DNA of 64,000 nt from Alphaproteobacteria bacterium SS10 (GCA_019192455.1 JAHCML010000005.1:50277-114276), one strand, 5' to 3'; positions 1 through 64,000 are shown, counted from the stretch's first letter. The notes: a model not told the origin generated them from the letters alone. A program made the numbers and translations.

Positions 1-1
1 T

Positions 2-493
2 GACGGCGTTGGCAATGGGGGCTGCGGTGGCTCAAAGGTTCGGGAGGTAAAGCCGGTGGTCTGGCGCTTCTGGGAAGACAGCGCGCGGGTTGAGAAGGGC
101 CGGAAGGAGGTCGTCAAGACCACGCTGTTTCTTGCCAAGTGGCTAGTCCTCGCCTTCATCCTGGAAAGCCTGATGCTCGCCTATCTGCCTGCGGATCTGG
201 TCAGCCAAGCCGTTGGTGGCGAGGGCATTCAGCCAATCGCCATCGCGACTCTGGTGGGGGTGCCGGCCTATCTCAACGGCTATGCTGCCCTGCCACTGGT
301 CGGTGGCCTGATCGAGCAGGGCATGGCCCCCGGTGCCGGCCTCGCCTTCCTGGTGGCCGGCGGGGTCACCTCACTCCCAGCCGCCATCGCGGTCTGGGCG
401 CTGGTGAAGAAACACGTCTTCGCCCTCTATATCGCCCTGGCCCTGAGTGGCTCTCTTGTAAGCGGCATTCTGTTCCAGCTTTGGGTGGGTTAG
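2..493 (+). CDS. C-terminal part of a predicted permease (COG0701/ArsP_1-like); 5' end lies outside the window
   Basis: The frame is open from nt 2 with no upstream stop. The translation is TM-rich with the G/A/P-rich segment VGVPAYLNGYAALPLVGGLIEQGMAPGAGLAFLVAGGVTSLPA typical of this family. Motif recall only. Confidence 0.6.
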   Translation, partial: DGVGNGGCGGSKVREVKPVVWRFWEDSARVEKGRKEVVKTTLFLAKWLVLAFILESLMLAYLPADLVSQAVGGEGIQPIAIATLVGVPAYLNGYAALPLVGGLIEQGMAPGAGLAFLVAGGVTSLPAAIAVWALVKKHVFALYIALALSGSLVSGILFQLWVG

Positions 494-504
494 CGTGCAG
501 AGCG

Positions 505-1215
505 TTAGTCGATCAGCGAGAATACATCGTTGCTACCCTCTATCATGAAGCGGTCCACCTGTGTGCCATCCCAATGGAACCGATAGTGATCGCCTTGCCT
601 TGGCGGTGCAATAAGATCAGGCCAAAACAGACCAGCACATTCGCCACCCGGACATCTAACACTGTCGTAAACGATGCCGTTAAAGCCTTGCTGCCTTAGC
701 GTTGCACCAATTTTCTGTGGCAGATGGTAATCATCCGGTTTGTGAAACTCGTCCTTTCCGCGAAGGTCGACTAGGTCCGTATCTATTGCGCCGACCAATT
801 GCCTGAATTGGGCAGTCCAGCCAGGCTCCTCTTGGCTATCGGCCATGGCAAGGCCGTGATGGTAAGCGACTTCACGAATGGCCACCTCGTCGCTATTGCC
901 CGTGCTGTAAATCCCGAAGTTGCCATCGGTAAAGCGACCGGGTCGGTCGGTGCTACAATGTACGAATGGGGCCATTAGATAACTCGCGCCAGTACCGCCT
1001 ACTCGGCGTTCAGGGGGCACTAAATCGAGTCTACCAATACGCTCAACTAAGCGTGGATTGGTTTTGGCCTCTGCTGAGGCAATGGCATCCCAATCCTCGG
1101 GATCGGCGATATCTTCAAACAGATCAATCGGGGGATATATCGAATAGATAACCCGCACTGCGCGCGGCCAATTGACCTTGGTGATGGACTGCCCGTCGGC
1201 CCCAGCGCCGCTCAC
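505..1215 (-). CDS. RES domain toxin of an Xre/RES (ParST/MbcTA-type) type II TA module
   Basis: R-E-S signature in order: RPGRFTDG..., IREVAYHH, GIVYDSVRCPGG. There is a 4-nt ATGA overlap with the upstream antitoxin gene. Confidence 0.9.
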   Translation of the reverse strand: MSGAGADGQSITKVNWPRAVRVIYSIYPPIDLFEDIADPEDWDAIASAEAKTNPRLVERIGRLDLVPPERRVGGTGASYLMAPFVHCSTDRPGRFTDGNFGIYSTGNSDEVAIREVAYHHGLAMADSQEEPGWTAQFRQLVGAIDTDLVDLRGKDEFHKPDDYHLPQKIGATLRQQGFNGIVYDSVRCPGGECAGLFWPDLIAPPRQGDHYRFHWDGTQVDRFMIEGSNDVFSLID

Positions 1216-1625
1216 CAGCCGCCTCGTTCAGCATCAAGATATGTGCGAACGCGCATTAAAGAGAACATCGAGTTGCCCTCGGTCATAACCTCAAGCGGTG
1301 TGCGTCCCGAAAATGCCTTGTTGGGGCGCTTTACCCATCTATATCGGCGAACCCGGTCGCTAAACAAATATCCAAGACCTTTATGAATGCCCATTAAGAT
1401 GGATAATCTGGTGGCCAGATCCGCACTGATACGACCAATGCTTCCTGTCTTCCAGCGATTATACGTGCTGCTGCTTACGCCCCCCAAAAGTGCTCGCGCC
1501 TCGCTATCACTCAGTCCCCATTTGCTAAACAGGTTTAATGCGGCGCGGGCCATCGCCATGGCCTCACTATCGGTGATCTCAACCGCCGTTGGATCATGGG
1601 CTGTCTTGGTTCGTTCGATAAGCAT
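1212..1625 (-). CDS. Xre-family/DUF2384 antitoxin (MbcA/ParS-like)
   Basis: The C-terminal FSGRTPLEVMTEGNSMFSLMRVRTYLDAERGGW is typical of DUF2384 antitoxins. The internal ATG at 1625 is preceded by AGGAG, so the longer track ORF to 1718 is probably an overextension. Confidence 0.9.
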   Translation of the reverse strand: MLIERTKTAHDPTAVEITDSEAMAMARAALNLFSKWGLSDSEARALLGGVSSSTYNRWKTGSIGRISADLATRLSILMGIHKGLGYLFSDRVRRYRWVKRPNKAFSGRTPLEVMTEGNSMFSLMRVRTYLDAERGGW

Positions 1626-1645
1626 GGCATGGCTCCTATTGGTGT

Positions 1646-1674
1646 AATATAGGTATTTTTGTATCAAATGACAA
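1646..1674 (-). promoter_or_regulatory. sigma70-like promoter of the Xre/RES operon (-35 TTGTCA, 17-nt spacer, -10 TATATT)
   Basis: The minus strand reads TTGTCA-tttgatacaaaaatacc-TATATT, then acaccaatAGGAGccATG. Confidence 0.5.
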
Positions 1675-1690
1675 ATTCTGGACCAGCACA

Positions 1691-2461
1691 TTGCCGATAA
1701 AAGCGCCGCCGCGATCACGCTCGACGAAAGCAGCTGCTATTGGCCGGTCGCTGGATATCTACTACCGCGATGCGGATCGTATGGCGCGGATGGATCGGCT
1801 GAATGCCGCGTTCGTGCAGCCGGGGATGCTGGCTTTTGACCTGGGTGCCCATGTGGGGGATCGGACGGCTAGTTTTCTAAAGCTCGGCGCCTCGGTGGTG
1901 ACGGTGGAGCCGCAACCCTCGGTGTTTCGGGCGTTGCAATTACTCTATGGGCGCGAGCAGCGGGTTAGCCTCTATCAGGCCGCGGTGGGTGATGCGGTGG
2001 GGGAGATTGCCCTCCACCTGAATACGGCCAACCCGACCGTCTCAACCGTATCGCCCGATTTGATCACAGCCTCCGCCACGGCTGAACAATGGCAGGGGCA
2101 GGTTTGGGATCAGGTGATCAAGGTGCCGGTCATTACCATTGACCAGCTGATTGAGGCCCATGGCCGGCCCCACTTCATCAAGATTGATGTGGAGGGGTAT
2201 GAGCTGGCGGCGCTGTCTGGCCTTAGCCAACCCGTGCCAGCCCTATCCTTCGAGTTCACCACCATTCAACGGGATGTCGCCGCTGCCTGCATCGATCATC
2301 TGGATGGGTACATGTTCAACCTTAGTCTGGGCGAGGAGCACAAGCTTAGGCATGAGCAATGGATCGATGGTGCGGCGATGAAGGCCGAGATCATGGCGCT
2401 GCCCATCGCCGCCAACTCCGGCGACATCTATGCCAGATGGGCGGCTGGGGATCCCGGTTGA
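1691..2461 (+). CDS. FkbM family methyltransferase
   Basis: FDLGAHVGDRT SAM-binding loop and the IKIDVEGYELAAL motif characteristic of TIGR01444. The TTG start at 1691 is uncertain. Confidence 0.85.
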   Translation: MPIKAPPRSRSTKAAAIGRSLDIYYRDADRMARMDRLNAAFVQPGMLAFDLGAHVGDRTASFLKLGASVVTVEPQPSVFRALQLLYGREQRVSLYQAAVGDAVGEIALHLNTANPTVSTVSPDLITASATAEQWQGQVWDQVIKVPVITIDQLIEAHGRPHFIKIDVEGYELAALSGLSQPVPALSFEFTTIQRDVAAACIDHLDGYMFNLSLGEEHKLRHEQWIDGAAMKAEIMALPIAANSGDIYARWAAGDPG

Positions 2462-2480
2462 ACGGGACCCCCTGGGATCA

Positions 2481-3226
2481 TTAGGCGCCATATTTGCGTT
2501 TGAAGCCGTCGGTGACCTGGGCGATGAAGCTTGGGTCCTTCTCCCGCCAGTAACGGGGATCGCGGATCATGGTGTCCAGATCCGGGTTGCCGCTGGGGCC
2601 GGCACCCTGGGTGCGGGCGGCAATGGCGCCTGGGTTAATCGCCTCGCCGGGTTTACCACCGCTGGTCATCATCTGATACATGGCGATGATGCCTGCCTCG
2701 GTGGAGGAAAGCGCTTCAACCACAGGCTCTGGCATTTCCTTGCGCGCCCAGGCGAGGATCTGGCGGGAAATCTCACGCCACTTGGCCTCACCACCGAAAC
2801 GTTCGACCAGACGCTCGAGCTCACGCTCAGCCTGGAACTCGGCTGCCATCTCACGGATCAGCGGCAGGACGTATTCTGCGGCGAGGTCGTAGACGGTTTG
2901 CGCCTGGTCTGGGCTAAAACCCGCATCAAAGAGGCGTTGGTTGATATCCGGGTCCGGCTCAAACAGGCCGTTGGGCACGCTGATCGCGTAGTCGGTGGCG
3001 CTGGCCGGGGCCCGGGTCGGGCGGTTTCTGACAATTTGCGCTCAAGCTCCAGATAGGATTTGAGCAGGGCATCGACGCGGATTTCCTGGGTCTCAGGGTT
3101 CCAGAACTTGGCGGGTACGCCAGGTGGTGGGCCGCTTGGTGCCGCACTGTCTGGCTCGGGCAGCGCGGGGACTTGGGGTGCCGGTGGCAGGGTGTTGGGA
3201 AGCAGGGTCTCAGACATGGGGTTCAT
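2481..3226 (-). pseudogene. T7 gp9-like capsid assembly (scaffolding) protein, split over two frames (-1 offset)
   Basis: The N-terminal frame (3226 downward) reads VPAKFWNPETQEIRVDALLKSYLELERKLSE and then turns to nonsense. The C-terminal frame (open from the TGA at 3042-3044) reads ATDYAISVPNGLFEPD...DTMIRDPRYWREKDPSFIAQV. That tail resembles the T7 gp9 C-terminus MSDPRYRTDANYRRQVEQKV. Confidence 0.6.
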
Positions 3227-3228
3227 TC

Positions 3229-4890
3229 CTATGCTTGGCTTGGGGAAGCGGGGGTGATTGGGGTTGGTTGAGCTGGTGGGGTCGGCGCAGTTGGTGGCAC
3301 TGGTCGCTGAAGCCCGGCACGCTGCGCCGCAAGGGTGGTCAGATCGGCCTGCATTGAGGCGGGATCGCGCATCAGGTCAGGCGGCACACCTAAGGTCTTG
3401 CCGAGCCAACGGGCGGCGGCGGCGGTATCGATCACCGCCTGGCCTTGCGGGCCTAGGGCGCTGGCCGCCTCCAACCAGGTGAGGGTGGATTGCACGGCGC
3501 GTTGCGCCTGTGCCTGGGCCAGGGGTGATAGGTGGTCGAGGGTGACGAGGCGCCCGTCGATTGGGATATCCGCCACCTCGCCCCGGCTGCGCAGGATATC
3601 AACCGCGCGCAGGATTAGCGGGGTCAGCAACTCTGACTGCAGACGGCCATAGGTGGCGCCTAGGATGCGGGCCATCTCGGCTGACTGCTCCAGCACCTCC
3701 GTCGCTGTCATCCGCCTTGCATCCATGGCGGCCAGCCGGTCAATCAACAGGCCATGGCGAATGCGATTGCGTAGATCATCGAGGACGAGTTGGGAGACAT
3801 CAAACCGACCCGGCATATCGAGTGGCGATAGACCGGCGGAGCCGACTGCCTTTGGAATGATGGCACCTGGCACCAACTCAACCGTGGCGGGGTTTAGGAC
3901 GCCATCATCCTCCGCCTGCCAAATGCCGGTCACGGCGATGGAGGCGTTTTTGAGGATCAGCTCAACGACCTTATTCGCGGTCTTGATGTCCGGCAGGGAC
4001 TTCATGACCGGGGACCGGCCATAGATTTCACCAGGGGCCTTCAGCCAGCGGAAGTTGATAAACGGGCTTTCAGCCTGACGGCGGCTGGCCAGCAGCACGG
4101 GCCCGCCAGCCTCATCCTCTTCCAGGATTACCTCATGGCGATAGGCGGGGCCGTCGGGTGTCACCGCCTCAATCACCGCCGTGCGTGCTGTGCCAGCCTT
4201 ATCATCGGCGAGCACTTTGGGCAGCGGTTGGGTTGGGAAACGGGTGGTGAACTGCTCGGCCGTTAGCTCCAGCCGCCTAAAGGTGACGTCCAGGCGGCCG
4301 GTTGGCCCCTCTTCCAGAACCAAATCGGCAAGGGGTACGGCGGTAAAGCGGAAGGCGGACATCTCGCCCGGCTGCTCCGGCTCCAGCGCCAGGCAGGCGG
4401 TGCCGCCGGTGACCAGATCGAGATAGCATTGGTGCATCTCAACCGCGAAGTTTGAGCGATCGAAATGCGCCTGCAGTCGCTCTGAGATCTTTGAGAGGGC
4501 AGGGGCAATCCGCTCGCCTTCCTCAACCGGTAGGTCCGGGCCGGGCACGATGCCAAACCAGCGCGACCAGGGCGGCGTTAGATTGGCGAGCAGGCTGGCC
4601 GCCAGCTGATCGACCGCATCGGCGGCGGTGCCGTCATAGACGTCATCATGGAGGCGAGAGCCGGCGGATGATCCAGCGCCAAACTGCGCCCGCTGCGGCA
4701 GGGTGAGGTCATAGCATTCCTGCCAATGATCTTCCCAAGGCTGGCGCCGCTTTAGGGCAGCCTCAAACCTGGTTTTCAGCTGTTCGGCGCGGGCGAAATC
4801 ATCTTCCCCGCCATCTATTAGCATGAGGGGTGGCCCGGTATGGGCCGTGGCCTCTGTTAGTGGTGTGTCGAGCCGGTTCATCGCGCTCAC
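3229..4890 (-). CDS. Podovirus head-to-tail connector (portal) protein, T7 gp8 family
   Basis: 553 aa. The N-terminal AEQLKTRFEAALKRRQPWEDHWQECYDLTLPQR and overall composition match the Head-tail_con (PF12236) family by recall. It lies directly upstream of the scaffold gene. Confidence 0.85.
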   Translation of the reverse strand: MSAMNRLDTPLTEATAHTGPPLMLIDGGEDDFARAEQLKTRFEAALKRRQPWEDHWQECYDLTLPQRAQFGAGSSAGSRLHDDVYDGTAADAVDQLAASLLANLTPPWSRWFGIVPGPDLPVEEGERIAPALSKISERLQAHFDRSNFAVEMHQCYLDLVTGGTACLALEPEQPGEMSAFRFTAVPLADLVLEEGPTGRLDVTFRRLELTAEQFTTRFPTQPLPKVLADDKAGTARTAVIEAVTPDGPAYRHEVILEEDEAGGPVLLASRRQAESPFINFRWLKAPGEIYGRSPVMKSLPDIKTANKVVELILKNASIAVTGIWQAEDDGVLNPATVELVPGAIIPKAVGSAGLSPLDMPGRFDVSQLVLDDLRNRIRHGLLIDRLAAMDARRMTATEVLEQSAEMARILGATYGRLQSELLTPLILRAVDILRSRGEVADIPIDGRLVTLDHLSPLAQAQAQRAVQSTLTWLEAASALGPQGQAVIDTAAAARWLGKTLGVPPDLMRDPASMQADLTTLAAQRAGLQRPVPPTAPTPPAQPTPITPASPSQA

Positions 4891-5417
4891 TCCCCAAGCA
4901 GGGTTAGGCGCTGGGGCACCAGATCATTGAGGGTCAGCACACCGGTGGAGCCAGTGAGGATCGTGCCGAACCGGCTGCGACGCTGATCAAGGAGGTTGAT
5001 GATCTTGTCGGTGTCAGCGTCACCGCTGCCCTCACTACCCGTGCCACTATCGCTATTCGTGGCCGGGCTGGCCGGGGTACTGATCGGTGTTGAGACGGGG
5101 CTGGGGCTCGGTGATGCGCTAGGCGCCACCGTAGAGCCACCGCCGAAGCTGCTGCTAGAGGAGCCGCCACTAGTTGATGAGAGCTGCTGCAGGTTGTTGA
5201 GCCGGGTTTGTAAGTCCAGCTGTGGCAACCGGGGTAGGGCTGGCGGCGTTGGTGGCGGCAGTGGTGCCAAAACAGGGGCCGGTTGTGCCGGTGGGGTCGG
5301 CATAACGGGCGGCAGTGGCTCAAGTTGCGGGGTAACGGGTGGCAGCTGCGGCGCTGGTTCGGGCGCGATCAACTGGACGGGGTTAACCGGGCTGGATCGG
5401 GAAAATAGACTACCCAT
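4887..5417 (-). CDS. Pro/Ser-rich phage protein, possibly a gp7.3-like virion protein
   Basis: 4-nt overlap with the portal gene. Low-complexity P/S/G-rich body with a C-terminal RRSRFGTILTGSTGV motif reminiscent of small T7-group virion proteins (tentative). Confidence 0.55.
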   Translation of the reverse strand: MGSLFSRSSPVNPVQLIAPEPAPQLPPVTPQLEPLPPVMPTPPAQPAPVLAPLPPPTPPALPRLPQLDLQTRLNNLQQLSSTSGGSSSSSFGGGSTVAPSASPSPSPVSTPISTPASPATNSDSGTGSEGSGDADTDKIINLLDQRRSRFGTILTGSTGVLTLNDLVPQRLTLLGE

Positions 5418-5898
5418 GGTGGTGATCTCCTGACGCTAAGGCGGGGATGGGGGTTCGTGCTGGGTGCGGTGTCGGCAGAAGTGCCTGACCCGCTGAGATG
5501 CTGGCGTTCTGTTGGCGTTGCAGATGCCGGAACAGCTGGTAGGGGGTAACAATCAGCGGGTTATGCAGGCCAATTAGCCGTTTGACCGCCTCAACACAGG
5601 ACAGAATGGCGGGCGGTGCTTGCGAGGCTGGGCGGGTTACGTGCTCTGCCTCAATCACTGTCATCTGTGGGTTGGCGGCATAGAGCAGGGGCAGATCAAC
5701 ACTGCTCGACACATCCAGGGATTGGACCTCGAAATAGCCCGAGAGCGGCTCAAACACCGTCCAATGGCGTCCGTTATCGATCAGGGCGAAGCAGTGGCGG
5801 AAGCCCGGCTTGAGGATGCGCAGCCAGCGCAGCTCAGTCTCACCTGAGAACACGATGAAGATGCGTGGTTGCGGTTCCTGACTGCTGGCCGCGCTCAT
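5410..5898 (-). CDS. Hypothetical phage-remnant protein
   Basis: 162-aa ORF overlapping both neighbours by 4-8 nt. No motif recognised. Confidence 0.55.
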   Translation of the reverse strand: MSAASSQEPQPRIFIVFSGETELRWLRILKPGFRHCFALIDNGRHWTVFEPLSGYFEVQSLDVSSSVDLPLLYAANPQMTVIEAEHVTRPASQAPPAILSCVEAVKRLIGLHNPLIVTPYQLFRHLQRQQNASISAGQALLPTPHPARTPIPALASGDHHHG

Positions 5899-6323
5899 GG
5901 CACGATGCCCTTCATCCGCAGCATTGGTTCAATGCGCATCAGTGCCTCTTGCCAAAGGCCGTAAGCTTTACGCTCGCGATCCCGGCGTGGGTCTGGTGGG
6001 CTGCCCCGACGGCCGTAGAAGTTCAGGACGCGCAGATGGTCGGCAAACAGGCGGCGTTGTCGATACAGGCGATCAACCACCCGGAGGATGTCGAGGGGCT
6101 CGCAAGGGCGGGGTAGGCTGCCAGCACCGGCCACGATGCGGGCGCCGCTCTGCCGTGCCTCATAGGCGGCGATGAACCAGAACCATGCCTCCTCGGCATC
6201 GGTGAATTCCAGGGTCTCGGCACCCGTATAAGAAGATTTTGATAAGAACTTATTCTTATAAGTTGTATTGTCGTGTATTGACGGTTTAGAAGGGGTCTTA
6301 GGGGTAGAAAGTGCTGATGACAT
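5895..6323 (-). CDS. Hypothetical phage-remnant protein (143 aa), first gene of the leftward cluster
   Basis: The internal ATG at 6323 is preceded by GGAG. Conserved-looking core: EEAWFWFIAAYEARQ...LRVLNFYGRRGSPPDP. The track ORF extension to 6659 would overlap the divergent repressor gene. Confidence 0.55.
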   Translation of the reverse strand: MSSALSTPKTPSKPSIHDNTTYKNKFLSKSSYTGAETLEFTDAEEAWFWFIAAYEARQSGARIVAGAGSLPRPCEPLDILRVVDRLYRQRRLFADHLRVLNFYGRRGSPPDPRRDRERKAYGLWQEALMRIEPMLRMKGIVP

Positions 6324-6353
6324 ACGAGTAAGTCTCCAAATAGGAATAAATGC

Positions 6354-6382
6354 CTTATTGCAGCGCCTCTGCAACAAGTCAA
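6354..6382 (-). promoter_or_regulatory. Putative leftward promoter (-35 TTGACT, 17 nt, -10 AATAAG) with an embedded inverted repeat TTGCAG-N5-CTGCAA (6358-6374)
   Basis: Read directly from the AT-rich divergent region between the 6323 (-) and 6439 (+) starts. The palindrome occupies the spacer and -10. Confidence 0.4.
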
Positions 6383-6438
6383 CAAAAAAGGAAAATATGC
6401 CTATATGAAATTCCGTAGGCGTATGGGAAATTAAACCT

Positions 6439-7065
6439 ATGTTTACCCATGGAGATATTTGGCGCGGGATCGATCGCCTGGCACAAAGCCGGGGCATGAG
6501 CCCATCTGGCCTGGCTAAAAAGGCTGGGCTCGACCCAACCACGTTTAATAAGAGCAAGCGGACCACGGGATCAGGCAAAAGCCGTTGGCCATCAACGGAG
6601 AGCCTGTCGAAGATTTTGGAGGCGACCGGTGCCTCGCTAGCGGAGCTTGTTGGCCTCATCGAAGAGCGGCAACCGGCACGCAGCCAAATCCCGCTGATCG
6701 GCTTTGCAGAGGCCGGACAGCAAGGGTTTTTCGACGATGGCGGCTTCCCGGCGGGTGCTGGCTGGGACCTGGTTGAGGCCCCCAGTATCGATGATGAGCA
6801 CGCCTATGCGCTGGAGGTTAGCGGCCATAGTATGGAGCCCGCCTTTGGCCCTGGTGACATCCTGATCGTCTCACCTGGTGCTACGATCCGACGGGGTGAC
6901 CGGGTGGTAGTGAAGACGCAAGGTGGCGAGGTAATGGCCAAGGAGCTAGTCCGCCAGACGGCCACGAAGATCGAGCTGAAGAGCATCAACCCGGATCACG
7001 AAAACCCGGTTTTGGCCTTGAGTGATGTTGAGTGGATGGCGCGCATTCTGTGGGCTAGCCAATAG
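6439..7065 (+). CDS. CI/LexA-like repressor: XRE-type HTH plus S24 peptidase domain
   Basis: N-terminal HTH (MSPSGLAKKAGLDPTTFNKSKR). C-terminal S24 signature (EVSGHSMEP Ser nucleophile, VMAKEL Lys). Possible Ala-Gly self-cleavage site in FAEAGQQG. Confidence 0.85.
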   Translation: MFTHGDIWRGIDRLAQSRGMSPSGLAKKAGLDPTTFNKSKRTTGSGKSRWPSTESLSKILEATGASLAELVGLIEERQPARSQIPLIGFAEAGQQGFFDDGGFPAGAGWDLVEAPSIDDEHAYALEVSGHSMEPAFGPGDILIVSPGATIRRGDRVVVKTQGGEVMAKELVRQTATKIELKSINPDHENPVLALSDVEWMARILWASQ

Positions 7066-7081
7066 CTATCTCGGCACCTAA

Positions 7082-7110
7082 ATTGACAATATAAGAATAT
7101 AAACCTATTT
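7082..7110 (+). promoter_or_regulatory. Near-consensus sigma70-like promoter (TTGACA, 17 nt, TATTTT)
   Basis: TTGACA at 7082-7087, 17-nt spacer, TATTTT at 7105-7110. About 30 nt downstream lies GAGG-tttt-ATG. Confidence 0.45.
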
Positions 7111-7142
7111 TGCTGATGTTCTTCCAGCAAAAGCGAGGTTTT

Positions 7143-7424
7143 ATGTTCGAGATGCCCGATAACGGCCTGGACCCGCACCCGACAACCAGCCTGCTGCGTC
7201 GCCATGGTTCTGGTGATCAGGCGGAGCCCCTGATCCAACAGATCGGGGATCGAATGATCCGGCAAATCCACTATGCGATCTGCCAGCGCCGTCGGAAGAT
7301 GACGGCAGCCCGGGCCGGCAAGGACGACAAGCTGCGATCCCTATCTGGTGGCCTTCAACATTACGCATTGGAAGATCGGCGACACCGCAGCGGTACCGCA
7401 GAGTTGGTCGAAGCCGTCGTCTAG
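7143..7424 (+). CDS. Hypothetical small protein (93 aa)
   Basis: ATG at 7143 with a GAGG Shine-Dalgarno site and the promoter above. Third codon positions are mostly G/C by eye. No recognisable domain, and a competing antisense ORF exists. Confidence 0.4.
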   Translation: MFEMPDNGLDPHPTTSLLRRHGSGDQAEPLIQQIGDRMIRQIHYAICQRRRKMTAARAGKDDKLRSLSGGLQHYALEDRRHRSGTAELVEAVV

Positions 7425-7503
7425 GCTTTGCCGCTCTCTGTTCTTCGCGGTAGGTTGCGGCAACGATGATCTGCTCAACAAAAAGCAATAAGGGGAGACG
7501 GCG

Positions 7504-8364
7504 GTGAAAGGTCGAATGGTCCATTACATTGATGGCGAATGGCATAGCGGGAATCCCTCAGTTATCGGGCCCGCAACCCATGGGTTTTGGATGTCATCGG
7601 TGGTGTTTGATGGGGCCCGCTGGTTTGAGGGCGTCGCCCCTGATCTTGACCTGCATTGTCAGCGCGTCATCCACTCTGCCGAGGCCATGGGCCTGGAACC
7701 CGCCATCAGCGCTGAGGAGATTGAAGCCTTGGCTGCTGTCGGGTTGCAGGAGCTGGATACTGAAGAGGCGGTCTATATCCGCCCCAGCTTCTACGCTGAG
7801 TCTGGTTTCGTCGTACCGGAGATGGGCTCCACCAAGTTCATCCTGACTATGTATGAATCCCCGTTGCCGGATTTTGAGGCTGGCTTCTCCGCTTGCCTGT
7901 CTGATCGGACAAAGCCAACACCGATGGCCGCGCCAACCAATGCGAAGGCCTCGTGCCTTTATCCCAATGCAGCCCTCGCCATTAAGGCCGCCACCGATCG
8001 CGGATTCACCAACGCGGTAATGTGCGACCCCATGGGTAATGTGGCGGAGTTCGCCTCAGCCAACCTCTTCATGGTGACAGATGGCGTGGTGCATACGGCG
8101 GCGGCCAATGGCACGTTCCTCAACGGCATCACCCGGCAACGGGTGATTGGCCTGCTCCGCGATGATGGGTTTGAGGTGATTGAGGGCCGCATCACCACCG
8201 ATGAGCTTGAGCGGGCGGATGAGATTTTCTGTACCGGCAACTACCCAAAGGTTCTGCCGCTAACCCGGTACGAAACCCGTGCCCTGCCGGTTGGGCCCGT
8301 GGCACGCCGGGCCCGCAGCCTGTACTGGGATTTCGCCTATAGCCGCGGAAAACTGGCGGCTTGA
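7504..8364 (+). CDS. Branched-chain amino acid aminotransferase (PLP fold type IV)
   Basis: 286 aa. YIDGEWHSG N-terminus, a Lys-containing segment NAKASCLYPNAALAIKAA, and C-terminal ADEIFCTGNY. The GTG start is preceded by AAGGGGAG. Confidence 0.85.
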   Translation: MKGRMVHYIDGEWHSGNPSVIGPATHGFWMSSVVFDGARWFEGVAPDLDLHCQRVIHSAEAMGLEPAISAEEIEALAAVGLQELDTEEAVYIRPSFYAESGFVVPEMGSTKFILTMYESPLPDFEAGFSACLSDRTKPTPMAAPTNAKASCLYPNAALAIKAATDRGFTNAVMCDPMGNVAEFASANLFMVTDGVVHTAAANGTFLNGITRQRVIGLLRDDGFEVIEGRITTDELERADEIFCTGNYPKVLPLTRYETRALPVGPVARRARSLYWDFAYSRGKLAA

Positions 8365-8497
8365 GCGGCTTCTGACCACTTACCAAACCCTGATTTGGAA
8401 CATCGTTTGCTTGAATACGATTGAAGCTAAGCTGCCCAACCCGCATATTGTTCCATGCAGGGCAGTGAAATGGCAGGGTCGCTAGAGAACCAGAAGG

Positions 8498-8944
8498 GTG
8501 GCTCAGATGTCGTCAACCATGCAAGCAAGCGCGGGGGTTATGAACCGTCAGTTCTATCCCGCCGGTACCCTAATTTTTGAAGAGGGTGATCAGGGGGATT
8601 ACCTCTACGTGGTCAAATCTGGCCGGGTGGAGATCTTCCAGCATCGGCCAGAGGGCAAAATCATCATCGGCACCGTCGGTGCGGGTGAGCTGTTTGGCGA
8701 GATGGCCCTGGTTGATGGTGAGCCGCGCATGGCGTCGGCCCGTACCATCCAGGATTGCGAGTTGATGCTCGTCTCCGGCGCTAGCTTCCGTGATCACCTT
8801 AGTGAGACAACCCCCTTCATCCGGGCGGTGATGGGCATTCTGGTTAAGAACCTCCGCAGTGTGGATCGTTGGCATAACCAGCGAATTGTTAAAGATGAGG
8901 ATGAGCCCTTAATCCTCGATGCCATAACAACGGAAGATGGCTGA
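8498..8944 (+). CDS. Cyclic nucleotide-binding (cNMP/Crp-type) single-domain protein
   Basis: IFEEGDQGDYLYVVKSGRVEI ... GELFGEMALVDGEPRMASARTI is a classic cNMP-binding beta-barrel signature. No DNA-binding HTH follows. The start could be the ATG at 8507. Confidence 0.8.
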   Translation: MAQMSSTMQASAGVMNRQFYPAGTLIFEEGDQGDYLYVVKSGRVEIFQHRPEGKIIIGTVGAGELFGEMALVDGEPRMASARTIQDCELMLVSGASFRDHLSETTPFIRAVMGILVKNLRSVDRWHNQRIVKDEDEPLILDAITTEDG

Positions 8945-9485
8945 TCAAACCCGACGGAAACTGCTATTTGGCCTCGCCGCTGCGTTCACGCTCGGCGCGC
9001 CATCGCTTGCCCAGGCTCAATCCCGTATCCCAACCCAGGATGGCCGCGACCCGCAGCGCCAGCGTTTAGAACGTCAGCAGCGCCAGCAACAGGACGCGCT
9101 GGACCAGGCGCGGGAACGCCGCCAACAACTGCGCCAGCGGCAAGACAACCTCCGCCGCCTCGGTGAAGCCCGGCAGGAGCAGCTGCGGCAACGGCTGGAT
9201 AGCATTCAAGAATCTGTTCGTGACCAACAGAACCAGCGCCTCGGCACTGCACGGCAGCAGCGCAATGTGCTGCGCGATAGCGACCGCATCCGGCGCTTGG
9301 AACAATCTGATGATCAACGGCGCGCCCGCACATCTGGCAGCCGGGCCACCCAGCGTAATCAGCGCAACCAGGTTGATCGCCTGCAATCCCAGCGTAGTCG
9401 CAGCACCCGCATTCAGCGTGAGGCAGCGTCGAACCGCTTCCTAAGCCAGCGGCACTTCCGATCCCGCCAACAGCGCGGCCGTTAG
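8937..9485 (+). CDS. Tat-signal, Arg/Gln-rich low-complexity periplasmic protein
   Basis: QTRRKLLFGLAAAFTLGAPSLAQA signal, then about 150 aa dominated by R, Q, L, D (QRLERQQRQQQD..., RRQQLRQRQDNLRR...). 8-nt ATGGCTGA overlap with the upstream gene. Confidence 0.6.
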   Translation: MADQTRRKLLFGLAAAFTLGAPSLAQAQSRIPTQDGRDPQRQRLERQQRQQQDALDQARERRQQLRQRQDNLRRLGEARQEQLRQRLDSIQESVRDQQNQRLGTARQQRNVLRDSDRIRRLEQSDDQRRARTSGSRATQRNQRNQVDRLQSQRSRSTRIQREAASNRFLSQRHFRSRQQRGR

Positions 9486-9539
9486 GTGTGATCCCCCCTG
9501 AACCGCGTATCGTCACGGTTCAGGGAGGCATTCACCTGT

Positions 9540-11138
9540 TTATGCGGCGGTCTCGCTAACCAGGGCACCGTCCAGCGCTTGCTGGATCAGCTCTTTGGTC
9601 TCTTCAATACCGTAGAGCTTCACGAAGGACCCAAAGCGTGGCCCCTGATCCTGGCCAAGCAGGACCTGATAGAGCGCCTTAAACCAATCGCGTAGTGGCT
9701 CAAACCCATGGGTTTTACCGATGGAGAAGATCGCGGTTTGGATTTCCTCGGTCTCCATCTCCTGGGTCAGCTCACCCAGTGCTTTTAACAGATCCTCAAA
9801 CGCGGCGCGCTCCTGATCTGTTGGTGCGCGGTAGGCTTTCTCCGGCTTCACGAAGTCCTGGTAATAGGTGACCGCATATTCGGTCAGCTTATCCAAGAAT
9901 GGCGCGTTTTCTGGCGTGGCCTCAGGCGCGTAGCGCTTGATGAAGCCCCAAAGCACGGCCTTATCATCCGCGTTCACCACTGATGCGAGGTTCAGCAGGA
10001 TGGCAAAGCTTAGATGGTTTGGTTCTGCCGGTGGGTTGCCATTGTGGATGTGCCAGGCCGGGTTCTCCATCTGCTTGGCTGTTTCTTCACCTGGGAACTT
10101 CTCGGTGAAGGTCAGATACTCATCGACAGCCTTCGGGATGACATCGAAATGCAGCCGCTTTGCTTGGCGTGGCTTCTGCCACATATAGAGCGCCAGGCTC
10201 TCATCCGGGGCATAGCGGAGCCATTCTTCAACCGACAGGCCGTTGCCTTTGGATTTGGAGATCTTCTGACCTTCCGAATCTAGGAACAGCTCATAGTTGA
10301 AGCCCTCTGGCGGCTTTGACCCCATGATCCGGGTGATCTTGGAGGAGACCTTCACACTCTCGATCAGGTCTTTGCCCGACATCTCATAATCAACGCCGAG
10401 GGCATGCCAGCGCATGGCCCAATCGGGCTTCCACTGCATCTTCACATTGCCGCCGGTGACCGACAGCTCAACTTTCTGACCGTCGACGTCTTCAAAGACG
10501 ATGGTCCCGGCATCCGGCTTGGTCTCAAGGATTGGCAACTGCAATACCTCACCGGTGGAGGGCGAGATCGGCAGGAAGATGGAGTAGGTCGCGCGCCGCT
10601 CTGGCCCCAGGGTTGGCAGCATCACGCCCATGATCTCGTCATAGCGTTCTAGGGCCGTTTGCAGTGCCTCATCGAACATGCCCGCCTTGTAGCAATCGGT
10701 GGATGAGTAGAAATCATACTCAAAGCCAAACTGGTCCAAGAACGCCTTCAGCCGATCGTTGTTATGGCGACCAAAGCTGTCATGGGTGCCGAAGGGATCT
10801 GGCACGACGGTGAGCGGCTTATTCAGGTGCTGCTGCAGCAGTTCCTGGTTCGGCACGTTGTCCGGGACCTTACGCAGGCCATCCATGTCATCAGAGAAAC
10901 AGATGAGCTGTGTCGGTAAGTCCGACAAACGTTGGAAGGCCTGGCGCACCATGGTGGTGCGGACCACCTCACCAAAGGTGCCGATATGCGGTAGGCCGGA
11001 TGGGCCATAGCCGGTTTCGAAGATGACCTTGCCACTCTTCGGCGGCGTCTTCTCAAACCGCTGCACGAGTTTTCGTGCTTCCTCAAACGGCCAGGCGCGG
11101 GCGTTTTGGGCGAGCTCTCTCTCGGTTTGTGCGGTCAT
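9540..11138 (-). CDS. lysK: Lysine--tRNA ligase, class I
   Basis: GLPHIGTFGE (HIGH-type) and KISKSKGNG (KMSKS-type) motifs. 532 aa with the N-terminal WPFEEARK typical of class I LysRS. Confidence 0.95.
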   Translation of the reverse strand: MTAQTERELAQNARAWPFEEARKLVQRFEKTPPKSGKVIFETGYGPSGLPHIGTFGEVVRTTMVRQAFQRLSDLPTQLICFSDDMDGLRKVPDNVPNQELLQQHLNKPLTVVPDPFGTHDSFGRHNNDRLKAFLDQFGFEYDFYSSTDCYKAGMFDEALQTALERYDEIMGVMLPTLGPERRATYSIFLPISPSTGEVLQLPILETKPDAGTIVFEDVDGQKVELSVTGGNVKMQWKPDWAMRWHALGVDYEMSGKDLIESVKVSSKITRIMGSKPPEGFNYELFLDSEGQKISKSKGNGLSVEEWLRYAPDESLALYMWQKPRQAKRLHFDVIPKAVDEYLTFTEKFPGEETAKQMENPAWHIHNGNPPAEPNHLSFAILLNLASVVNADDKAVLWGFIKRYAPEATPENAPFLDKLTEYAVTYYQDFVKPEKAYRAPTDQERAAFEDLLKALGELTQEMETEEIQTAIFSIGKTHGFEPLRDWFKALYQVLLGQDQGPRFGSFVKLYGIEETKELIQQALDGALVSETAA

Positions 11139-11236
11139 CGTTCAATCTCGTGGATTTCGGGTTTCAAGAATGGTCTGGCCTGATTAGTGCCAGACCGGCG
11201 CATTGCTTAAACCATCGCTGCGGCTTAAGGCTAGTG

Positions 11237-14152
11237 ATGATGTGGGGCGACCCCAATCCCGTGACCATCAATCAGTCCGCTCTCTTGTCTGATCAGTCGA
11301 ACAACCTGCCGGCCTCGACGCCCAATCCACTGACCCAACTGCCCGTCATGGTGATGGGTGCCGCGGGTCCGTTGCGCCGCGCGGTGACGGGCGAGATTGC
11401 CAAGCTCTCAATCGCCGAGGCGCGGGATAAGCTGACCGCCGAGCCACATCTGATCTGCCATGGCCGTGCCATCGGTCGACGGCTGGAAATGAAGGGCGTT
11501 GCCCCTGGCTTTGATCTGCTGGAGCTCTTTGCCTTCTGCCGCCCGGCGCAGTTCTGCCTGCCGACGGTTGGTGGTTTGGCGGAGTTGCTTGACCTTACCA
11601 AGCCCGCGCCCGGTGATATGGACGCACAGTTCGAGGCGATGCCGCTGATCGGTCATGCCTTGCTTGAGGAGTTGGCCGCGCCGATGCGCGGTGACCGGGA
11701 CATCGCTGGCCCCATTGCCTTTGCCATGGCGGAGGGGGGCTGGCCTTGGGGCAAGCTGGTGCTGGACCGGTTGGGCATGAACGGGCCACCCACCGGCCAG
11801 GATTTGTTTAACGCCTTTGCCGTTTGGCGCCGGGCCCCGGAATGGGAAGACCGGGCACCGCCACCGCCGCCGGGCAATGATGCGGTGGACCCGCCCGCCG
11901 CCCGAACCCAGCTGGATCGATTGCTGGCAGCGAGGGGCGGTCAACGTGAGGCACGGCCCCAACAGGCAGACTATGCCAGCGCGACGGCCGCAGCTTTCCG
12001 CCCCCGCGCGGCAGAGGGTGAACCGAACGTTATACTTGCCGAGGCAGGCACCGGTGTGGGGAAAACGCTCGGTTACTTGGCGCCTGCCACCCTGTGGTCG
12101 CAGATGAATGAAGGGCCGGTGTGGGTTGCCACCTACACAAGGAACCTGCAGCGCCAGATTGATGATGAGCTGCAGCGCTTGTCGGAGATGGTGCCGCCCG
12201 AGCAGGTGGTCGTGCGCAAGGGGCGGGAGAACTTTTTATGCCTGCTGAATTTTGAGGAGGCGATCCAGCGCATCGCCACCACGCCTCAGAACGCAGTACC
12301 GCTTGGTTTGCTAACCCGTTGGGCGAGTGCCAGCCGGGATGGCGCACTGGTCGCCGGGGATCTGCCGGGCTGGCTTACGGATCTGGCTGGCCGGTCCCGG
12401 ACGGCGGCGCTCGCCGATAAGCGGGGCGAATGTATCTATGCCGCCTGCCCGCACTATCGCCGCTGTTATATCGAACGCAATACCAGGGCGGCGAAACACG
12501 CCCGTGTCGTTGTCGCGAACCACGCGCTGGTGCTCTACCACGCCGCCACGGCCGCCCAAGAGGCGATCGAGGCGATGCCCACCCATTATGTGTTTGATGA
12601 GGGGCACCACCTATTCGATGCCGCCGACAGCGCATTTGGCATCGCGCTGACAGCGCAGGAAGCCGCCGAACAGCGGCGTTGGCTGTTAGGCGCTGAAACC
12701 GGTCGCAGCAGCCGGGCCCGTGGCCTTGCCCGCCGGGTTGAGGATTTGCTGGCCGGGGATGAGGAAGGCCTGGCCGCCATGGATGCCGCGCAGGAAGCAG
12801 CGCGCACCCTGCCCAGCCAGGGCTGGCAAAAGCGGTTGGGTGAGGATGGCGCCAAAGGGGCGGGGGAGCGTTTCTTCGCCGCCGTGCGTGACCATGTCTA
12901 CACCCATGCCGGTGGTAAGGAGAGCCCGTACGATCTTGAGGCCCCGCCGCTACCCATGACCCCAGCGCTGATTGAACAGGCGCGTGGCTTTGCCGATGGG
13001 CTGGGTCGGTTGATCGATCCACTCTCCACGATCAAGCGCCGCCTGATCCGCCTGATGGATGAGCGGGCGGAGGATTGGGATACTGATACCAGGCAGCGGG
13101 CTGATTCCCTGGCGCGTGGGATTGAACGGCGGGTTGAGCAGACCTATCGCGGCTGGCGTATGGGCCTAGTTACCCTGGCTGACTTTGCAGAAGCGTCAGC
13201 GGGTATCAGCAACGATAACCCAGCCAGCGCTGACCCCGGCCTCAGCGGTGCTGTGATTGATGAGAAGTTTGTCGATTGGTTTGCGGTATCGCGGATTGAA
13301 GGACGGGATATCGATATCGGCTATCACCGACATTGGGTTGATCCAACCGAGCCAATGGTTGAGACGGTACTGACCCACGCCCAGGGCGCGGTCGTCACCT
13401 CCGCCACCCTTACCGATGGCGGGGCTAAGCCCATTGCCGGTGAAGAGGATCAGGACGCGCAGCGCTGGGTGGCGGCGGAGCGGGTTAGCGGTGCCAATCA
13501 CCTGCCCATTACACCTGTGCGTGCGCGCGTTCGCTCCCCCTTTGATTACCCATCGCAGACCCGTGCCTACATCGTCACCGATGTGAACAAGCACGATATG
13601 GATCAACTGGCGACCGCCTATCGCGCGCTGTTTGAGGCGTCGGGCGGTGGGGCGCTGGGGCTGTTCACCGCCATCCAACGTTTGCGGGCGGTGCATGGGC
13701 GTTTAGCACCAGCAATGGAGGCAGCGGGGCTACCACTTTATGCCCAGCACGCCGATGGTATCGACCCCTCCACCCTCGTTGATATCTTCCGGGGTGAGCG
13801 GGATGCTTGCCTGCTTGGCACCGATGCGATTCGAGATGGTGTGGATGTGCCCGGTGATGCCTTAAGGCTGGTGGTCTTTGACAGGGTGCCATGGCCACGG
13901 CCCAGCCTGATCCATAAGGCTAGGCGTCAACGATTTGGCGGCCAGGCCTATGATGATGAGCAGATACGCCTCCGCCTGCGTCAGGCCTTTGGACGTTTGA
14001 TCCGGCGCGGTGATGATCGAGGGGTGTTTGTGATGTTGGACAGCGCCGTGCCATCCCGCCTGCTGCCTGCCTTCCCAGAGGGGGTTGAGGTCCAGCGGGT
14101 TGGCCTGTCAGCGGCGATTGCCGGCGTTCGGGATTTCGTCAGTAGCCAGTGA
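11237..14152 (+). CDS. DinG/Rad3-family ATP-dependent DNA helicase with an Fe-S cluster domain
   Basis: Walker A AEAGTGVGKTLGY, DEGHHL box, and Cys cluster C..CPHYRRC. The start is moved to the ATG at 11237 to avoid overlapping lysK. The protein has a long N-terminal extension. Confidence 0.85.
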   Translation: MMWGDPNPVTINQSALLSDQSNNLPASTPNPLTQLPVMVMGAAGPLRRAVTGEIAKLSIAEARDKLTAEPHLICHGRAIGRRLEMKGVAPGFDLLELFAFCRPAQFCLPTVGGLAELLDLTKPAPGDMDAQFEAMPLIGHALLEELAAPMRGDRDIAGPIAFAMAEGGWPWGKLVLDRLGMNGPPTGQDLFNAFAVWRRAPEWEDRAPPPPPGNDAVDPPAARTQLDRLLAARGGQREARPQQADYASATAAAFRPRAAEGEPNVILAEAGTGVGKTLGYLAPATLWSQMNEGPVWVATYTRNLQRQIDDELQRLSEMVPPEQVVVRKGRENFLCLLNFEEAIQRIATTPQNAVPLGLLTRWASASRDGALVAGDLPGWLTDLAGRSRTAALADKRGECIYAACPHYRRCYIERNTRAAKHARVVVANHALVLYHAATAAQEAIEAMPTHYVFDEGHHLFDAADSAFGIALTAQEAAEQRRWLLGAETGRSSRARGLARRVEDLLAGDEEGLAAMDAAQEAARTLPSQGWQKRLGEDGAKGAGERFFAAVRDHVYTHAGGKESPYDLEAPPLPMTPALIEQARGFADGLGRLIDPLSTIKRRLIRLMDERAEDWDTDTRQRADSLARGIERRVEQTYRGWRMGLVTLADFAEASAGISNDNPASADPGLSGAVIDEKFVDWFAVSRIEGRDIDIGYHRHWVDPTEPMVETVLTHAQGAVVTSATLTDGGAKPIAGEEDQDAQRWVAAERVSGANHLPITPVRARVRSPFDYPSQTRAYIVTDVNKHDMDQLATAYRALFEASGGGALGLFTAIQRLRAVHGRLAPAMEAAGLPLYAQHADGIDPSTLVDIFRGERDACLLGTDAIRDGVDVPGDALRLVVFDRVPWPRPSLIHKARRQRFGGQAYDDEQIRLRLRQAFGRLIRRGDDRGVFVMLDSAVPSRLLPAFPEGVEVQRVGLSAAIAGVRDFVSSQ

Positions 14153-14178
14153 TTTGGCAATGGGCGTAAGCGGGCAAC

Positions 14179-14215
14179 AAAAAAGCCCCGGGCGATGCCG
14201 GGGCTGTTTTTGTTT
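14179..14215. terminator. Bidirectional rho-independent terminator
   Basis: AAAAAGCCCCGG-gcgatg-CCGGGGCTGTTTTTGTTTG: an 8-bp GC stem flanked by an A-run and a T-run, lying between convergent genes. Confidence 0.75.
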
Positions 14216-14228
14216 GTCTATCGCTGAC

Positions 14229-14879
14229 TTACGCGAGGCGCAGGAACCGGGCAATGGCCAGGGCAGCGTCTTTGGTGCGAAGCATTGAGGTCAGACGACC
14301 TTCATCCAGTGGCAGCCACTCAGATGGCTCACCATGGCTCAGCATTTCCAGGGTCGCGGCACCACGATCAGGACCGTTGATGGCGAAGGTCAGGCGGCGC
14401 TGAACGCCGGTTGCTTCACTGCCGATCAGAATGGTTTGATTGCCGTTGTCGTTGCTGGTATTGTCCAAGCGGGCAACCCAACCGTGAGACTGGCGCAGGG
14501 CGTCGTTGAGGGCAGCACCAAAGACGGGCCACACTTTATCCTCAGCACCACCAACTTCACCGGCCATCACGCCGTCATTGGCTGCGGTTTGCAGTTCCAC
14601 AACGAAATCGCGGACTGGCATCGCTTCACCGTGGCTGATCCAGTTGCCGTTCTCATCAGCGCTCTGGGCCTCAAGGGTCCAAGGGCTGGTGTCGCGGGTG
14701 AGGATCAGGCGCTCTTCCATACCGCCAATGCGGTAGAAGGTGACCGCACTGATGCTGTCAGGCTGGTAACCATTTTCAGTGCCAGGCAGGTATCCTTGGC
14801 GGCGTAGGAAGCCAACCAGGGCGGCCATGAACTGACCCATTTCGTCGTTATTTTGTTCTAGGGGGCGGGCAAGATTCAT
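14229..14879 (-). CDS. Hypothetical two-module protein (paralog of 15149..15892)
   Basis: The ORF is trimmed to the ATG at 14879 because the upstream extension is K/R-rich nonsense. The motif order is alignable to the neighbouring gene. Confidence 0.6.
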   Translation of the reverse strand: MNLARPLEQNNDEMGQFMAALVGFLRRQGYLPGTENGYQPDSISAVTFYRIGGMEERLILTRDTSPWTLEAQSADENGNWISHGEAMPVRDFVVELQTAANDGVMAGEVGGAEDKVWPVFGAALNDALRQSHGWVARLDNTSNDNGNQTILIGSEATGVQRRLTFAINGPDRGAATLEMLSHGEPSEWLPLDEGRLTSMLRTKDAALAIARFLRLA

Positions 14880-15148
14880 TGTCTGTCGCGGTTGTGTGTT
14901 GCGGTCCTGGCGACGGTTGTACGGGCGTGCCGGTTGAAGCGCGCGCCGTTGGGGAGCGTGGAAGTAACGTGGCAACGATTGCATTGTTCTCTTCTTTTTT
15001 GTTGCACGGCCTTTTGTGTACCGCCGTTTTCCGGCGAGCCACTTGGGGGGAGACCGATTGTGTTTCCGCTTGAGCGTGGGGGCTCTGTTTGTCGCCAAAT
15101 TGGCTTTTTATTAAGTTTTGGTGACAGCCGAAGCTATCAGCCGTTTTC

Positions 15149-15892
15149 CTAACGATGGGTCAAGAAAGAAGCGAGGGTCCGGCCAAAAGTTTTTAGCCCG
15201 GAGCCAAACTGTGTCGTGGATAACGCCCGTGCAGGTGTGGATAGGAACTCCTGCAGCTGAGTCATCGCACAATCTTTGGTGCATTCGCAGACCAGTTTAG
15301 ACACTGGTTTCTGCTTAATTAGAATCCCATCAGCTTCACGTAGGCAGGCGTTTAAACCAGCCTTACCAAGCATCAGCCGCCGACCATCAAGGGAGGGGTC
15401 GAGCGAGGTTACGCGAAGTTCGAGGGCACCATGGCGGTTCTCAATCCAGCGGCAGAAAGTTTGGTTCTGATGCGCGCGGAGAGATGCCAGCGTGGCGCCG
15501 AGACGACGTAGACGGGGACCAACAGGGCTCACACTGTCGAGATGTGGGCCATGGGTGACAAAGCTGTTGATTGAACCCTGCCAAAGCACCCGCCACTCAT
15601 CACCGTCGAAGCGCTCAAACGTCATAAACGGGGTTACTTCCCATTGTGAGACGGTGAGGCGACGGTTGGTGTCACCAACCAGGTAGTAAACGTCACGACC
15701 GCCATGGCCATAGAGCGTGCGGCTATCGCAGAGATAGCCGAGATCGGCGATGCGAGCCTCGACCTGCTCAAGCAGGTGGGCGTTGTCGTTGACGGTCTCT
15801 TGAACCTGTTGACCAGCGTCAAGCGGGGAGAGCTTGGCGTCTTGGTTTGCAGGACCGGTAACCGGTGCTGCTTGTGCTGGCAGTGCTGCCAT
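15149..15892 (-). CDS. Hypothetical two-module protein (paralog of 14229..14879)
   Basis: 247 aa with a strong AAGGAG SD before the ATG at 15892. No known domain recognised. Confidence 0.65.
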   Translation of the reverse strand: MAALPAQAAPVTGPANQDAKLSPLDAGQQVQETVNDNAHLLEQVEARIADLGYLCDSRTLYGHGGRDVYYLVGDTNRRLTVSQWEVTPFMTFERFDGDEWRVLWQGSINSFVTHGPHLDSVSPVGPRLRRLGATLASLRAHQNQTFCRWIENRHGALELRVTSLDPSLDGRRLMLGKAGLNACLREADGILIKQKPVSKLVCECTKDCAMTQLQEFLSTPARALSTTQFGSGLKTFGRTLASFLTHR

Positions 15893-16066
15893 TGGATGGC
15901 TCCTTAACGTCGTTCTCTTTTATCTTTGGGCCTTGGCGTTACCAGTTTGGCGACGGTGCTGCCGGGGCCAGATCACGGGTTTTACCCGCCTTATTATTAG
16001 TTTTCGTCGTTATCGTTTTTCAGCGGTTTTCCTAGGGTTTCAGCCCCAGGTCTCTCGCTGTGATCG

Positions 16067-17023
16067 TCAACCTGTCATCCCTTTTTGAAAGACAGGAGCC
16101 AAATAAATGAGAAGGACGGATAACGAAATGATTGAGATCAAAGTTGATACAAATATTGCGGCAGATGTTGCACCAACATGCGCATTGTAACGTTGCGCCA
16201 CGACAAAGGTCAGGGCGCCGGTGGGCAAAGCGGCTAAAACCAGCGCCGCTGCCTCCCAATAGGGATCTAACGGCACAAACTGGACAATCAGCCACCAGGT
16301 CGCCAGGGGCTGGACCACCAGTTTTAGGAAGGAAAGCCAAAGCGCTTCCCAGATGCCCTCGGTCAGCTTTTGACCGGCCAGGAACAGGCCAATCGCGAAG
16401 AGGGCGCAAGGCCCAGCGGCGGCCCCCAGCAATCGACAGAACCGCTCAATCGGCTCTGCTAGCCCCACTTGCAGGAGGGCGAGCGCAATGCCAATTGCCG
16501 ATCCGATCACCAGCGGGTTTTTAAGCAAGGCGATTGTGATGTCCCGGGCGATGGTCAGTGGTGGCTTTCCGCCGCCGGCAAATGCCTCAAGGGTCACAAC
16601 CCCAACCGCGACCATCACCGAACTCATAATAACCGTGGCGATAATCACCGGCGGCAGGCCAGCCTCACCCACCAAAGCGATGAAAAGCGGGATGCCCATA
16701 TAGCCGGTATTGGGGAAGCTGGCTTTGAGCGCCTGCATGGCGATAGCCTCCCCCGGCTGACGCCGAACAATGGCGACGATGGCGCCCACTATATAGGTGA
16801 GGGCCATGCCACCGCAGAACACCGCAATAAATGGCAAGTGGAGGATTTGTGCTAAGGGCGCTTCCGTCAGGCTGACGATCAGCAATGCGGGAAGGGCGAA
16901 GGCGTAGACGAATTGGTTTAGCGCCACGCTACCGTCACTGCCCAACAGCCCGGAACGGCCTGCAAACCAGCCAGCAAAGATGATGGCGAAAACCGGCAAT
17001 GTAACGGTGATGACGATATCCAT
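16067..17023 (-). CDS. AEC (auxin efflux carrier) family transporter
   Basis: 318 aa, about 10 TM segments, N-terminus MDIVITVTLPVFAIIFAGWFAGR typical of the family. Confidence 0.9.
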   Translation of the reverse strand: MDIVITVTLPVFAIIFAGWFAGRSGLLGSDGSVALNQFVYAFALPALLIVSLTEAPLAQILHLPFIAVFCGGMALTYIVGAIVAIVRRQPGEAIAMQALKASFPNTGYMGIPLFIALVGEAGLPPVIIATVIMSSVMVAVGVVTLEAFAGGGKPPLTIARDITIALLKNPLVIGSAIGIALALLQVGLAEPIERFCRLLGAAAGPCALFAIGLFLAGQKLTEGIWEALWLSFLKLVVQPLATWWLIVQFVPLDPYWEAAALVLAALPTGALTFVVAQRYNAHVGATSAAIFVSTLISIISLSVLLIYLAPVFQKGMTG

Positions 17024-17227
17024 GGGGCCATGGCGTTACGTGGCTACCGTGCCGGGGTCAAGCGACCCGTGGTTGGATCAATCACATCTGGTGACACTAT
17101 TGGCAATTGACCCTGCCCCTACCGACCGGGCATTTAAGCGGTGACTGATACCCCCGCTCTCGCCCGACTGTTCTTGCCAACTGTTCTGGTCTTTAGGGCA
17201 GACCCCCAACATAGGTCCGATCTCACC

Positions 17228-17665
17228 ATGTCTGATTTGTCCAATATCGGTATTCACCGCGCGCTGCTGTTTCTGATGGTGGTCACCTCGGCCGCTGATG
17301 GCGATATGAGCGACCGTGAGATCTCTGCCATCGGTGAGAGCATTCGCCTGCTTCCCGTCTTCGCTGATTTCGATACCTCGCAAATTGGCCAGATCGCCAA
17401 TGAGTGCGTGGACATCCTGCAGGAAGAGGGTGGTTTGGATACCGTGCTTGGCCTGGCACGCGATGCCCTTAACCCATGGCGCCTGCGTGAGACGGCCTAC
17501 GCCCTGGCTTGCGAGATTTCAGCGATGGATGGCCCGCTCACCGATGAAGAGACGCGCCTGCTTGAGATCATTCGTATTGAGCTTGAGCTGGGTCGCCTAT
17601 CGGCCGCCGCGATTGAGCGTTGCGTTCGTGCCCGGCACACCACGCCAGAGAATGCCGGCGCCTAA
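17228..17665 (+). CDS. TerB-like (tellurite-resistance TerB family) protein
   Basis: Helical protein with ADGDMSDREISAIGE and MDGPLTDEETRLLEIIR repeats, typical of TerB-type domains. Start set at the ATG at 17228. Confidence 0.65.
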   Translation: MSDLSNIGIHRALLFLMVVTSAADGDMSDREISAIGESIRLLPVFADFDTSQIGQIANECVDILQEEGGLDTVLGLARDALNPWRLRETAYALACEISAMDGPLTDEETRLLEIIRIELELGRLSAAAIERCVRARHTTPENAGA

Positions 17666-17693
17666 TCGCCGGGTCTCGCTGCCACTTCTCAAT

Positions 17694-18311
17694 TCAGTTC
17701 TCGATAAAGTCTTTGCCACAGGCACGCCGTAAGCGGTCGAGATCAGCCCCCGCGTAGCTGCCGCCCGAGCGGCAAAGCGCTGCGAAGTCTTGCTTCGTGT
17801 AGCGTTTGGCCGCCCAGTGATCACCGCTGGGCGGGATGTCGTCATCACTGATCGCGCAATGTTCGGCGATGGCGGCGAACATCTCAACCGCCGCACCAAA
17901 GACCAGATCGCCCATGTTGTTGAGGTCTGGTTGCACTGGCAGGTCAAAGCGGCTCACCCGCAAAATGGCGCCGGTATCAACCTTTGGCGCCATTTCATGC
18001 GCGGTGATCCCATAAGCCGTTGCACCATCCCAGATCGCAAAGCTCTCTGGATAGCTGCCCGGGTATTCTGGTGGCCCTGGGTGAATGTTGTAAGCAGCGC
18101 TGGGCAGGGCATCCAAGATCGCCGCTGGCACGATAACGCCGGTCAGGAAGGCGATAATTCTAGTGCTATCCATCCGGCCTTCTAGCGCCCGTTCCATGCC
18201 CGCCCGATCCTGCGCATCCGAGACGGTCAGCGTTGGGTTGCGGGTGGTCAGGAAGGTCCGAAAGTGGGGGGCTTCCCGTTCACCGGTAAGGAGGAGGATA
18301 TGGCTCGGCAA
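17694..18311 (-). CDS. Formyltransferase-family protein (Fmt N-terminal-like domain)
   Basis: AYNIHPGPPEYPGSYP corresponds to the NxHxSLLPxxRG region and a later D in KVDTGAIL. TTG start. Confidence 0.7.
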   Translation of the reverse strand: MPSHILLLTGEREAPHFRTFLTTRNPTLTVSDAQDRAGMERALEGRMDSTRIIAFLTGVIVPAAILDALPSAAYNIHPGPPEYPGSYPESFAIWDGATAYGITAHEMAPKVDTGAILRVSRFDLPVQPDLNNMGDLVFGAAVEMFAAIAEHCAISDDDIPPSGDHWAAKRYTKQDFAALCRSGGSYAGADLDRLRRACGKDFIEN

Positions 18312-18412
18312 GGTCTGTCCCGGTTGAATGGTTTGGCGCTATCGGTAGGCTGGCGCGGCCAGGCCAATCTGGCAATATGCGGCTCACCGCATGCCGTAAT
18401 GGAGAAGATCAC

Positions 18413-18802
18413 ATGACCGAGAGACGACACATTTCATCAGGCTCAGAGTTTGAGGCAGCCATTGGCTACTCGCGGGCGGTGGTCGATGGTGATTGGGTTT
18501 TTGTCGCTGGCACCACCGGCTTTGATTATGCGGCCATGACCATCTCCGATGACGTGGTCGACCAGTGCGAACAGACCTGTAAAAATATCGAATCGGCCCT
18601 GAAACAAGCGGGTTGCAGCACCGACGATGCGGTCAGAGTTCGCTATATCTTGACCGATGCGGAATTGTTTGAGCCCTGTTGGCCAGTCCTCCGGCGGTAC
18701 TTTGGTACCGCAAGGCCCGCCGCCACAATGATCGTTGCTGGCCTGCAAGACCCTAGAATGAAAATAGAAATTGAGGTTACTGCCCGCCGTCAGGGCACTT
18801 GA
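18413..18802 (+). CDS. RidA/YjgF family protein
   Basis: YSRAVVDGDWVFVAGTTG, and IEIEVTA near the C-terminus. GGAGAAG SD before the ATG at 18413. Confidence 0.85.
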   Translation: MTERRHISSGSEFEAAIGYSRAVVDGDWVFVAGTTGFDYAAMTISDDVVDQCEQTCKNIESALKQAGCSTDDAVRVRYILTDAELFEPCWPVLRRYFGTARPAATMIVAGLQDPRMKIEIEVTARRQGT

Positions 18803-18862
18803 ACACCTCGTTTTTATCGCTGGTCAACGCTGCTTACGTGAGTATCGCTTTCGGGTGGCCGC

Positions 18863-20134
18863 TTGCGGTGGCCGCGAAGCGCCGTGTTATCCTGGCGCAA
18901 CAGTTCGACAAAGTGCAGGTATGTCGTGGCGTTCTTACTTAATGATTTGGGCGGTCAAATTGGTTTCGGGACTAACTTCCTGGAACGAAATGATGACGGG
19001 TCTACCCAGGCCATCGACATCACGCCGGTGTTTGAGAATGGCCTAGATCTCTTTGGCCAAGTTTATAATGAGATCTACGTTAACAATAACGGCTCGATCA
19101 CCTTTGACGCGCCGCGTTCAACCTTTACGCCGGATGCCATCACTGCGGTTAGCAACAACCCAGAGTTCACGCCATTCTTTGCGGATGTGGACACCCGTTT
19201 GCCGACGGGTGTTGGGGATGTTGGCCCGGGTACGGTTACGCCGACACCAGGCGGTAACTCCCAAGGAACCAACCTAGTCTGGTACGAGCTAGACACCAAT
19301 AGTGACCGGATTGTTGTCACCTGGGATGACGTTGGCTTCTTTAGCTCTGATATCTCACTACTGAACGCGTTTCAGCTCGTGGTGACCAAGGTTGGTGACC
19401 AGGATTTCAATATTGAATTCCGATATGAGGACATCAATTGGACCACCGGTGATGCGTCAGGTGGTGTTGATGGCCTGGGCGGCACAATTGCGCGGGCTGG
19501 CTATACCGCAGGTGATGGCGAAAATTTCTTCGAACTCCCCGCGTCTGGTGATCAATCTCAGATGCTGCTGCTTGAGCAATCACAGGGCAACACTGGCGTC
19601 GCTGGACTATGGCAGTTTGACTTCCGTGACGGTGAGGTTGTTGATCCGAGCGATCAATTCACTGGCGGCGGCGGTAGCGATGAAATTCGTGCCGGTGAGG
19701 GTAATGACACGATCTTTGGCCTGGCTGGCGAAGACGTGCTCTACGGTAACCAAGATGACGACGTGATCTATGGCAATCAGGATTATGACATCCTGTTTGG
19801 TGGCCGGGGTAATGATACGCTGTATGGCGGCCAGGATGGCGATATCCTGGTTGGTGGCGTTCAAAACGATGTCTTCTACGGTAACCAGGGGCCCGACACG
19901 ATGTTTGGCCAGGGCGGCGCCGATGTGTTCTTCATCGGCCCTGACATCGATCTGATCCCCGACTTCAATCCCGCGTTAGACCGTGTCGATGTCCTTGATG
20001 ATATTGGCCTGCCGGAGAAGTTTAACCTGCTGCGCCCCACTTTGGATGGCGACACCTTTGTCTTTTACAAGGGCGGCGGCGTGATTCTGCAGGGGCTCGC
20101 ATTTGAAGATGCGACGATCGATATCTTTTTGTAG
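18863..20134 (+). CDS. Secreted NIDO-domain protein with RTX (hemolysin-type Ca-binding) repeats
   Basis: NIDO-like signature: FGTNFLERNDDGSTQAIDITPVF...IYVNNNGSITFD...FFADVDTR...FRYEDINWTTGDASGG...GLWQFDF. It is followed by GGxGxD nonapeptides (GEGNDTIFG, GEDVLYGNQDDDVIYG...). The start is uncertain; a GTG at 18926 is possible. Confidence 0.8.
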   Translation: MRWPRSAVLSWRNSSTKCRYVVAFLLNDLGGQIGFGTNFLERNDDGSTQAIDITPVFENGLDLFGQVYNEIYVNNNGSITFDAPRSTFTPDAITAVSNNPEFTPFFADVDTRLPTGVGDVGPGTVTPTPGGNSQGTNLVWYELDTNSDRIVVTWDDVGFFSSDISLLNAFQLVVTKVGDQDFNIEFRYEDINWTTGDASGGVDGLGGTIARAGYTAGDGENFFELPASGDQSQMLLLEQSQGNTGVAGLWQFDFRDGEVVDPSDQFTGGGGSDEIRAGEGNDTIFGLAGEDVLYGNQDDDVIYGNQDYDILFGGRGNDTLYGGQDGDILVGGVQNDVFYGNQGPDTMFGQGGADVFFIGPDIDLIPDFNPALDRVDVLDDIGLPEKFNLLRPTLDGDTFVFYKGGGVILQGLAFEDATIDIFL

Positions 20135-20450
20135 CGATCCCATGGATCTGGATTGCCCGCTAACCGTGTTAGCCAGGCAAATCAGCTCGCTCACTAAAGC
20201 TCAGCTGTATCCCTGCCTCTCCAGGCCATTATTAGCCTGTTGAAATTTCATTGTTCTTTAATGATCCCCGGCGGGCCTGATCGTAAATCTTTCATCATCT
20301 GGTGCTACGGTTCATTCATCGGTCAATTTTGACCGTCAATCGCACTGTCCTGTGCGGTTTAGCGGATATTGGCAACCGCATCTGCGACCCAGCTTTTAGG
20401 GGTCTCCTGGTTGTCGGTAATGATGATGTTGAAAGCCCCCGGCTAGGTTT

Positions 20451-21740
20451 ATGCGTTCAATTGCAATCTCGGGTAAGCCCGAATTTCTAAAACCTGTCAG
20501 CGCTGCTGGCGGCACAGATTTTAAGCCACTTTTTGATCTCGACGGTGATTACGACCTCAAGACGGAACTGGCCCCGCATATCGCCAAGGCTAATGGCTAT
20601 GTCATCCTGCCTGGTGCTGATCCGCTGCTCACCACCTCGCTTTTCATCGATTACCAGTTCCAAGCACCGGCCGTTCGCGGCAAGCCTCTGGTCATTTATT
20701 CACCAGATGATGCGCCGAGCCCCTATATCGGTTTGATCCGAACTCTGCGTGACCGCGGCTTTGTCCATCAGCCGGAAAAACAGTTTTTCACCGTTGCCAA
20801 GACCCTCGATGAAATCCCAGCCAAGCTGGATGAGGGCATTTGGATGCCGGAGCTTAACCCGGCTGATGATCACGAGCATGATCCGGAATACATGGATCTG
20901 GTCGATGAGTTGAATGCCAAGGGTGCGGATAAGGTTCGCCCCAACCTGAACGTGGCGGTCTTTACCTCTGCCTCAACCAAAGATCCATCCATGCTGCAGC
21001 TGGCCCGTAAGACCGGGCAGCTATTGGCTGAGAATGGCTACGGCATGGTGTTTGGTGGCTCTAACGTCTCCATGATGGGGCAGGTCGCCGCTGGGGTTCA
21101 TGATCGCGATGGTTACGTCACCGGCGTCACCACCGGCCTATTCTTCGGCAAAGAGCTGAAGGTTGCCCAGAAAGACGAGATCAACATCGACAACATCCGC
21201 ATCGCGGATGACATCTATGACCGTATGGACGACATGATCCGGCAGTCAGACGCCCTTGTCGTTCTGCCCGGCGGCATTGGAACCGTTCAGGAAATGCTCG
21301 CCGTCATGCATATGCGGGAAAATGATCCCAGCCTGCATGGCCGCCCGGTCATTCTCTATAATGAAGAGGGCTTTTGGGACGATCTTCAGGATGTGCTGAA
21401 GGACTATGGCTATGAGCCTGGCAACCACTTCCATGTGGTGGATAATCAGCGCGATCTCGACAAGACCCTGGAGCGTACTATCGGCCGTGATAATGGCCCT
21501 GCCATCGACGCTACGGGTCAGCAGCCGCTGATCACTGGTGATGCTGATACGGAACGGCGCCTGTCTAGCTGGCGCCGCCGAAATGGCGGGGACACCCGGA
21601 ACACCGGAAGTCAGCGCCTTACCAGCGGGCCGGATCAACCGCGCCAGCAGGTAAATGGCCCAGACCAATCCGATGTGGATCGCCGACTGACCGATCGCCG
21701 CCGGGGTAACGATCGCCGTGACCCGAGGCCTGGTGGCTAA
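20451..21740 (+). CDS. LOG-family (TIGR00730-like) protein A: N-terminal degenerate half-LOG, full LOG domain, basic disordered tail
   Basis: VAVFTSAS, FGGSNVSMMG, IYDRM, LPGGIGTVQEMLAV and GRPVILYNEEGFWDDL align motif-for-motif with canonical LOG proteins. Confidence 0.75.
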   Translation: MRSIAISGKPEFLKPVSAAGGTDFKPLFDLDGDYDLKTELAPHIAKANGYVILPGADPLLTTSLFIDYQFQAPAVRGKPLVIYSPDDAPSPYIGLIRTLRDRGFVHQPEKQFFTVAKTLDEIPAKLDEGIWMPELNPADDHEHDPEYMDLVDELNAKGADKVRPNLNVAVFTSASTKDPSMLQLARKTGQLLAENGYGMVFGGSNVSMMGQVAAGVHDRDGYVTGVTTGLFFGKELKVAQKDEINIDNIRIADDIYDRMDDMIRQSDALVVLPGGIGTVQEMLAVMHMRENDPSLHGRPVILYNEEGFWDDLQDVLKDYGYEPGNHFHVVDNQRDLDKTLERTIGRDNGPAIDATGQQPLITGDADTERRLSSWRRRNGGDTRNTGSQRLTSGPDQPRQQVNGPDQSDVDRRLTDRRRGNDRRDPRPGG

Positions 21741-21743
21741 TTG

Positions 21744-22997
21744 ATGGCGAAGGTTCTGGTTTCGGGCAGCGCGCCCGCTGGTATTACAGCAAACCAATTG
21801 ACCGGTGACCGCCGTCACCGACTGCTAGGCGATCTGGCAGACGACTACGAATTCCATAAAGAGCTAGAGACACGCATGGAGACGGCGGACGCCTATGTCT
21901 TCATGCCCGATGCTGACCCTATGCTGGCCATGTCAGTCTTGGTGGCAAAGCGGATTGAGCCCGATCTCTATTGGGACAAGCCGGTCGTCTTTGTTGAAGA
22001 GAATGGCAAGCGGCATCCGCTGGCTCGCCTGTTTGAAGACATGTCGGCCCGTGGCTTGGCGAAAGAGAAACCGGATGAGGTGTTCCAACTCGCCAATGGT
22101 ATCGGCCAAGTGCGCGACGTTATCGGCGTCATTAATGAGGCAAAGCGGAAGCCGCCACCTCAACCAAAACCTGCTGGTGAGCCCGACTTCAAGCCACCAA
22201 CATCGGCACCGGGCGGCGCCCTTCATCTGCCCAATAGTGGCTGTAAACCCGAAGCGACTCTGCCCGATGTAACGATCGCGGTTTATTGCTCGGCCTCAAC
22301 TAAGGATGAGGCGGATATCGCGCTCGCAACCCGTACCGGCGATGAGATTGGCAAACGCGGCTGGGGCATGACCTATGGCGCGGGCAACGTCTCAATGATG
22401 GGGGCTGTTGCGCGTGGGGCGATTGCCCATGGCACCTGCGTCCACGGGGTTACCACCGAACAGGTCTGGCGCAACAACGGTGAGTTGGCGACTGACGACA
22501 AGAACCTACCGATGACCAGCCTGAGCCTTACCCAGGACATCTATGAGCGCATGTATCAGATGTTCATGCCGGAGCCGGACAAGCCGGTGAAAGGTGTGAT
22601 GGTCCTGCCGGGTGGTGCCGGGTCCAGCCAAGAAATGTTTGCGATGCTACAGCTTCGTAAGGCAGAGCCGCTGTTCAAGGATGTGCCGTTGGTGATCGTT
22701 AATCACAACGGAGCTTGGAACGAGCTGATCAAATCAGCGGAAGAATACGGCCTTAAAGCCGGTGCAGACTTCCACGTCTTTGATGATGAGCGGGAGGCGA
22801 TGCCGTTCCTGGATCGTGAAGTGGCCAAGCTTGATGCCCGCCCCGACTGGCCTTATCCGCCAGCGGCTGGCGATATCGATCAGGTTGCCAAACGCCTCGG
22901 TGGTTGGCGTTCAGACAAGCGCCCTGGCCAGGGTCCCGATATCGATGATGGTAGCGGTCCGAAGGGGCCGCGCGATGGTGGGCAGCCGGCGCCTTAG
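21744..22997 (+). CDS. LOG-family protein B (paralog of A, same architecture)
   Basis: IAVYCSAS, YGAGNVSMMG, IYERM, LPGGAGSSQEMFAM, VPLVIVNHNGAWNEL. The ATG lies 3 nt after the stop of gene A. Confidence 0.75.
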   Translation: MAKVLVSGSAPAGITANQLTGDRRHRLLGDLADDYEFHKELETRMETADAYVFMPDADPMLAMSVLVAKRIEPDLYWDKPVVFVEENGKRHPLARLFEDMSARGLAKEKPDEVFQLANGIGQVRDVIGVINEAKRKPPPQPKPAGEPDFKPPTSAPGGALHLPNSGCKPEATLPDVTIAVYCSASTKDEADIALATRTGDEIGKRGWGMTYGAGNVSMMGAVARGAIAHGTCVHGVTTEQVWRNNGELATDDKNLPMTSLSLTQDIYERMYQMFMPEPDKPVKGVMVLPGGAGSSQEMFAMLQLRKAEPLFKDVPLVIVNHNGAWNELIKSAEEYGLKAGADFHVFDDEREAMPFLDREVAKLDARPDWPYPPAAGDIDQVAKRLGGWRSDKRPGQGPDIDDGSGPKGPRDGGQPAP

Positions 22998-23030
22998 CGC
23001 CTTACCTTCACATAACCAACTTACACGTGA

Positions 23031-23924
23031 TTAGGGTATTTTCCGCCGTGGCGCCTGATCCGGGCCGCCCGGGTCATCGGAGTTGGCTGGTGGGCCAATC
23101 TGTGGCTTCGGCGGCTGGTACTCTGCGTCACCAGCTTTCAGCCGTGCTGCCTGTTCCTCAACCGGCTTGAAGTGGTCGGTTCTGGGGTCGGCCCATTTGA
23201 ACTTACCCTTGGCGGCTAGCTCTGGATCCGGATCGACCGTGACCAGGCGAACATCAACCGGTCCGCCCAAATCTTCCTCGCGCTTATCGAGGATTTCTTT
23301 GCCATCCATGATGTCCACCGCCCAATTGCGGGCAAAGCGATCATCCACATCCAGTGAGCTGGTGGTGGAGACAAAAGTGCTGATCCCAGTGCGTGAAATT
23401 TTACGGGCACATCGTGGACAGCTGGAGTGGGTCGCGTAAACGCCCAGATATTTGGTTGGAACCGGGGGCGTTTCGCCATTGTTCACCCGGCGCATAAAGT
23501 CGTCGAGCACCGTCTCCTCAGCATGGGCGATGTTCTTATCTTTGCGGTCCCGGTCCGCGCGCATCTCGTCATCGGTCATATGGATGCCGGAGGCGAAACT
23601 GTTGGCGGCCTTGCCTAGGATTTCACCGGTGCGGATATCGAACAGTACAGCGGCAACCTTGGTGGTCCGCTGCGAGCTGTAGGGCTGCATCTCTTGTGCC
23701 GCCGCGATAATCGCTTCCATGTTTGGGATTGGGTCGGTATCGCCACCGCCCTGGGCGCGCCAACGGGCCAGGTTCGCGCCAATGGCTGGCGTCGCATCGT
23801 CTGGTTTTGGTGGATCGCCGTCTGGGCGATCATCAAGTGGCGTGCTCATCTCTAATGTCGGCATCGGCACTGCGATGCTCAAGTCCTTCTCTCGAGGGCG
23901 CAAACCGCCCCTGGGACAACCCAT
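23031..23924 (-). CDS. CDA-fold (dCMP/cytidine deaminase-like) zinc deaminase with N- and C-terminal extensions
   Basis: HAEETV (H-A-E) and SSCPRCARKISRTGIS (CxxC) with spacing as in dCMP deaminase/ComEB. The start codon is uncertain (M1, M21 or M26). Confidence 0.7.
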   Translation of the reverse strand: MGCPRGGLRPREKDLSIAVPMPTLEMSTPLDDRPDGDPPKPDDATPAIGANLARWRAQGGGDTDPIPNMEAIIAAAQEMQPYSSQRTTKVAAVLFDIRTGEILGKAANSFASGIHMTDDEMRADRDRKDKNIAHAEETVLDDFMRRVNNGETPPVPTKYLGVYATHSSCPRCARKISRTGISTFVSTTSSLDVDDRFARNWAVDIMDGKEILDKREEDLGGPVDVRLVTVDPDPELAAKGKFKWADPRTDHFKPVEEQAARLKAGDAEYQPPKPQIGPPANSDDPGGPDQAPRRKIP

Positions 23925-23992
23925 AATAGCCTAAAAATGTTTCAAAATCATGTCGGTAGCCAAATACCGACGCTTCGAAACATCTGGCCCTA

Positions 23993-25456
23993 CTATTGGT
24001 GGGGGTTGCGAGAGAAAGTGGCAATCAGCTCAGTCTCTGGGGACCATTGGAATTGGTCAATAGGCTGAACCTGACCGATATGATAGCCGCCCTCGACCAG
24101 GATGCCGGCATCGCGGGCAAAGGTTACCGGGTTGCAGCTGATCATGATGATCAGTGGCACCTCCCGTTCGGCGAGGGCCGTCGCCTGCATTTGGCATCCG
24201 GCACGTGGTGGGTCGAGGATCACGGCTGCCGTGTCTTTCGGCAGATCATCTTCGAGTGGGTGTTGGAACAGGTCGCGCTGTTCAACCTTCACCCGGCTGG
24301 CAAAGCGTTGGCCAGCGGCGGCTTGTAGGGCCTGCAGCGCATCGCCATTACCATCAACCGCATGTACCCGGTGCCCGCGAACCGCCATGGGAATGGTGAA
24401 GGTGCCCATACCGGAAAACAGGTCGATGACGGGGGCATCAGTCTTCACGCCATACTGATCAAGTGCGCCTAGAAGATGCCTAATCAGCGCTGCTTGCCCT
24501 GCTGTCGTTGCCTGAATGAATCCACCTGGCGGTAGCGGGACCGGAATGCCTTCAACTGAGATGATCGGCTCGCGCCGGGCGATAACCGTTTCGGGCGGTG
24601 TCTGGTGATCTGGTCGCCAGGAGAGACGGGCCCAGTCATGCGCCTCGATGATGCTCGGCCAGTCCTGCCGCTCATCCAGTGACGGGCTGCGGCTGCGGGT
24701 CAGCACTAGATCCAGCCCGTTATCACAGCTGGTGATGTGAAGATCGGCGGCCTCACCCGACCAAAGCGTTGCCTTGGCAAAGGCGCGAATGTCCTCCAGC
24801 TGCCCGCTGATGGCCGGATCGGCCACCGGGCATTCGGCCAGATCAACGATCACCTTGCTGCGATGGCGATGGAGGCCTAGGCGCACATGGCTTCCATCAT
24901 TGCGCAGGGTAAACTCCATCCGCCGCCTGGCACCTGCATCTGCTGCAGCTGCGCCCCAGGCAGCCTCTGTCGGCTTTACCAGCTCAGGGTCGAGCCCTTT
25001 CTGGCTTAGGGCCTGGCGAAGGCGCTGGGCTTTGAAATCGCCAATGGCTTGTGGCGCTACATGCTGAAGGCGGCAACCGCCGCAATCACCAAAATGCTGG
25101 CAGGCCGCATCGACCCGATCACTCGACGGTTCCAACACCTCCATGATCCGCCCATCGGTGGGCTGATCCGGGTTGCGGGGGTCGATTAAAGGGTTAAAGC
25201 GGATTGTCTCACCGGGCAGGCAGCCTGGCACAAACACGGTGTTGCCATTGGCCGCCTCGCCATCTTTCAGCGGCTGAACGATGCCATCGCCGAAATCGCC
25301 CAGGCGTTCAACCACACCATCCATGGCATCACCATAGCGGGGACGGTATTTCTGTTTCGGACGGCCAAGCTTATCGCGGCCCTTGGTCCGTGCGCGGTCG
25401 GTTCGGGCATTGCGCCGACCGGCGTTATTGCCATGTTGGTTGTGGCGGCGGGGCAT
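23993..25456 (-). CDS. 23S rRNA (uracil-5-)-methyltransferase RumA/RlmD-like
   Basis: Fe-S motif CQHFGDCGGCRLQH, SAM motif DLFSGMGTF, ILDPPRAG, and catalytic ISCNP. The basic N-terminal extension may be over-called. Confidence 0.85.
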   Translation of the reverse strand: MPRRHNQHGNNAGRRNARTDRARTKGRDKLGRPKQKYRPRYGDAMDGVVERLGDFGDGIVQPLKDGEAANGNTVFVPGCLPGETIRFNPLIDPRNPDQPTDGRIMEVLEPSSDRVDAACQHFGDCGGCRLQHVAPQAIGDFKAQRLRQALSQKGLDPELVKPTEAAWGAAAADAGARRRMEFTLRNDGSHVRLGLHRHRSKVIVDLAECPVADPAISGQLEDIRAFAKATLWSGEAADLHITSCDNGLDLVLTRSRSPSLDERQDWPSIIEAHDWARLSWRPDHQTPPETVIARREPIISVEGIPVPLPPGGFIQATTAGQAALIRHLLGALDQYGVKTDAPVIDLFSGMGTFTIPMAVRGHRVHAVDGNGDALQALQAAAGQRFASRVKVEQRDLFQHPLEDDLPKDTAAVILDPPRAGCQMQATALAEREVPLIIMISCNPVTFARDAGILVEGGYHIGQVQPIDQFQWSPETELIATFSRNPHQ

Positions 25457-25575
25457 TGCTTATTCTTCTTCTTAATTGCGGCGCCGGTTGATGTAAGACG
25501 ACCGGCCTGATCGCATTGATCCAGCCGGTCGCTTTCCTGCCCGTTAAGGCAGCTATTCGTGACGTAGCGAGGTGC

Positions 25576-26115
25576 TTAGCGCGGCGCAAGCACCATGATC
25601 GCCTGACGCCCTTCCATCTTGGGCATCTGTTCCACTTTGGCAATCTCGTCCAAATCGCCGCGGATGCGGTTCAGCACATTAATGCCGAGATCCTGGTGGG
25701 CCATTTCGCGGCCGCGGAAGCGGAGCGTGACCTTCACCTTATCGCCGTCATCAATAAAGCGGCGGGCATTGCGCATCTTCACCTCATAATCATGGTCGTC
25801 GATGTTTGGACGAACCTTGATCTCTTTGACGTCGATGACTTTTTGCTTCTTCCGCGCTTCGTTTTGGCGCTTCTGTTGTTCGTAACGGTATTTACCGTAA
25901 TCGAGGACCTTGCACACGGGCGGGTCAGCCTGTCCGGCGACCTCCACCAAATCTAGGCCAGCCTCATCGGCGCGGCGTAGGGCTTCCTCGATATCGACGA
26001 CGCCCACCATCTCGCCATCGGCATCAACCAGGCGGACCTTAGGGACATCAATCAAATCATTAACCCGCGGGCCGTCATTGCGGACCGGGGCTTCTTGAAA
26101 ACGTGGTCTGCGGAT
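25576..26115 (-). CDS. infC: Translation initiation factor IF-3, with a predicted ATC (AUC) start
   Basis: Highly conserved IF-3 body ([27 protein letters not shown]...[10 protein letters not shown]). AGGAG lies 8 nt upstream of the in-frame ATC at 26113-26115, giving (M)[18 protein letters not shown] as in alphaproteobacterial IF-3. Confidence 0.9.
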
Positions 26116-26361
26116 GGATGTATCTCCTCTATCGACCTTGTTTATGACGGGTCGGCCCGGCTGTGTCTGAGCCGTGGGAAACCAACTTACCGTCTTGCCC
26201 CCCAATGGGGCGATGCGCCTGACGCGTTTACTGGTGCATTATCGAACAGGTGCGCATGCCATATACGACGGCTGCTCGCGCAACGCGAGTCCTAGCCGTC
26301 GAAATATGACGATTTCTCAACTATATCGCGCAAAGGCGAGGGGTCACAAGCCAACCGGCGA

Positions 26362-28326
26362 TTAACTCGCCGCGTCAGCTCGCTCTAGTGGAGATTTTGA
26401 GGCCTCAAGCAGCATCTCAATCGTATCATCGAGTGACTCGACGGTCTGGCCCTGCTCACCCAAGGTACGGATCGCAACGGTGCGTTGCTCAACCTCACGG
26501 CCACCAACTGCCAAGATATATGGGATCTTCTGCAGCGAGTGCTCGCGCACCTTGTAGCCAATCTTCTCATTACGCAGATCGGTTTCAACTCGCAGGCCCT
26601 TCGCCCGCATCATGGCGGCGATCTCCATGGCGTAATCATCGCCCTCAGAGGTGATGGTGGTCACCATTGCCTGGGTCGGTGCGAGCCATAGCGGCAGCTT
26701 GCCGGCATAGTGCTCGATCAAGATGCCGGTAAACCGCTCCAGTGAGCCGAACAGCGCACGGTGCAACATCACCGGCACATGCTTCTCACCATCGGCACCG
26801 ATATAGAACGCGCCCAAACGGCCAGGCAGGTTCAAATCAACCTGGACCGTGCCGCATTGCCAGTCACGACCGATGGCATCCCGCAGCACGAACTCAAGCT
26901 TCGGACCGTAGAATGCGCCCTCACCAGGGTTGGTGGTGTAGGGCAGGCCGCTTGAATCAACCGCTGTTTTCAATGCTGCTTCTGATTTGTCCCAGATCTC
27001 ATCCGACCCAATCCGCTTTTCTGGGCGGTCAGAGAACTTGATCCGCACTTCCTCGAAGCCAAAGTCACGATAGATATCGAGGACTAGCTGACAGACGATC
27101 TGACACTCTTCGGTGATCTGATCTTCGGTACAGAAGATATGCGCATCATCCTGAGTGAAGGCGCGCACACGCATCAGGCCATGCAGGGCACCTGACGGCT
27201 CAAAGCGGTGGACCTTACCGAACTCACCAATGCGCAGCGGCAGTTCACGATAGCTGCGCAGGCCTTGTTTGAAGACCTCGACACCGCCCGGGCAGTTCAT
27301 TGGCTTCAGCGCGAAGACCCGGTCTTCTTTGGCCTGGGTGGTGAACATGTTCTCACCGAATTTCTCCCAGTGGCCTGAGCGTTCCCACAGGCTGCGATCC
27401 ATGATGTCTGGCGTGTTAATCTCAACATAGTCGGCGCGGTTTTGGCGCTCACGCATGTAGTCGATCAGGGCCTGGAACACCGTCCAGCCTTTCGGGTGCC
27501 AGAAGACAGCACCGGGCGCCTCTTCCTGGAAGTGGAAAAGGTTCATCTCTTTGCCCAGCTTACGGTGGTCGCGCTTCGCGGCCTCCTCCAGCATGGTTAG
27601 ATGGGCGTCGAGTTCTTTCTTATCGCGCCAGGCGGTACCGTAGATGCGGGTCAGCATCGCGCGGTTGCTATCACCACGCCAATAAGCGCCTGCCACTTTG
27701 GTTAGCTTGAAGGCATCGCCGATATCGCCGGTTGAGCGCATATGCGGGCCACGGCAGAGGTCGAGCCACTCACCTTGTTTATAGACGGTGATCGTCTCGC
27801 TGGCCGGTAGGTCGCGGATCAGCTCAGCCTTATAGCTTTCGCCCTTATCTTCGAAGAACTTGATCGCGTCGTCGCGGTCCCAAGCTTCACGCTCAAATGG
27901 GGCGTTGCGCTTGATGATCTCACGCATCTTGGCTTCGATCTTCGGCAGATCTTCCGTCGTAAACGGCTCTTCACGAGCAAAGTCGTAATAGAAGCCGTTC
28001 TCAATCGCCGGGCCGATGGTGACCTGGGTGCCGGGATACAGCTCCTGCACCGCTTCAGCCATCACATGGGCCGCGTCGTGGCGGATCATCTCCAGCGCTT
28101 CTTCAGACTTCTTGGTGATAATCTCGAGTTTAGCGTCTTCGTTGATCGGCAGATTCAGATCAACCAGCTCACCATCCACCTTTACCGCGAGCGCAGCCTT
28201 ACCCAGGCTGGTCGCAATCGACTTCGCCATGTCGCCACCAGTGGTGCCAGTCGGATAGGTGCGGGTCGCGCCATCCGGCAGGGTCATGGTGATTTCAGCA
28301 ACTTTGGCTTCAGCGAGGTCGGACAT
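26362..28326 (-). CDS. thrS: Threonine--tRNA ligase
   Basis: TGS-domain start ([13 protein letters not shown]), class II motifs, full length of about 650 aa. ATG at 28326 chosen over the GTG at 28344. Confidence 0.95.
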
Positions 28327-28499
28327 GGAGGTGCCTTTCAACACGGTCGTTACGATGATGGATCATCACAATCCCGAGGAATACCGCGCCCACGCGGCCT
28401 TGGCTAGGGGCATCAAGGCCGCAACGTTTCAAGCTTGTTATGCGGTGAACGCGTGGTTTTGGTGGGCCTGGGCCCCAAAATGCCCTTTATTAGCGTTAC

Positions 28500-28991
28500 A
28501 TGATCATGCTTCAGGAGGATATCGGAGCCGTGGCACGCGCATTTTTGTTTGGTTTGATGGCGATGGCTCTGTTGCTGTCCACCCCGATTTCCGAGGCTAA
28601 GGCCCAGCAGTTCCAGGGCGGTGAGGCAGGCGCTTTCCAGCAGTTCCAGCGGGTTCAGCCCCGCGCGGTGCCGTTTGGCGGAGAGCAGGCGGTGATGTGT
28701 GTTCGTGACCGCGAGATCCAGCGTACCGGCAGCCGTACCTGTATCTATAGCTGCGATAACGGCAGCTCGATCAGTCGTCAGATTTCACGCACAAGGTTCT
28801 GCGAGACTTCCTTCCAAACGACCCAACGGTCATTGCTGAACGAGATCCAGAATATTGAGCCAACCCAATGTCGCTTGCGTCGGTTACGTCAAACCCGCAC
28901 CGATAAAATCTGCATCTATGATTGTGGTGGTGAAACGGTGAACCTACCGGTGGCCCACAGCCAGACCTGTGACCGGCGGTATTCTCGTTAA
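28500..28991 (+). CDS. Secreted protein with two 4-Cys repeats
   Basis: Signal peptide ...LLLSTPISEAKA, then two copies of the pattern C-x13-C-IY-x-C-x(13-15)-C. No known family recognised. Confidence 0.6.
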   Translation: MIMLQEDIGAVARAFLFGLMAMALLLSTPISEAKAQQFQGGEAGAFQQFQRVQPRAVPFGGEQAVMCVRDREIQRTGSRTCIYSCDNGSSISRQISRTRFCETSFQTTQRSLLNEIQNIEPTQCRLRRLRQTRTDKICIYDCGGETVNLPVAHSQTCDRRYSR

Positions 28992-29012
28992 GGGGTTTTG
29001 AGGGGCCGGATT

Positions 29013-30074
29013 TTAGACCGGCTCTTCCTCATCCTGACCCATCGCCTTTTGCGCGGCTTTCCAAACCTTCTCAATGGGCAGCCGGTCGAGGCTAGCCTCT
29101 TGCAGTGTCGTGACCGCAGGGCCGATTGGTGCGCTGAGATAGGGTGAGGATGCGCCGGAGAACAGCACCACTGAGGGGCAACCGGCCGCACCAATCAGGT
29201 GCATAGGTCCTGTATCATTGCCAACGGCGAGCACCGCCGCGCGGCCCAATGATGCCAAATCAAACAGGCTGGTCTTACCCGTAAGGTTCAGTGCTTCGGG
29301 ACAAGCGGCGCCAATCTCGCGCGTCACCACACCCTCTGATGGTGTGCCCAGTAGAACCGGCCGGAAACCATCATTGATCAGGCGATCACAGAGGCTGATG
29401 TAGTGTTGCTGAGGCCAGCGTTTTTCTGGTCGATGCGGTGCACTGCCCGGCACGATCAGGGCTGACTTCTCCGGTAAGCCGAAGGGGCTTACGTCGGTTT
29501 CCATCCAACCCACATCGGGTAGTGGGATATCCTTGAAGCCAAGCGCCGCAAGCTGATCCTGGTGGCGGTCAAAGGCATGGCGGGTTGGCGGGCGCGGGTC
29601 TTCAAAAGGGAAGGTGGCGCTCGCCGCGGAGCCCGACCAAGCTGGTGCTGGCTGCGGCCAGAACAGCTTGTGATAGATCGCCGTCCGGTCGTTGTTCTGT
29701 AGGTCATAGACCATGTCGAACTGACCCTGGCGCAGCTGTTTGCGGAGGCCCATCCAACGGCCGATCTCATGCCAGCCAGGACGCTTATCAACCAGAACCT
29801 CATCAAACAGGCCACATCGGCGGCCAATCTCGGCGTAGGCGCCAGTGGTTAGGAGTGTGAGATGGGCATCTTGATGGCGCTCGCGGATCGCTTGAAAGGG
29901 GCCAAGCGCGATGATCATGTCACCCAGGGCGCCCAGCTTAATGACCAAGACGCGGCGCGCCTGATCGATCTGGCTTAAATCTGCAGCCGGAGCCCCGTTG
30001 CCGGTATCTGTGCCGTTCTCGGCCTGGCTGTTGGTGCTGCCATCACTGCGTTGGGGAATATCAATCGTTGCCAT
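29013..30074 (-). CDS. Glycosyltransferase family 9 (LPS heptosyltransferase-like)
   Basis: VLVIKLGALGDMI N-terminal motif and C-terminal VGNDTGPMHLIGAAGCP. Confidence 0.85.
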   Translation of the reverse strand: MATIDIPQRSDGSTNSQAENGTDTGNGAPAADLSQIDQARRVLVIKLGALGDMIIALGPFQAIRERHQDAHLTLLTTGAYAEIGRRCGLFDEVLVDKRPGWHEIGRWMGLRKQLRQGQFDMVYDLQNNDRTAIYHKLFWPQPAPAWSGSAASATFPFEDPRPPTRHAFDRHQDQLAALGFKDIPLPDVGWMETDVSPFGLPEKSALIVPGSAPHRPEKRWPQQHYISLCDRLINDGFRPVLLGTPSEGVVTREIGAACPEALNLTGKTSLFDLASLGRAAVLAVGNDTGPMHLIGAAGCPSVVLFSGASSPYLSAPIGPAVTTLQEASLDRLPIEKVWKAAQKAMGQDEEEPV

Positions 30075-30186
30075 TGATGAAGCTGCTAAATCTTACGAAT
30101 GGGCGGGCCGACTTGGTGGGCGCTTACAAAAACTAAGCCGTCTGATTACGCCTTGGCCGCCAACTAATCTAATAGTTTTGTGCCAT

Positions 30187-31533
30187 TTACCTTTCTGGCG
30201 GTGGGTCCGTTCCCACATCGGTCAGTGAGGCAGGTAGATCGGCTGACGATAATGGGCCCTGATCAATTACCATCTCAGCATCGTAAAGGCTGGCGACCAG
30301 AAGTTCGTCATAGAGCGCTAAGGTGGCGTTGCACATATGATCTTTAGTGAACCGGCTTTGGATCGTCTGCATGCCCCGGCGCCCCATCTCCTCAAGCAGG
30401 TGATCGGGCAAAGACAGGGTGCGCGAGATTGCGTCCGCTAGGGCATCTGCATCGCCTGCTGGGACAACCCAGCCGGTCTCGCCATGGGCCACAAGCTCTG
30501 GCGGTGCACCTTCATCGCTAACAATAACCGGTTTGCCCATGGCCATGGCCTCAGCCACTGTCCGGCCAAAGCCCTCTGGCACGAGGGAGGGGCACACTAC
30601 CAAATCGGCAATGGCGTAGACGGCGGCCATATCGTCACTTGGACCAACCAGGCGAATGGTCAGACCAAGGCCCGCCTGTTCGATCTGCTTCTGCAGCTCT
30701 TTCGCGAAAGCGGGTTTATCGTCGCTGGACCCGACCATCAGTACGGTGAGGTCTTCCCGGCCCAGCTGGCTTAGCGCCTCAACCAGAACCTTATGACCCT
30801 TAATGCGGCTAACACGACCCGGCAGGACAATCACCGGCATATCGGTGGCGATGGCCCAGTCCTGGACCACAGACTTGATCCGTTTTGCCCCTACCCGCTC
30901 TGGGTGGAAGGTGGTGGTGTCGACACCGCGGGGGATAGTCCGTAGTCGGTGTGGGTTCATCTCATAGGTATCGGCCACATGGCGGGCGATGAAGTCGGAG
31001 ACGGCAATCACCACATCACCCATCGCCATGACCGAGTTATAGGCACGCTTCCAGCCCGAACTATGGCCGTAGGCGGCATGGAAGGTGGTGATGAAATGGG
31101 CACCCATATTCCTGGCGGCCCGCATGGCCGACCAGGCCGGTGCCCGGCTGCGGGCATGGACGATATCGACCTGATGCGCCTCAATCACCGCTTCCAGGCG
31201 CTTGATATTGCGCCAGATCGTCAGCGGGTTCTTAGATTTCAGCGGCAGGGTTACGTGCTTAATACCGGCCCGGCGCAACTGCTTAACCATCGGCCCGCCA
31301 CTGGACGCGACAATAGCCGTGCCGCCAGCCGAGAGTAGGGCGCGGGCAATCTCTACGGTCCCACGCTCAACGCCGCCTGATACCAGTGAGGGCAGAACCT
31401 GAAGCACGACCGGCCGGCCGCTGCCTGAGGGTTCAGGTATCTCAGGCTGGCGCCGCCGCCTGCGCCGCCGCATTGGCGGTTTGCCGGGCTTGGCGGTGCG
31501 TTTGCCCTTATCTAGATGTCGTGCGTGGCGCAT
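30187..31533 (-). CDS. Glycosyltransferase family 4
   Basis: LPSLVSGGVERGTVEIA N-terminus and EGFGRTVAEAMAMGKPVIVSD motif. Start uncertain (M1 or M21). Confidence 0.85.
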   Translation of the reverse strand: MRHARHLDKGKRTAKPGKPPMRRRRRRRQPEIPEPSGSGRPVVLQVLPSLVSGGVERGTVEIARALLSAGGTAIVASSGGPMVKQLRRAGIKHVTLPLKSKNPLTIWRNIKRLEAVIEAHQVDIVHARSRAPAWSAMRAARNMGAHFITTFHAAYGHSSGWKRAYNSVMAMGDVVIAVSDFIARHVADTYEMNPHRLRTIPRGVDTTTFHPERVGAKRIKSVVQDWAIATDMPVIVLPGRVSRIKGHKVLVEALSQLGREDLTVLMVGSSDDKPAFAKELQKQIEQAGLGLTIRLVGPSDDMAAVYAIADLVVCPSLVPEGFGRTVAEAMAMGKPVIVSDEGAPPELVAHGETGWVVPAGDADALADAISRTLSLPDHLLEEMGRRGMQTIQSRFTKDHMCNATLALYDELLVASLYDAEMVIDQGPLSSADLPASLTDVGTDPPPER

Positions 31534-31762
31534 GGTTTCGCGTCGCTGGCGGTTTCAAGCCGACAATCAGGGGAAGGCCGGTGGTGATCTCTGTCAGATA
31601 TATTGGACCGGCGCGGTTGTCACCTGCAACCACCAGCCATTTCCAGCTATCTCACGGGCATCCCAATTGACCGATCTGGCTTAGCTGCTACACAGGGGTT
31701 CGATCAGATTTATTGAGGCCTCGACGTCACCTCAAGGCGCGGGACTCAAATGAGGTAACGCC

Positions 31763-32539
31763 ATGTCATCGCCTGAATTTTTGAGCCTGCCAGATGGTCG
31801 GAAGATCGCCTATCACCGCACGGTGGCGCCGGGTGCCGAGGCTGGGCCCTGGGCCGTTTTTCTAGGTGGCTTCCGCTCCGACATGACCGGGACCAAGGCG
31901 ACGTTTTTTGAAGATGAGTGCCGTAGGGCCGGGGTTTCCTTCCTTCGATTCGACTATACGGGCCACGGTGAGTCATCCGGTGATTTCGCTGAAGGGTGTA
32001 TCGGTGATTGGACCCAAGATGCCATCGATGCCGTTGATCACCTGACCGAGGGCAAGCTGATCCTAATTGGATCCTCCATGGGCGGTTGGATCATGCTGAA
32101 CGTCGCCTTAGCCCGGCTGGATCGGCTGGCGGCAATCATGGGCTTGGCCTCCGCGCCGGACTTCACCGAGGATTTGATGTTCGCCTCCATGACCGCGGAG
32201 GAGAAGGAAGCGCTGAAACGCGATGGCCGGATTGAACAGCCGAACGATTACAGCGATGAGCCGTATCTGATCACCAACCACCTGATTGAGGAGGGGCGTA
32301 ACCATCTGCGGCTTCGCGAGCCTATGCCGATTGATGTGCCGATACGCCTAGTCCACGGCATGCGCGATACCGACGTGCCGTGGTGCCTAAGCTCAAAGAT
32401 TATGGATCTGGTGAGTAGCGAAGATGCCGAATTGCTACTGCTTAAGAACGGCGACCACCGCCTCTCCGACCCATACTGCTTGAGCCGGCTGTCGCAAGTG
32501 ATTGGACCTCTTCTTGCGGAATTTTCGGCTTCCGGCTGA
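31763..32539 (+). CDS. Alpha/beta hydrolase
   Basis: GSSMGG nucleophile elbow, C-terminal GDHRL His motif, GAGGT SD. Confidence 0.8.
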   Translation: MSSPEFLSLPDGRKIAYHRTVAPGAEAGPWAVFLGGFRSDMTGTKATFFEDECRRAGVSFLRFDYTGHGESSGDFAEGCIGDWTQDAIDAVDHLTEGKLILIGSSMGGWIMLNVALARLDRLAAIMGLASAPDFTEDLMFASMTAEEKEALKRDGRIEQPNDYSDEPYLITNHLIEEGRNHLRLREPMPIDVPIRLVHGMRDTDVPWCLSSKIMDLVSSEDAELLLLKNGDHRLSDPYCLSRLSQVIGPLLAEFSASG

Positions 32540-32825
32540 GATAGGCCAGCAGGAAGAAAAAGACGCTTAGGCCAAGCGGCGTCGCGAAGGCGGGGCTGGC
32601 CAGATAGGGCTCGCCATATTCAAGCCAATTGCGACCACCGACCAGGTTCTGCATCTGGGCAATCATGGCCTGTTGGCTGTCTGCGCCAAACATGATCAGC
32701 AAGAGCTGTGACACCGATGCGAAATCGATCTGATTGGTCTCAAGGTAGTAAAGCGCATCAAACGCAAGCGCACCGCCGGTGCCGAGCAGAAAGATAAAGC
32801 CGATAAGGAAGAACAGGATGCCCAT
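32442..32825 (-). CDS. Small membrane protein
   Basis: Two clear TM helices (ILFFLIGFIFLLGTGGALAF; LGLSVFFFLLAYL). The 3' end overlaps the convergent hydrolase gene by 98 nt. Confidence 0.5.
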   Translation of the reverse strand: MGILFFLIGFIFLLGTGGALAFDALYYLETNQIDFASVSQLLLIMFGADSQQAMIAQMQNLVGGRNWLEYGEPYLASPAFATPLGLSVFFFLLAYLSRKPKIPQEEVQSLATAGSSSMGRRGGGRRS

Positions 32826-33203
32826 GGTGAACCCCGATAACGCTCTCTACTCCCGGTTTTCTTAATCTGACCGGTGCGCGTTTGTGTTTGCCTCGCCGTC
32901 GATGAACGCTGAAGAGCGTCATGCGGCCCATACCCACGAGTAAGAGGGTAGGCGGCCCGTGGTAACGGTTGCAAGCGCTGATCGTTTGCATCATCGCTTT
33001 TATTGGCCGCCGCTTGGTTTGCGCCATAGCCATCTCGAGCGGGTGAAGTGGCGCGGTATGGGTCACAAAGCCGACTTTTGGCCAATTAGTTTGGGTTTTG
33101 CCCACAAAACCAGTGAAACCTCCCTTGCCATGAATGAGGCCATTGGCCTAATGTCCCGCCGCTCGCTGCCGAGGTTCCGACAAACCCGGTGCGGCGATGC
33201 GTT

Positions 33204-33293
33204 GGTGAGGTGGCCGAGTGGTTTAAGGCGCACGCCTGGAACGCGTGTATAGGGGAAACTCTATCGTGGGTTCGAATCCCACCCTCACCGCCA
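33204..33293 (+). tRNA. tRNA-Ser (anticodon GGA), CCA encoded
   Basis: Acceptor GGTGAGG/CCTCACC, anticodon stem CACGC/GCGTG with loop CTGGAAC, long variable arm, T-loop GGTTCGAATCC, 3' GCCA. Confidence 0.9.
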
Positions 33294-33330
33294 TTGCGCG
33301 TCTATCCTGTATCTAGCTAGGCAATCAGAT

Positions 33331-36255
33331 ATGGCCGGTAAGCGCCGCAAATCTAAGCCACATGGCCGATTTCTAGTCGTTGATACCGAACTACAGACCA
33401 AGATTGGCCACAATTTCAATGCCACCAGCCGGGTTGCTAGGGCTGCGATCGATTTCGGCTTTGACCAGGTTGTCATCGGGTGCAACCGTCATTTCTCCGC
33501 TGCCCCAGCTGCGGCTCTGGATGTCGAGGGCACCAACATTGATGTGGTGCCTGGCTTTTCATCCCAGGCTTATGACCTCTTCACCGACCAATCCTTCAGC
33601 CCCTCGCTGAATGCCAACAGCATTCATTACGGCGTCTATAACGCAAAGGCACTCTATGCTGAGTTGAGTGGATTTTTGGATCAGGTCGAGGCGACGAGCC
33701 AGGATCTGCTCTACTTCCACACCTTTTCTTTGGCGACAGCAGAGGCGGTGCTGCGCCTTTTGCGCAATCGGGCGCCGGCACAGACCCCGACCATTCATGC
33801 CCTTGTCTATATGAAGCCGCACCTCCTGCAGTTGTCGGAGGTAAAACAATCGAAGTTTCCCGGCATCCTGGACCGCTTTGCGGCTGAAGGGTTCCTCGAC
33901 ACCAAAATCTTCTTCCATGTTGAGACCAAGCGGTTGCAGCAGGCCTATGCAGAGCTTGGCTTCGACTTCCCGGTTCTTTTTGGTCCTATCTCAACCCCAG
34001 CTGCGGTGACTGATGCCAAAAGCCGCAAGAAGGAAGCGAAGCAGCGCCAGGTTGCGTTCTTAGGCGAGGCCCGGGCGGAGAAAGGTTTCTGGATCCTGGC
34101 GGAGATCATCAATATCTTCGCGCATCGCTATCCCGGCATGCTGAAGAAGACCAAGTTTGTCATCCAGTGTGAGGCCAATGGCGATAACCAAGCCCATCCG
34201 TGGGTTCAGGAATCCATCGATCGGCTGAAGAGGATCGCCAAGCTTCACGACAACATCTCGCTTATCTCCTCTGTTGAGAAATCGGAGTATGAGGCACTGA
34301 TTGCCGAGAGCGACATCATTCTGCTGCCCTATGATTTGGAGGCTTATGAATGCCGTGGCTCCGGCGTTGCCTATGAGGCCCTCGCTTATGGCCAGAGCCT
34401 TATTGTTCCGGCTGACACCGATATTGATGTCAGCTTCGATTTCCCGAACGTCATTGCCGCTGACAATTACTGCCCTGAGACCTTCGCTGAACGGATTTAC
34501 GACGCTGTGAAAATGCCCCAGTCGCAATGGCTGGAAGCATCCAAAGAGGCGATCGCCTATATCGAGCAATTCAATGGGCCCGGTTTTATCAGCCGCCTTG
34601 TCGATGGTGCGAAAACACGCAGCGCCGCCGCCAAGAAGGCCGAGGCGAAACGCAGTGCGCCTAAGAAACGTGCGCTGCTGCTTTGTTGTGGCACACTCGA
34701 TGGCGGTGTCGGCATGGTGCAGAAGGCGCAGTTAAGCGCACTCTGTGATTTGGGTATTGATGTCGACTGCGTATTCTTGCCCTGGTCGCTCTCGACCATT
34801 CAGTCGTCATTCGAAGAAGCTGAGTTTTACAACAGCATCGATAACCGACGGGATGAGTTTGATATTCCCGAGGGCGCCGGGATCATCGCTTACACCCCTT
34901 ACGTTCTGTCGAAGACGAGTGTGGATGCCGAGCGGATCATCATGACGCTCAACGACCGGGTTAACGTCAACAGCTTCGAATCCTTTGAGTACCGAACCAC
35001 GTTGATCGACCCTGATTACTATGCCGAGTTTATTCGGGACCAAGAGTACGATTGGGCGATCGTCAACTATCCCTTCTATATTGGCGCGCTAGATTTACTG
35101 GGCGCCAAGTATAAGAAGCTGATCGTTGAGACCCACGATCTGCAGGCAAAACAGATGTATTTCCGACGGTTAAGCGCCGGGCGGCCTGAAGATACCGACA
35201 AGTACATTGAAAAAGACTACCGGGATGAGCTGGCGGCCTCCGGACAGGCTGATGCGCTGGTCCATATCAGTGAGCAGCTGCAGTCAAACTACGCGGGCGT
35301 TCCAGACAGCGTTAAGCAGACCACAATCAGGCCCTGCGTGCCCAAGGCGCAGATCGAGAAATGCCGTGAGCTAAGCCAAGCCGCCCATCGCATTTCAGAT
35401 GTTGGTCAGCTGACTTCCTACCTGACGATTGAGTCCCCGGAGGCCGGTCACGCCCTTCCAGAGTGGATGACCAATAGCGGTGCGAGTGGCCTGGACCTTG
35501 CCTTTATCGGCAGTTCCCACTTCTCCAACGTTGCCTCGCTCAGATGGTTTATCGACAGCGTTTATCTACCCATCCTTCGGCCCCTAGGCGTTAATTTCTC
35601 AGTGGCCGGTTCGATATGCGCTGATCTGGGCGATTATGGTGATCAGCTCTGGCGGTTAGGGCGCGTCCGGGATGCGGAGCCACTTCAGCTGGCAGCCCGC
35701 GTCAATGTTTTGGCGGTGGAAAACGGAACCGGCTTCCCGACCAAGGTGATTGAGACCTTATCCTTGGGTCAGGCATTCTCCGCGTCAGCTTATGGCTTTT
35801 ATGAGTTGGCAGATCAGGCGGCCAAATACTTCCCGGTGCTAGATGCCATCGATGATTGGGCAGACGATATCTTAGAGCAGCTGCTGTTAAGACCCGCGCG
35901 ATCAATCCGGGGCAAGGATGGTCGGCGCTTTGCTTCGAAGCATTTCTCACCGGCAAACTATCGCAATAGCTGGGCCAAGGTGCTTGGGCATCGTAAGGCT
36001 ATGCCGAAGGGCTTTGATGAAGACTTCTACCAGGGCACCGGTCATGCCGAGGTGAACCTTGAGCAGAGAATTCCGCTGTTAAACCAAGAGTTACTCAAGC
36101 GGCTACCCCCCAATCGACTACGCCGGTTACAGCGGCGCAACCCGGTCCTGAAGCGTTTGACCGGGGCCGTGAAAGATCACCGCATTGATAACTGGGTTGA
36201 TGGTGTCGTCGAAGATCTGAGCCGTTCGACAGACAAAGGGGCGGGTCAGAAATGA
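33331..36255 (+). CDS. Large (974 aa) protein with two GT-B-type glycosyltransferase-like halves
   Basis: VAFLGEARAEKGF...ILLPYDLEAYECRGSGVAYEALAYGQSLIVP resembles the GT1/GT4 C-terminal motif. A second similar segment reads LAFIGSSHFSN...NGTGFPTKVIETLSLGQAF. Confidence 0.65.
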   Translation: MAGKRRKSKPHGRFLVVDTELQTKIGHNFNATSRVARAAIDFGFDQVVIGCNRHFSAAPAAALDVEGTNIDVVPGFSSQAYDLFTDQSFSPSLNANSIHYGVYNAKALYAELSGFLDQVEATSQDLLYFHTFSLATAEAVLRLLRNRAPAQTPTIHALVYMKPHLLQLSEVKQSKFPGILDRFAAEGFLDTKIFFHVETKRLQQAYAELGFDFPVLFGPISTPAAVTDAKSRKKEAKQRQVAFLGEARAEKGFWILAEIINIFAHRYPGMLKKTKFVIQCEANGDNQAHPWVQESIDRLKRIAKLHDNISLISSVEKSEYEALIAESDIILLPYDLEAYECRGSGVAYEALAYGQSLIVPADTDIDVSFDFPNVIAADNYCPETFAERIYDAVKMPQSQWLEASKEAIAYIEQFNGPGFISRLVDGAKTRSAAAKKAEAKRSAPKKRALLLCCGTLDGGVGMVQKAQLSALCDLGIDVDCVFLPWSLSTIQSSFEEAEFYNSIDNRRDEFDIPEGAGIIAYTPYVLSKTSVDAERIIMTLNDRVNVNSFESFEYRTTLIDPDYYAEFIRDQEYDWAIVNYPFYIGALDLLGAKYKKLIVETHDLQAKQMYFRRLSAGRPEDTDKYIEKDYRDELAASGQADALVHISEQLQSNYAGVPDSVKQTTIRPCVPKAQIEKCRELSQAAHRISDVGQLTSYLTIESPEAGHALPEWMTNSGASGLDLAFIGSSHFSNVASLRWFIDSVYLPILRPLGVNFSVAGSICADLGDYGDQLWRLGRVRDAEPLQLAARVNVLAVENGTGFPTKVIETLSLGQAFSASAYGFYELADQAAKYFPVLDAIDDWADDILEQLLLRPARSIRGKDGRRFASKHFSPANYRNSWAKVLGHRKAMPKGFDEDFYQGTGHAEVNLEQRIPLLNQELLKRLPPNRLRRLQRRNPVLKRLTGAVKDHRIDNWVDGVVEDLSRSTDKGAGQK

Positions 36256-36890
36256 AGTATGTGATCCGTGAAACGGGGCTCTTGGATCCGTTGCTTGATG
36301 AGGGCAACGATACCCAGCTGGAGATCCTAAAATCGATCGGACACGTTATGTGTCTGCTGCACTGCCGACAGTGGGATTTCAAATCGACGAATGATTTGGA
36401 ACAGTGGTTGGTCAGTGTCCTGCTTACCGAGCAGTCTGATCTGCGCCGCAGGCCTGGGCCCACACAGACCATACGCAGCATTGTGCAGAAGCGCGTTATT
36501 CGGCCTACCGCCAATCTGCAGATGCCGCAACTATGGGCAAGCATTCTTGATCTCCGCCCGGACGTTGAAAAGTTCGTTGCGGAGCGGCACACCAAAGCCA
36601 ATGACGAGCCGTTTCTGCGCCTCGTCTTTTGGTTCTTTAATAACGGTATCTCGGAGTATCACTTGCGGGATTACGTCGGCCCGGTCATTGACCGGCATTT
36701 TAGGGCGGATGGTAAGAAACTGGCCTCGATATGGCGTGGGGTTTGGATAGTTCGTGAGGATTTACGCGATGCGTTTGATCTATCTACGGCTAAGGGCACC
36801 AAGGAATATCAAGCCTGGCTGGGCGATGGTTTAGCCCGTGAGTATCCGGCCCTCGCCAAGATTGCCGCCGAAATCAGTCAACAAGGCTAG
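36252..36890 (+). CDS. Hypothetical protein carrying the W-x2-R-x-D-L repeat module also seen in the GT at 46190
   Basis: 4-nt overlap with the upstream gene. The two modules read LWASILDLRPDVEKF...FWFFNNGISEYHL and IWRGVWIVREDLRDAFDL...YQAWLGDGLAREYP. Confidence 0.6.
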   Translation: MKYVIRETGLLDPLLDEGNDTQLEILKSIGHVMCLLHCRQWDFKSTNDLEQWLVSVLLTEQSDLRRRPGPTQTIRSIVQKRVIRPTANLQMPQLWASILDLRPDVEKFVAERHTKANDEPFLRLVFWFFNNGISEYHLRDYVGPVIDRHFRADGKKLASIWRGVWIVREDLRDAFDLSTAKGTKEYQAWLGDGLAREYPALAKIAAEISQQG

Positions 36891-36900
36891 CTCTCTCTAA

Positions 36901-37626
36901 ATGGAAGATAAGACCAAATTTGTTCTGATATCGGTCGCACGGACTGGGTCTAACTACATTGTCGGGATGCTGAATAAGCACCCCGACTGCCACTGCCATT
37001 TCGAGATTGCCAACCCTAGTCAGGTCGTCGGCGCCGAAGGTGGTCCGGTTACGACCAATCGCCCCCTTACCCGGGAGTTTCGTGACGAAGATCCAGTTGG
37101 TTTTACCAATGCGGCCTTCGATACCAAGAAGCCGTTTGCGGCGGTTGGGTTCAAGATCTTCGGTGGTGATGTGCCGGAGATTGTTCAGTTCGCCCTGAAG
37201 TCTAAGGACATCAAAAAGATCGTCTTAAGGCGCGATAACCTCCTCGCCTCCTACTCATCCATGACCATTGCGATGGCGAATGGTGTCTGGCGGGCGAAGG
37301 AGAAGAGTGATCTGCGAGAGACTAAGGTTGAGTTCATCCCTGAGAAGTTTGATCACTATCGCAATGTTACGTCCCAGTTCTACCAACGGGTTGAGCACCA
37401 GTTGTCCAGCGAAGGGCAAGAGTTCCTGAAGCTCAGTTACTCTAAGCTGCGTGATCCAGAGCAGGCACAGGCCCTGTTTCGTTTCCTAAACCTCGCTGAA
37501 CCAGCTAGCCCGGAAGCCGATTTGTTGCGACAAAACTCAAAGGACATGCTCGAGCGGTTTTCCAACCCCGCTGTTGTGCAGACCCATATGCGCGATATCG
37601 GTCAAGAAGACTGGATGTCTGAGTAA
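36901..37626 (+). CDS. Sulfotransferase (Stf0-like)
   Basis: 5'-PSB-like loop ISVARTGSNYI and 3'-PB-like IVLRRDNLLASYSS. Confidence 0.7.
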   Translation: MEDKTKFVLISVARTGSNYIVGMLNKHPDCHCHFEIANPSQVVGAEGGPVTTNRPLTREFRDEDPVGFTNAAFDTKKPFAAVGFKIFGGDVPEIVQFALKSKDIKKIVLRRDNLLASYSSMTIAMANGVWRAKEKSDLRETKVEFIPEKFDHYRNVTSQFYQRVEHQLSSEGQEFLKLSYSKLRDPEQAQALFRFLNLAEPASPEADLLRQNSKDMLERFSNPAVVQTHMRDIGQEDWMSE

Positions 37627-37642
37627 GCTTGGAGAGTGAACA

Positions 37643-38476
37643 ATGGCAATTGTTGAGCAGTCAGACCTCTCGGACGAAGAAGTTAGCAACCTGATATCAA
37701 AGGTAAAATTTTGGTATCACTCAGTTGAAATCCTGCCCGGTGTCGTGGCCCCGGGGATTGTGCCCAAGGGTGATCGCTATCCTGAAGAAAAGCAGGTTCG
37801 GGCGATTGAGGGGCTGACCTCAATTGAGGGTAAGCGGATCCTTGAGATTGGCACTTGGGATGGCCCGGTTGCCTATGCTCTCGCAGCCCGCGGTCATGAC
37901 GTCTCCGCTTGCGATATCCAGAACCCGCAGAAGACCGGTTTTAACACGATTGGCAAGATCACCGGGCTGGACGTGCCGTATGTTCGGTGCAGCGTCTATG
38001 AGCTGCCGGACCATTATGAACAAGAATTCGATGTCGTCTTGTTCATGGGTATTTTCTATCACCTGAAACACCCAATCCTGGCGTTTGAGAAGATCCGGGA
38101 TGTGCTCAAGCCGGGTGGCCATGTCATTGCCATCGGCTCCGGTATGGGCACCTATGCTGAGCAGTTGAGCGGTGCTGCGGTTGACGAAGGCGCGCAGGTC
38201 GTCCTCGATGCCCTTGGCCAGGCCGATGATTTCAATATCCCGCTTTGCTTGAGCTACCCCGGTAATTTTATGAATGGTGACAATTGGTTTTTCCCAAACC
38301 GGACGGCACTCACCGGCTGGATGTCAGCGGCGGGCTTTGATGTTGGCTCAATGACCGGTAAGCAAGCGCCCAATGGTTGCCAGTACATCAATGCACTAGG
38401 CCGCAAAGTCTCTGGCTCGGTTAGCATGGAGCATCAGCTGATTGGTGAGCAGGGCGGCTATGTCAGTGATATATGA
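37643..38476 (+). CDS. Class I SAM-dependent methyltransferase (DUF1698/CmoB-like)
   Basis: WYHSVEILPG, ILEIGTWDGPVAYALA (motif I), and FDVVLFMGIFYHLKHP. Confidence 0.8.
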   Translation: MAIVEQSDLSDEEVSNLISKVKFWYHSVEILPGVVAPGIVPKGDRYPEEKQVRAIEGLTSIEGKRILEIGTWDGPVAYALAARGHDVSACDIQNPQKTGFNTIGKITGLDVPYVRCSVYELPDHYEQEFDVVLFMGIFYHLKHPILAFEKIRDVLKPGGHVIAIGSGMGTYAEQLSGAAVDEGAQVVLDALGQADDFNIPLCLSYPGNFMNGDNWFFPNRTALTGWMSAAGFDVGSMTGKQAPNGCQYINALGRKVSGSVSMEHQLIGEQGGYVSDI

Positions 38477-38496
38477 CCGCTAAAGCTGGGCACGTA

Positions 38497-39231
38497 TCAG
38501 TCCAGCATCCAGGCATGCTCTGTTGTTTCCAGATGCGCACGGACCTCATCGTAATTCCCGATGTCCTCTGCTAGCGACTTGCCGGTTTTCTGCAGCTGGA
38601 TTTTTGCTGGAACCTGTTCAAGTCCCAGGAAGTTTAAAATCTTCTCATAGGCAATATTGGGGTCCTGCTCGACATCGTCTTCATAGGTCAGATGCAGGAA
38701 GCCAGGCTGCTTCTCTTCGAGGAACTCAATCAGGCCGCGATTGTACTCCACAGCCCCAGTGACTGTGTGTTTCAGCGTGCCACTGCTCATCGTGTCGAAA
38801 TCGGTGAAGTTATCTAGGTCGATTAACACCTTGTCGTCGGGCGGCTGCTGGCCCTTAAGCACGTGATAAACTTGGTTCTTACTTGCACGATGCGCGCTGA
38901 TCATCCGCTTCAGGACGTTTTTGCGTTCCAAGAAGATGTGCTGGCAATCATCCCTGAAGTATCCGCTTAAAAACGGTCGAATGGTTGTGTTTGACCGTTT
39001 GAAAAAGTTGATCGGCTTGACTTCTAGGCCGGTGATATCCGTCTTTTTGCTGGTCTGTGAGGCCACAAGCTTGTGGTAGTCCGGCGGCGTCAGGTTCTTT
39101 TTATCCTGAAGCGCGGCGGTGAAGATTTCCTGTCGCCAGTCGATACCTGGGTGCTGACTCAGCATAATGGCCAGAACGGTTGAACCGCTCCGGCCAAAAT
39201 GAGTCATGAAAACCAGCTTATTTGACGCCAT
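38497..39231 (-). CDS. Sulfotransferase (Stf0-like)
   Basis: THFGRSGSTVLA PAPS loop and IFLERKNVLKRMIS. It lies 30 nt downstream of glcB on the same strand. Confidence 0.75.
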   Translation of the reverse strand: MASNKLVFMTHFGRSGSTVLAIMLSQHPGIDWRQEIFTAALQDKKNLTPPDYHKLVASQTSKKTDITGLEVKPINFFKRSNTTIRPFLSGYFRDDCQHIFLERKNVLKRMISAHRASKNQVYHVLKGQQPPDDKVLIDLDNFTDFDTMSSGTLKHTVTGAVEYNRGLIEFLEEKQPGFLHLTYEDDVEQDPNIAYEKILNFLGLEQVPAKIQLQKTGKSLAEDIGNYDEVRAHLETTEHAWMLD

Positions 39232-39261
39232 GAACTTCGCGCAGTAATCCCGACCGATAGG

Positions 39262-41424
39262 TCAGCCATGCGCAGCTTTGACCTCTAACCGGCGTTTGTG
39301 AAGGGTTGGCTCAGTATAGCCGTTGGGTTGGCTCGTACCTTCAAAGACCAGATCGCAAGCGGCTTTGAACGCGATTGATGTGTCGAAGTTGCCATCCATC
39401 GGCGTGTAGGTCGGGTCACCAGCATTCTGGCCATCTACCTTGGCGGCCATACGCTTCATCACGGTCATCACCTGATCTTCGGTGCAGATGCCGTGGCGCA
39501 GCCAGTTAGCAATGTGTTGGCTGGAAATTCGCAGGGTCGCGCGATCTTCCATCAGGCCCACATCATTGATGTCCGGCACCTTGGAACAGCCGACGCCATC
39601 ATCAACCCAACGCACCACATAGCCGAGGATACCCTGGGCATTGTTCTCAAGCTCCTGCTCGATATCGGCGGGTTGCCAGTTTGGCCGCTCAATAACCGGG
39701 ATGGTCAGCAGCTTGTCGATGGAGGCACGCTCCCGGCTCGCCAGGCGCTCCTGCTCGGCCTTCACGCTGATTGCGTGATAGTGGGTGGCATGCAGCGTGG
39801 CGGCGGTGGGCGATGGCACCCAGGCGGTATTTGCGCCTGCTTTTGGATGACCGGTCTTTTGCTCCAGCATCTCGGCCATACGGTCGGGCATGGCCCACAT
39901 GCCCTTGCCGATTTGTGCCTTGCCACGGAAACCGCAGGCGAGGCCGATATCAACGTTCTGATCCTCATAGGCCTGGATCCAGTCTGCACCCTTAATGTCA
40001 TCCTTACGGATGAACGGACCTGCCTCCATGGAGGTATGGATCTCATCGCCCGTGCGGTCGAGGAAGCCAGTGTTGATGAAGAAGATCCGGTCCTTCACCG
40101 CGCGGATGCACTCTTTCAGATTGGCAGAGGTGCGGCGCTCTTCATCCATCACACCGACCTTAATGGTGTTCGGTGCCATGCCGAGCAGAGCCTCAACCTT
40201 GCTGAAGATCTCATCGGTGAATGCAACCTCATCCGGGCCATGCATCTTCGGCTTCACGACATAGACGGAGCCGGCTCGGCTGTTCTTACGGGTGGTATTG
40301 CCCTTCAGGTCATGAAGCGCGATCAGTGGGGTTACGAACGCATCCATTAGGCCCTCTGGCATTTCATTGCCGTTGGCATCCAGAATGGTTGGGTTGGTCA
40401 TCAGGTGGCCCACATTCCGCAACAGCAGAAGTGAGCGGCCATGAAGGCGGACGCTGCCGCCATCGGGTGCGGTGTAGGCGCGGTCGGCATTCATCGCCCG
40501 GGTGACGCTTTTCCCACCTTTCTGGAAGGTGTCTTCAAGCTTACCGGTCACCAGGCCCAGCCAGTTACGATAGGCGAGCACTTTATCGGCCGCATCGACC
40601 GCCGCGACACTGTCCTCGAGGTCCAGGATGGTCGACATGGCGGATTCAAGGATGAGGTCGGCGATGCCGGCCTTGTCTTCTTTGCCGATCGGGTGGTTGG
40701 GGTCGATTTGGATATCGATGTGCAGGCCGTTATGGGCCAGCAGAACTGAGTTTGGTGATGCGGCATCACCCTGGTAACCGACGAACTGTGCGGTGTCGGC
40801 CAGGCCATCGCTACCAGCCACCACAAGCTTGCCACCCTCAACGCTTAGGCCGGTGATATCGGCCCAGCTGGCGCCGGATAGTGGCGCGTGATCATCAAGG
40901 AACTTACGGGCCCAGGCGATCACCTTGGCACCACGTGCCGGGTTATAGCCGCCCGCACGCTCAGCGCCGCCATCCTCGGAGATGGCATCGGTACCGTAAA
41001 GCGCGTCATAGAGGCTGCCCCAGCGGGCATTGGCAGCATTCAGGGCATAGCGGGCGTTCAGGATCGGCACCACCAGCTGTGGGCCAGCAACCTCTGAAAT
41101 CTCAGGGTCAGTATTGGCGGTTTCGATGCTGAAAACAGGACCCTCAGGCACCAGATAACCAATGCTGGTCAGGAACTCCTTATAGCCAGCCATGTCGCTG
41201 ACCGGGCCCGGGTTCTCCCGATGGAAGGTATCGATCTTGGCCTGCATATCGTCACGGATGGCGAGCAGGGATCGGTTCTTAGGCGCCAACTCATCCAGCG
41301 TAGCGGTGAAGCCATTCCAATAGGCATCGCGGTCAATACCGGAGCCGGGCAGGGCCTCTTGATCAATAAAGTCGACCAGTTCTTGGGCGATCTGATAGCC
41401 GCCAATGGTGCTGCGTTGGGTCAT
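39262..41424 (-). CDS. glcB: Malate synthase G
   Basis: 720 aa. The N-terminal [19 protein letters not shown] and full-length collinearity match the GlcB family. Confidence 0.95.
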
Positions 41425-41495
41425 GGGTTTGTTTCCTATCGGGTGTCGCCTATCGGCAAAGAATGTTTCGGATATCGGTTTGTGGCGGGGTCGGA

Positions 41496-41927
41496 TCAGC
41501 CGGTAACGGCGGTTAGGCCAGCCGCCTCAACACCGGCGACGGCGGCGATCTCGTCATTGTCTGAGGTGTCGCCAGTAATACCGACAGCACCCAGCAGGGT
41601 ACCGGCGCCATCCTTGACCAGCACGCCGCCCGGAACCGGGACCAAGGCGCCATCGGCGAGGGCGTTTACCGATTGGATGAAATAGGGCTGCTCTTGCGCG
41701 CGAGTGAAAATTGCGCGGCTACCAATGCCGAGGGAGATCGCACCATAGGCCTTACCATGGGCAACCTTGGGGCGAAGCAGGCTGGAGCCATCCTCACGTT
41801 CCGTGGCCAGGGTGACGCCATGGGCGTCCAGTACGGTCACGGTGAGTGGCTTGAGGTTCAGCTCACGCCCCTTTGCGCGGGCGGCTTCAATGATGGTTTT
41901 GGCCTGGTCGAGTGTCAGGGTGGACAT
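41496..41927 (-). CDS. GlcG/HbpS-like heme-binding protein (DUF336)
   Basis: [17 protein letters not shown]...GGVLV...[14 protein letters not shown]. Confidence 0.85.
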
Positions 41928-42158
41928 GGGCGTTCCTCAAAAATCGTTCGGGGCTGGGTGGCGCGCGCATGTCGGTGGCGCCCCGCAGCTTGGGACCATG
42001 GGATGGTCGTTTAGGACGAATTCAGAGGTAGGTGGCAAACCCATGATCGGCAAGTGATTTACGGCGATCAGCCCGGCATCAAAAGCTTTATGCGCAAAAC
42101 GCAGGAATGGGTTAGCGTGCTGGCCTGTGGTTACGCCCGTTAGTTTTCAGGTTTTGGA

Positions 42159-42824
42159 ATGCTGGATCCCGCACTTTTCGGTGCTTTTGTCATCGCTTCA
42201 GTTCTGATCGCGGTCACCCCTGGCCCAGATACTGTCTTTGTTGTGGGTCACACCATCACCCGCGGTCGGCGTATCGGTTTCGTCGCCATGGCGGGTATTG
42301 GTTTGGGGCTGGTCATCCATAGTCTGGCGGCGGTTTTTGGTCTGTCCCAACTCTTCGTTCACGCGCCAATGGCCTATGAAGCGGTTCGTTGGTTGGGCGT
42401 TGCCTATCTGCTGTGGTTAGCGTGGCAAGTTTGGCGGGATGGGCAGCAGGGTGTCGATCCCCTGGCATCCGTCACGGGTGAGGGGGGCGAGGCCCAGCCA
42501 ACGCCCAAGACCGGTTATGCCCGGGTGTTCCGCAACGCGCTTCTGACCAACCTATTCAACCCGAAGCTGATCGTCTTCTTCATCGCGTTCTTGCCGCAAT
42601 TTGTGCCGGCGGGCGCGCCAACGGCCCTGACCCTGATCATGTTGGCCATCGTCTTCGTCGCCATTGGCATGGTTTGGCTCGCCGCGATGGTGCTGCTGTT
42701 CGCCAGGATTGGTGGTTGGTTAAGTGAGAATGCTGGGTTCTGGCGTTGGCAGAACCGTATCCTGGCCGTGACCCTGGGTGGGATGGCGCTTTGGCTCGCC
42801 GGGCATGAGCGGCAGGCGGGTTAA
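42159..42824 (+). CDS. LysE/RhtB family amino-acid exporter
   Basis: N-terminal VTPGPDTVFVV motif and six TM segments. Confidence 0.85.
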   Translation: MLDPALFGAFVIASVLIAVTPGPDTVFVVGHTITRGRRIGFVAMAGIGLGLVIHSLAAVFGLSQLFVHAPMAYEAVRWLGVAYLLWLAWQVWRDGQQGVDPLASVTGEGGEAQPTPKTGYARVFRNALLTNLFNPKLIVFFIAFLPQFVPAGAPTALTLIMLAIVFVAIGMVWLAAMVLLFARIGGWLSENAGFWRWQNRILAVTLGGMALWLAGHERQAG

Positions 42825-42944
42825 GTTACCCTTATTGTTTTTTGGCGAATGTTGGACCGGGCCTGCGGGCCCTGGTATGAGTAGAGTGATAAAAAACAAG
42901 GCGTTGGACCACCTACAAGCCAACGCATCGGGAAGGCTTACATC

Positions 42945-43316
42945 GTGACCCAATACAAGGCAGATGACCTGTTAAATGCCATGCCTGACGCCGTGGCTGA
43001 GCTGGCCAATCGGGTGCGGCTAACGATTATGGAGCACACGCCGGATTGCGATGAGGCAACCATCCCGGCCGCAAAATCGATCCACTACATTCTGCAGGGG
43101 CCAGACTACATCCCCGGGCCATTCCTGACCCTGGCGCTGACCCCCCGCTCGATTAAGCTACATTTCCTCTATGGTGATCAGCTTTCCGACCCAGATCGGC
43201 TGCTTGAAGGGTTTGGCGGGCGTCAACGCATTGCCGCTATTCAAAGTGTAGATGATGCCCAGCATCCAGGCCTAATCGGGCTGATTGACCAGGCGCGCAA
43301 ACTGCGCAAACGGTAG
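42945..43316 (+). CDS. DUF1801-like (YdhG-like) protein
   Basis: 123 aa. GTG start with a GGGAAGG SD. The product assignment is tentative, from general pattern recall. Confidence 0.5.
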   Translation: MTQYKADDLLNAMPDAVAELANRVRLTIMEHTPDCDEATIPAAKSIHYILQGPDYIPGPFLTLALTPRSIKLHFLYGDQLSDPDRLLEGFGGRQRIAAIQSVDDAQHPGLIGLIDQARKLRKR

Positions 43317-43415
43317 GGCTGTTCTGCCTGACGACAGCTGGGGTTGCCTTGCCGCTGGCGAGAGGGCATATCTCCCGTAATCCCAGAGTTCACCAACATT
43401 AGGAAGAGGCCCATC

Positions 43416-43898
43416 ATGGCCGGCATGTTCGCGCAGCGCGTCACCGTTGAGCAGATCGAAGAAGGCTATGAACTAGCCCCGAAGTTCGATGCTGACGGTC
43501 TTATCCCCGTCGTCACCACCTCCGCGAAGAGCGGCGAGGTGCTGATGCTTGGCTACATGAATGAAGAGGCGCTGAAGCTGACGGTTCAAACCGGTGAGGC
43601 CCATTATTACAGCCGCAGCCGCAAGCAGCTTTGGCGTAAGGGCGCATCATCCGGCCTGCTGCAGAAGGTGCAAGAGATCCGCATCGATGATGACCAGGAT
43701 GCCGTCTGGATCGCGGTTGAGATTGATGGCCCTTATGGTGAGGCAAGCTGCCATGTTGGGTATCGCTCTTGCTTCTATCGTTCGCTAGAGGTGGGCCAGG
43801 GCGATGATGCCCCGGCGAAGCTTAAGTTCGAAGAGCATGAGCTCGTCTTCAATCCCAAAGAAGTGTATGGCGACGCGCCAAATCCGACCCAGGTTTAA
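43416..43898 (+). CDS. hisI: Phosphoribosyl-AMP cyclohydrolase (monofunctional)
   Basis: GLIPVVTT...VLMLGYMNEEAL...YYSRSRKQLWRKGASSG...DDDQDAVW...CHVGYRSCFY. Confidence 0.9.
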   Translation: MAGMFAQRVTVEQIEEGYELAPKFDADGLIPVVTTSAKSGEVLMLGYMNEEALKLTVQTGEAHYYSRSRKQLWRKGASSGLLQKVQEIRIDDDQDAVWIAVEIDGPYGEASCHVGYRSCFYRSLEVGQGDDAPAKLKFEEHELVFNPKEVYGDAPNPTQV

Positions 43899-43934
43899 TC
43901 TCGAGCGTCTTTATTTGAGATTGGCCGGTGGCCT

Positions 43935-44591
43935 TTGACTGAACAGCAATCAGAGCCAACATCCAAAAGCGATGATGCGCCCACACGGCCGTCATCCCGG
44001 TTCGCCCGCTTTCCCTGGATTACGACGGCAATCATCATTGCGCTGGTCGTGTCGATCATCGTGCCCGATCTGCTGTTTGATCGGCTTCGCCCTGATTTAC
44101 CGCGCGACGCGCTGGCTGAGATCGAGGAGCAAGTCCGCGACCGCTACACATCACTGACCCATGTCGACATTGCCAGCGTGCCCCGGCTTGAGAGCACGGG
44201 GCCAGAGCTGGTGATCTTTGATGTCCGGGAGGCAGTCGAGCATCAGGCCAGCCACATACCGGGCGCAATCCAGGTCGACCCCAACATTTCAGCAGTTGAG
44301 TTCATGCGCCTCTATGGCCGTGAAGTTGCGGATAAGCAGGTGCTTTTCTATTGCAGCGTTGGTCGCCGCGCCTCCCGCCTTGCCGTGCGGGTTGAGCGCC
44401 CATTGGCGGCAGCGGGTACTCGCATCCACAACCTGTCTGGCGGTATTTTCCGGTGGTTTGGTGAGGATCAGCCGCTCAATAATGCAGCAGGCGAGGTGGT
44501 TGATTACATCCACCCCTATAACCGTTCCGTGGCCCGCTTGATGCCCAAGGCCAATCCAGAGACGGCGCCAGACTTCCAGATGCTGCCTTAG
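43935..44591 (+). CDS. Membrane-anchored rhodanese-domain protein
   Basis: An N-terminal TM helix, then VIFDVREAVEHQASHIPGAIQV and the active-site loop YCSVGRRAS. Confidence 0.75.
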   Translation: MTEQQSEPTSKSDDAPTRPSSRFARFPWITTAIIIALVVSIIVPDLLFDRLRPDLPRDALAEIEEQVRDRYTSLTHVDIASVPRLESTGPELVIFDVREAVEHQASHIPGAIQVDPNISAVEFMRLYGREVADKQVLFYCSVGRRASRLAVRVERPLAAAGTRIHNLSGGIFRWFGEDQPLNNAAGEVVDYIHPYNRSVARLMPKANPETAPDFQMLP

Positions 44592-44604
44592 TGGCTTAAC
44601 CAGC

Positions 44605-45153
44605 TTAGCTGACGATGACGTCGATACTGACCGGTTGATCCCCGCATTGAGGGGCAATCTGGTCCAGATATTCGCCCAGGCTCTGCTGCTCCATCGCCAC
44701 CTGCTGACCATCAATATAGAGCCCGATGACATCCTGCTGATTGATCAGGATTACCGCCATGTCGAGGCAGAGGATGGCCGGCACATTCTCCATATGAAAA
44801 CGGGCGAAGTTTGGGTCGCCGGTGAAGGGGGCTGCCTCAATCGCCCCATCCTGCCAGGGCGCGGTCAGGGCGCCATCAACAACCAAGCTAGGCGGCGCTG
44901 CATTCAGGCGGACAATCAAATCAGGGCGTAGATTACTGTACCTGCCTGCCTCATCGCTCCGCCCCTCAAATGCATCGGACACGGCACCAATCATAAGGGC
45001 AATTTGAATTGCCGAGCGGTTCGGTGAGATGCGTTGAGCCTCCGCCGTTTGCAATCCTGTTCCAGCCATAACAAGGGCAATCAGAACAGCGATGACGACC
45101 AATGGTCGTATCGGTCTGGGCGAGGGGTGATCAAAAGGCATTTTTGAGGACAC
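44605..45153 (-). CDS. Hypothetical signal-anchored/exported protein
   Basis: N-terminal hydrophobic segment LVVIAVLIALVMAGTGLQTAEA. No domain recognised. Confidence 0.5.
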   Translation of the reverse strand: MSSKMPFDHPSPRPIRPLVVIAVLIALVMAGTGLQTAEAQRISPNRSAIQIALMIGAVSDAFEGRSDEAGRYSNLRPDLIVRLNAAPPSLVVDGALTAPWQDGAIEAAPFTGDPNFARFHMENVPAILCLDMAVILINQQDVIGLYIDGQQVAMEQQSLGEYLDQIAPQCGDQPVSIDVIVS

Positions 45154-45253
45154 AGGTGGTTGGCGAAATGACCATTAAGAGGCCGTTAACGGCTTCGGGC
45201 CTTAGCTACCGTGCTACGCTGATTTCTTCAGGTTTTCAATATTCTGACGGCCC

Positions 45254-45751
45254 ATGGAACGCGTCGACGACCCAACCGAACGCCAACCACTCGAAACAGA
45301 GTTCTTCACCTTGGCAAAGGTGCTGTTCGAGCATGGGCTGGTTGTGCGTGATGGTCATGGCCATCCCATGGACCCCAACTCTGTTGAGTCAGATCCTGTC
45401 CGCTTCGAACAGCGGCGCAGCCTGACCTGGAAGTTGGTTTTGACCGCCTATTGCCATATGGCGGATGAGTACGGCTACACCCGTAACTCGCTGGATATGG
45501 ATAGCCGTAAGCTGTTCGACGCAATCCGTGGGATGCGCACAATTGCGAGTTTCTTTGACTGGCAACTGCAGCCACTCACCACCCCGGTTCAGCGCAATGC
45601 CATCCGTGATTTGGTCGAGCTTAGCACCGCCGGCATGCCGTTTCGTGAGGTGCATTTCAATTTGAAGATTGAGAATGGGCGCCTCATCGTTGATGACACC
45701 TTGCTCGACCTGTTGCGGTATCTGACCACCATGCTTCGCCACGATGTGTAA
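45254..45751 (+). CDS. Hypothetical cytoplasmic protein
   Basis: 165-aa ORF. No motif recognised. Confidence 0.5.
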   Translation: MERVDDPTERQPLETEFFTLAKVLFEHGLVVRDGHGHPMDPNSVESDPVRFEQRRSLTWKLVLTAYCHMADEYGYTRNSLDMDSRKLFDAIRGMRTIASFFDWQLQPLTTPVQRNAIRDLVELSTAGMPFREVHFNLKIENGRLIVDDTLLDLLRYLTTMLRHDV

Positions 45752-45838
45752 CCGTGCAGGTGACAGGATCTGATACTGCGGCTATTTGTGCGCCTGATCG
45801 GGTTTCCCGGCCCGCGCTTTGCCCCATATCCATGCATC

Positions 45839-46147
45839 ATGACAGACGCTCAAAACCCACCAACACTGCCCATCAAGCGCGTGGTCGCCATTATCACCCG
45901 GCTGACCATTGCCAGCCTGTTCATCGCTATCATCGGAACCGTGGCAATCTTCGTCGGTTGCGCGGAGGGTGGTGGCACTTGTCAGGATGGCCAGCCGCTG
46001 CCGGGATGGATTGCAACGGTTACCAAGGTTACCGGCGGCTTTTGGGGCTTGGTGATGCTGCTTCTGCTGATCCTGCCGGTCCCACTCTTCATGAGTATGC
46101 GGGCCCAACGCCGACAGCAGGCCGCCTTAGATCAAGCAGATACCTAG
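45839..46147 (+). CDS. Small membrane protein (2 TM)
   Basis: ATG at 45839. TM segments VVAIITRLTIASLFIAIIGTVAIFV and FWGLVMLLLLILPVPLF. Confidence 0.5.
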   Translation: MTDAQNPPTLPIKRVVAIITRLTIASLFIAIIGTVAIFVGCAEGGGTCQDGQPLPGWIATVTKVTGGFWGLVMLLLLILPVPLFMSMRAQRRQQAALDQADT

Positions 46148-46189
46148 AACAAGACACCGCCACGGGGTGTTTAGTAGGGTCCAACGGTC

Positions 46190-48079
46190 ATGGCTGAACC
46201 CGATCCACTGTCTTTCCGGCATGCCTTGATTGATACGCTCGGCGCGTTGGCCGAACGCCAACTTGGCTCTATCAAGGTCGTTGATGCGTTTATGACCATT
46301 TGGCTGACGCGTCCCGATCTGCGTGAGCTGGGCACTGATCCCTTTGGTTTCCTACTTTGGTTCCTCCATACATCGGACAAAGAGTATCCGCCGCTTAACC
46401 AGGTGCGGCCAGACATCCGCCGGTTTGCCACCTTCGGCCGTCCGGCTGACTTACCGGTAGATGTTGAGCAGGGGGATGACGAGCCGCCGCTGTCTGAGGG
46501 CATGCTGATGATCTGGCGATACTTGCCGGATTGGCGGGAGGCGTTTGACATCACCAATGCCGAAGGCCGTGACGCCTTGTTCTGGAACACCGTTTTCCAT
46601 GGTGTTGAACAGTTTGAGATGCCAGGCCTAATCGGTGCTGAGGCGGCGGCCTATTTAAACGCGCCAGCGCCTGATCTTGAGGGTTCTGATAAGCACCTTG
46701 TTCCGATAACTCGGTTAATGCTGCGGACCTGGCAGCGTGATGAACGCCTTCAAGCCAAGATTGATATTAAGCGTCCAAAGCATGTGGAGGCGCTTGCCCG
46801 CTGGATGCTGGTGCGAAAGCTACCCTCGATGGGGCTGGCCAGTTTGGCGCCCAGGGCTTGGTACCAGGCCCTAGATGTTGAACGGCCCAAACGGATCTAT
46901 GCGGTTCCGGATCAGCCATCTGACAACTCATCTACGGTCCGATCAAAGGGCCCTGAATTTGGCGTCACCATTTACGGTTTTGCCTATGGTGAGCTGGGTA
47001 TTGGTGAGGATGCGCGAACTGTGGCACGGGCCCTGATGGCCAAAGGTATCCCGGTTGAGATTGTCGACATCGCACCCAGCCAGGAAACGCCCACTGGCGA
47101 TTTAAGCTTACAGGATTTGGTTGTTTCAAAGCCGACAATGCCGATCGCCATCTACTGCCTAACAGCGATGGAAATGGCCCGGGTCTGCCTTACATCACCA
47201 CTGGCTAGGAACCCGGCTCGGTATCGAATTGGCTACTGGCCATGGGAGCTTTCACGGCTACCCAAAGCCTGGCAGTTCGCAGAGGGTCTGGTGGATGAGG
47301 TTTGGGCCAGCACCCAGTTTGCCGCCGATGCTTTTTCCGATCTATCGGTGCCGGTGCATCGGCTGCCACTGCCGGTGGTCGCCCCACCTAAGGTTCAAGA
47401 GAACCGTAGCGCCTTTGGCATGCCAAGCGACGACGTCGTTTTCCTGTACGTCTTTGATGCGAAATCCTATCCGGCGCGTAAGAACCCTATGGCCGCCCTT
47501 ATTGCCTTCCAGCGGGCTTTTTCTGAGCCGGTGGATGGTGGCCGACAACCCCATCTGGTCTTAAAGACCCTCAGCGGTCGCCAGGAACCGGAGATGCTAA
47601 CCGCCCTGAAGAACACAATTGGCGATGATGATCGGGTGACGATCATCGATGCCCGGTTTGATCGGGCAGAGGTTTGGGACCTCATGGCGAGTGCGGACGC
47701 CTATATCTCACTTCACCGCAGTGAGGGGTTTGGCCGAACCCTGGTTGAGGCCATGCTGTTGGGCAAGCCGGTTATCGCGACCAATGCATCGGGTAATGCC
47801 GATTTCATGGATCATCCGCTGGCCCATCCGATTGCGGCGGCTGAGATTAGCGTCAAGCCAGACCAATACCCCTGGGCAGAACCAGAGAGCCGTTGGTTTG
47901 AGCCAGATATCAGTGCAGCCGCCGCTGAGATGCGGCAGGTATATGAAGCAATCTGTGCCGGTGAAGCGGTGCCAGATGTTGGTAATGCCAATGCCCGCTT
48001 TTCATTGGAGGTTACCGGTGCGGCCTACGCCGAACGGCTAGAGCAGGTTGCCAATCAGCTTGATCTTAAGACAGGTTGA
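46190..48079 (+). CDS. Glycosyltransferase (GT4-type C-terminal domain) with an N-terminal W-x2-R-x-D-L repeat region
   Basis: C-terminal SLHRSEGFGRTLVEAMLLGKPVIATNASG. The N-terminus has three ~40-aa repeats (IWLTRPDLRELG..., IWRYLPDWREAFDI..., TWQRDERLQAKIDI...). Confidence 0.75.
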   Translation: MAEPDPLSFRHALIDTLGALAERQLGSIKVVDAFMTIWLTRPDLRELGTDPFGFLLWFLHTSDKEYPPLNQVRPDIRRFATFGRPADLPVDVEQGDDEPPLSEGMLMIWRYLPDWREAFDITNAEGRDALFWNTVFHGVEQFEMPGLIGAEAAAYLNAPAPDLEGSDKHLVPITRLMLRTWQRDERLQAKIDIKRPKHVEALARWMLVRKLPSMGLASLAPRAWYQALDVERPKRIYAVPDQPSDNSSTVRSKGPEFGVTIYGFAYGELGIGEDARTVARALMAKGIPVEIVDIAPSQETPTGDLSLQDLVVSKPTMPIAIYCLTAMEMARVCLTSPLARNPARYRIGYWPWELSRLPKAWQFAEGLVDEVWASTQFAADAFSDLSVPVHRLPLPVVAPPKVQENRSAFGMPSDDVVFLYVFDAKSYPARKNPMAALIAFQRAFSEPVDGGRQPHLVLKTLSGRQEPEMLTALKNTIGDDDRVTIIDARFDRAEVWDLMASADAYISLHRSEGFGRTLVEAMLLGKPVIATNASGNADFMDHPLAHPIAAAEISVKPDQYPWAEPESRWFEPDISAAAAEMRQVYEAICAGEAVPDVGNANARFSLEVTGAAYAERLEQVANQLDLKTG

Positions 48080-48338
48080 GCCAGTCCGGACCGCCGCTGC
48101 AATCAAGCTCTTGTAGGGCTGATAGGAAGGCGGCGCGATCAATCTCATCAATGTCGGTGCCGTCTAGGAACGCCATGAAGATCATGGCATCGCCCTTCAG
48201 CTTCTCGCTGTCTTCGTCATATCGCACAGCGTGATAGGGACGACCATCGGGGTGTCTAGCGACAGCAACCGGCAACTCCTCCATCAGGTGGTAGGTGATG
48301 GTGAGATCCGTTGGGGCTTTTTGGGCTTGGTCAGACAC
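48066..48338 (-). CDS. Small acidic protein (90 aa), downstream partner of the RelA/SpoT-fold gene
   Basis: Starts 8 nt after the upstream stop. D/E-rich. No motif recognised. Confidence 0.5.
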   Translation of the reverse strand: MSDQAQKAPTDLTITYHLMEELPVAVARHPDGRPYHAVRYDEDSEKLKGDAMIFMAFLDGTDIDEIDRAAFLSALQELDCSGGPDWLNLS

Positions 48339-48346
48339 TGGCGTCT

Positions 48347-49537
48347 TTAGAACCCTGGCTCTAAGCCGCCGGCCCGTTTCTGCGCTGGCGCCTCTGGTGC
48401 CACTGCATCTCGGTCAGGTTGGATTGGCTTAGATGATGGCTTAGTGAGCTCATTCGCCCCGACCTGATCACCGCCAATCACCAGGTCCAACGTCTTCTGG
48501 CCCAGGCCATCCTGTGCCGCCCCAAAGCTGCGGCTTGTTCGGCCATTGAGCGCTAGGCCGGTTTCGACCAAGCGTTCCTGAATGGTGTCGGGCAGGCGTT
48601 CCCATTGGGCGGCAAATCGGTTGATACCCCGTGCCAGGGCCAATGCTTCTTCTGGGTTTGCCCGAATACCGTCATGGTCAACCTTGTCCCGAAGGGCGAG
48701 CAGACTATCGATTTGTCGATCTAACGGTGATCTGCCATGGCGATTGGAAGGCCGCGCCAGCCGCTTGGCAATGTCTCTATCCTGACCACTGGAATCCGGA
48801 TCTTGCAGAACACGTGCCGCGACTTTGATCCGCTGCATTCGCTGTTCTCGTTCGGCAATCTTTCGGGCGGCGTCACCCGACAGCAGATTGTTCAAACCAT
48901 TGGCGGCTGCCACCGGGTCATACATCCGGGTCAAGCGACCGACGAGCGTCTCGTACCGCTCGGCCTGTTGCATGGTGAACGGATCATCGCCCACCTCTTG
49001 CAGCAGCTCTTTTAGCTGGTCGTAGGCCCCATGGGTCCGCTGGTTTTCATTCTCCATCGCCCGGTGCACAACCTGGATCTCGGCGATCACGCCATTCGGC
49101 ATCCGAAGCTTGGTATTGATCGCGCGGTAGCCGTGCTCCATTGGTTCGGCGAATGCATCGCTGATTTTTTTAAGTAGCGGCTCTGACGGATGCTCCATTG
49201 AATCGGCGAGCTTGCCATAGCGGGCAATGACCAGCTCTCGCTTACGCCATAGCCGGTGCCGTGCCTGCTCAATATCCCGCCAATCATCACAGGTAACCTT
49301 CAGACGGACGGCATCGCCGACCGACGACATAACCTTGCCGTAGTCTTTCTCAGCCTTGGTTGAGAGGCCGCGTCTGGTTTTTAGATTTACTGGGCTGATT
49401 TCAACATTGAGGCCGGAGAACAGCTGAGCGGTGAAGTCGGCAAGTACCGGCGCGGCCGCAAAGGCCAGCTCCCGTTGGGCCTTAGTGGTGGCCCGCATTC
49501 GTGCATCGGTCGCACGCTTATGCCGGTTAATCGCCAT
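48347..49537 (-). CDS. RelA/SpoT (RSH synthetase-fold) domain protein with a long helical/disordered C-terminal region
   Basis: Synthetase-fold motifs in order: KTRRGLSTKAEK (R-x-K-x3-S-x3-K), VGDAVRLKV (D-x2-R), HGYRAINTKL (GYR), AEIQVVHRAM...THGAY (EIQ...H). Compare B. subtilis YjbM: GRVKPVASILEK / DIAGLRI / GYRSYH / EIQIRT. Confidence 0.6.
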   Translation of the reverse strand: MAINRHKRATDARMRATTKAQRELAFAAAPVLADFTAQLFSGLNVEISPVNLKTRRGLSTKAEKDYGKVMSSVGDAVRLKVTCDDWRDIEQARHRLWRKRELVIARYGKLADSMEHPSEPLLKKISDAFAEPMEHGYRAINTKLRMPNGVIAEIQVVHRAMENENQRTHGAYDQLKELLQEVGDDPFTMQQAERYETLVGRLTRMYDPVAAANGLNNLLSGDAARKIAEREQRMQRIKVAARVLQDPDSSGQDRDIAKRLARPSNRHGRSPLDRQIDSLLALRDKVDHDGIRANPEEALALARGINRFAAQWERLPDTIQERLVETGLALNGRTSRSFGAAQDGLGQKTLDLVIGGDQVGANELTKPSSKPIQPDRDAVAPEAPAQKRAGGLEPGF

Positions 49538-49843
49538 AAAGGTTAGCGCTGTAAGCTACGGTTCATCCCATCACGACTTGGTCAGGTTTCATTCCCATCA
49601 CGTCTGCCCAAGATTCCCTATTGGTCAAGAATGCCGACGAAATGGCTTTCTGGCAATGGTCGAAACGTGATTTCTGGCTTTGTTTGCCACAGCTTAACCG
49701 CAGGATTGCCATGTTTCGGTCCCGGGAATTTTGCATGCTTTATCAGCAGATTGGCGTATACTAGCCAGTGCTGATATCCACGGTCGTGGTTGGGGCCTGC
49801 CAGGGTTCACATCGACCCTCTAAACAGCGATAACCGGTTGATT

Positions 49844-50473
49844 ATGAATTCAAGACTATTTGCACGCCGGAACTTCCTGATCGGCGCTGGCGCTGCCGGC
49901 CTCATGGCACCGGGTTTGGCCGGCGCCCAAGACCTGATCAGCCGCGATCCAGACCCACAATATGTCGCCACCGACATCCGCCCAATGCGCCCTGCCACCT
50001 TGCAGCGCTGGGATATGGCAAGCAATGGCCTACCGGGCACGGATCCATGGCGGGTCGATAATGATGAGGTGTTCCGCGGCTCGCCGACGATGCGGGTTGA
50101 TGTAACCGCACCACAAAGCCTGCCTTTGGTAACCTATACCGCGCCAGAGCCTGGCTTAGGCTTGGGCCTATTCCAGTTAACCACCGTGATTAAGGCCGAA
50201 CGTGTCTCTGGCCCAATTAGCAGCAGCCTGGCAATCAATTACGACACCGGGCGCAGCTATGAGCTCGGCACCGCATTCTCTTCTGGCCATGGACGGTTTG
50301 ATTGGAGCAGCTTCCCGGTTCAGTTTGGCAACCCTGTCGGCAGCTCTCGCATCACCGGGATTAGCCTAACCCTAACCATGGCGGGTTCTGGGATCCTTTG
50401 GCTCGGTGCGCTTGAACTTACTGATCTTGGTCTGCCGCCAGACCATAATTTTTTCCAGCGGGACTATGACTAA
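49844..50473 (+). CDS. Tat-secreted protein, possibly a jelly-roll/CBM-like fold
   Basis: ARRNFLIGAGAAGLMAPGLAGA twin-arginine signal. The mature part is beta-rich. The fold guess is weak. Confidence 0.6.
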   Translation: MNSRLFARRNFLIGAGAAGLMAPGLAGAQDLISRDPDPQYVATDIRPMRPATLQRWDMASNGLPGTDPWRVDNDEVFRGSPTMRVDVTAPQSLPLVTYTAPEPGLGLGLFQLTTVIKAERVSGPISSSLAINYDTGRSYELGTAFSSGHGRFDWSSFPVQFGNPVGSSRITGISLTLTMAGSGILWLGALELTDLGLPPDHNFFQRDYD

Positions 50474-50475
50474 TC

Positions 50476-51132
50476 ATGGGCAAGAAAGCGTTGCGATCTC
50501 TACCAACAATTAGTGTCTGCCTTGCGTTGGCCATTGGTACCTGGATGGCGGTGCCATCCGTTGTCCCGGCACAAAACCCAGAGGGCGTGGTTGCTGGTTC
50601 TGGACAGATGCCATTGGTATTCCCAGCGGGCCTGCCGCAGCACCTGTTCCGCGCCGATTTCCAGGAGCTCCAAAGCTATGCCTTTGAGCTCGATGCGTTC
50701 CAGCAGCGGTTGGTTGAGAATGTGGTGATTTGGGCTGATGGCCTGAATTCACTCGAGATGCGTGCCGCTGAGAGCCTGGTGTCATTCCCCTTCTACATTG
50801 AAGGCGGGGAGGTTGGTGATCGCCAGGACCTGCGCCGTTCGCTCCAGCAATGGTATCTGACCGAGGCGCTCGACGGGTATCGTGAGAAACAGAAGCATGC
50901 AATCCGCCATCTGATCCTCCACAACGTCGATGTTTGGCTAGAAACTGCCGGGCAGGGCCAGGGGTATGAGGAAATCTTTGACGATATCCGCATGAGCGAT
51001 GGCTATGTGGTGGAGGTGGTGTTCGTTGACCCTGAACAGTCACATCGGTCCAATACCCAGATCTTCTTTGTCACTAAGGAAGACCAGCCCCGTATTGCCG
51101 GTATCTGGGATTATCGCCTGCCACAGCAATAA
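50476..51132 (+). CDS. Sec-secreted hypothetical protein
   Basis: Signal peptide ...AIGTWMAVPSVVPAQ. It begins 2 nt after the upstream stop. Confidence 0.6.
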   Translation: MGKKALRSLPTISVCLALAIGTWMAVPSVVPAQNPEGVVAGSGQMPLVFPAGLPQHLFRADFQELQSYAFELDAFQQRLVENVVIWADGLNSLEMRAAESLVSFPFYIEGGEVGDRQDLRRSLQQWYLTEALDGYREKQKHAIRHLILHNVDVWLETAGQGQGYEEIFDDIRMSDGYVVEVVFVDPEQSHRSNTQIFFVTKEDQPRIAGIWDYRLPQQ

Positions 51133-51186
51133 CCGCTGCCCATCCTCGCTTGGATAGGTCGATAGGCTGCTAGCGCCAAGATATAG

Positions 51187-51218
51187 AAAAGGCCCCGTTT
51201 GGCGGGGCCTTTTGTTTT
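51187..51218. terminator. Bidirectional rho-independent terminator
   Basis: AAAAGGCCCCG-tttgg-CGGGGCCTTTTGTTTT, between convergent genes. Confidence 0.75.
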
Positions 51219-51267
51219 GGGCTAATGCCCGTGTTCGGTTGCTTTAGTGGCGGTCAGCTAGCGCCGA

Positions 51268-54015
51268 TTACTCATTGTCGCTTTGCTGATAGGTCCGCTC
51301 TGCTTCAGCGGCGGCCCAGGCTGCAACCACGGTCGCGGTCTGGATCTGACGCTCAACTGACTGCCAGCCCATGTAGTTGCGGATCGACTGAACCGCAGCC
51401 AGCTCACGAACCAGCTGTGGGCGGCTCGCCTTGGTCATCACGAACTCAACCCAGCCTGGATCCTGAAGCCGATACTCCGCCACCATCTTCATCAGTTGAA
51501 GGTGGGAGATGTGCTCAGCTTCGATGTTCAGGCCTAGATCTGCCGTGTGGCCACAGGCACCAATGCTGCCGGTATCGGCAGTTGGTGGCAGGCCACCACC
51601 ACCGGAATAGGTCGCATCGGCAACCAATGGCGGCATGGTTTGGCCATTCATGGTCACGTGGGAACCATCTGGATTGATAGCATACCACTCAGTGGTCTGC
51701 TGACCATTCCAGGTACCGCAGACCCGGTTTGATGGCAGGTTCGCGACAACAGCATGCGGGTTAATGGTCGTGCCATCTGCCAGGATCACACCAAAATCAA
51801 GGTGTGCGCCGGTGCTCCAACCGGTGCTGCCCATGGTCGCGATCCGGTCACCTTGGCGAACCGTCTGGCCCTGGGAAACCTGGGCGCTGCCGAAGGCATT
51901 GTGCGCATAGCGTGTCATGGTGCCGTCGGGGTGACGGATCTCGATGAAGTTACCCCAGCCGCCGCCACACTCGCGGTCGCCTTGGGTACAGCTGTTCACC
52001 ACTCGGTGCACCACACCGTCACCAGCCGCATGGATTGAGCCGGATGGGCTAACCAAGTCGACAGCTTTGTGTGGGCGTGGTGGCTGACGACCGCCGCGAT
52101 AGCCGAAGCAATCGGTCTGGCGGGTGCCACCTGGCAGCGGGTTCACCAACGGCGTAGAGATACCACCGGATGGTGGCAGTGAGCCGCCACCGGTCGGGCC
52201 GGTGGAGGTGCGGGTTAGAACGCCGCCACCGCCGCTTGATGTGCCACCATCAGTGGTGGATGCCATCGGACCAAAGGAACAGGTGCCCTCAGCCACATTA
52301 TTCGGCATGCCAGCCAGGGCCATAATCTCGTTGTAGCGGGTGGCCTGGTCAGCAGGACGGATCCAGTCTTGGGTCACGATCCGTGCCGCTTCAGACATGG
52401 AATTGGCGTTGGCCAAGTCGCGACGTAGCTGCTGTTTAGCCCCGGTGTTCACATTGAACAGCACATGGGTTAGCGCGCCGAGGTTATTCTGTAGCGCTTC
52501 TTCATAGCTGCCGGTGCAGGCATCTGGGTGCATGCCCGGCGGAACCAGGGCGCATTTCTCTACAACACCATTCAGCGCGGCACCTTCACCCCAACCGTCT
52601 GAGTCACTCGGGCCGCCACGACCAGGTGAATCACCAACCCAGCCGGAGAATTGGATGAGGCCGACGCCGGTCGGGACATAGGTCTCGCGACCGCTATTCC
52701 GCATCCATGACGGGCGTGAGCCAGGTGGGACATAAGCTTCGGAGGTGGAGCAAACCGTTGGGCCGCGAAGGTTCACCGGGCAGTTGCTTGTATAGGCAGT
52801 CTCAACCCAGGCGCGACCACTGCCGGTCTCTTTCATCACCGTGATTGCGGTTGCGGTGGCCACTTCGTGGTTCAGGCCAGCACCGATCATGTGTGAGTAG
52901 ACTGCGTTGGCGAGGCTAGCCTCAGATGGGGTCATCGGGCGGCCAGTGCCGTGGGTCGTGCCAGCAGTAAACGCGCTGCAATCGGCCGGGCGAACCGGGA
53001 AGAAGCTGCCAGCACCGTAAGAGCCACAGGAGCCACCAGGCGGGGCGAGGCCAACACCACCCGTAATCCGCTGCAGCACCTCATCAGCCCAGGCCTTCAG
53101 AGAATCTTCAGGCAGTTCAGTGCGGAGCGCCACCAGGTAATCACACATGGCAAAGGAGAGCAGAGCACGGCCATCCGCAGACGCCCGGTTCAGCATATCC
53201 ACCTGACCAGCAGGGGTCGCCATGGTTTCGCCAGTCAATGCGGCGGTTGGATGGCCCGCCAGGTTCCGGCAGCGGTCGAGCGCGGGCTCGATCATCGCTT
53301 CATCAAGCGTTTCAGCCTCAATCACCGAGGCATCAACATCGGCGTCAATTAGGCGCTCATCCTCGGGCAGGTCACAACGATCGAGGGCGGCATCGCGGCG
53401 GCTACAATACTTCTCAAGCCGGCGGTTGATCATGTAGGCGGCGTTTGGCGCGTTTCGGTTCTCCGTGCCCACCGTCATATTGGTTTGGTGCTCGTAATTC
53501 TCCTGCATGATGGCATCGCGAGCGAGATTAGTATTCAGCTCAGCGGCGCCAGCACCGGAAGCCGCACTGGTTTGGAAACCAATGGTTGCGGGGCGCAGGG
53601 AGTCCATCGTCTGTTGATAGGCGAGCTGTTCACGCTCTGTGTTGGCGTAAACTTGGGTTTGATAGCTCTTAACCTCTGGGAAGCCGCCGGAGTTACCGTC
53701 GACCTGGGCTTTGATCGCGCCAAAACCACTCCAGAGCACGAGGTAAAGCTCGGTGGTTAAACCAACGGTGAAGGCGGTGATGCTGGCGCCAGTTGCGGCG
53801 ACAAAGGCCGCGCCCACGCCACATGGGCACCAGTGGCCAGCCTGCGGTCTTGAGGTAACCGCCGCCGCCAGGATAAGCGCGCAAATCGCAATAATACTGA
53901 TAGATGCTACAGGCGAACGGGTAATGCCGCGGCGCCAGCGTTTGCCACCACCGGGCGCACGCCGACCAGAACCACGGCCGAACCAACCACCAAATCGTCT
54001 ACGCGATCGCAACAT
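51268..54015 (-). CDS. Membrane-anchored multidomain cell-wall hydrolase: N-terminal TM helices, phage-tail-lysozyme-like domain, M23 metallopeptidase, unknown C-terminal domain
   Basis: Arg-rich N-terminus plus TM helices (ISIIAICALILAAAV, ITAFTVGLTTELYLVLWSGFG). Lysozyme-like VMKETG...GVGLIQFSG...EAARIVTQDWIRP. M23 motifs HKAVDL, RYAHN, GSTGWSTGAHLDF. ATG at 54015 preferred over the TTG at 54030. Confidence 0.75.
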   Translation of the reverse strand: MLRSRRRFGGWFGRGSGRRAPGGGKRWRRGITRSPVASISIIAICALILAAAVTSRPQAGHWCPCGVGAAFVAATGASITAFTVGLTTELYLVLWSGFGAIKAQVDGNSGGFPEVKSYQTQVYANTEREQLAYQQTMDSLRPATIGFQTSAASGAGAAELNTNLARDAIMQENYEHQTNMTVGTENRNAPNAAYMINRRLEKYCSRRDAALDRCDLPEDERLIDADVDASVIEAETLDEAMIEPALDRCRNLAGHPTAALTGETMATPAGQVDMLNRASADGRALLSFAMCDYLVALRTELPEDSLKAWADEVLQRITGGVGLAPPGGSCGSYGAGSFFPVRPADCSAFTAGTTHGTGRPMTPSEASLANAVYSHMIGAGLNHEVATATAITVMKETGSGRAWVETAYTSNCPVNLRGPTVCSTSEAYVPPGSRPSWMRNSGRETYVPTGVGLIQFSGWVGDSPGRGGPSDSDGWGEGAALNGVVEKCALVPPGMHPDACTGSYEEALQNNLGALTHVLFNVNTGAKQQLRRDLANANSMSEAARIVTQDWIRPADQATRYNEIMALAGMPNNVAEGTCSFGPMASTTDGGTSSGGGGVLTRTSTGPTGGGSLPPSGGISTPLVNPLPGGTRQTDCFGYRGGRQPPRPHKAVDLVSPSGSIHAAGDGVVHRVVNSCTQGDRECGGGWGNFIEIRHPDGTMTRYAHNAFGSAQVSQGQTVRQGDRIATMGSTGWSTGAHLDFGVILADGTTINPHAVVANLPSNRVCGTWNGQQTTEWYAINPDGSHVTMNGQTMPPLVADATYSGGGGLPPTADTGSIGACGHTADLGLNIEAEHISHLQLMKMVAEYRLQDPGWVEFVMTKASRPQLVRELAAVQSIRNYMGWQSVERQIQTATVVAAWAAAEAERTYQQSDNE

Positions 54016-54334
54016 AGTGCCGTCCCCCAAAGACCCGCTTCTGCTGCGGCTGACCGGATTAGACGTGTTACAAGATGATGGAACACCATCTGTTTGGACA
54101 CATCAGACAAGGCCATCGTCATGGCCGAGCCCCGATCATCACCCCCTATAAGATATTAGAGTGTGCCGAACTTAGCGTTCTGAGGCTAGGAAAAACTGCG
54201 CTCTTTGTCCATTAGATCACCCTCATGTGATCGTGGAAAGCCGCAGAAAACCTAGATAGAGGGTATTTCTCTAACATTTTAAATGAATTGCCGGGGATGG
54301 GTTTTTCGACACCGCCAAGCAACCGATTGGGTTT

Positions 54335-54366
54335 TAAAAAACCCGCCGGCTGATGACCGGCGGGTC
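54335..54366 (-). terminator. Rho-independent terminator of the ABC transporter operon
   Basis: Minus strand: ACCCGCCGG-tcatcag-CCGGCGGGTTTTTTAAAA, 28 nt after the SBP stop. Confidence 0.8.
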
Positions 54367-54393
54367 TTTAAAGCTGTTTGATCAGCGTTTGGC

Positions 54394-55980
54394 TTACGCG
54401 AAGTAGCCGTATTCAGCGATCCGATAGCTGTCGCCTTCACCGGTTGGGTTACCGGTGTGGCCGCGCAGCTTGGAGGAAGCACCGTCGAGCCAGCTGGTGA
54501 ACACTGGCAGTGCGGAACCACCACGCTCCCAAAGGATGCGCTGGACCTCGTGGTACAGCTCAGCCCGCTTAGGACCGTCGACCGTGCCGCGTGCTTCAAC
54601 GATCAGCTTATCCATATCTTTGAAGTCGAGAGCATTCTCGTTCCACTTCGCATCAGACATGTAAGCGATGGTCAGGATCGCATCCGGGGTCGGACGGGCG
54701 TTCCAGGTGACCATGTTGAACGGCGTGTTCAGCCAGACGGATGACCAGTAACCGTCAGTTGGGCGACGGTTGATGTTGATCGTCAGACCAGCTTCAGCCG
54801 CGCTTTCCTTCAGGTGCAGGGCCATGTCAGGCGCGGTTGAGTCAACCGCCAGTGAGGTGTTCAGCTCAACCGTGGCGTTCTCCATGCCCGCCTTCTTCAG
54901 GTGGAACTTGGCTTTATCCAGGTCGAACTCACGCTGTGGCAGGTCGTTGTTGTAGTACTGCTCAAACGGCGCGATTGGCACGTCATTCGCCAGAACGCCA
55001 TAGCCCTTATGGATGTCATCCAGCATCGATTGACGCTTGATGAGGTTCCGGATGGCGAGGCGGAAGTCGAGATTGTTGGTCGGCTCCCGGTCGATCATCA
55101 TTGGGAAACCAAGCACCCGCTTCGATGGGACAACCATCAGCTCGGTGGTTGGTGACCGCTCAATCAAACGGGAAGACTGGGCACCAACGCGGTTAACGTA
55201 GTGCACGTCACCGGTCAGCAGGGCGTTAACCCGGGCCTGGGTGTCTTCAATGCCGATGATCTCAACTTCATCGAAGTAAGGCTTGCCCTCGAGGAAGTAG
55301 TTCTCGTTACGGGCGCCGAGGAAACCAAGGCCTGGCTCAAAGCGGACGACCTTGAATGGGCCGGTACCGATTGGGTTGGCAAAGTCGGTGTGACCTGCTG
55401 GCACGATGGCTGCCTGTGGCTGACCCAACAGGGTTGGGAAGTCAGCATTTGGGCCATCGAGGGTGATGCGAACGACGTTCTTGCCGTCTGCCTTCATCTC
55501 GGTGATTGGCGCCAGATTGCTCTTCATCGCCGAGGCAGTATCTTCACCGCGGTGCAGGTTGATCGAGTAGATCACATCCTCTGCATCGAGGGTCTTACCG
55601 TTGTGGAACTCAACACCATCACGCAGGGTGAAGGTCCATTCCGAGGCGTCGTCATTGGCTTCCCAAGAGGTCGCCAAGTCAGGCTCTGCTGCACCATCCT
55701 GGCCGTAACGGACCAGCATGTTGTAGGCCAGATAGCTACGCATGTAGTCATTGGCGCTGGTGTGCAGCTCTGGGTTCATGGTGTCGTCGGCGCTGCTGGA
55801 GGTCCAGCCGATCCGGAACCGGCCACCACGACGTGGCGTGTCAGCTAGGGCAGGGACGGAAACACCGCTGGTTGCGGCAACCGTACCGGCAGCGGCAGCG
55901 GCCGTGAATTGGCGGCGATCCATGCCAAGTGCGGTAGGTAGGCTCTTCTTTTGATCTGTCATGTTTTTCATTTCTCCCAT
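54394..55980 (-). CDS. ABC transporter substrate-binding protein, family 5 (peptide/nickel type), Tat signal
   Basis: MDRRQFTAAAAAG...ALA signal. 528 aa with family-5 SBP features. Confidence 0.9.
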   Translation of the reverse strand: MGEMKNMTDQKKSLPTALGMDRRQFTAAAAAGTVAATSGVSVPALADTPRRGGRFRIGWTSSSADDTMNPELHTSANDYMRSYLAYNMLVRYGQDGAAEPDLATSWEANDDASEWTFTLRDGVEFHNGKTLDAEDVIYSINLHRGEDTASAMKSNLAPITEMKADGKNVVRITLDGPNADFPTLLGQPQAAIVPAGHTDFANPIGTGPFKVVRFEPGLGFLGARNENYFLEGKPYFDEVEIIGIEDTQARVNALLTGDVHYVNRVGAQSSRLIERSPTTELMVVPSKRVLGFPMMIDREPTNNLDFRLAIRNLIKRQSMLDDIHKGYGVLANDVPIAPFEQYYNNDLPQREFDLDKAKFHLKKAGMENATVELNTSLAVDSTAPDMALHLKESAAEAGLTININRRPTDGYWSSVWLNTPFNMVTWNARPTPDAILTIAYMSDAKWNENALDFKDMDKLIVEARGTVDGPKRAELYHEVQRILWERGGSALPVFTSWLDGASSKLRGHTGNPTGEGDSYRIAEYGYFA

Positions 55981-56066
55981 GAGATCAAGGCGTTGGCCGG
56001 CACCGGGAACGGCACCAACCGGTCAAAAAACAACAATTAGGTAGCTGTCACCATGACCCAATTAGG

Positions 56067-57818
56067 TCAGGCACCAGCCAGTTGAACTTGGCTTGCGGCG
56101 GCTTCAAGCTCACCACTGGCCAAGAGATCCTCCAGCCATCCGGTGCGCATTTCAGGCACGGATTTGAGGAGGAGATTCGTGTAGGGATGCGAGGGCGGTT
56201 GCAGCACCTCAGCGGTGGGGCCAATCTCGACGATCTCACCCATGTACATCACCGCAATTCGGTCAGCGAGCGCGGCGACAGTTGAGATGTCGTGGCTGAT
56301 GAACACAAAGGTGATACCAAGTTTCCGCTGCAAGGACTGGATCATTTTGATGATCGCGGCACCAACCACCGTATCCAGTGATGAGGTTACCTCATCACAA
56401 AGAACCAAGGTTGGTTCAGCCGCCAGCGCACGAGCCAAATTGACCCGCTGCTTTTGACCGCCGGACAGCTCCCGGGGGAGGCGATTGGCCAGCTTTGGAT
56501 CAAGCTCAACCATCTCCATTAACTCATCGACCCGTTGGCGCCGCTCAGCTGGGCCCAGTTTGAGGAAGAACTCAAGCGGCCGCTCAAGCGCATGGCGCAC
56601 GGTCTTGCGTGGGTTAAACGCGATGTCGGGCATCTGGTGCACCATCTGGATGCGCTGGCGATAGATCAGATCGCGGTCGCGCACATCGGGCAACATCTCA
56701 ATGCCTTCAAAGGAGACGCTGCCAGACTTCCGCTTGGTCAGCCCGGCAATGGCGCGGGCCATGGTGCTTTTGCCGGAGCCACTCTCACCGATAATGCCGA
56801 CGATCTCGCCTTTCTCGATGTCGAGGTTGATGTTCTTCAGAACATCGAACGGCTTATTCGTCTCTTTATCACGGTACTGGACGAACATGTCCTTGATGCC
56901 CAGCAGTGGCGCATCCTTTTCCGGGACATGCTGTTCGTTGCTGGCACCGGCAGCCGTGCCGTCGGGCATGTTGCCATCAGCATCGGGCATGGGCCGGGCG
57001 GCCGCCATCAGCATCTTGGTGTATTCATGCTGTGGTGAGTTGATGATCTGCTCGGTGATGCCTTCCTCAACAATCTTGCCATGTCGAAGGACGACAATCC
57101 GGTCCGCAATCTGTGCCACCACGGATAGGTCATGGCTAACATAGATGGCCGAGGCACCCTGATTGGCGATGGCGTCCTTGAAGGAGCCAAGCACCTCAAC
57201 CTGGGTGGTCACATCAATCGCCGTGGTCGGCTCATCGAAGATGATTAGGCTTGGGCCACAGGTCATGGCCATCACGGCCATCAGGCGCTGTAGCTGACCG
57301 CCACTCACCTGGTGTGGGAATTTGTTGGCGATGGTGTCCGGGTTCGGCAGCTGCATTTGGGTGATCAGCTCGATCATCCGTTCTTTCGCTTCCGACCTGC
57401 TCATCACACCGTGGATCTCGGCGGCCTCCAGGATCTGGCTGCCAATGGTGTGTGCGGGGTTGAAGGCGGCGGCGGCGGATTGCGCCACATAGGCGATATC
57501 CTTACCCCGCATCTGCCGCTTTTCCTTCATCGACATCTGCAGGATGTCGGTGCCGCGGAACATGATTTCGCCGCCGGTGATCTCACAGCCCGGGCGAACA
57601 TAGCCGAGGGTGGCAAGGCCGATGGTCGACTTACCAGCGCCAGATTCACCGATCAGGGCAACAACCTCACCGGGCTGCACATCAATCGTAATGCCGTGCA
57701 GGATCGCCTTACTCCGGCCGCGGTTCGGCACGGTCCCAAGGCGTAAATCCTTGATAGAGAGGAGCGGCCCAGTTTTGGCCGACGTGTCGGTGTTAAGGTC
57801 AGCGGTATCAGAAGCCAT
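56067..57818 (-). CDS. ABC transporter ATP-binding protein with duplicated ATPase domains (DppD/DppF fusion type)
   Basis: Two Walker A motifs (GESGAGKST, GESGSGKST), two signature motifs (VSGGQLQR, LSGGQKQR) and two Walker B motifs. Confidence 0.9.
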   Translation of the reverse strand: MASDTADLNTDTSAKTGPLLSIKDLRLGTVPNRGRSKAILHGITIDVQPGEVVALIGESGAGKSTIGLATLGYVRPGCEITGGEIMFRGTDILQMSMKEKRQMRGKDIAYVAQSAAAAFNPAHTIGSQILEAAEIHGVMSRSEAKERMIELITQMQLPNPDTIANKFPHQVSGGQLQRLMAVMAMTCGPSLIIFDEPTTAIDVTTQVEVLGSFKDAIANQGASAIYVSHDLSVVAQIADRIVVLRHGKIVEEGITEQIINSPQHEYTKMLMAAARPMPDADGNMPDGTAAGASNEQHVPEKDAPLLGIKDMFVQYRDKETNKPFDVLKNINLDIEKGEIVGIIGESGSGKSTMARAIAGLTKRKSGSVSFEGIEMLPDVRDRDLIYRQRIQMVHQMPDIAFNPRKTVRHALERPLEFFLKLGPAERRQRVDELMEMVELDPKLANRLPRELSGGQKQRVNLARALAAEPTLVLCDEVTSSLDTVVGAAIIKMIQSLQRKLGITFVFISHDISTVAALADRIAVMYMGEIVEIGPTAEVLQPPSHPYTNLLLKSVPEMRTGWLEDLLASGELEAAASQVQLAGA

Positions 57819-58820
57819 TTACTTCACCAACTCGTCAGAGATGTTTTCGTTGCTGCGCGCGACGTTCCAATCAACCAGGAAGTTCACGGCCAGGGTCACC
57901 GTATAAATGGCGATGGCGGGCAGCAGCACGGTATGCGGCGCAAAGGTCAGGCCGAGGGTGTTCTCACGCACCATCACGCCCCAATCGGCAAAGGGTGGTT
58001 GCACCCCAAGGCCAAGGAAGCTAAGGCCGCTCAATAGCAGGATGGAATAGGTGAAGCGCAGGCCAAACTCGGTCGATAGTGGGACCAGAGAATTAGGCAT
58101 GATCTCATTCCACAAGACCCACATCTTGCTCTCACCACGGGCAAGGGAAATCTCAACGAAATCCATCGCCATGATGTCCTGGGCCAGGGCCCGGGCAATC
58201 CGGTAAACCCGCGCGCCCTCAATCAGGCCTACGGTGATCACCAGGGCAATCAACACCAGGACACTGCCCGTAATGTCCACACTGAAGAGGCCAAAGTCTT
58301 GGCGCCAATCCGCGGTCGGGATGGCGGAAATAATGACCAGGGCCAGCATGATCGCCGGGAAGGACACGATAGCGTCGATGAAGCGACTAGTGATGTTCTC
58401 AACCTGGCCGCCAATAATGGCAACCATGATGCCGAGGCCACCGCCCACAACAAAGGCGATGATGGTGGCGGCAAGCGCCAAGCCAAGGGTCGTCCGGGTG
58501 CCATACATTAGGCGGGACAGGACATCCCGGCCCAGATAATCGAGACCGAATGCACCGATCTCACCGAATTCTGAGAAGGCCATTGAGCCATCGACAATCT
58601 CACTCTCACCGTAGGGGGCGAGGGCGGGGCCGAAGATGGCGATAAAGGTCCAGAAGGTCAGAATGGCGATGCCTAGCCAGCCGAGCAGCCCAAAGTTCGG
58701 GATGCGTTGCAGCAGCGGGCGCTTTGGCTCCACCGCCATGACGGGATCGATTTCGACCGCGCCGGTTTGGCTTGCCTCTTCGGGCGGTTGGGCATCTTCA
58801 GGCCGTGCGATTTTAGTCAT
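57819..58820 (-). CDS. ABC transporter permease (DppC-like)
   Basis: BPD-transport EAA-type loop (SLARGESKMWVLWNEIMPN). Its stop abuts the ATPase start (TAAATG). Confidence 0.9.
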   Translation of the reverse strand: MTKIARPEDAQPPEEASQTGAVEIDPVMAVEPKRPLLQRIPNFGLLGWLGIAILTFWTFIAIFGPALAPYGESEIVDGSMAFSEFGEIGAFGLDYLGRDVLSRLMYGTRTTLGLALAATIIAFVVGGGLGIMVAIIGGQVENITSRFIDAIVSFPAIMLALVIISAIPTADWRQDFGLFSVDITGSVLVLIALVITVGLIEGARVYRIARALAQDIMAMDFVEISLARGESKMWVLWNEIMPNSLVPLSTEFGLRFTYSILLLSGLSFLGLGVQPPFADWGVMVRENTLGLTFAPHTVLLPAIAIYTVTLAVNFLVDWNVARSNENISDELVK

Positions 58821-58835
58821 GATGGTCGCTCCAGC

Positions 58836-59786
58836 CTATTTCGGGTGCCGCAGTCGTGGGTTGGCCACCATGGCCACCACATCCGCGAACAAGTTGAGAC
58901 CGATGTAAACGGTACAGAAGAAGATGGCGCAGGCCTGTACAACCGGCATGTTCCGGGAGGCAACGCCATCCACCATGAACTTCGCCACGCCCGGATAGGC
59001 AAAGACGAATTCGACGATGATCACCCCGCTCAACAGATAGGCGAGGTTGATGCTGATCACATTGACGATCGGGCCCAGCGCGTTTGGCAGGGCGTGGTGC
59101 ATGATGATCCGGCGTGGCGGTACACCTTTCAGCATCGCCATCTCAATCGATGGTTGGCTAAGGACGTTAATGACCGCGTTCCGGGTCATCCGCACCATCG
59201 GTGCAATCACGATCAGGGCCAGCGTTGCGGCCGGCAGCGCCAGGGCTCGCAACACCTCTACCGTACTCATATCCGGTGTGACGCTCGAGATGGCCGGTAA
59301 CCATTGCAAGGTCACGGCAAAGCCAACCACCAACAAGGTGGCGAGCAGGAAGTCCGGGATTGAGATCAGGCAGAGCGCCAGGGTGTTGATGCCCCGGTCG
59401 ATGATGGTGCCAGGCTTAATCGCGCAGATCAGGCCGAGCAATAGGGCGGTAGGCACGGCGATGATGGTGACGAGGCCACCGAGCATCAGGGTCGGCGGTA
59501 AGCGGAGTGCCAGCTGGTCAACCACCGGTGTGCGGGTTGAGTAGCTGATCCCGAAATCACCCTGCAGCATATTGGTGAGCCAGTAGAAGAACCGGTAGAT
59601 CGCCGGTTGATCGAGGCCCAGCTCCCGCTCCAGGGCGGCGACTGTCTCTGGGGTGGCGGACTGGCCAAGCATTGCTTGTGCTGCACTGCCGGGAAGTGTT
59701 TCCGCCACTATAAACACGAATATTGCGACGGCGAGTAAGGTATAAAGGCTAAAAAGAAGCCGGCGTGTAATCAAACGAAGCAGCAC
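58836..59786 (-). CDS. ABC transporter permease (DppB-like)
   Basis: The GTG at 59786 gives the typical N-terminus (V)LLRLITRRLLFSL. The track ORF extension to 59846 is probably not translated. Confidence 0.85.
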   Translation of the reverse strand: MLLRLITRRLLFSLYTLLAVAIFVFIVAETLPGSAAQAMLGQSATPETVAALERELGLDQPAIYRFFYWLTNMLQGDFGISYSTRTPVVDQLALRLPPTLMLGGLVTIIAVPTALLLGLICAIKPGTIIDRGINTLALCLISIPDFLLATLLVVGFAVTLQWLPAISSVTPDMSTVEVLRALALPAATLALIVIAPMVRMTRNAVINVLSQPSIEMAMLKGVPPRRIIMHHALPNALGPIVNVISINLAYLLSGVIIVEFVFAYPGVAKFMVDGVASRNMPVVQACAIFFCTVYIGLNLFADVVAMVANPRLRHPK

Positions 59787-60049
59787 GAAATAGGGCGCCT
59801 TCCACAAGTAAAGGAGAGTCGGTACCGAATGGCACCAACGGGACAAGTCACCGAAGATTTTCAGCGCGGTGGCCGGATTATAAAACCTGCCTATGGGTGG
59901 CGCAAACCAATTTACTATTTTTTCCTTACCCCCTGAGGGGCTTAGATATTTTGCGATTATTCACGCGCTATGCGTGTGGCCAGTTCAATTAATTGGAACA
60001 CAGAAATTCTTGATTACTGGGTTTCTGTAAATTTGATTGTCGAAAAATC

Positions 60050-60088
60050 ATGCAAAAGAAAAGGGGGCTGCTTTTCCGCGCCCCCTTT
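60050..60088 (-). terminator. Rho-independent terminator downstream of the RTX gene
   Basis: Minus strand: GGGGGC-gcggaaaagca-GCCCCC followed by TTTTCTTTTG. Confidence 0.7.
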
Positions 60089-60138
60089 AGAATACTTGGC
60101 TTAATTTGCGGTTATTAGCACCGCGCTAATCACAATAA

Positions 60139-61098
60139 CTAGACGATGCTGAAGACACTATCGAAATTGTCGAGCACGTCTTGGGCGCTAACACCTTCCA
60201 GGGTCACCGTGGTGCCATCGGCGAAACTGACGAGCGCGCCATCGGGGGTATCGGTGATGCCGCTGGCCTGCAGCGTCGCCGTATCACCCGCCACCGACGA
60301 GGTCACTTGGATCACATCTTCGCCGATAACAAAGCCATTGACCACGTCATTGCCTTCACCACCGCCGAGATAGACATAGGTGTCTTCACCTTTACCACCG
60401 ACCAGCAGGTCGTCACCGGCACCGCCGGTGAGCGCGTCTTGGCCCTGACCACCGAACAGGGTGTCATCACCCGCGCCACCACTAAGGACATCGATGTCCT
60501 GGTTACCGTACAGGACGTCATCGCTGTCAGAGCCAACGACCAGATCGTCACCCTTATTACCAAAGCTGGCGTTGGAGCCGCCATCAATGACCGTATCGGC
60601 GCCCTGACCGCCATAGAGCGCCTCAACACCAACGCCGCCGCTGAGCTGATCATCACCCTGGTTGCCGTAAAGATTAGCGAGGGCGGCATCACCGTCGACC
60701 CGAGCAACAGCATTGGGGGAGCTCACTACTTGGTTGTTCACATAAACAGTGACATCGTTACCGCCGCCTGCGTAGGCATCCACGATCCCGGAGATTACGG
60801 CTTCGTTTGCGCCATCACCGCTAATATAGATCGCAGGTGTATTGCCTGTATTACTAAGCGTAACTCTAGTGCCGTCGACCTCGAATAGCACGAACTCAAG
60901 GCTCGCAGTGGTATTGGGAGTTGTGTAAAGCCCAAACTGCTCGCCCTCGCCTACAACAAGTAAATTTTCCGAATTTAGTTGCTACTCGCTGATGCCCAAG
61001 CCTTCTAGAATTTGGTCAACCAGCTGCGCTTCGCTGGGGCTCAAATTTAAACCGCCATCAACGGGGTCAAACAGACCACCTGGAATTGTCCCTGACAT
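60139..61098 (-). pseudogene. RTX Ca-binding repeat protein interrupted by an in-frame TAG (60982-60984)
   Basis: The ATG at 61098 opens MSGTIPGGLFDPVDGGLNLSPSEAQLVDQILEGLGISE, then TAG. The same frame continues QLNSENLLVVGEGEQFGLYTTPNTTASLEFVLFEVDG... into GGxGxD repeats (GNQGDDQLSGG, GGQGADTVIDG, GGAGDDTLFGGQGQDALTGGAGDDLLVGG). Confidence 0.6.
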
Positions 61099-61328
61099 AG
61101 TTTAATCCACTCGCTTTAGTGCGTCACAACAGGCCCGATGTCTCACGCGCCATGCGCGCCCAACGACCCAGATTCATAAACGCCAAATTACATTAGGTGG
61201 GGCAGTTGGCGCCCCGTCACGCCCCCCGTGACTAAACCTCGCAAAGAGTTGTAGCGGGTTTGGCCAGGTCGGCGAAGCAAAAAGTTTCAAAATTGCGGAT
61301 TGCTTGCAGAATGCAATGGCGGGGGCTT

Positions 61329-62726
61329 TCAGCCCGTTTCGGCGCTATCCCCGCCGGGGGTTTCAGCCGCTTTATCCGTATCGTTCAGCCGGTCGGCGAG
61401 GGCCGCGATCGGCATGGGTTTGGCAATATGGAACCCCTGCCCCCGGTCGCAGTGGCGGCGTTTTAGGGCGGTCAAGATCGCCTCACTCTCAATCCCCTCA
61501 CCAACCACCTCCAGGCCCAAATTATGGGCCAGCTTGATTAGAGAGCGGACAATCGTGTCGGCCTCCGCGTCGTTCAGCATGCGCATCACAAAGCTGCGGT
61601 CGATCTTAAGGTCGCTAAACGGCAATTCATGCAGGGCGCTGAGCGAGGAATAGCCAGTACCGAAATCATCGATTGAGATGCGTAAGCCCGCGATACGCAG
61701 GCGGGTTAGCACATGGCGTATCCGTTCAATCCCCGCAAAGGCGACCGCCTCGGTCAGCTCAATCTTAATCTGCTCCGGCGTGCCGCCGGCATCGCTGATG
61801 GTCTCTAGCAACTGGTCGCTGAACCCGGGCACCAAAAGGCAGGAGGGGGAGACGTTGAGCGAGAGGGTCAGCAGCTTGGACGGTGCGCTATCAACCGGTT
61901 GGTTTTGAGGGGCGGGCGCTTCTGCCCCCCCGGTCTGGGTGATGGGTGGCAGATCACGAAGCGCGATAATCGCCTGCCGCAACAGGCTAAGGCTTAGATT
62001 GGGCATCAGGCCCAGCCGCTCAACACTGGGGATGAACTGGCCGGGGGAGACGAGGCCCCGCTCCGGATGCTGCCACCTTGCCAACAGCTCAATATCCGTG
62101 ATGCCGCCGGATTGCAGGTCGGTGATCGGCTGAACAAAGGGGACGAACTCTTGAGCGGCGATGGAGTTTCGATACTGCTCTTGCGACACCGCCGGTGCCC
62201 GTTGGCGCAGGGGCTTTAGCGCCTCAAGGAAGCTCTTGGTCGAGAACGGCTTGTTCAGGCTGGCGATGATATTGGCACCGAGATCGACGCAGATCCGCTC
62301 ACTGAACCGGAAGACGCGATCATCGCAGCCGCTGATCAGAATGACCGGCCCCTGGAAGCCATCGGCCACCAGCTGCTCCAGGCAATCGAGGCCGTTAGTG
62401 AAGCCAAGGTTTAGATCGAGGACCAGGATCGCTGGGCTCGGCTCATGCCGGTTGGCCTGCCATTGCGCCTCGTCATTAATCGTCGATGTTTCAAAACCGA
62501 GGGAGGATGCCGCCTTCACCAGTACACCGGCGAGGCCGATATCATCCTCAATGACGCACAGGCGTTGGCTCTGCGCGCCATCGACAACACCAGTGTTGTT
62601 GGCGTGTGGCAGCGGCGGCGGTTGGGTGGCCCGCCAAGCCTGTGCTGACGCGGCCCCCTCGAACTGCTGCTGTGATGGCGCATCGGTAAGATGGCGCAAA
62701 TCGCCTTGTAACACCGTCACCCTCAT
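61329..62726 (-). CDS. Response-regulator receiver + EAL domain protein (putative c-di-GMP phosphodiesterase)
   Basis: REC: IEDD, VLDLNL (acceptor Asp), LNKPF. EAL domain: QEFVPFVQPI, IELTE, DDFGTGYSSL, DLKIDRSFV. Confidence 0.85.
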   Translation of the reverse strand: MRVTVLQGDLRHLTDAPSQQQFEGAASAQAWRATQPPPLPHANNTGVVDGAQSQRLCVIEDDIGLAGVLVKAASSLGFETSTINDEAQWQANRHEPSPAILVLDLNLGFTNGLDCLEQLVADGFQGPVILISGCDDRVFRFSERICVDLGANIIASLNKPFSTKSFLEALKPLRQRAPAVSQEQYRNSIAAQEFVPFVQPITDLQSGGITDIELLARWQHPERGLVSPGQFIPSVERLGLMPNLSLSLLRQAIIALRDLPPITQTGGAEAPAPQNQPVDSAPSKLLTLSLNVSPSCLLVPGFSDQLLETISDAGGTPEQIKIELTEAVAFAGIERIRHVLTRLRIAGLRISIDDFGTGYSSLSALHELPFSDLKIDRSFVMRMLNDAEADTIVRSLIKLAHNLGLEVVGEGIESEAILTALKRRHCDRGQGFHIAKPMPIAALADRLNDTDKAAETPGGDSAETG

Positions 62727-62993
62727 TACCTATTGCGGCGGCTATTGCGGCCCAATTCTCAGTGTTTGGTGTCGGGTGCTGCCCGCAGAAAATGGCCAAG
62801 CCTGTCCACTGGATTTGGTTGTTGTTTCCCCATCTTGCTTATCGAGGCTTAAAACCCCCTTAAGCCCGCCATCGAAAACTGCAGGCAACGGTATGTTTGA
62901 CAGCGTGCCAACTACGGCTACGCTGGCGCCCGTGTTATCACCGGATTGGCGCCTGTCAGGGGTGCCCGCCATCCAATTTCCTCACTGAATGCC

Positions 62994-64000
62994 ATGGTCC
63001 GTTTCATGCTTGCCGCCCATCGTCCTGCCCAGTTGATTGCTGGCCTCTTGCTGGTCGTCACCCTTGCTTTTGCCGTTGCTGGTTTGGCCGGAAATGCACT
63101 CGCCCAAGACGCTGAGGCACCATCGGACACGGCCATCGATAGCCTGCTGACCGTCCTGCAGGACCCGGCGCAGCGTGATGAGTTGATCCAGCAGCTTGAA
63201 ACCATCCGTGGTGAAGATGCGGGTGGGGCAACCCCGGCCGAGGCGGTGGAGAGCCCGGAAACACTGGCCGAGGAGGTCAATCAGGACGCCGCCATTGTCT
63301 CCTCCGACATTAGTGAAGGGTTGGATGCCCTCGGTGGCTCACTTGTTGATACGGCGGCCAAGGCGGTCGCCGCCATTGGCGATCAGCTGGCCAATTTCGC
63401 GGCCCTCTTCGCCAATCTGCCCAAGCTTCTGTCGTGGTTTGTCGATGTGTTGGCGGTTGGTGAGCAAGAGAAGTTCAATCGGCTGGTTACCTTCTTAAGT
63501 GTGCTCGGCACCGTGGCGGCAATTGGCCTGACCACCGGCTACCTGGCCAATCTGTTCACCAAGCGCCTCCGCGCCAAGGCGATGCCGCGCGTGGGTCGTG
63601 AGGCCCTGCGCCGTGGCCTTGCCTCGGTCTCTTTCCTGATTATGGACCTACTGGTGATCGCGGCGGCGGCAACGGCGGCGCGCATCACGCTGGAGGTTTT
63701 GGACCCTGCCCCACGGACCTTGCTGATCGTCTTCGTGCTCGTCATCGCAACGATTATGAGCCGGGCAGCCATCGCCGTGTTGAAGGCGGTCTTGGCACCG
63801 AAGGAGGAGACCTTAAGGGTCCTGCCGATTTCGGAGGAGACGGCGCGCTATCTCTATATTTGGGGCCGCCGGATCGCCATCGTCGCGATCTATGGGCATT
63901 TCATTGGTGGCCTGTTCGCCGTCAACGGCATGCCGGCCGAGGGATATGTCACCTGGAACAAGCTCGTCGGGTTACTGGTCGCCATCATGGTGATCCTGAT
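62994..64000 (+). CDS. N-terminal part of a large exported/multi-TM membrane protein (possibly MscS/AefA-like mechanosensitive channel); 3' end outside the window
   Basis: I translated this frame by hand from the ATG at 62994. It has no stop up to nt 64000. Signal peptide ...AVAGLAGNALAQD, followed by several TM helices. The track omits it because it has no stop. The product guess is weak. Confidence 0.55.
   Translation, partial: MVRFMLAAHRPAQLIAGLLLVVTLAFAVAGLAGNALAQDAEAPSDTAIDSLLTVLQDPAQRDELIQQLETIRGEDAGGATPAEAVESPETLAEEVNQDAAIVSSDISEGLDALGGSLVDTAAKAVAAIGDQLANFAALFANLPKLLSWFVDVLAVGEQEKFNRLVTFLSVLGTVAAIGLTTGYLANLFTKRLRAKAMPRVGREALRRGLASVSFLIMDLLVIAAAATAARITLEVLDPAPRTLLIVFVLVIATIMSRAAIAVLKAVLAPKEETLRVLPISEETARYLYIWGRRIAIVAIYGHFIGGLFAVNGMPAEGYVTWNKLVGLLVAIMVIL

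Follow-up and report, generated by a model that had tools for sequence, protein, structure and literature searches.

Two adjacent genes, designated A and B, on a 64,000-nucleotide stretch of DNA from Alphaproteobacteria bacterium SS10 (the window) are members of the LOG family by profile, motif and fold, and together they represent a previously unseen variant of this known enzyme family. B, as judged from the gene junction, is translationally coupled to A, and the pair faces a convergent gene, C, which encodes a predicted zinc deaminase. In the reading that we favor, with a rough probability of 0.4, A and B would be co-translated subunits of a lineage-specific nucleoside-5'-monophosphate (NMP) phosphoribohydrolase, and C would join them in turning over or salvaging cytosine nucleotides as a chromosomal function of the housekeeping type. 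The locus has the following features:

20451-21740, plus strand: gene A, an ORF of 429 aa in which a pseudo-LOG domain and a type-I LOG domain precede a disordered basic tail
20451-20840, plus strand: residues 1-130 of A, N-terminal degenerate LOG-derived domain
20946-21485, plus strand: residues 166-345 of A, catalytic type-I LOG domain with SASTK, GGSNVSMMG, R258 and PGGIGTVQE (E281)
21501-21737, plus strand: residues 351-429 of A, disordered tail rich in Arg, Pro and Gly, bearing the LSSWR helix (21561-21575) and the RLxSGPD motif
21744-22997, plus strand: gene B, an ORF of 417 aa that is a divergent paralog of A and is built from the same three parts; LGGWR motif at 22896-22910
22998-23030, no strand: convergent intergenic gap between B and C, 33 nt from stop to stop, read from the sequence; no terminator-like site reported by the consensus scan
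23031-23924, minus strand: gene C, an ORF of 297 aa, or of 272 aa if translation begins at Met 23849; LARWR motif at 23757-23771
23286-23720, minus strand: residues 69-213 of C, CDA-fold core with the zinc/catalytic motifs H134-A-E136 and C169-P-R-C172
23952-23971, minus strand: terminator-like hairpin that lies after the stop of rumA and before the start of C, from a consensus scan

Paralogy of A and B, a 3-nt spacing between them and convergence on C across 33 nt had been stated in the original prediction, and all three hold. The two proteins share 28% identity over full length (BLASTP, E 1e-47), and the TAA stop codon of A (21738-21740) is followed by TTG and then by the start codon of B (ATG, 21744). 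A Shine-Dalgarno-like element, GGTGG, is located 5' of the start. This junction is tight in about nine lineages; across the orthologous loci, it varies between an overlap of 1 nt and a spacing of 39 nt. In LOG enzymes, the active sites arise where the two subunits of a dimer meet, which together with the tight junction supports the proposal that A and B might assemble into a heteromer.

Profile searches assigned A to the LOG family through PF03641 (E 1.6e-20, 74 bits, above the cutoff of 27) and TIGR00730 (104.8 bits, above the cutoff of 96.35), while B matched PF03641 above the same cutoff of 27 (E 9.6e-13, 48.9 bits) and reached 67 bits with TIGR00730, which is under the cutoff of 96.35. All LOG motifs quoted for A and B in the original prediction were recovered in the translations. 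The best PDB profile matches of A were 3qua (1.2e-30) and 7w2i (1.7e-30), and when the AF2 model of A (pLDDT 76) was searched with Foldseek, the type-I LOGs 3qua, 3sbx and 7w2i came out on top (TMt 0.81-0.85, E 8e-12 to 3e-11), the TMt of 0.85 being reached with AMP-bound type-I LOGs. The C-terminal domain of A/B thus has the Rossmann-like fold in common with the type-I LOGs, i.e. the enzymes from Mycobacterium (Rv1205/7w2i), M. smegmatis (3qua), M. marinum (3sbx), C. glutamicum (5its) and P. aeruginosa (5zbk), and it also shares their PGGxGTxxE motif, their catalytic Arg/Glu pair at identical spacing and, with the mycobacterial enzymes, the NVS(A/M)MG variant of the glycine-rich loop. R258 and E281, which lie 23 residues apart as do Arg99 and Glu122 of CgLOG, are invariant in both paralogs and all relatives and align with the Arg/Glu of 7w2i, 3qua, 3sbx and 2a33; mutation of the equivalent residues R120/E143 in BpLOG abolishes activity. 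The motif reads PGGIGTVQE in A and PGGAGSSQE in B, in which Ser replaces Thr. Within it, G274, G277 and E281 are invariant in 20 of 20 sequences, whereas P273, G275 and Q280 are conserved to at least 90% among these and are invariant in the 14-member core family alignment.

The base pocket departs from that of type-I LOGs at two positions. In CgLOG, Lys100, which follows the catalytic Arg, and the acidic Glu121, which precedes the catalytic Glu and corresponds to the first Glu/Asp of "xEE", bind the base and the prenyl group. Met (M259, at least 90% conserved) and Gln (Q280) are found here instead. Since two residues that hold adenine and the prenyl moiety are replaced, the preferred base of A/B is probably neither adenine nor a cytokinin. 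By analogy with the BpLOG K121R variant, which is almost inactive, Met in place of Lys may however lower activity instead of retuning it.

With 417-429 aa, A and B differ in size from standard single-domain LOGs (~180-260 aa), which form homodimers in type I and hexamers in type II. In comparison to the type-I enzymes, single-domain homodimers of ~180-200 aa, they carry an additional LOG-derived domain of ~130 aa, which is putatively inactive, and a disordered tail of ~80 aa, and they occur as two translationally coupled paralogs. In the AF2 model of A, pLDDT of the tail is below 50 except for a short helix (residues 366-378); the RLxSGPD motif of the tail is kept in the orthologues of A. When the N-terminal domain was compared by hhalign with the LOG domain of the A/B family itself, it aligned to the C-terminal two-thirds of LOG (probability 91%, E 9e-7). 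The PGGxGTxxE loop is turned into PGADPLL in this domain and the catalytic Arg/Glu are absent, while a P-x-x-D-P loop is strongly conserved; G8, V51, P54, D57, P58, S63, K78, P79 and V81 are invariant. From its sequence we therefore classify the domain as a degenerate, presumably inactivated derivative of LOG. The two-domain architecture is rare: in a set of 1.84 billion representative proteins, it makes up about 15-20 clusters, and a search with the N-domain profile in these 1.84e9 representatives yielded 15 proteins at E<=1e-10, and all those checked combine the N-domain with LOG.

The view that an architecture of ~420 aa is unlike that of characterised LOG, PpnN or ThsA proteins is borne out by this extra domain and by the scores with the PpnN model (NF038390), which were 22.7 bits for A and 17.2 bits for B against a cutoff of 450 and covered the LOG core only. 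PpnN resembles A/B in being a protein of ~450 aa with a LOG core flanked by accessory domain(s). However, an assignment of A/B to PpnN was rejected, as the scores are far under the cutoff and the N- and C-terminal alarmone-binding domains are not matched. PpnN was also the weaker PDB match (E 1e-8, as compared to 1e-30 for type-I LOGs), and its accessory domains are alarmone-binding DUF4478/DUF3412 domains, whereas that of A/B is a LOG duplicate. PpnN's own accessory domains suggest, by analogy, that the N-domain could act as a pseudo-dimer partner or as an allosteric nucleotide-binding module.

A degenerate domain of this kind, non-catalytic and with a conserved loop, would also suit proteins that are not primarily enzymes. 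In that case, A/B would serve as ligand sensors or scaffolds of the SLOG type: LOG and pseudo-LOG would bind a nucleotide signal, and the long, basic, disordered tails with their conserved short motifs would recruit partners or nucleic acid. Loss of the Lys following the catalytic Arg would be in line with this, and so would the match of A/B to PF18306 (SLOG cluster 4), which reflects a fold distantly shared with ThsA-type SLOG sensors of Thoeris and other conflict systems. However, PF03641 and TIGR00730 outscore PF18306, the catalytic Arg and Glu as well as the complete phosphate-binding motif show no variation between the two paralogs or among any of the relatives, and an effector domain is neither fused nor adjacent, be it of the SIR2, TIR, macro or TM type as in ThsA-type systems. 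We consider a sensor or scaffold role improbable.

Gene C carries the zinc-deaminase signature that had been predicted: its HAEE and CPRC motifs are invariant in 6 of 6 family members, and PF00383 was matched with E 1.4e-7, although at 31.8 bits only slightly above the cutoff of 25. Hence, profile matches are significant for both the LOG and the deaminase part of the original prediction. C also matched the PHROG dCMP deaminase family (PHROG 174, E 1.7e-13), while no NCBIfam match was obtained at E<=0.01. The best PDB sequence match, 4p9c, was marginal (E 0.001-0.007) and aligned C to the dCMP deaminase of cyanophage S-TIM5, whose NGxPxG element falls on an N-x-x-x-S-G segment of C. The AF2 model of C is of moderate quality (pLDDT 64 overall, ~80-90 in the core; alignment of 6 sequences) and features disordered extensions of ~65 aa at the N-terminus and ~30 aa at the C-terminus as well as an extra alpha/beta segment of ~70 aa following the core. 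Structural comparison placed C nearest to dCMP deaminases: human DCTD (2w4l), T4 Cd (1vq2), PBCV-1 bi-DCD (7fh4) and the S-TIM5 enzyme (4p9c) were the top Foldseek matches (E 1e-6 to 1e-5), closely followed by TadA, ADAT2 and FCY1. Phage dCMP deaminases likewise ranked at the top. C shares the CDA fold and the HAE and CxxC motifs with these dCMP deaminases, but it is about twice as long and its sequence similarity to them is marginal. According to model and sequence, C, which belongs to a family of about 8 homologues in total, is thus a very divergent CDA-fold zinc deaminase by fold nearest to dCMP deaminases.

Co-localisation of the three genes, which had been anticipated, was found within limits. 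C adjoins B in 7 of the about nine lineages that bear the pair, all C homologues with examined flanks reside within this syntenic block, and C and the duplicated pair show near-complete co-occurrence over an equally narrow phyletic range. However, the A-B-C loci all belong to one small clade of uncultured marine bacteria, and the neighbours rumA, infC and thrS as well as NIDO/RTX genes are conserved just as well across this clade. Because these housekeeping neighbours are equally conserved, synteny provides no independent evidence for a link between A/B and C.

Evidence of a different kind came from a single-copy relative (L002; 41% identity to A) that has unrelated flanks and, as its downstream neighbour, a cytosine deaminase of the FCY1 type (full-length PDB match to FCY1, E 1e-41). 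This enzyme is not orthologous to C, as the two match in the zinc motif only (BLASTP, E 2e-4); FCY1 was also outranked by dCMP deaminases when folds were compared, and C was accordingly rejected as an FCY1 orthologue. Across 78 canonical LOG loci (1.46 Mb), no ORF with a zinc-deaminase motif was present. Therefore, two deaminase adjacencies in about seven independent contexts are unlikely to have arisen by chance, with a rough estimate of about 1e-3 to 1e-4. The proposal that the proteins release and deaminate a base gains from the L002 arrangement, which points to free cytosine as pathway intermediate, but it is weakened because a clear terminator, made up of a strong hairpin and a T-run, separates the two genes in L002 and because five other single-copy lineages (L007, L015, L096, L099, L101) have no deaminase neighbour.

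The latter lineages are in keeping with a fortuitous adjacency, a caveat that had been attached to the original prediction and that retains its weight. A/B would then be a lineage-specific LOG variant for purine/cytokinin-type nucleotides or general NMP turnover, and C would be unrelated, serving either as the clade's dCMP deaminase for dTTP synthesis or as an RNA-acting partner of the rumA-like m5U methyltransferase. Indeed, C is encoded on the strand of rumA, infC and thrS, which lie upstream of it, and directly follows rumA in 7 of 7 loci with a visible upstream gene; being convergent, it is never co-transcribed with A/B. The entire block is syntenic across the clade, and the A-B pair is also kept with other downstream genes, namely an ars operon in L004 and a different gene in L098. 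Moreover, the nearest solved LOGs are mycobacterial enzymes of the AMP/cytokinin type, and TadA and ADAT2 are among the fold matches of C. On the other hand, coincidence sits poorly with the second, non-orthologous deaminase in L002 as opposed to 0 of 78 canonical loci, with the equal phyletic range of C and the duplicated pair and with the replaced adenine/prenyl-binding residues. The terminator-like hairpin separating rumA from C argues in the same direction, but it is weak evidence, since the region contains no more terminator-like sites than expected from shuffling. Finally, A, B and C all carry an [LIV]xxWR motif in their disordered extensions. It is conserved among the orthologues of B and of C and rare in the rest of the window, although this argument is post hoc. 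Taken together, we regard a fortuitous adjacency as a substantial possibility and a cytosine-nucleotide route through A/B and C as plausible but unproven.

A conflict or effector role, likewise put forward in the original prediction, found no support, and neither did a mobile origin. In such a module, phage infection would lead A/B and C to deplete or corrupt the pool of (d)NMPs, similar to anti-phage dCTP deaminases and other nucleotide-depleting systems. LOG/SLOG and CDA deaminase domain types recur in conflict systems, the A-B-C families are rare and fast-evolving, C is nearest to phage-type dCMP deaminases, and a T7-like portal gene is located ~15 kb away. However, A, B, C and the upstream neighbour had no PADLOC match at E<=0.01, and no relatives were found in 2.9 million viral contigs. 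The locus keeps a stable position within the clade with core genes on both flanks; its GC content is unremarkable and shows no shift, and no integrase, sensor or toxin partner and no fused or adjacent effector domain were detected. Single-copy relatives reside in housekeeping contexts as well (ruvA/ruvB, ccm/bio, chvI-chvG). A defence function is hence very unlikely, and the locus probably belongs to ordinary pyrimidine-nucleotide metabolism.

In the favored reading of a joint cytosine-nucleotide pathway, A/B would cleave the N-glycosidic bond to release the free base and ribose-5-phosphate. CMP or dCMP would undergo deamination to the uracil level, hydrolysis to base and sugar phosphate, or both. 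The route could run from CMP via cytosine to uracil or from (d)CMP via (d)UMP to uracil. LOG-family CMP and UMP nucleosidases exist, pyrimidine NMP hydrolysis being documented in the PpnN branch, where CMP hydrolase and cytosine deaminase are used as a working cascade. A far-reaching version, which we deem unlikely and in which a modified cytosine nucleotide would be a rarer alternative as substrate, envisions A, B and C as an undescribed three-protein complex, in which a heteromeric LOG with pseudo-LOG domains as allosteric sensors would recruit C via the [LIV]xxWR helix and channel (d)CMP to uracil-level products.

The original prediction of two coupled LOG-family paralogs, A and B, converging on a zinc deaminase gene C was borne out at the level of the reading frames, and all motifs quoted for the three proteins are present in the translations.

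20451-21740, plus strand: gene A, ORF of 429 aa
21744-22997, plus strand: gene B, ORF of 417 aa
23031-23924, minus strand: gene C, ORF of 297 aa

In the window sequence, the TAA stop codon of A (21738-21740) is followed by a TTG codon and then by the ATG of B at 21744, which is preceded by GGTGG; 33 nt lie between the stop codons of B and C. Pfam searches returned significant matches for all three proteins, i.e. to LOG (PF03641) for A (1.6e-20) and B (9.6e-13) and to PF00383 for C (1.4e-7). Against TIGR00730, A scored 104.8 bits (cutoff 96.35) and B 67 bits, which is below the cutoff. A and B share 28% identity over 396 columns (E 1e-47), demonstrating that their paralogy extends over the full length and is not restricted to the LOG domain. 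Membership of A and B in the PpnN or ThsA proteins was rejected on profile scores. Rfam and tRNA scans of the region yielded no matches.

The family alignment together with an AlphaFold2 model of A (pLDDT 76) delineated a three-part plan, which is shared by B. Residues 1-130 of A (here called the N-domain) form an alpha/beta domain without a match in Pfam. In profile-profile comparison by hhalign, this domain aligned to the LOG domain of the same family, over the C-terminal two-thirds of the latter (probability 91%, E 9e-7), with N-domain residues 'YVILPGADPLL...GKPLVIYS...RGFV...' corresponding to 'LVVLPGGIGTVQE...GRPVILYN...YGYE...' of the LOG domain. The weaker matches of the N-domain profile were C-terminal halves of ordinary LOGs, demonstrating once more the origin of the N-domain in LOG. 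It has lost both catalytic residues (Arg and Glu) as well as the glycine-rich signature. Invariant positions in the family alignment are S63, K78-P79 and a P-x-x-D-P loop. Judged by these sequence features, the N-domain is a conserved, putatively non-catalytic LOG derivative.

Residues ~166-345 of A constitute a canonical type-I LOG domain, as reflected by PDB profile matches to 3qua (E 1.2e-30) and to M. tuberculosis Rv1205 (7w2i; E 1.7e-30) and by Foldseek TMt values of 0.81-0.85 to 3qua, 3sbx and 7w2i. R258 and E281 are invariant in the family alignment and 23 residues apart, a spacing identical to that of Arg99/Glu122 in CgLOG (PMC4979012) and of R120/E143 in BpLOG, whose mutation abolishes activity (PMC6864091). 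Directly after the catalytic Arg, A carries Met (M259; conservation of at least 90% in the family), whereas the LOGs of M. tuberculosis, M. smegmatis, M. marinum and Arabidopsis carry Lys, which helps to bind adenine and the prenyl group (PMC4979012). The residue preceding the catalytic Glu is Gln instead of Glu or Asp. Thus, the residues bearing the chemistry are retained and the base pocket is remodelled. The remaining residues ~351-429 of A are Arg/Pro/Gly-rich and disordered (pLDDT below 50). Within this tail, a short helix is predicted around L371-S-S-W-R375, and A orthologues have an 'RLxSGPD' motif in common. B additionally has a 5-residue insertion ahead of its signature motif, which reads PGGAGSSQE.

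A and B occur as a duplicated and tightly coupled pair in ~9 lineages belonging to one clade of uncultured Pseudomonadota (TARA, ENA, JGI and Logan samples), comprising the window and loci L001, L004-6, L008, L009, L010-12, L013/14, L095 and L098, and the A-B junctions extend from an overlap of 1 nt up to a gap of 39 nt. Relatives at greater distance have a single copy, which resides in unrelated, mostly housekeeping contexts, i.e. between ruvA and ruvB (L096), between ccm and bio genes (L015) or beside chvI-chvG-hprK (L101), manC (L099) or ldcA (L007). The chvI-chvG-hprK context of L101 and a class-I lysyl-tRNA synthetase encoded in the window both hint at Alphaproteobacteria. LOG active sites form at dimer interfaces (PMC4979012), and in combination with coupled expression of two diverged paralogs this suggests that A and B form a heteromer. 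The pair is best read as a putative heteromeric, pseudo-domain-bearing variant of the type-I LOG phosphoribohydrolases with an altered base pocket.

The architecture composed of N-domain and LOG domain is rare. A word-indexed search of 5.8 billion proteins returned 14 relatives of A. With the N-domain profile this type of search retrieved one 80-aa fragment, and the census rests on an HMM search run exhaustively over 1.84 billion representatives, which detected 15 proteins at E<=1e-10; every one of these that was checked has the two-domain architecture (340-420 aa). Among 185,579 GTDB species representatives, only two genomes encode a full-length relative. The source annotations of the relatives are confined to 'LOG family protein' or 'TIGR00730 family', and our literature searches, as far as they went, found no description of this architecture. 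A separate protein of 926 aa (P0035) combines an N-domain-profile match with a Ham1/ITPase-like domain and a LOG domain. It is resembled by P0037, P0038 and P0046 from other metagenomes (all ~900-940 aa, N-domain-profile match at ~560-680); going by the domain scan of P0035 alone, such proteins would represent a second architecture, larger and likewise founded on the duplicated LOG unit.

For C, protein and metagenome searches identified ~8 homologues in total. The H-A-E-E and C-P-R-C motifs do not vary across the six family members aligned. Among solved structures, the best sequence match, to the dCMP deaminase of cyanophage S-TIM5, is marginal (E 0.001-0.007), and the PHROG dCMP-deaminase family was matched with 1.7e-13. 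In the AlphaFold2 model of C (pLDDT 64 overall, ~80-90 in the core), the core is followed by an additional segment, and the extensions are long and disordered. The model's best fold matches were the human, T4, PBCV-1 and S-TIM5 dCMP deaminases (E 1e-6 to 1e-5) and also phage dCMP deaminases, closely followed by TadA, ADAT2 and FCY1. According to sequence and model, C is a divergent CDA-fold enzyme closest to dCMP deaminases, and it is probably catalytic.

Several observations support a functional tie of A and B to C. C lies convergently beside B in 7 of the ~9 pair-bearing lineages, and each C homologue with flanks examined sits in this same block. Moreover, at locus L002, where the flanks (mfd, recG, DUF502 and HAD paralogs) are unrelated to those of the A-B-C block, the gene next in line after a single-copy relative (41% identity to A) has the same orientation and encodes a deaminase other than C, namely a full-length cytosine deaminase of FCY1 type (E 1e-41). 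That the L002 deaminase is TadA, and its presence a housekeeping coincidence, was rejected, since it scored 63.7 bits against a TadA cutoff of 150. ORFs with a zinc-deaminase motif were absent from the surroundings of canonical LOG genes (78 loci, 1.46 Mb), which renders immediate adjacency in 2 of ~7 independent contexts unlikely to arise by chance; by a rough estimate, the probability of two such adjacencies is 1e-3 to 1e-4. The LOG family has documented nucleosidases for CMP and UMP, and a CMP hydrolase with a cytosine deaminase makes a working cascade (PMC12500856, PMC6864091). The four HAD-family hydrolase paralogs of L002 (10149-14241, minus strand; 316-349 aa) are arranged in tandem directly past the deaminase and the pseudo-LOG/LOG gene. 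These are possible nucleotidases and, if so, would add to the theme of nucleotide catabolism.

In addition, all three proteins share a short helix of the form [LIV]xxWR inside their disordered extensions:

21561-21575, plus strand: [LIV]xxWR helix of A, in 'RRLSSWRRRNGGD'
22896-22910, plus strand: [LIV]xxWR helix of B, in 'KRLGGWRSDKRPG'
23757-23771, minus strand: [LIV]xxWR helix of C, in 'ANLARWRAQGGGD'

The motif is conserved in five of six B orthologues examined, the WR pair is invariant in 6/6 C-family sequences, and the divergent locus L098 has VGGWR in the A-type and VGEWK in the B-type tail. Elsewhere in the window, it occurs five times in ~15,300 residues, and the argument drawn from it is post hoc.

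Other data argue against the link. All A-B-C loci belong to one clade, in which rumA, infC, thrS, NIDO/RTX, RidA and TerB are as syntenic as A-B-C, so that the predicted linkage stood as co-localisation but lost weight as evidence for function. A metagenome scan with the deaminase profile added two loci in the same synteny and hence no independent context. C can never be co-transcribed with A and B; it follows rumA in each locus showing the upstream gene, although in the window a terminator-like hairpin stands between these two. At L002, a clear hairpin with T-run, missed by the consensus terminator scanner, stands between the LOG and cytosine deaminase genes, leaving an operon of the two unsupported. 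One JGI lineage (L004-L006) carries an ArsR-Acr3-ArsC arsenic-resistance operon directly after B (L004 4589-6379, plus strand), in the place held by the deaminase in other lineages. A truncated ORF at the contig end of L004 is only suggestive of a C orthologue displaced by the ars insertion; this C-terminal fragment of 40 aa weakly resembles the deaminase tail and matches it at the expected C-terminal positions (Short-BLAST E 0.05-0.07). L098 has a different gene downstream of the pair, and no deaminase neighbour was found in five single-copy lineages. Taken together, a link to the deaminase is plausible, and with it a cytosine-nucleotide substrate for A and B, at a probability of roughly 0.35-0.4. 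A and B represent a novel architecture within a known family and C a divergent member of another, which does not make the locus a system of a new kind.

The original prediction also considered a conflict or effector role, which we regard as very improbable and did not retain. PADLOC found no matches for A, B, C and the upstream neighbour, and a viral-contig scan with the family profile detected no relatives. There is no GC shift at the locus, which is flanked on both sides by core genes and stable in position across the clade; a defence or mobile origin was rejected accordingly. A T7-like portal gene does lie ~15 kb away, but aminotransferase, LysRS, helicase and transporter genes stand in between. 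It encodes a T7-like portal/bacteriophage head-to-tail connecting protein (3229-4890, minus strand; 553 aa; PF12236, E 1.8e-135) and is adjoined by ORFs at 4887-6659 (minus strand), two of three of which were scanned and gave no Pfam matches. Portal gene and neighbours, at the left end of the window, probably belong to a prophage or to a phage remnant.

To our knowledge, LOG enzymes are widespread and their physiological substrates mostly unknown outside plant cytokinin activation. The A/B family would represent a natural pseudo-enzyme/enzyme fusion, in which an inactivated LOG copy is joined to an active one and the whole fused gene was then duplicated as a coupled pair, and it could reveal how regulation arises in LOG dimers. 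With a deaminase neighbour in two independent cases, the family provides a cheaply testable hypothesis, namely CMP/dCMP specificity of a LOG subgroup with remodelled base pocket. If true, this would add a cytosine-nucleotide degradation route for uncultured marine Pseudomonadota and a base-preference signature, with R-M and Q-E replacing R-K and E-E; if the link is fortuitous, what is left is a rare variant architecture within an annotated family.

Further features were observed in the window. Upstream of A, a secreted-type protein with a nidogen-like NIDO domain (PF06119, 6.6e-30) and RTX calcium-binding repeats is encoded (18863-20134, plus strand). Among related loci reaching that far, this gene is near and upstream of A in L001, L003, L009, L010, L013 and L095 and not in L008, and some lineages have an Amt-GGDEF gene inserted between the NIDO/RTX gene and A. 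Divergent from thrS, a Cys-rich 163-aa ORF (28500-28991, plus strand) has a counterpart in L095 (43% identity) and an ORF of the same size at its position in L001; its match to the phlebovirus glycoprotein G2 C-terminal model is sub-threshold (23.8 bits, cutoff 25). tRNA-Ser(GGA) (33204-33293, plus strand) is directly followed by three ORFs of 974, 212 and 241 aa without Pfam match (33331-37626, plus strand) and then by methyltransferase and sulfotransferase genes. GC is slightly lower there (0.53-0.55), and the stretch may represent a tRNA-associated genomic island. Finally, a class-I lysyl-tRNA synthetase, a type rare in bacteria and present in some Alphaproteobacteria, is encoded at 9540-11138 (minus strand; PF01921, 9.7e-134).
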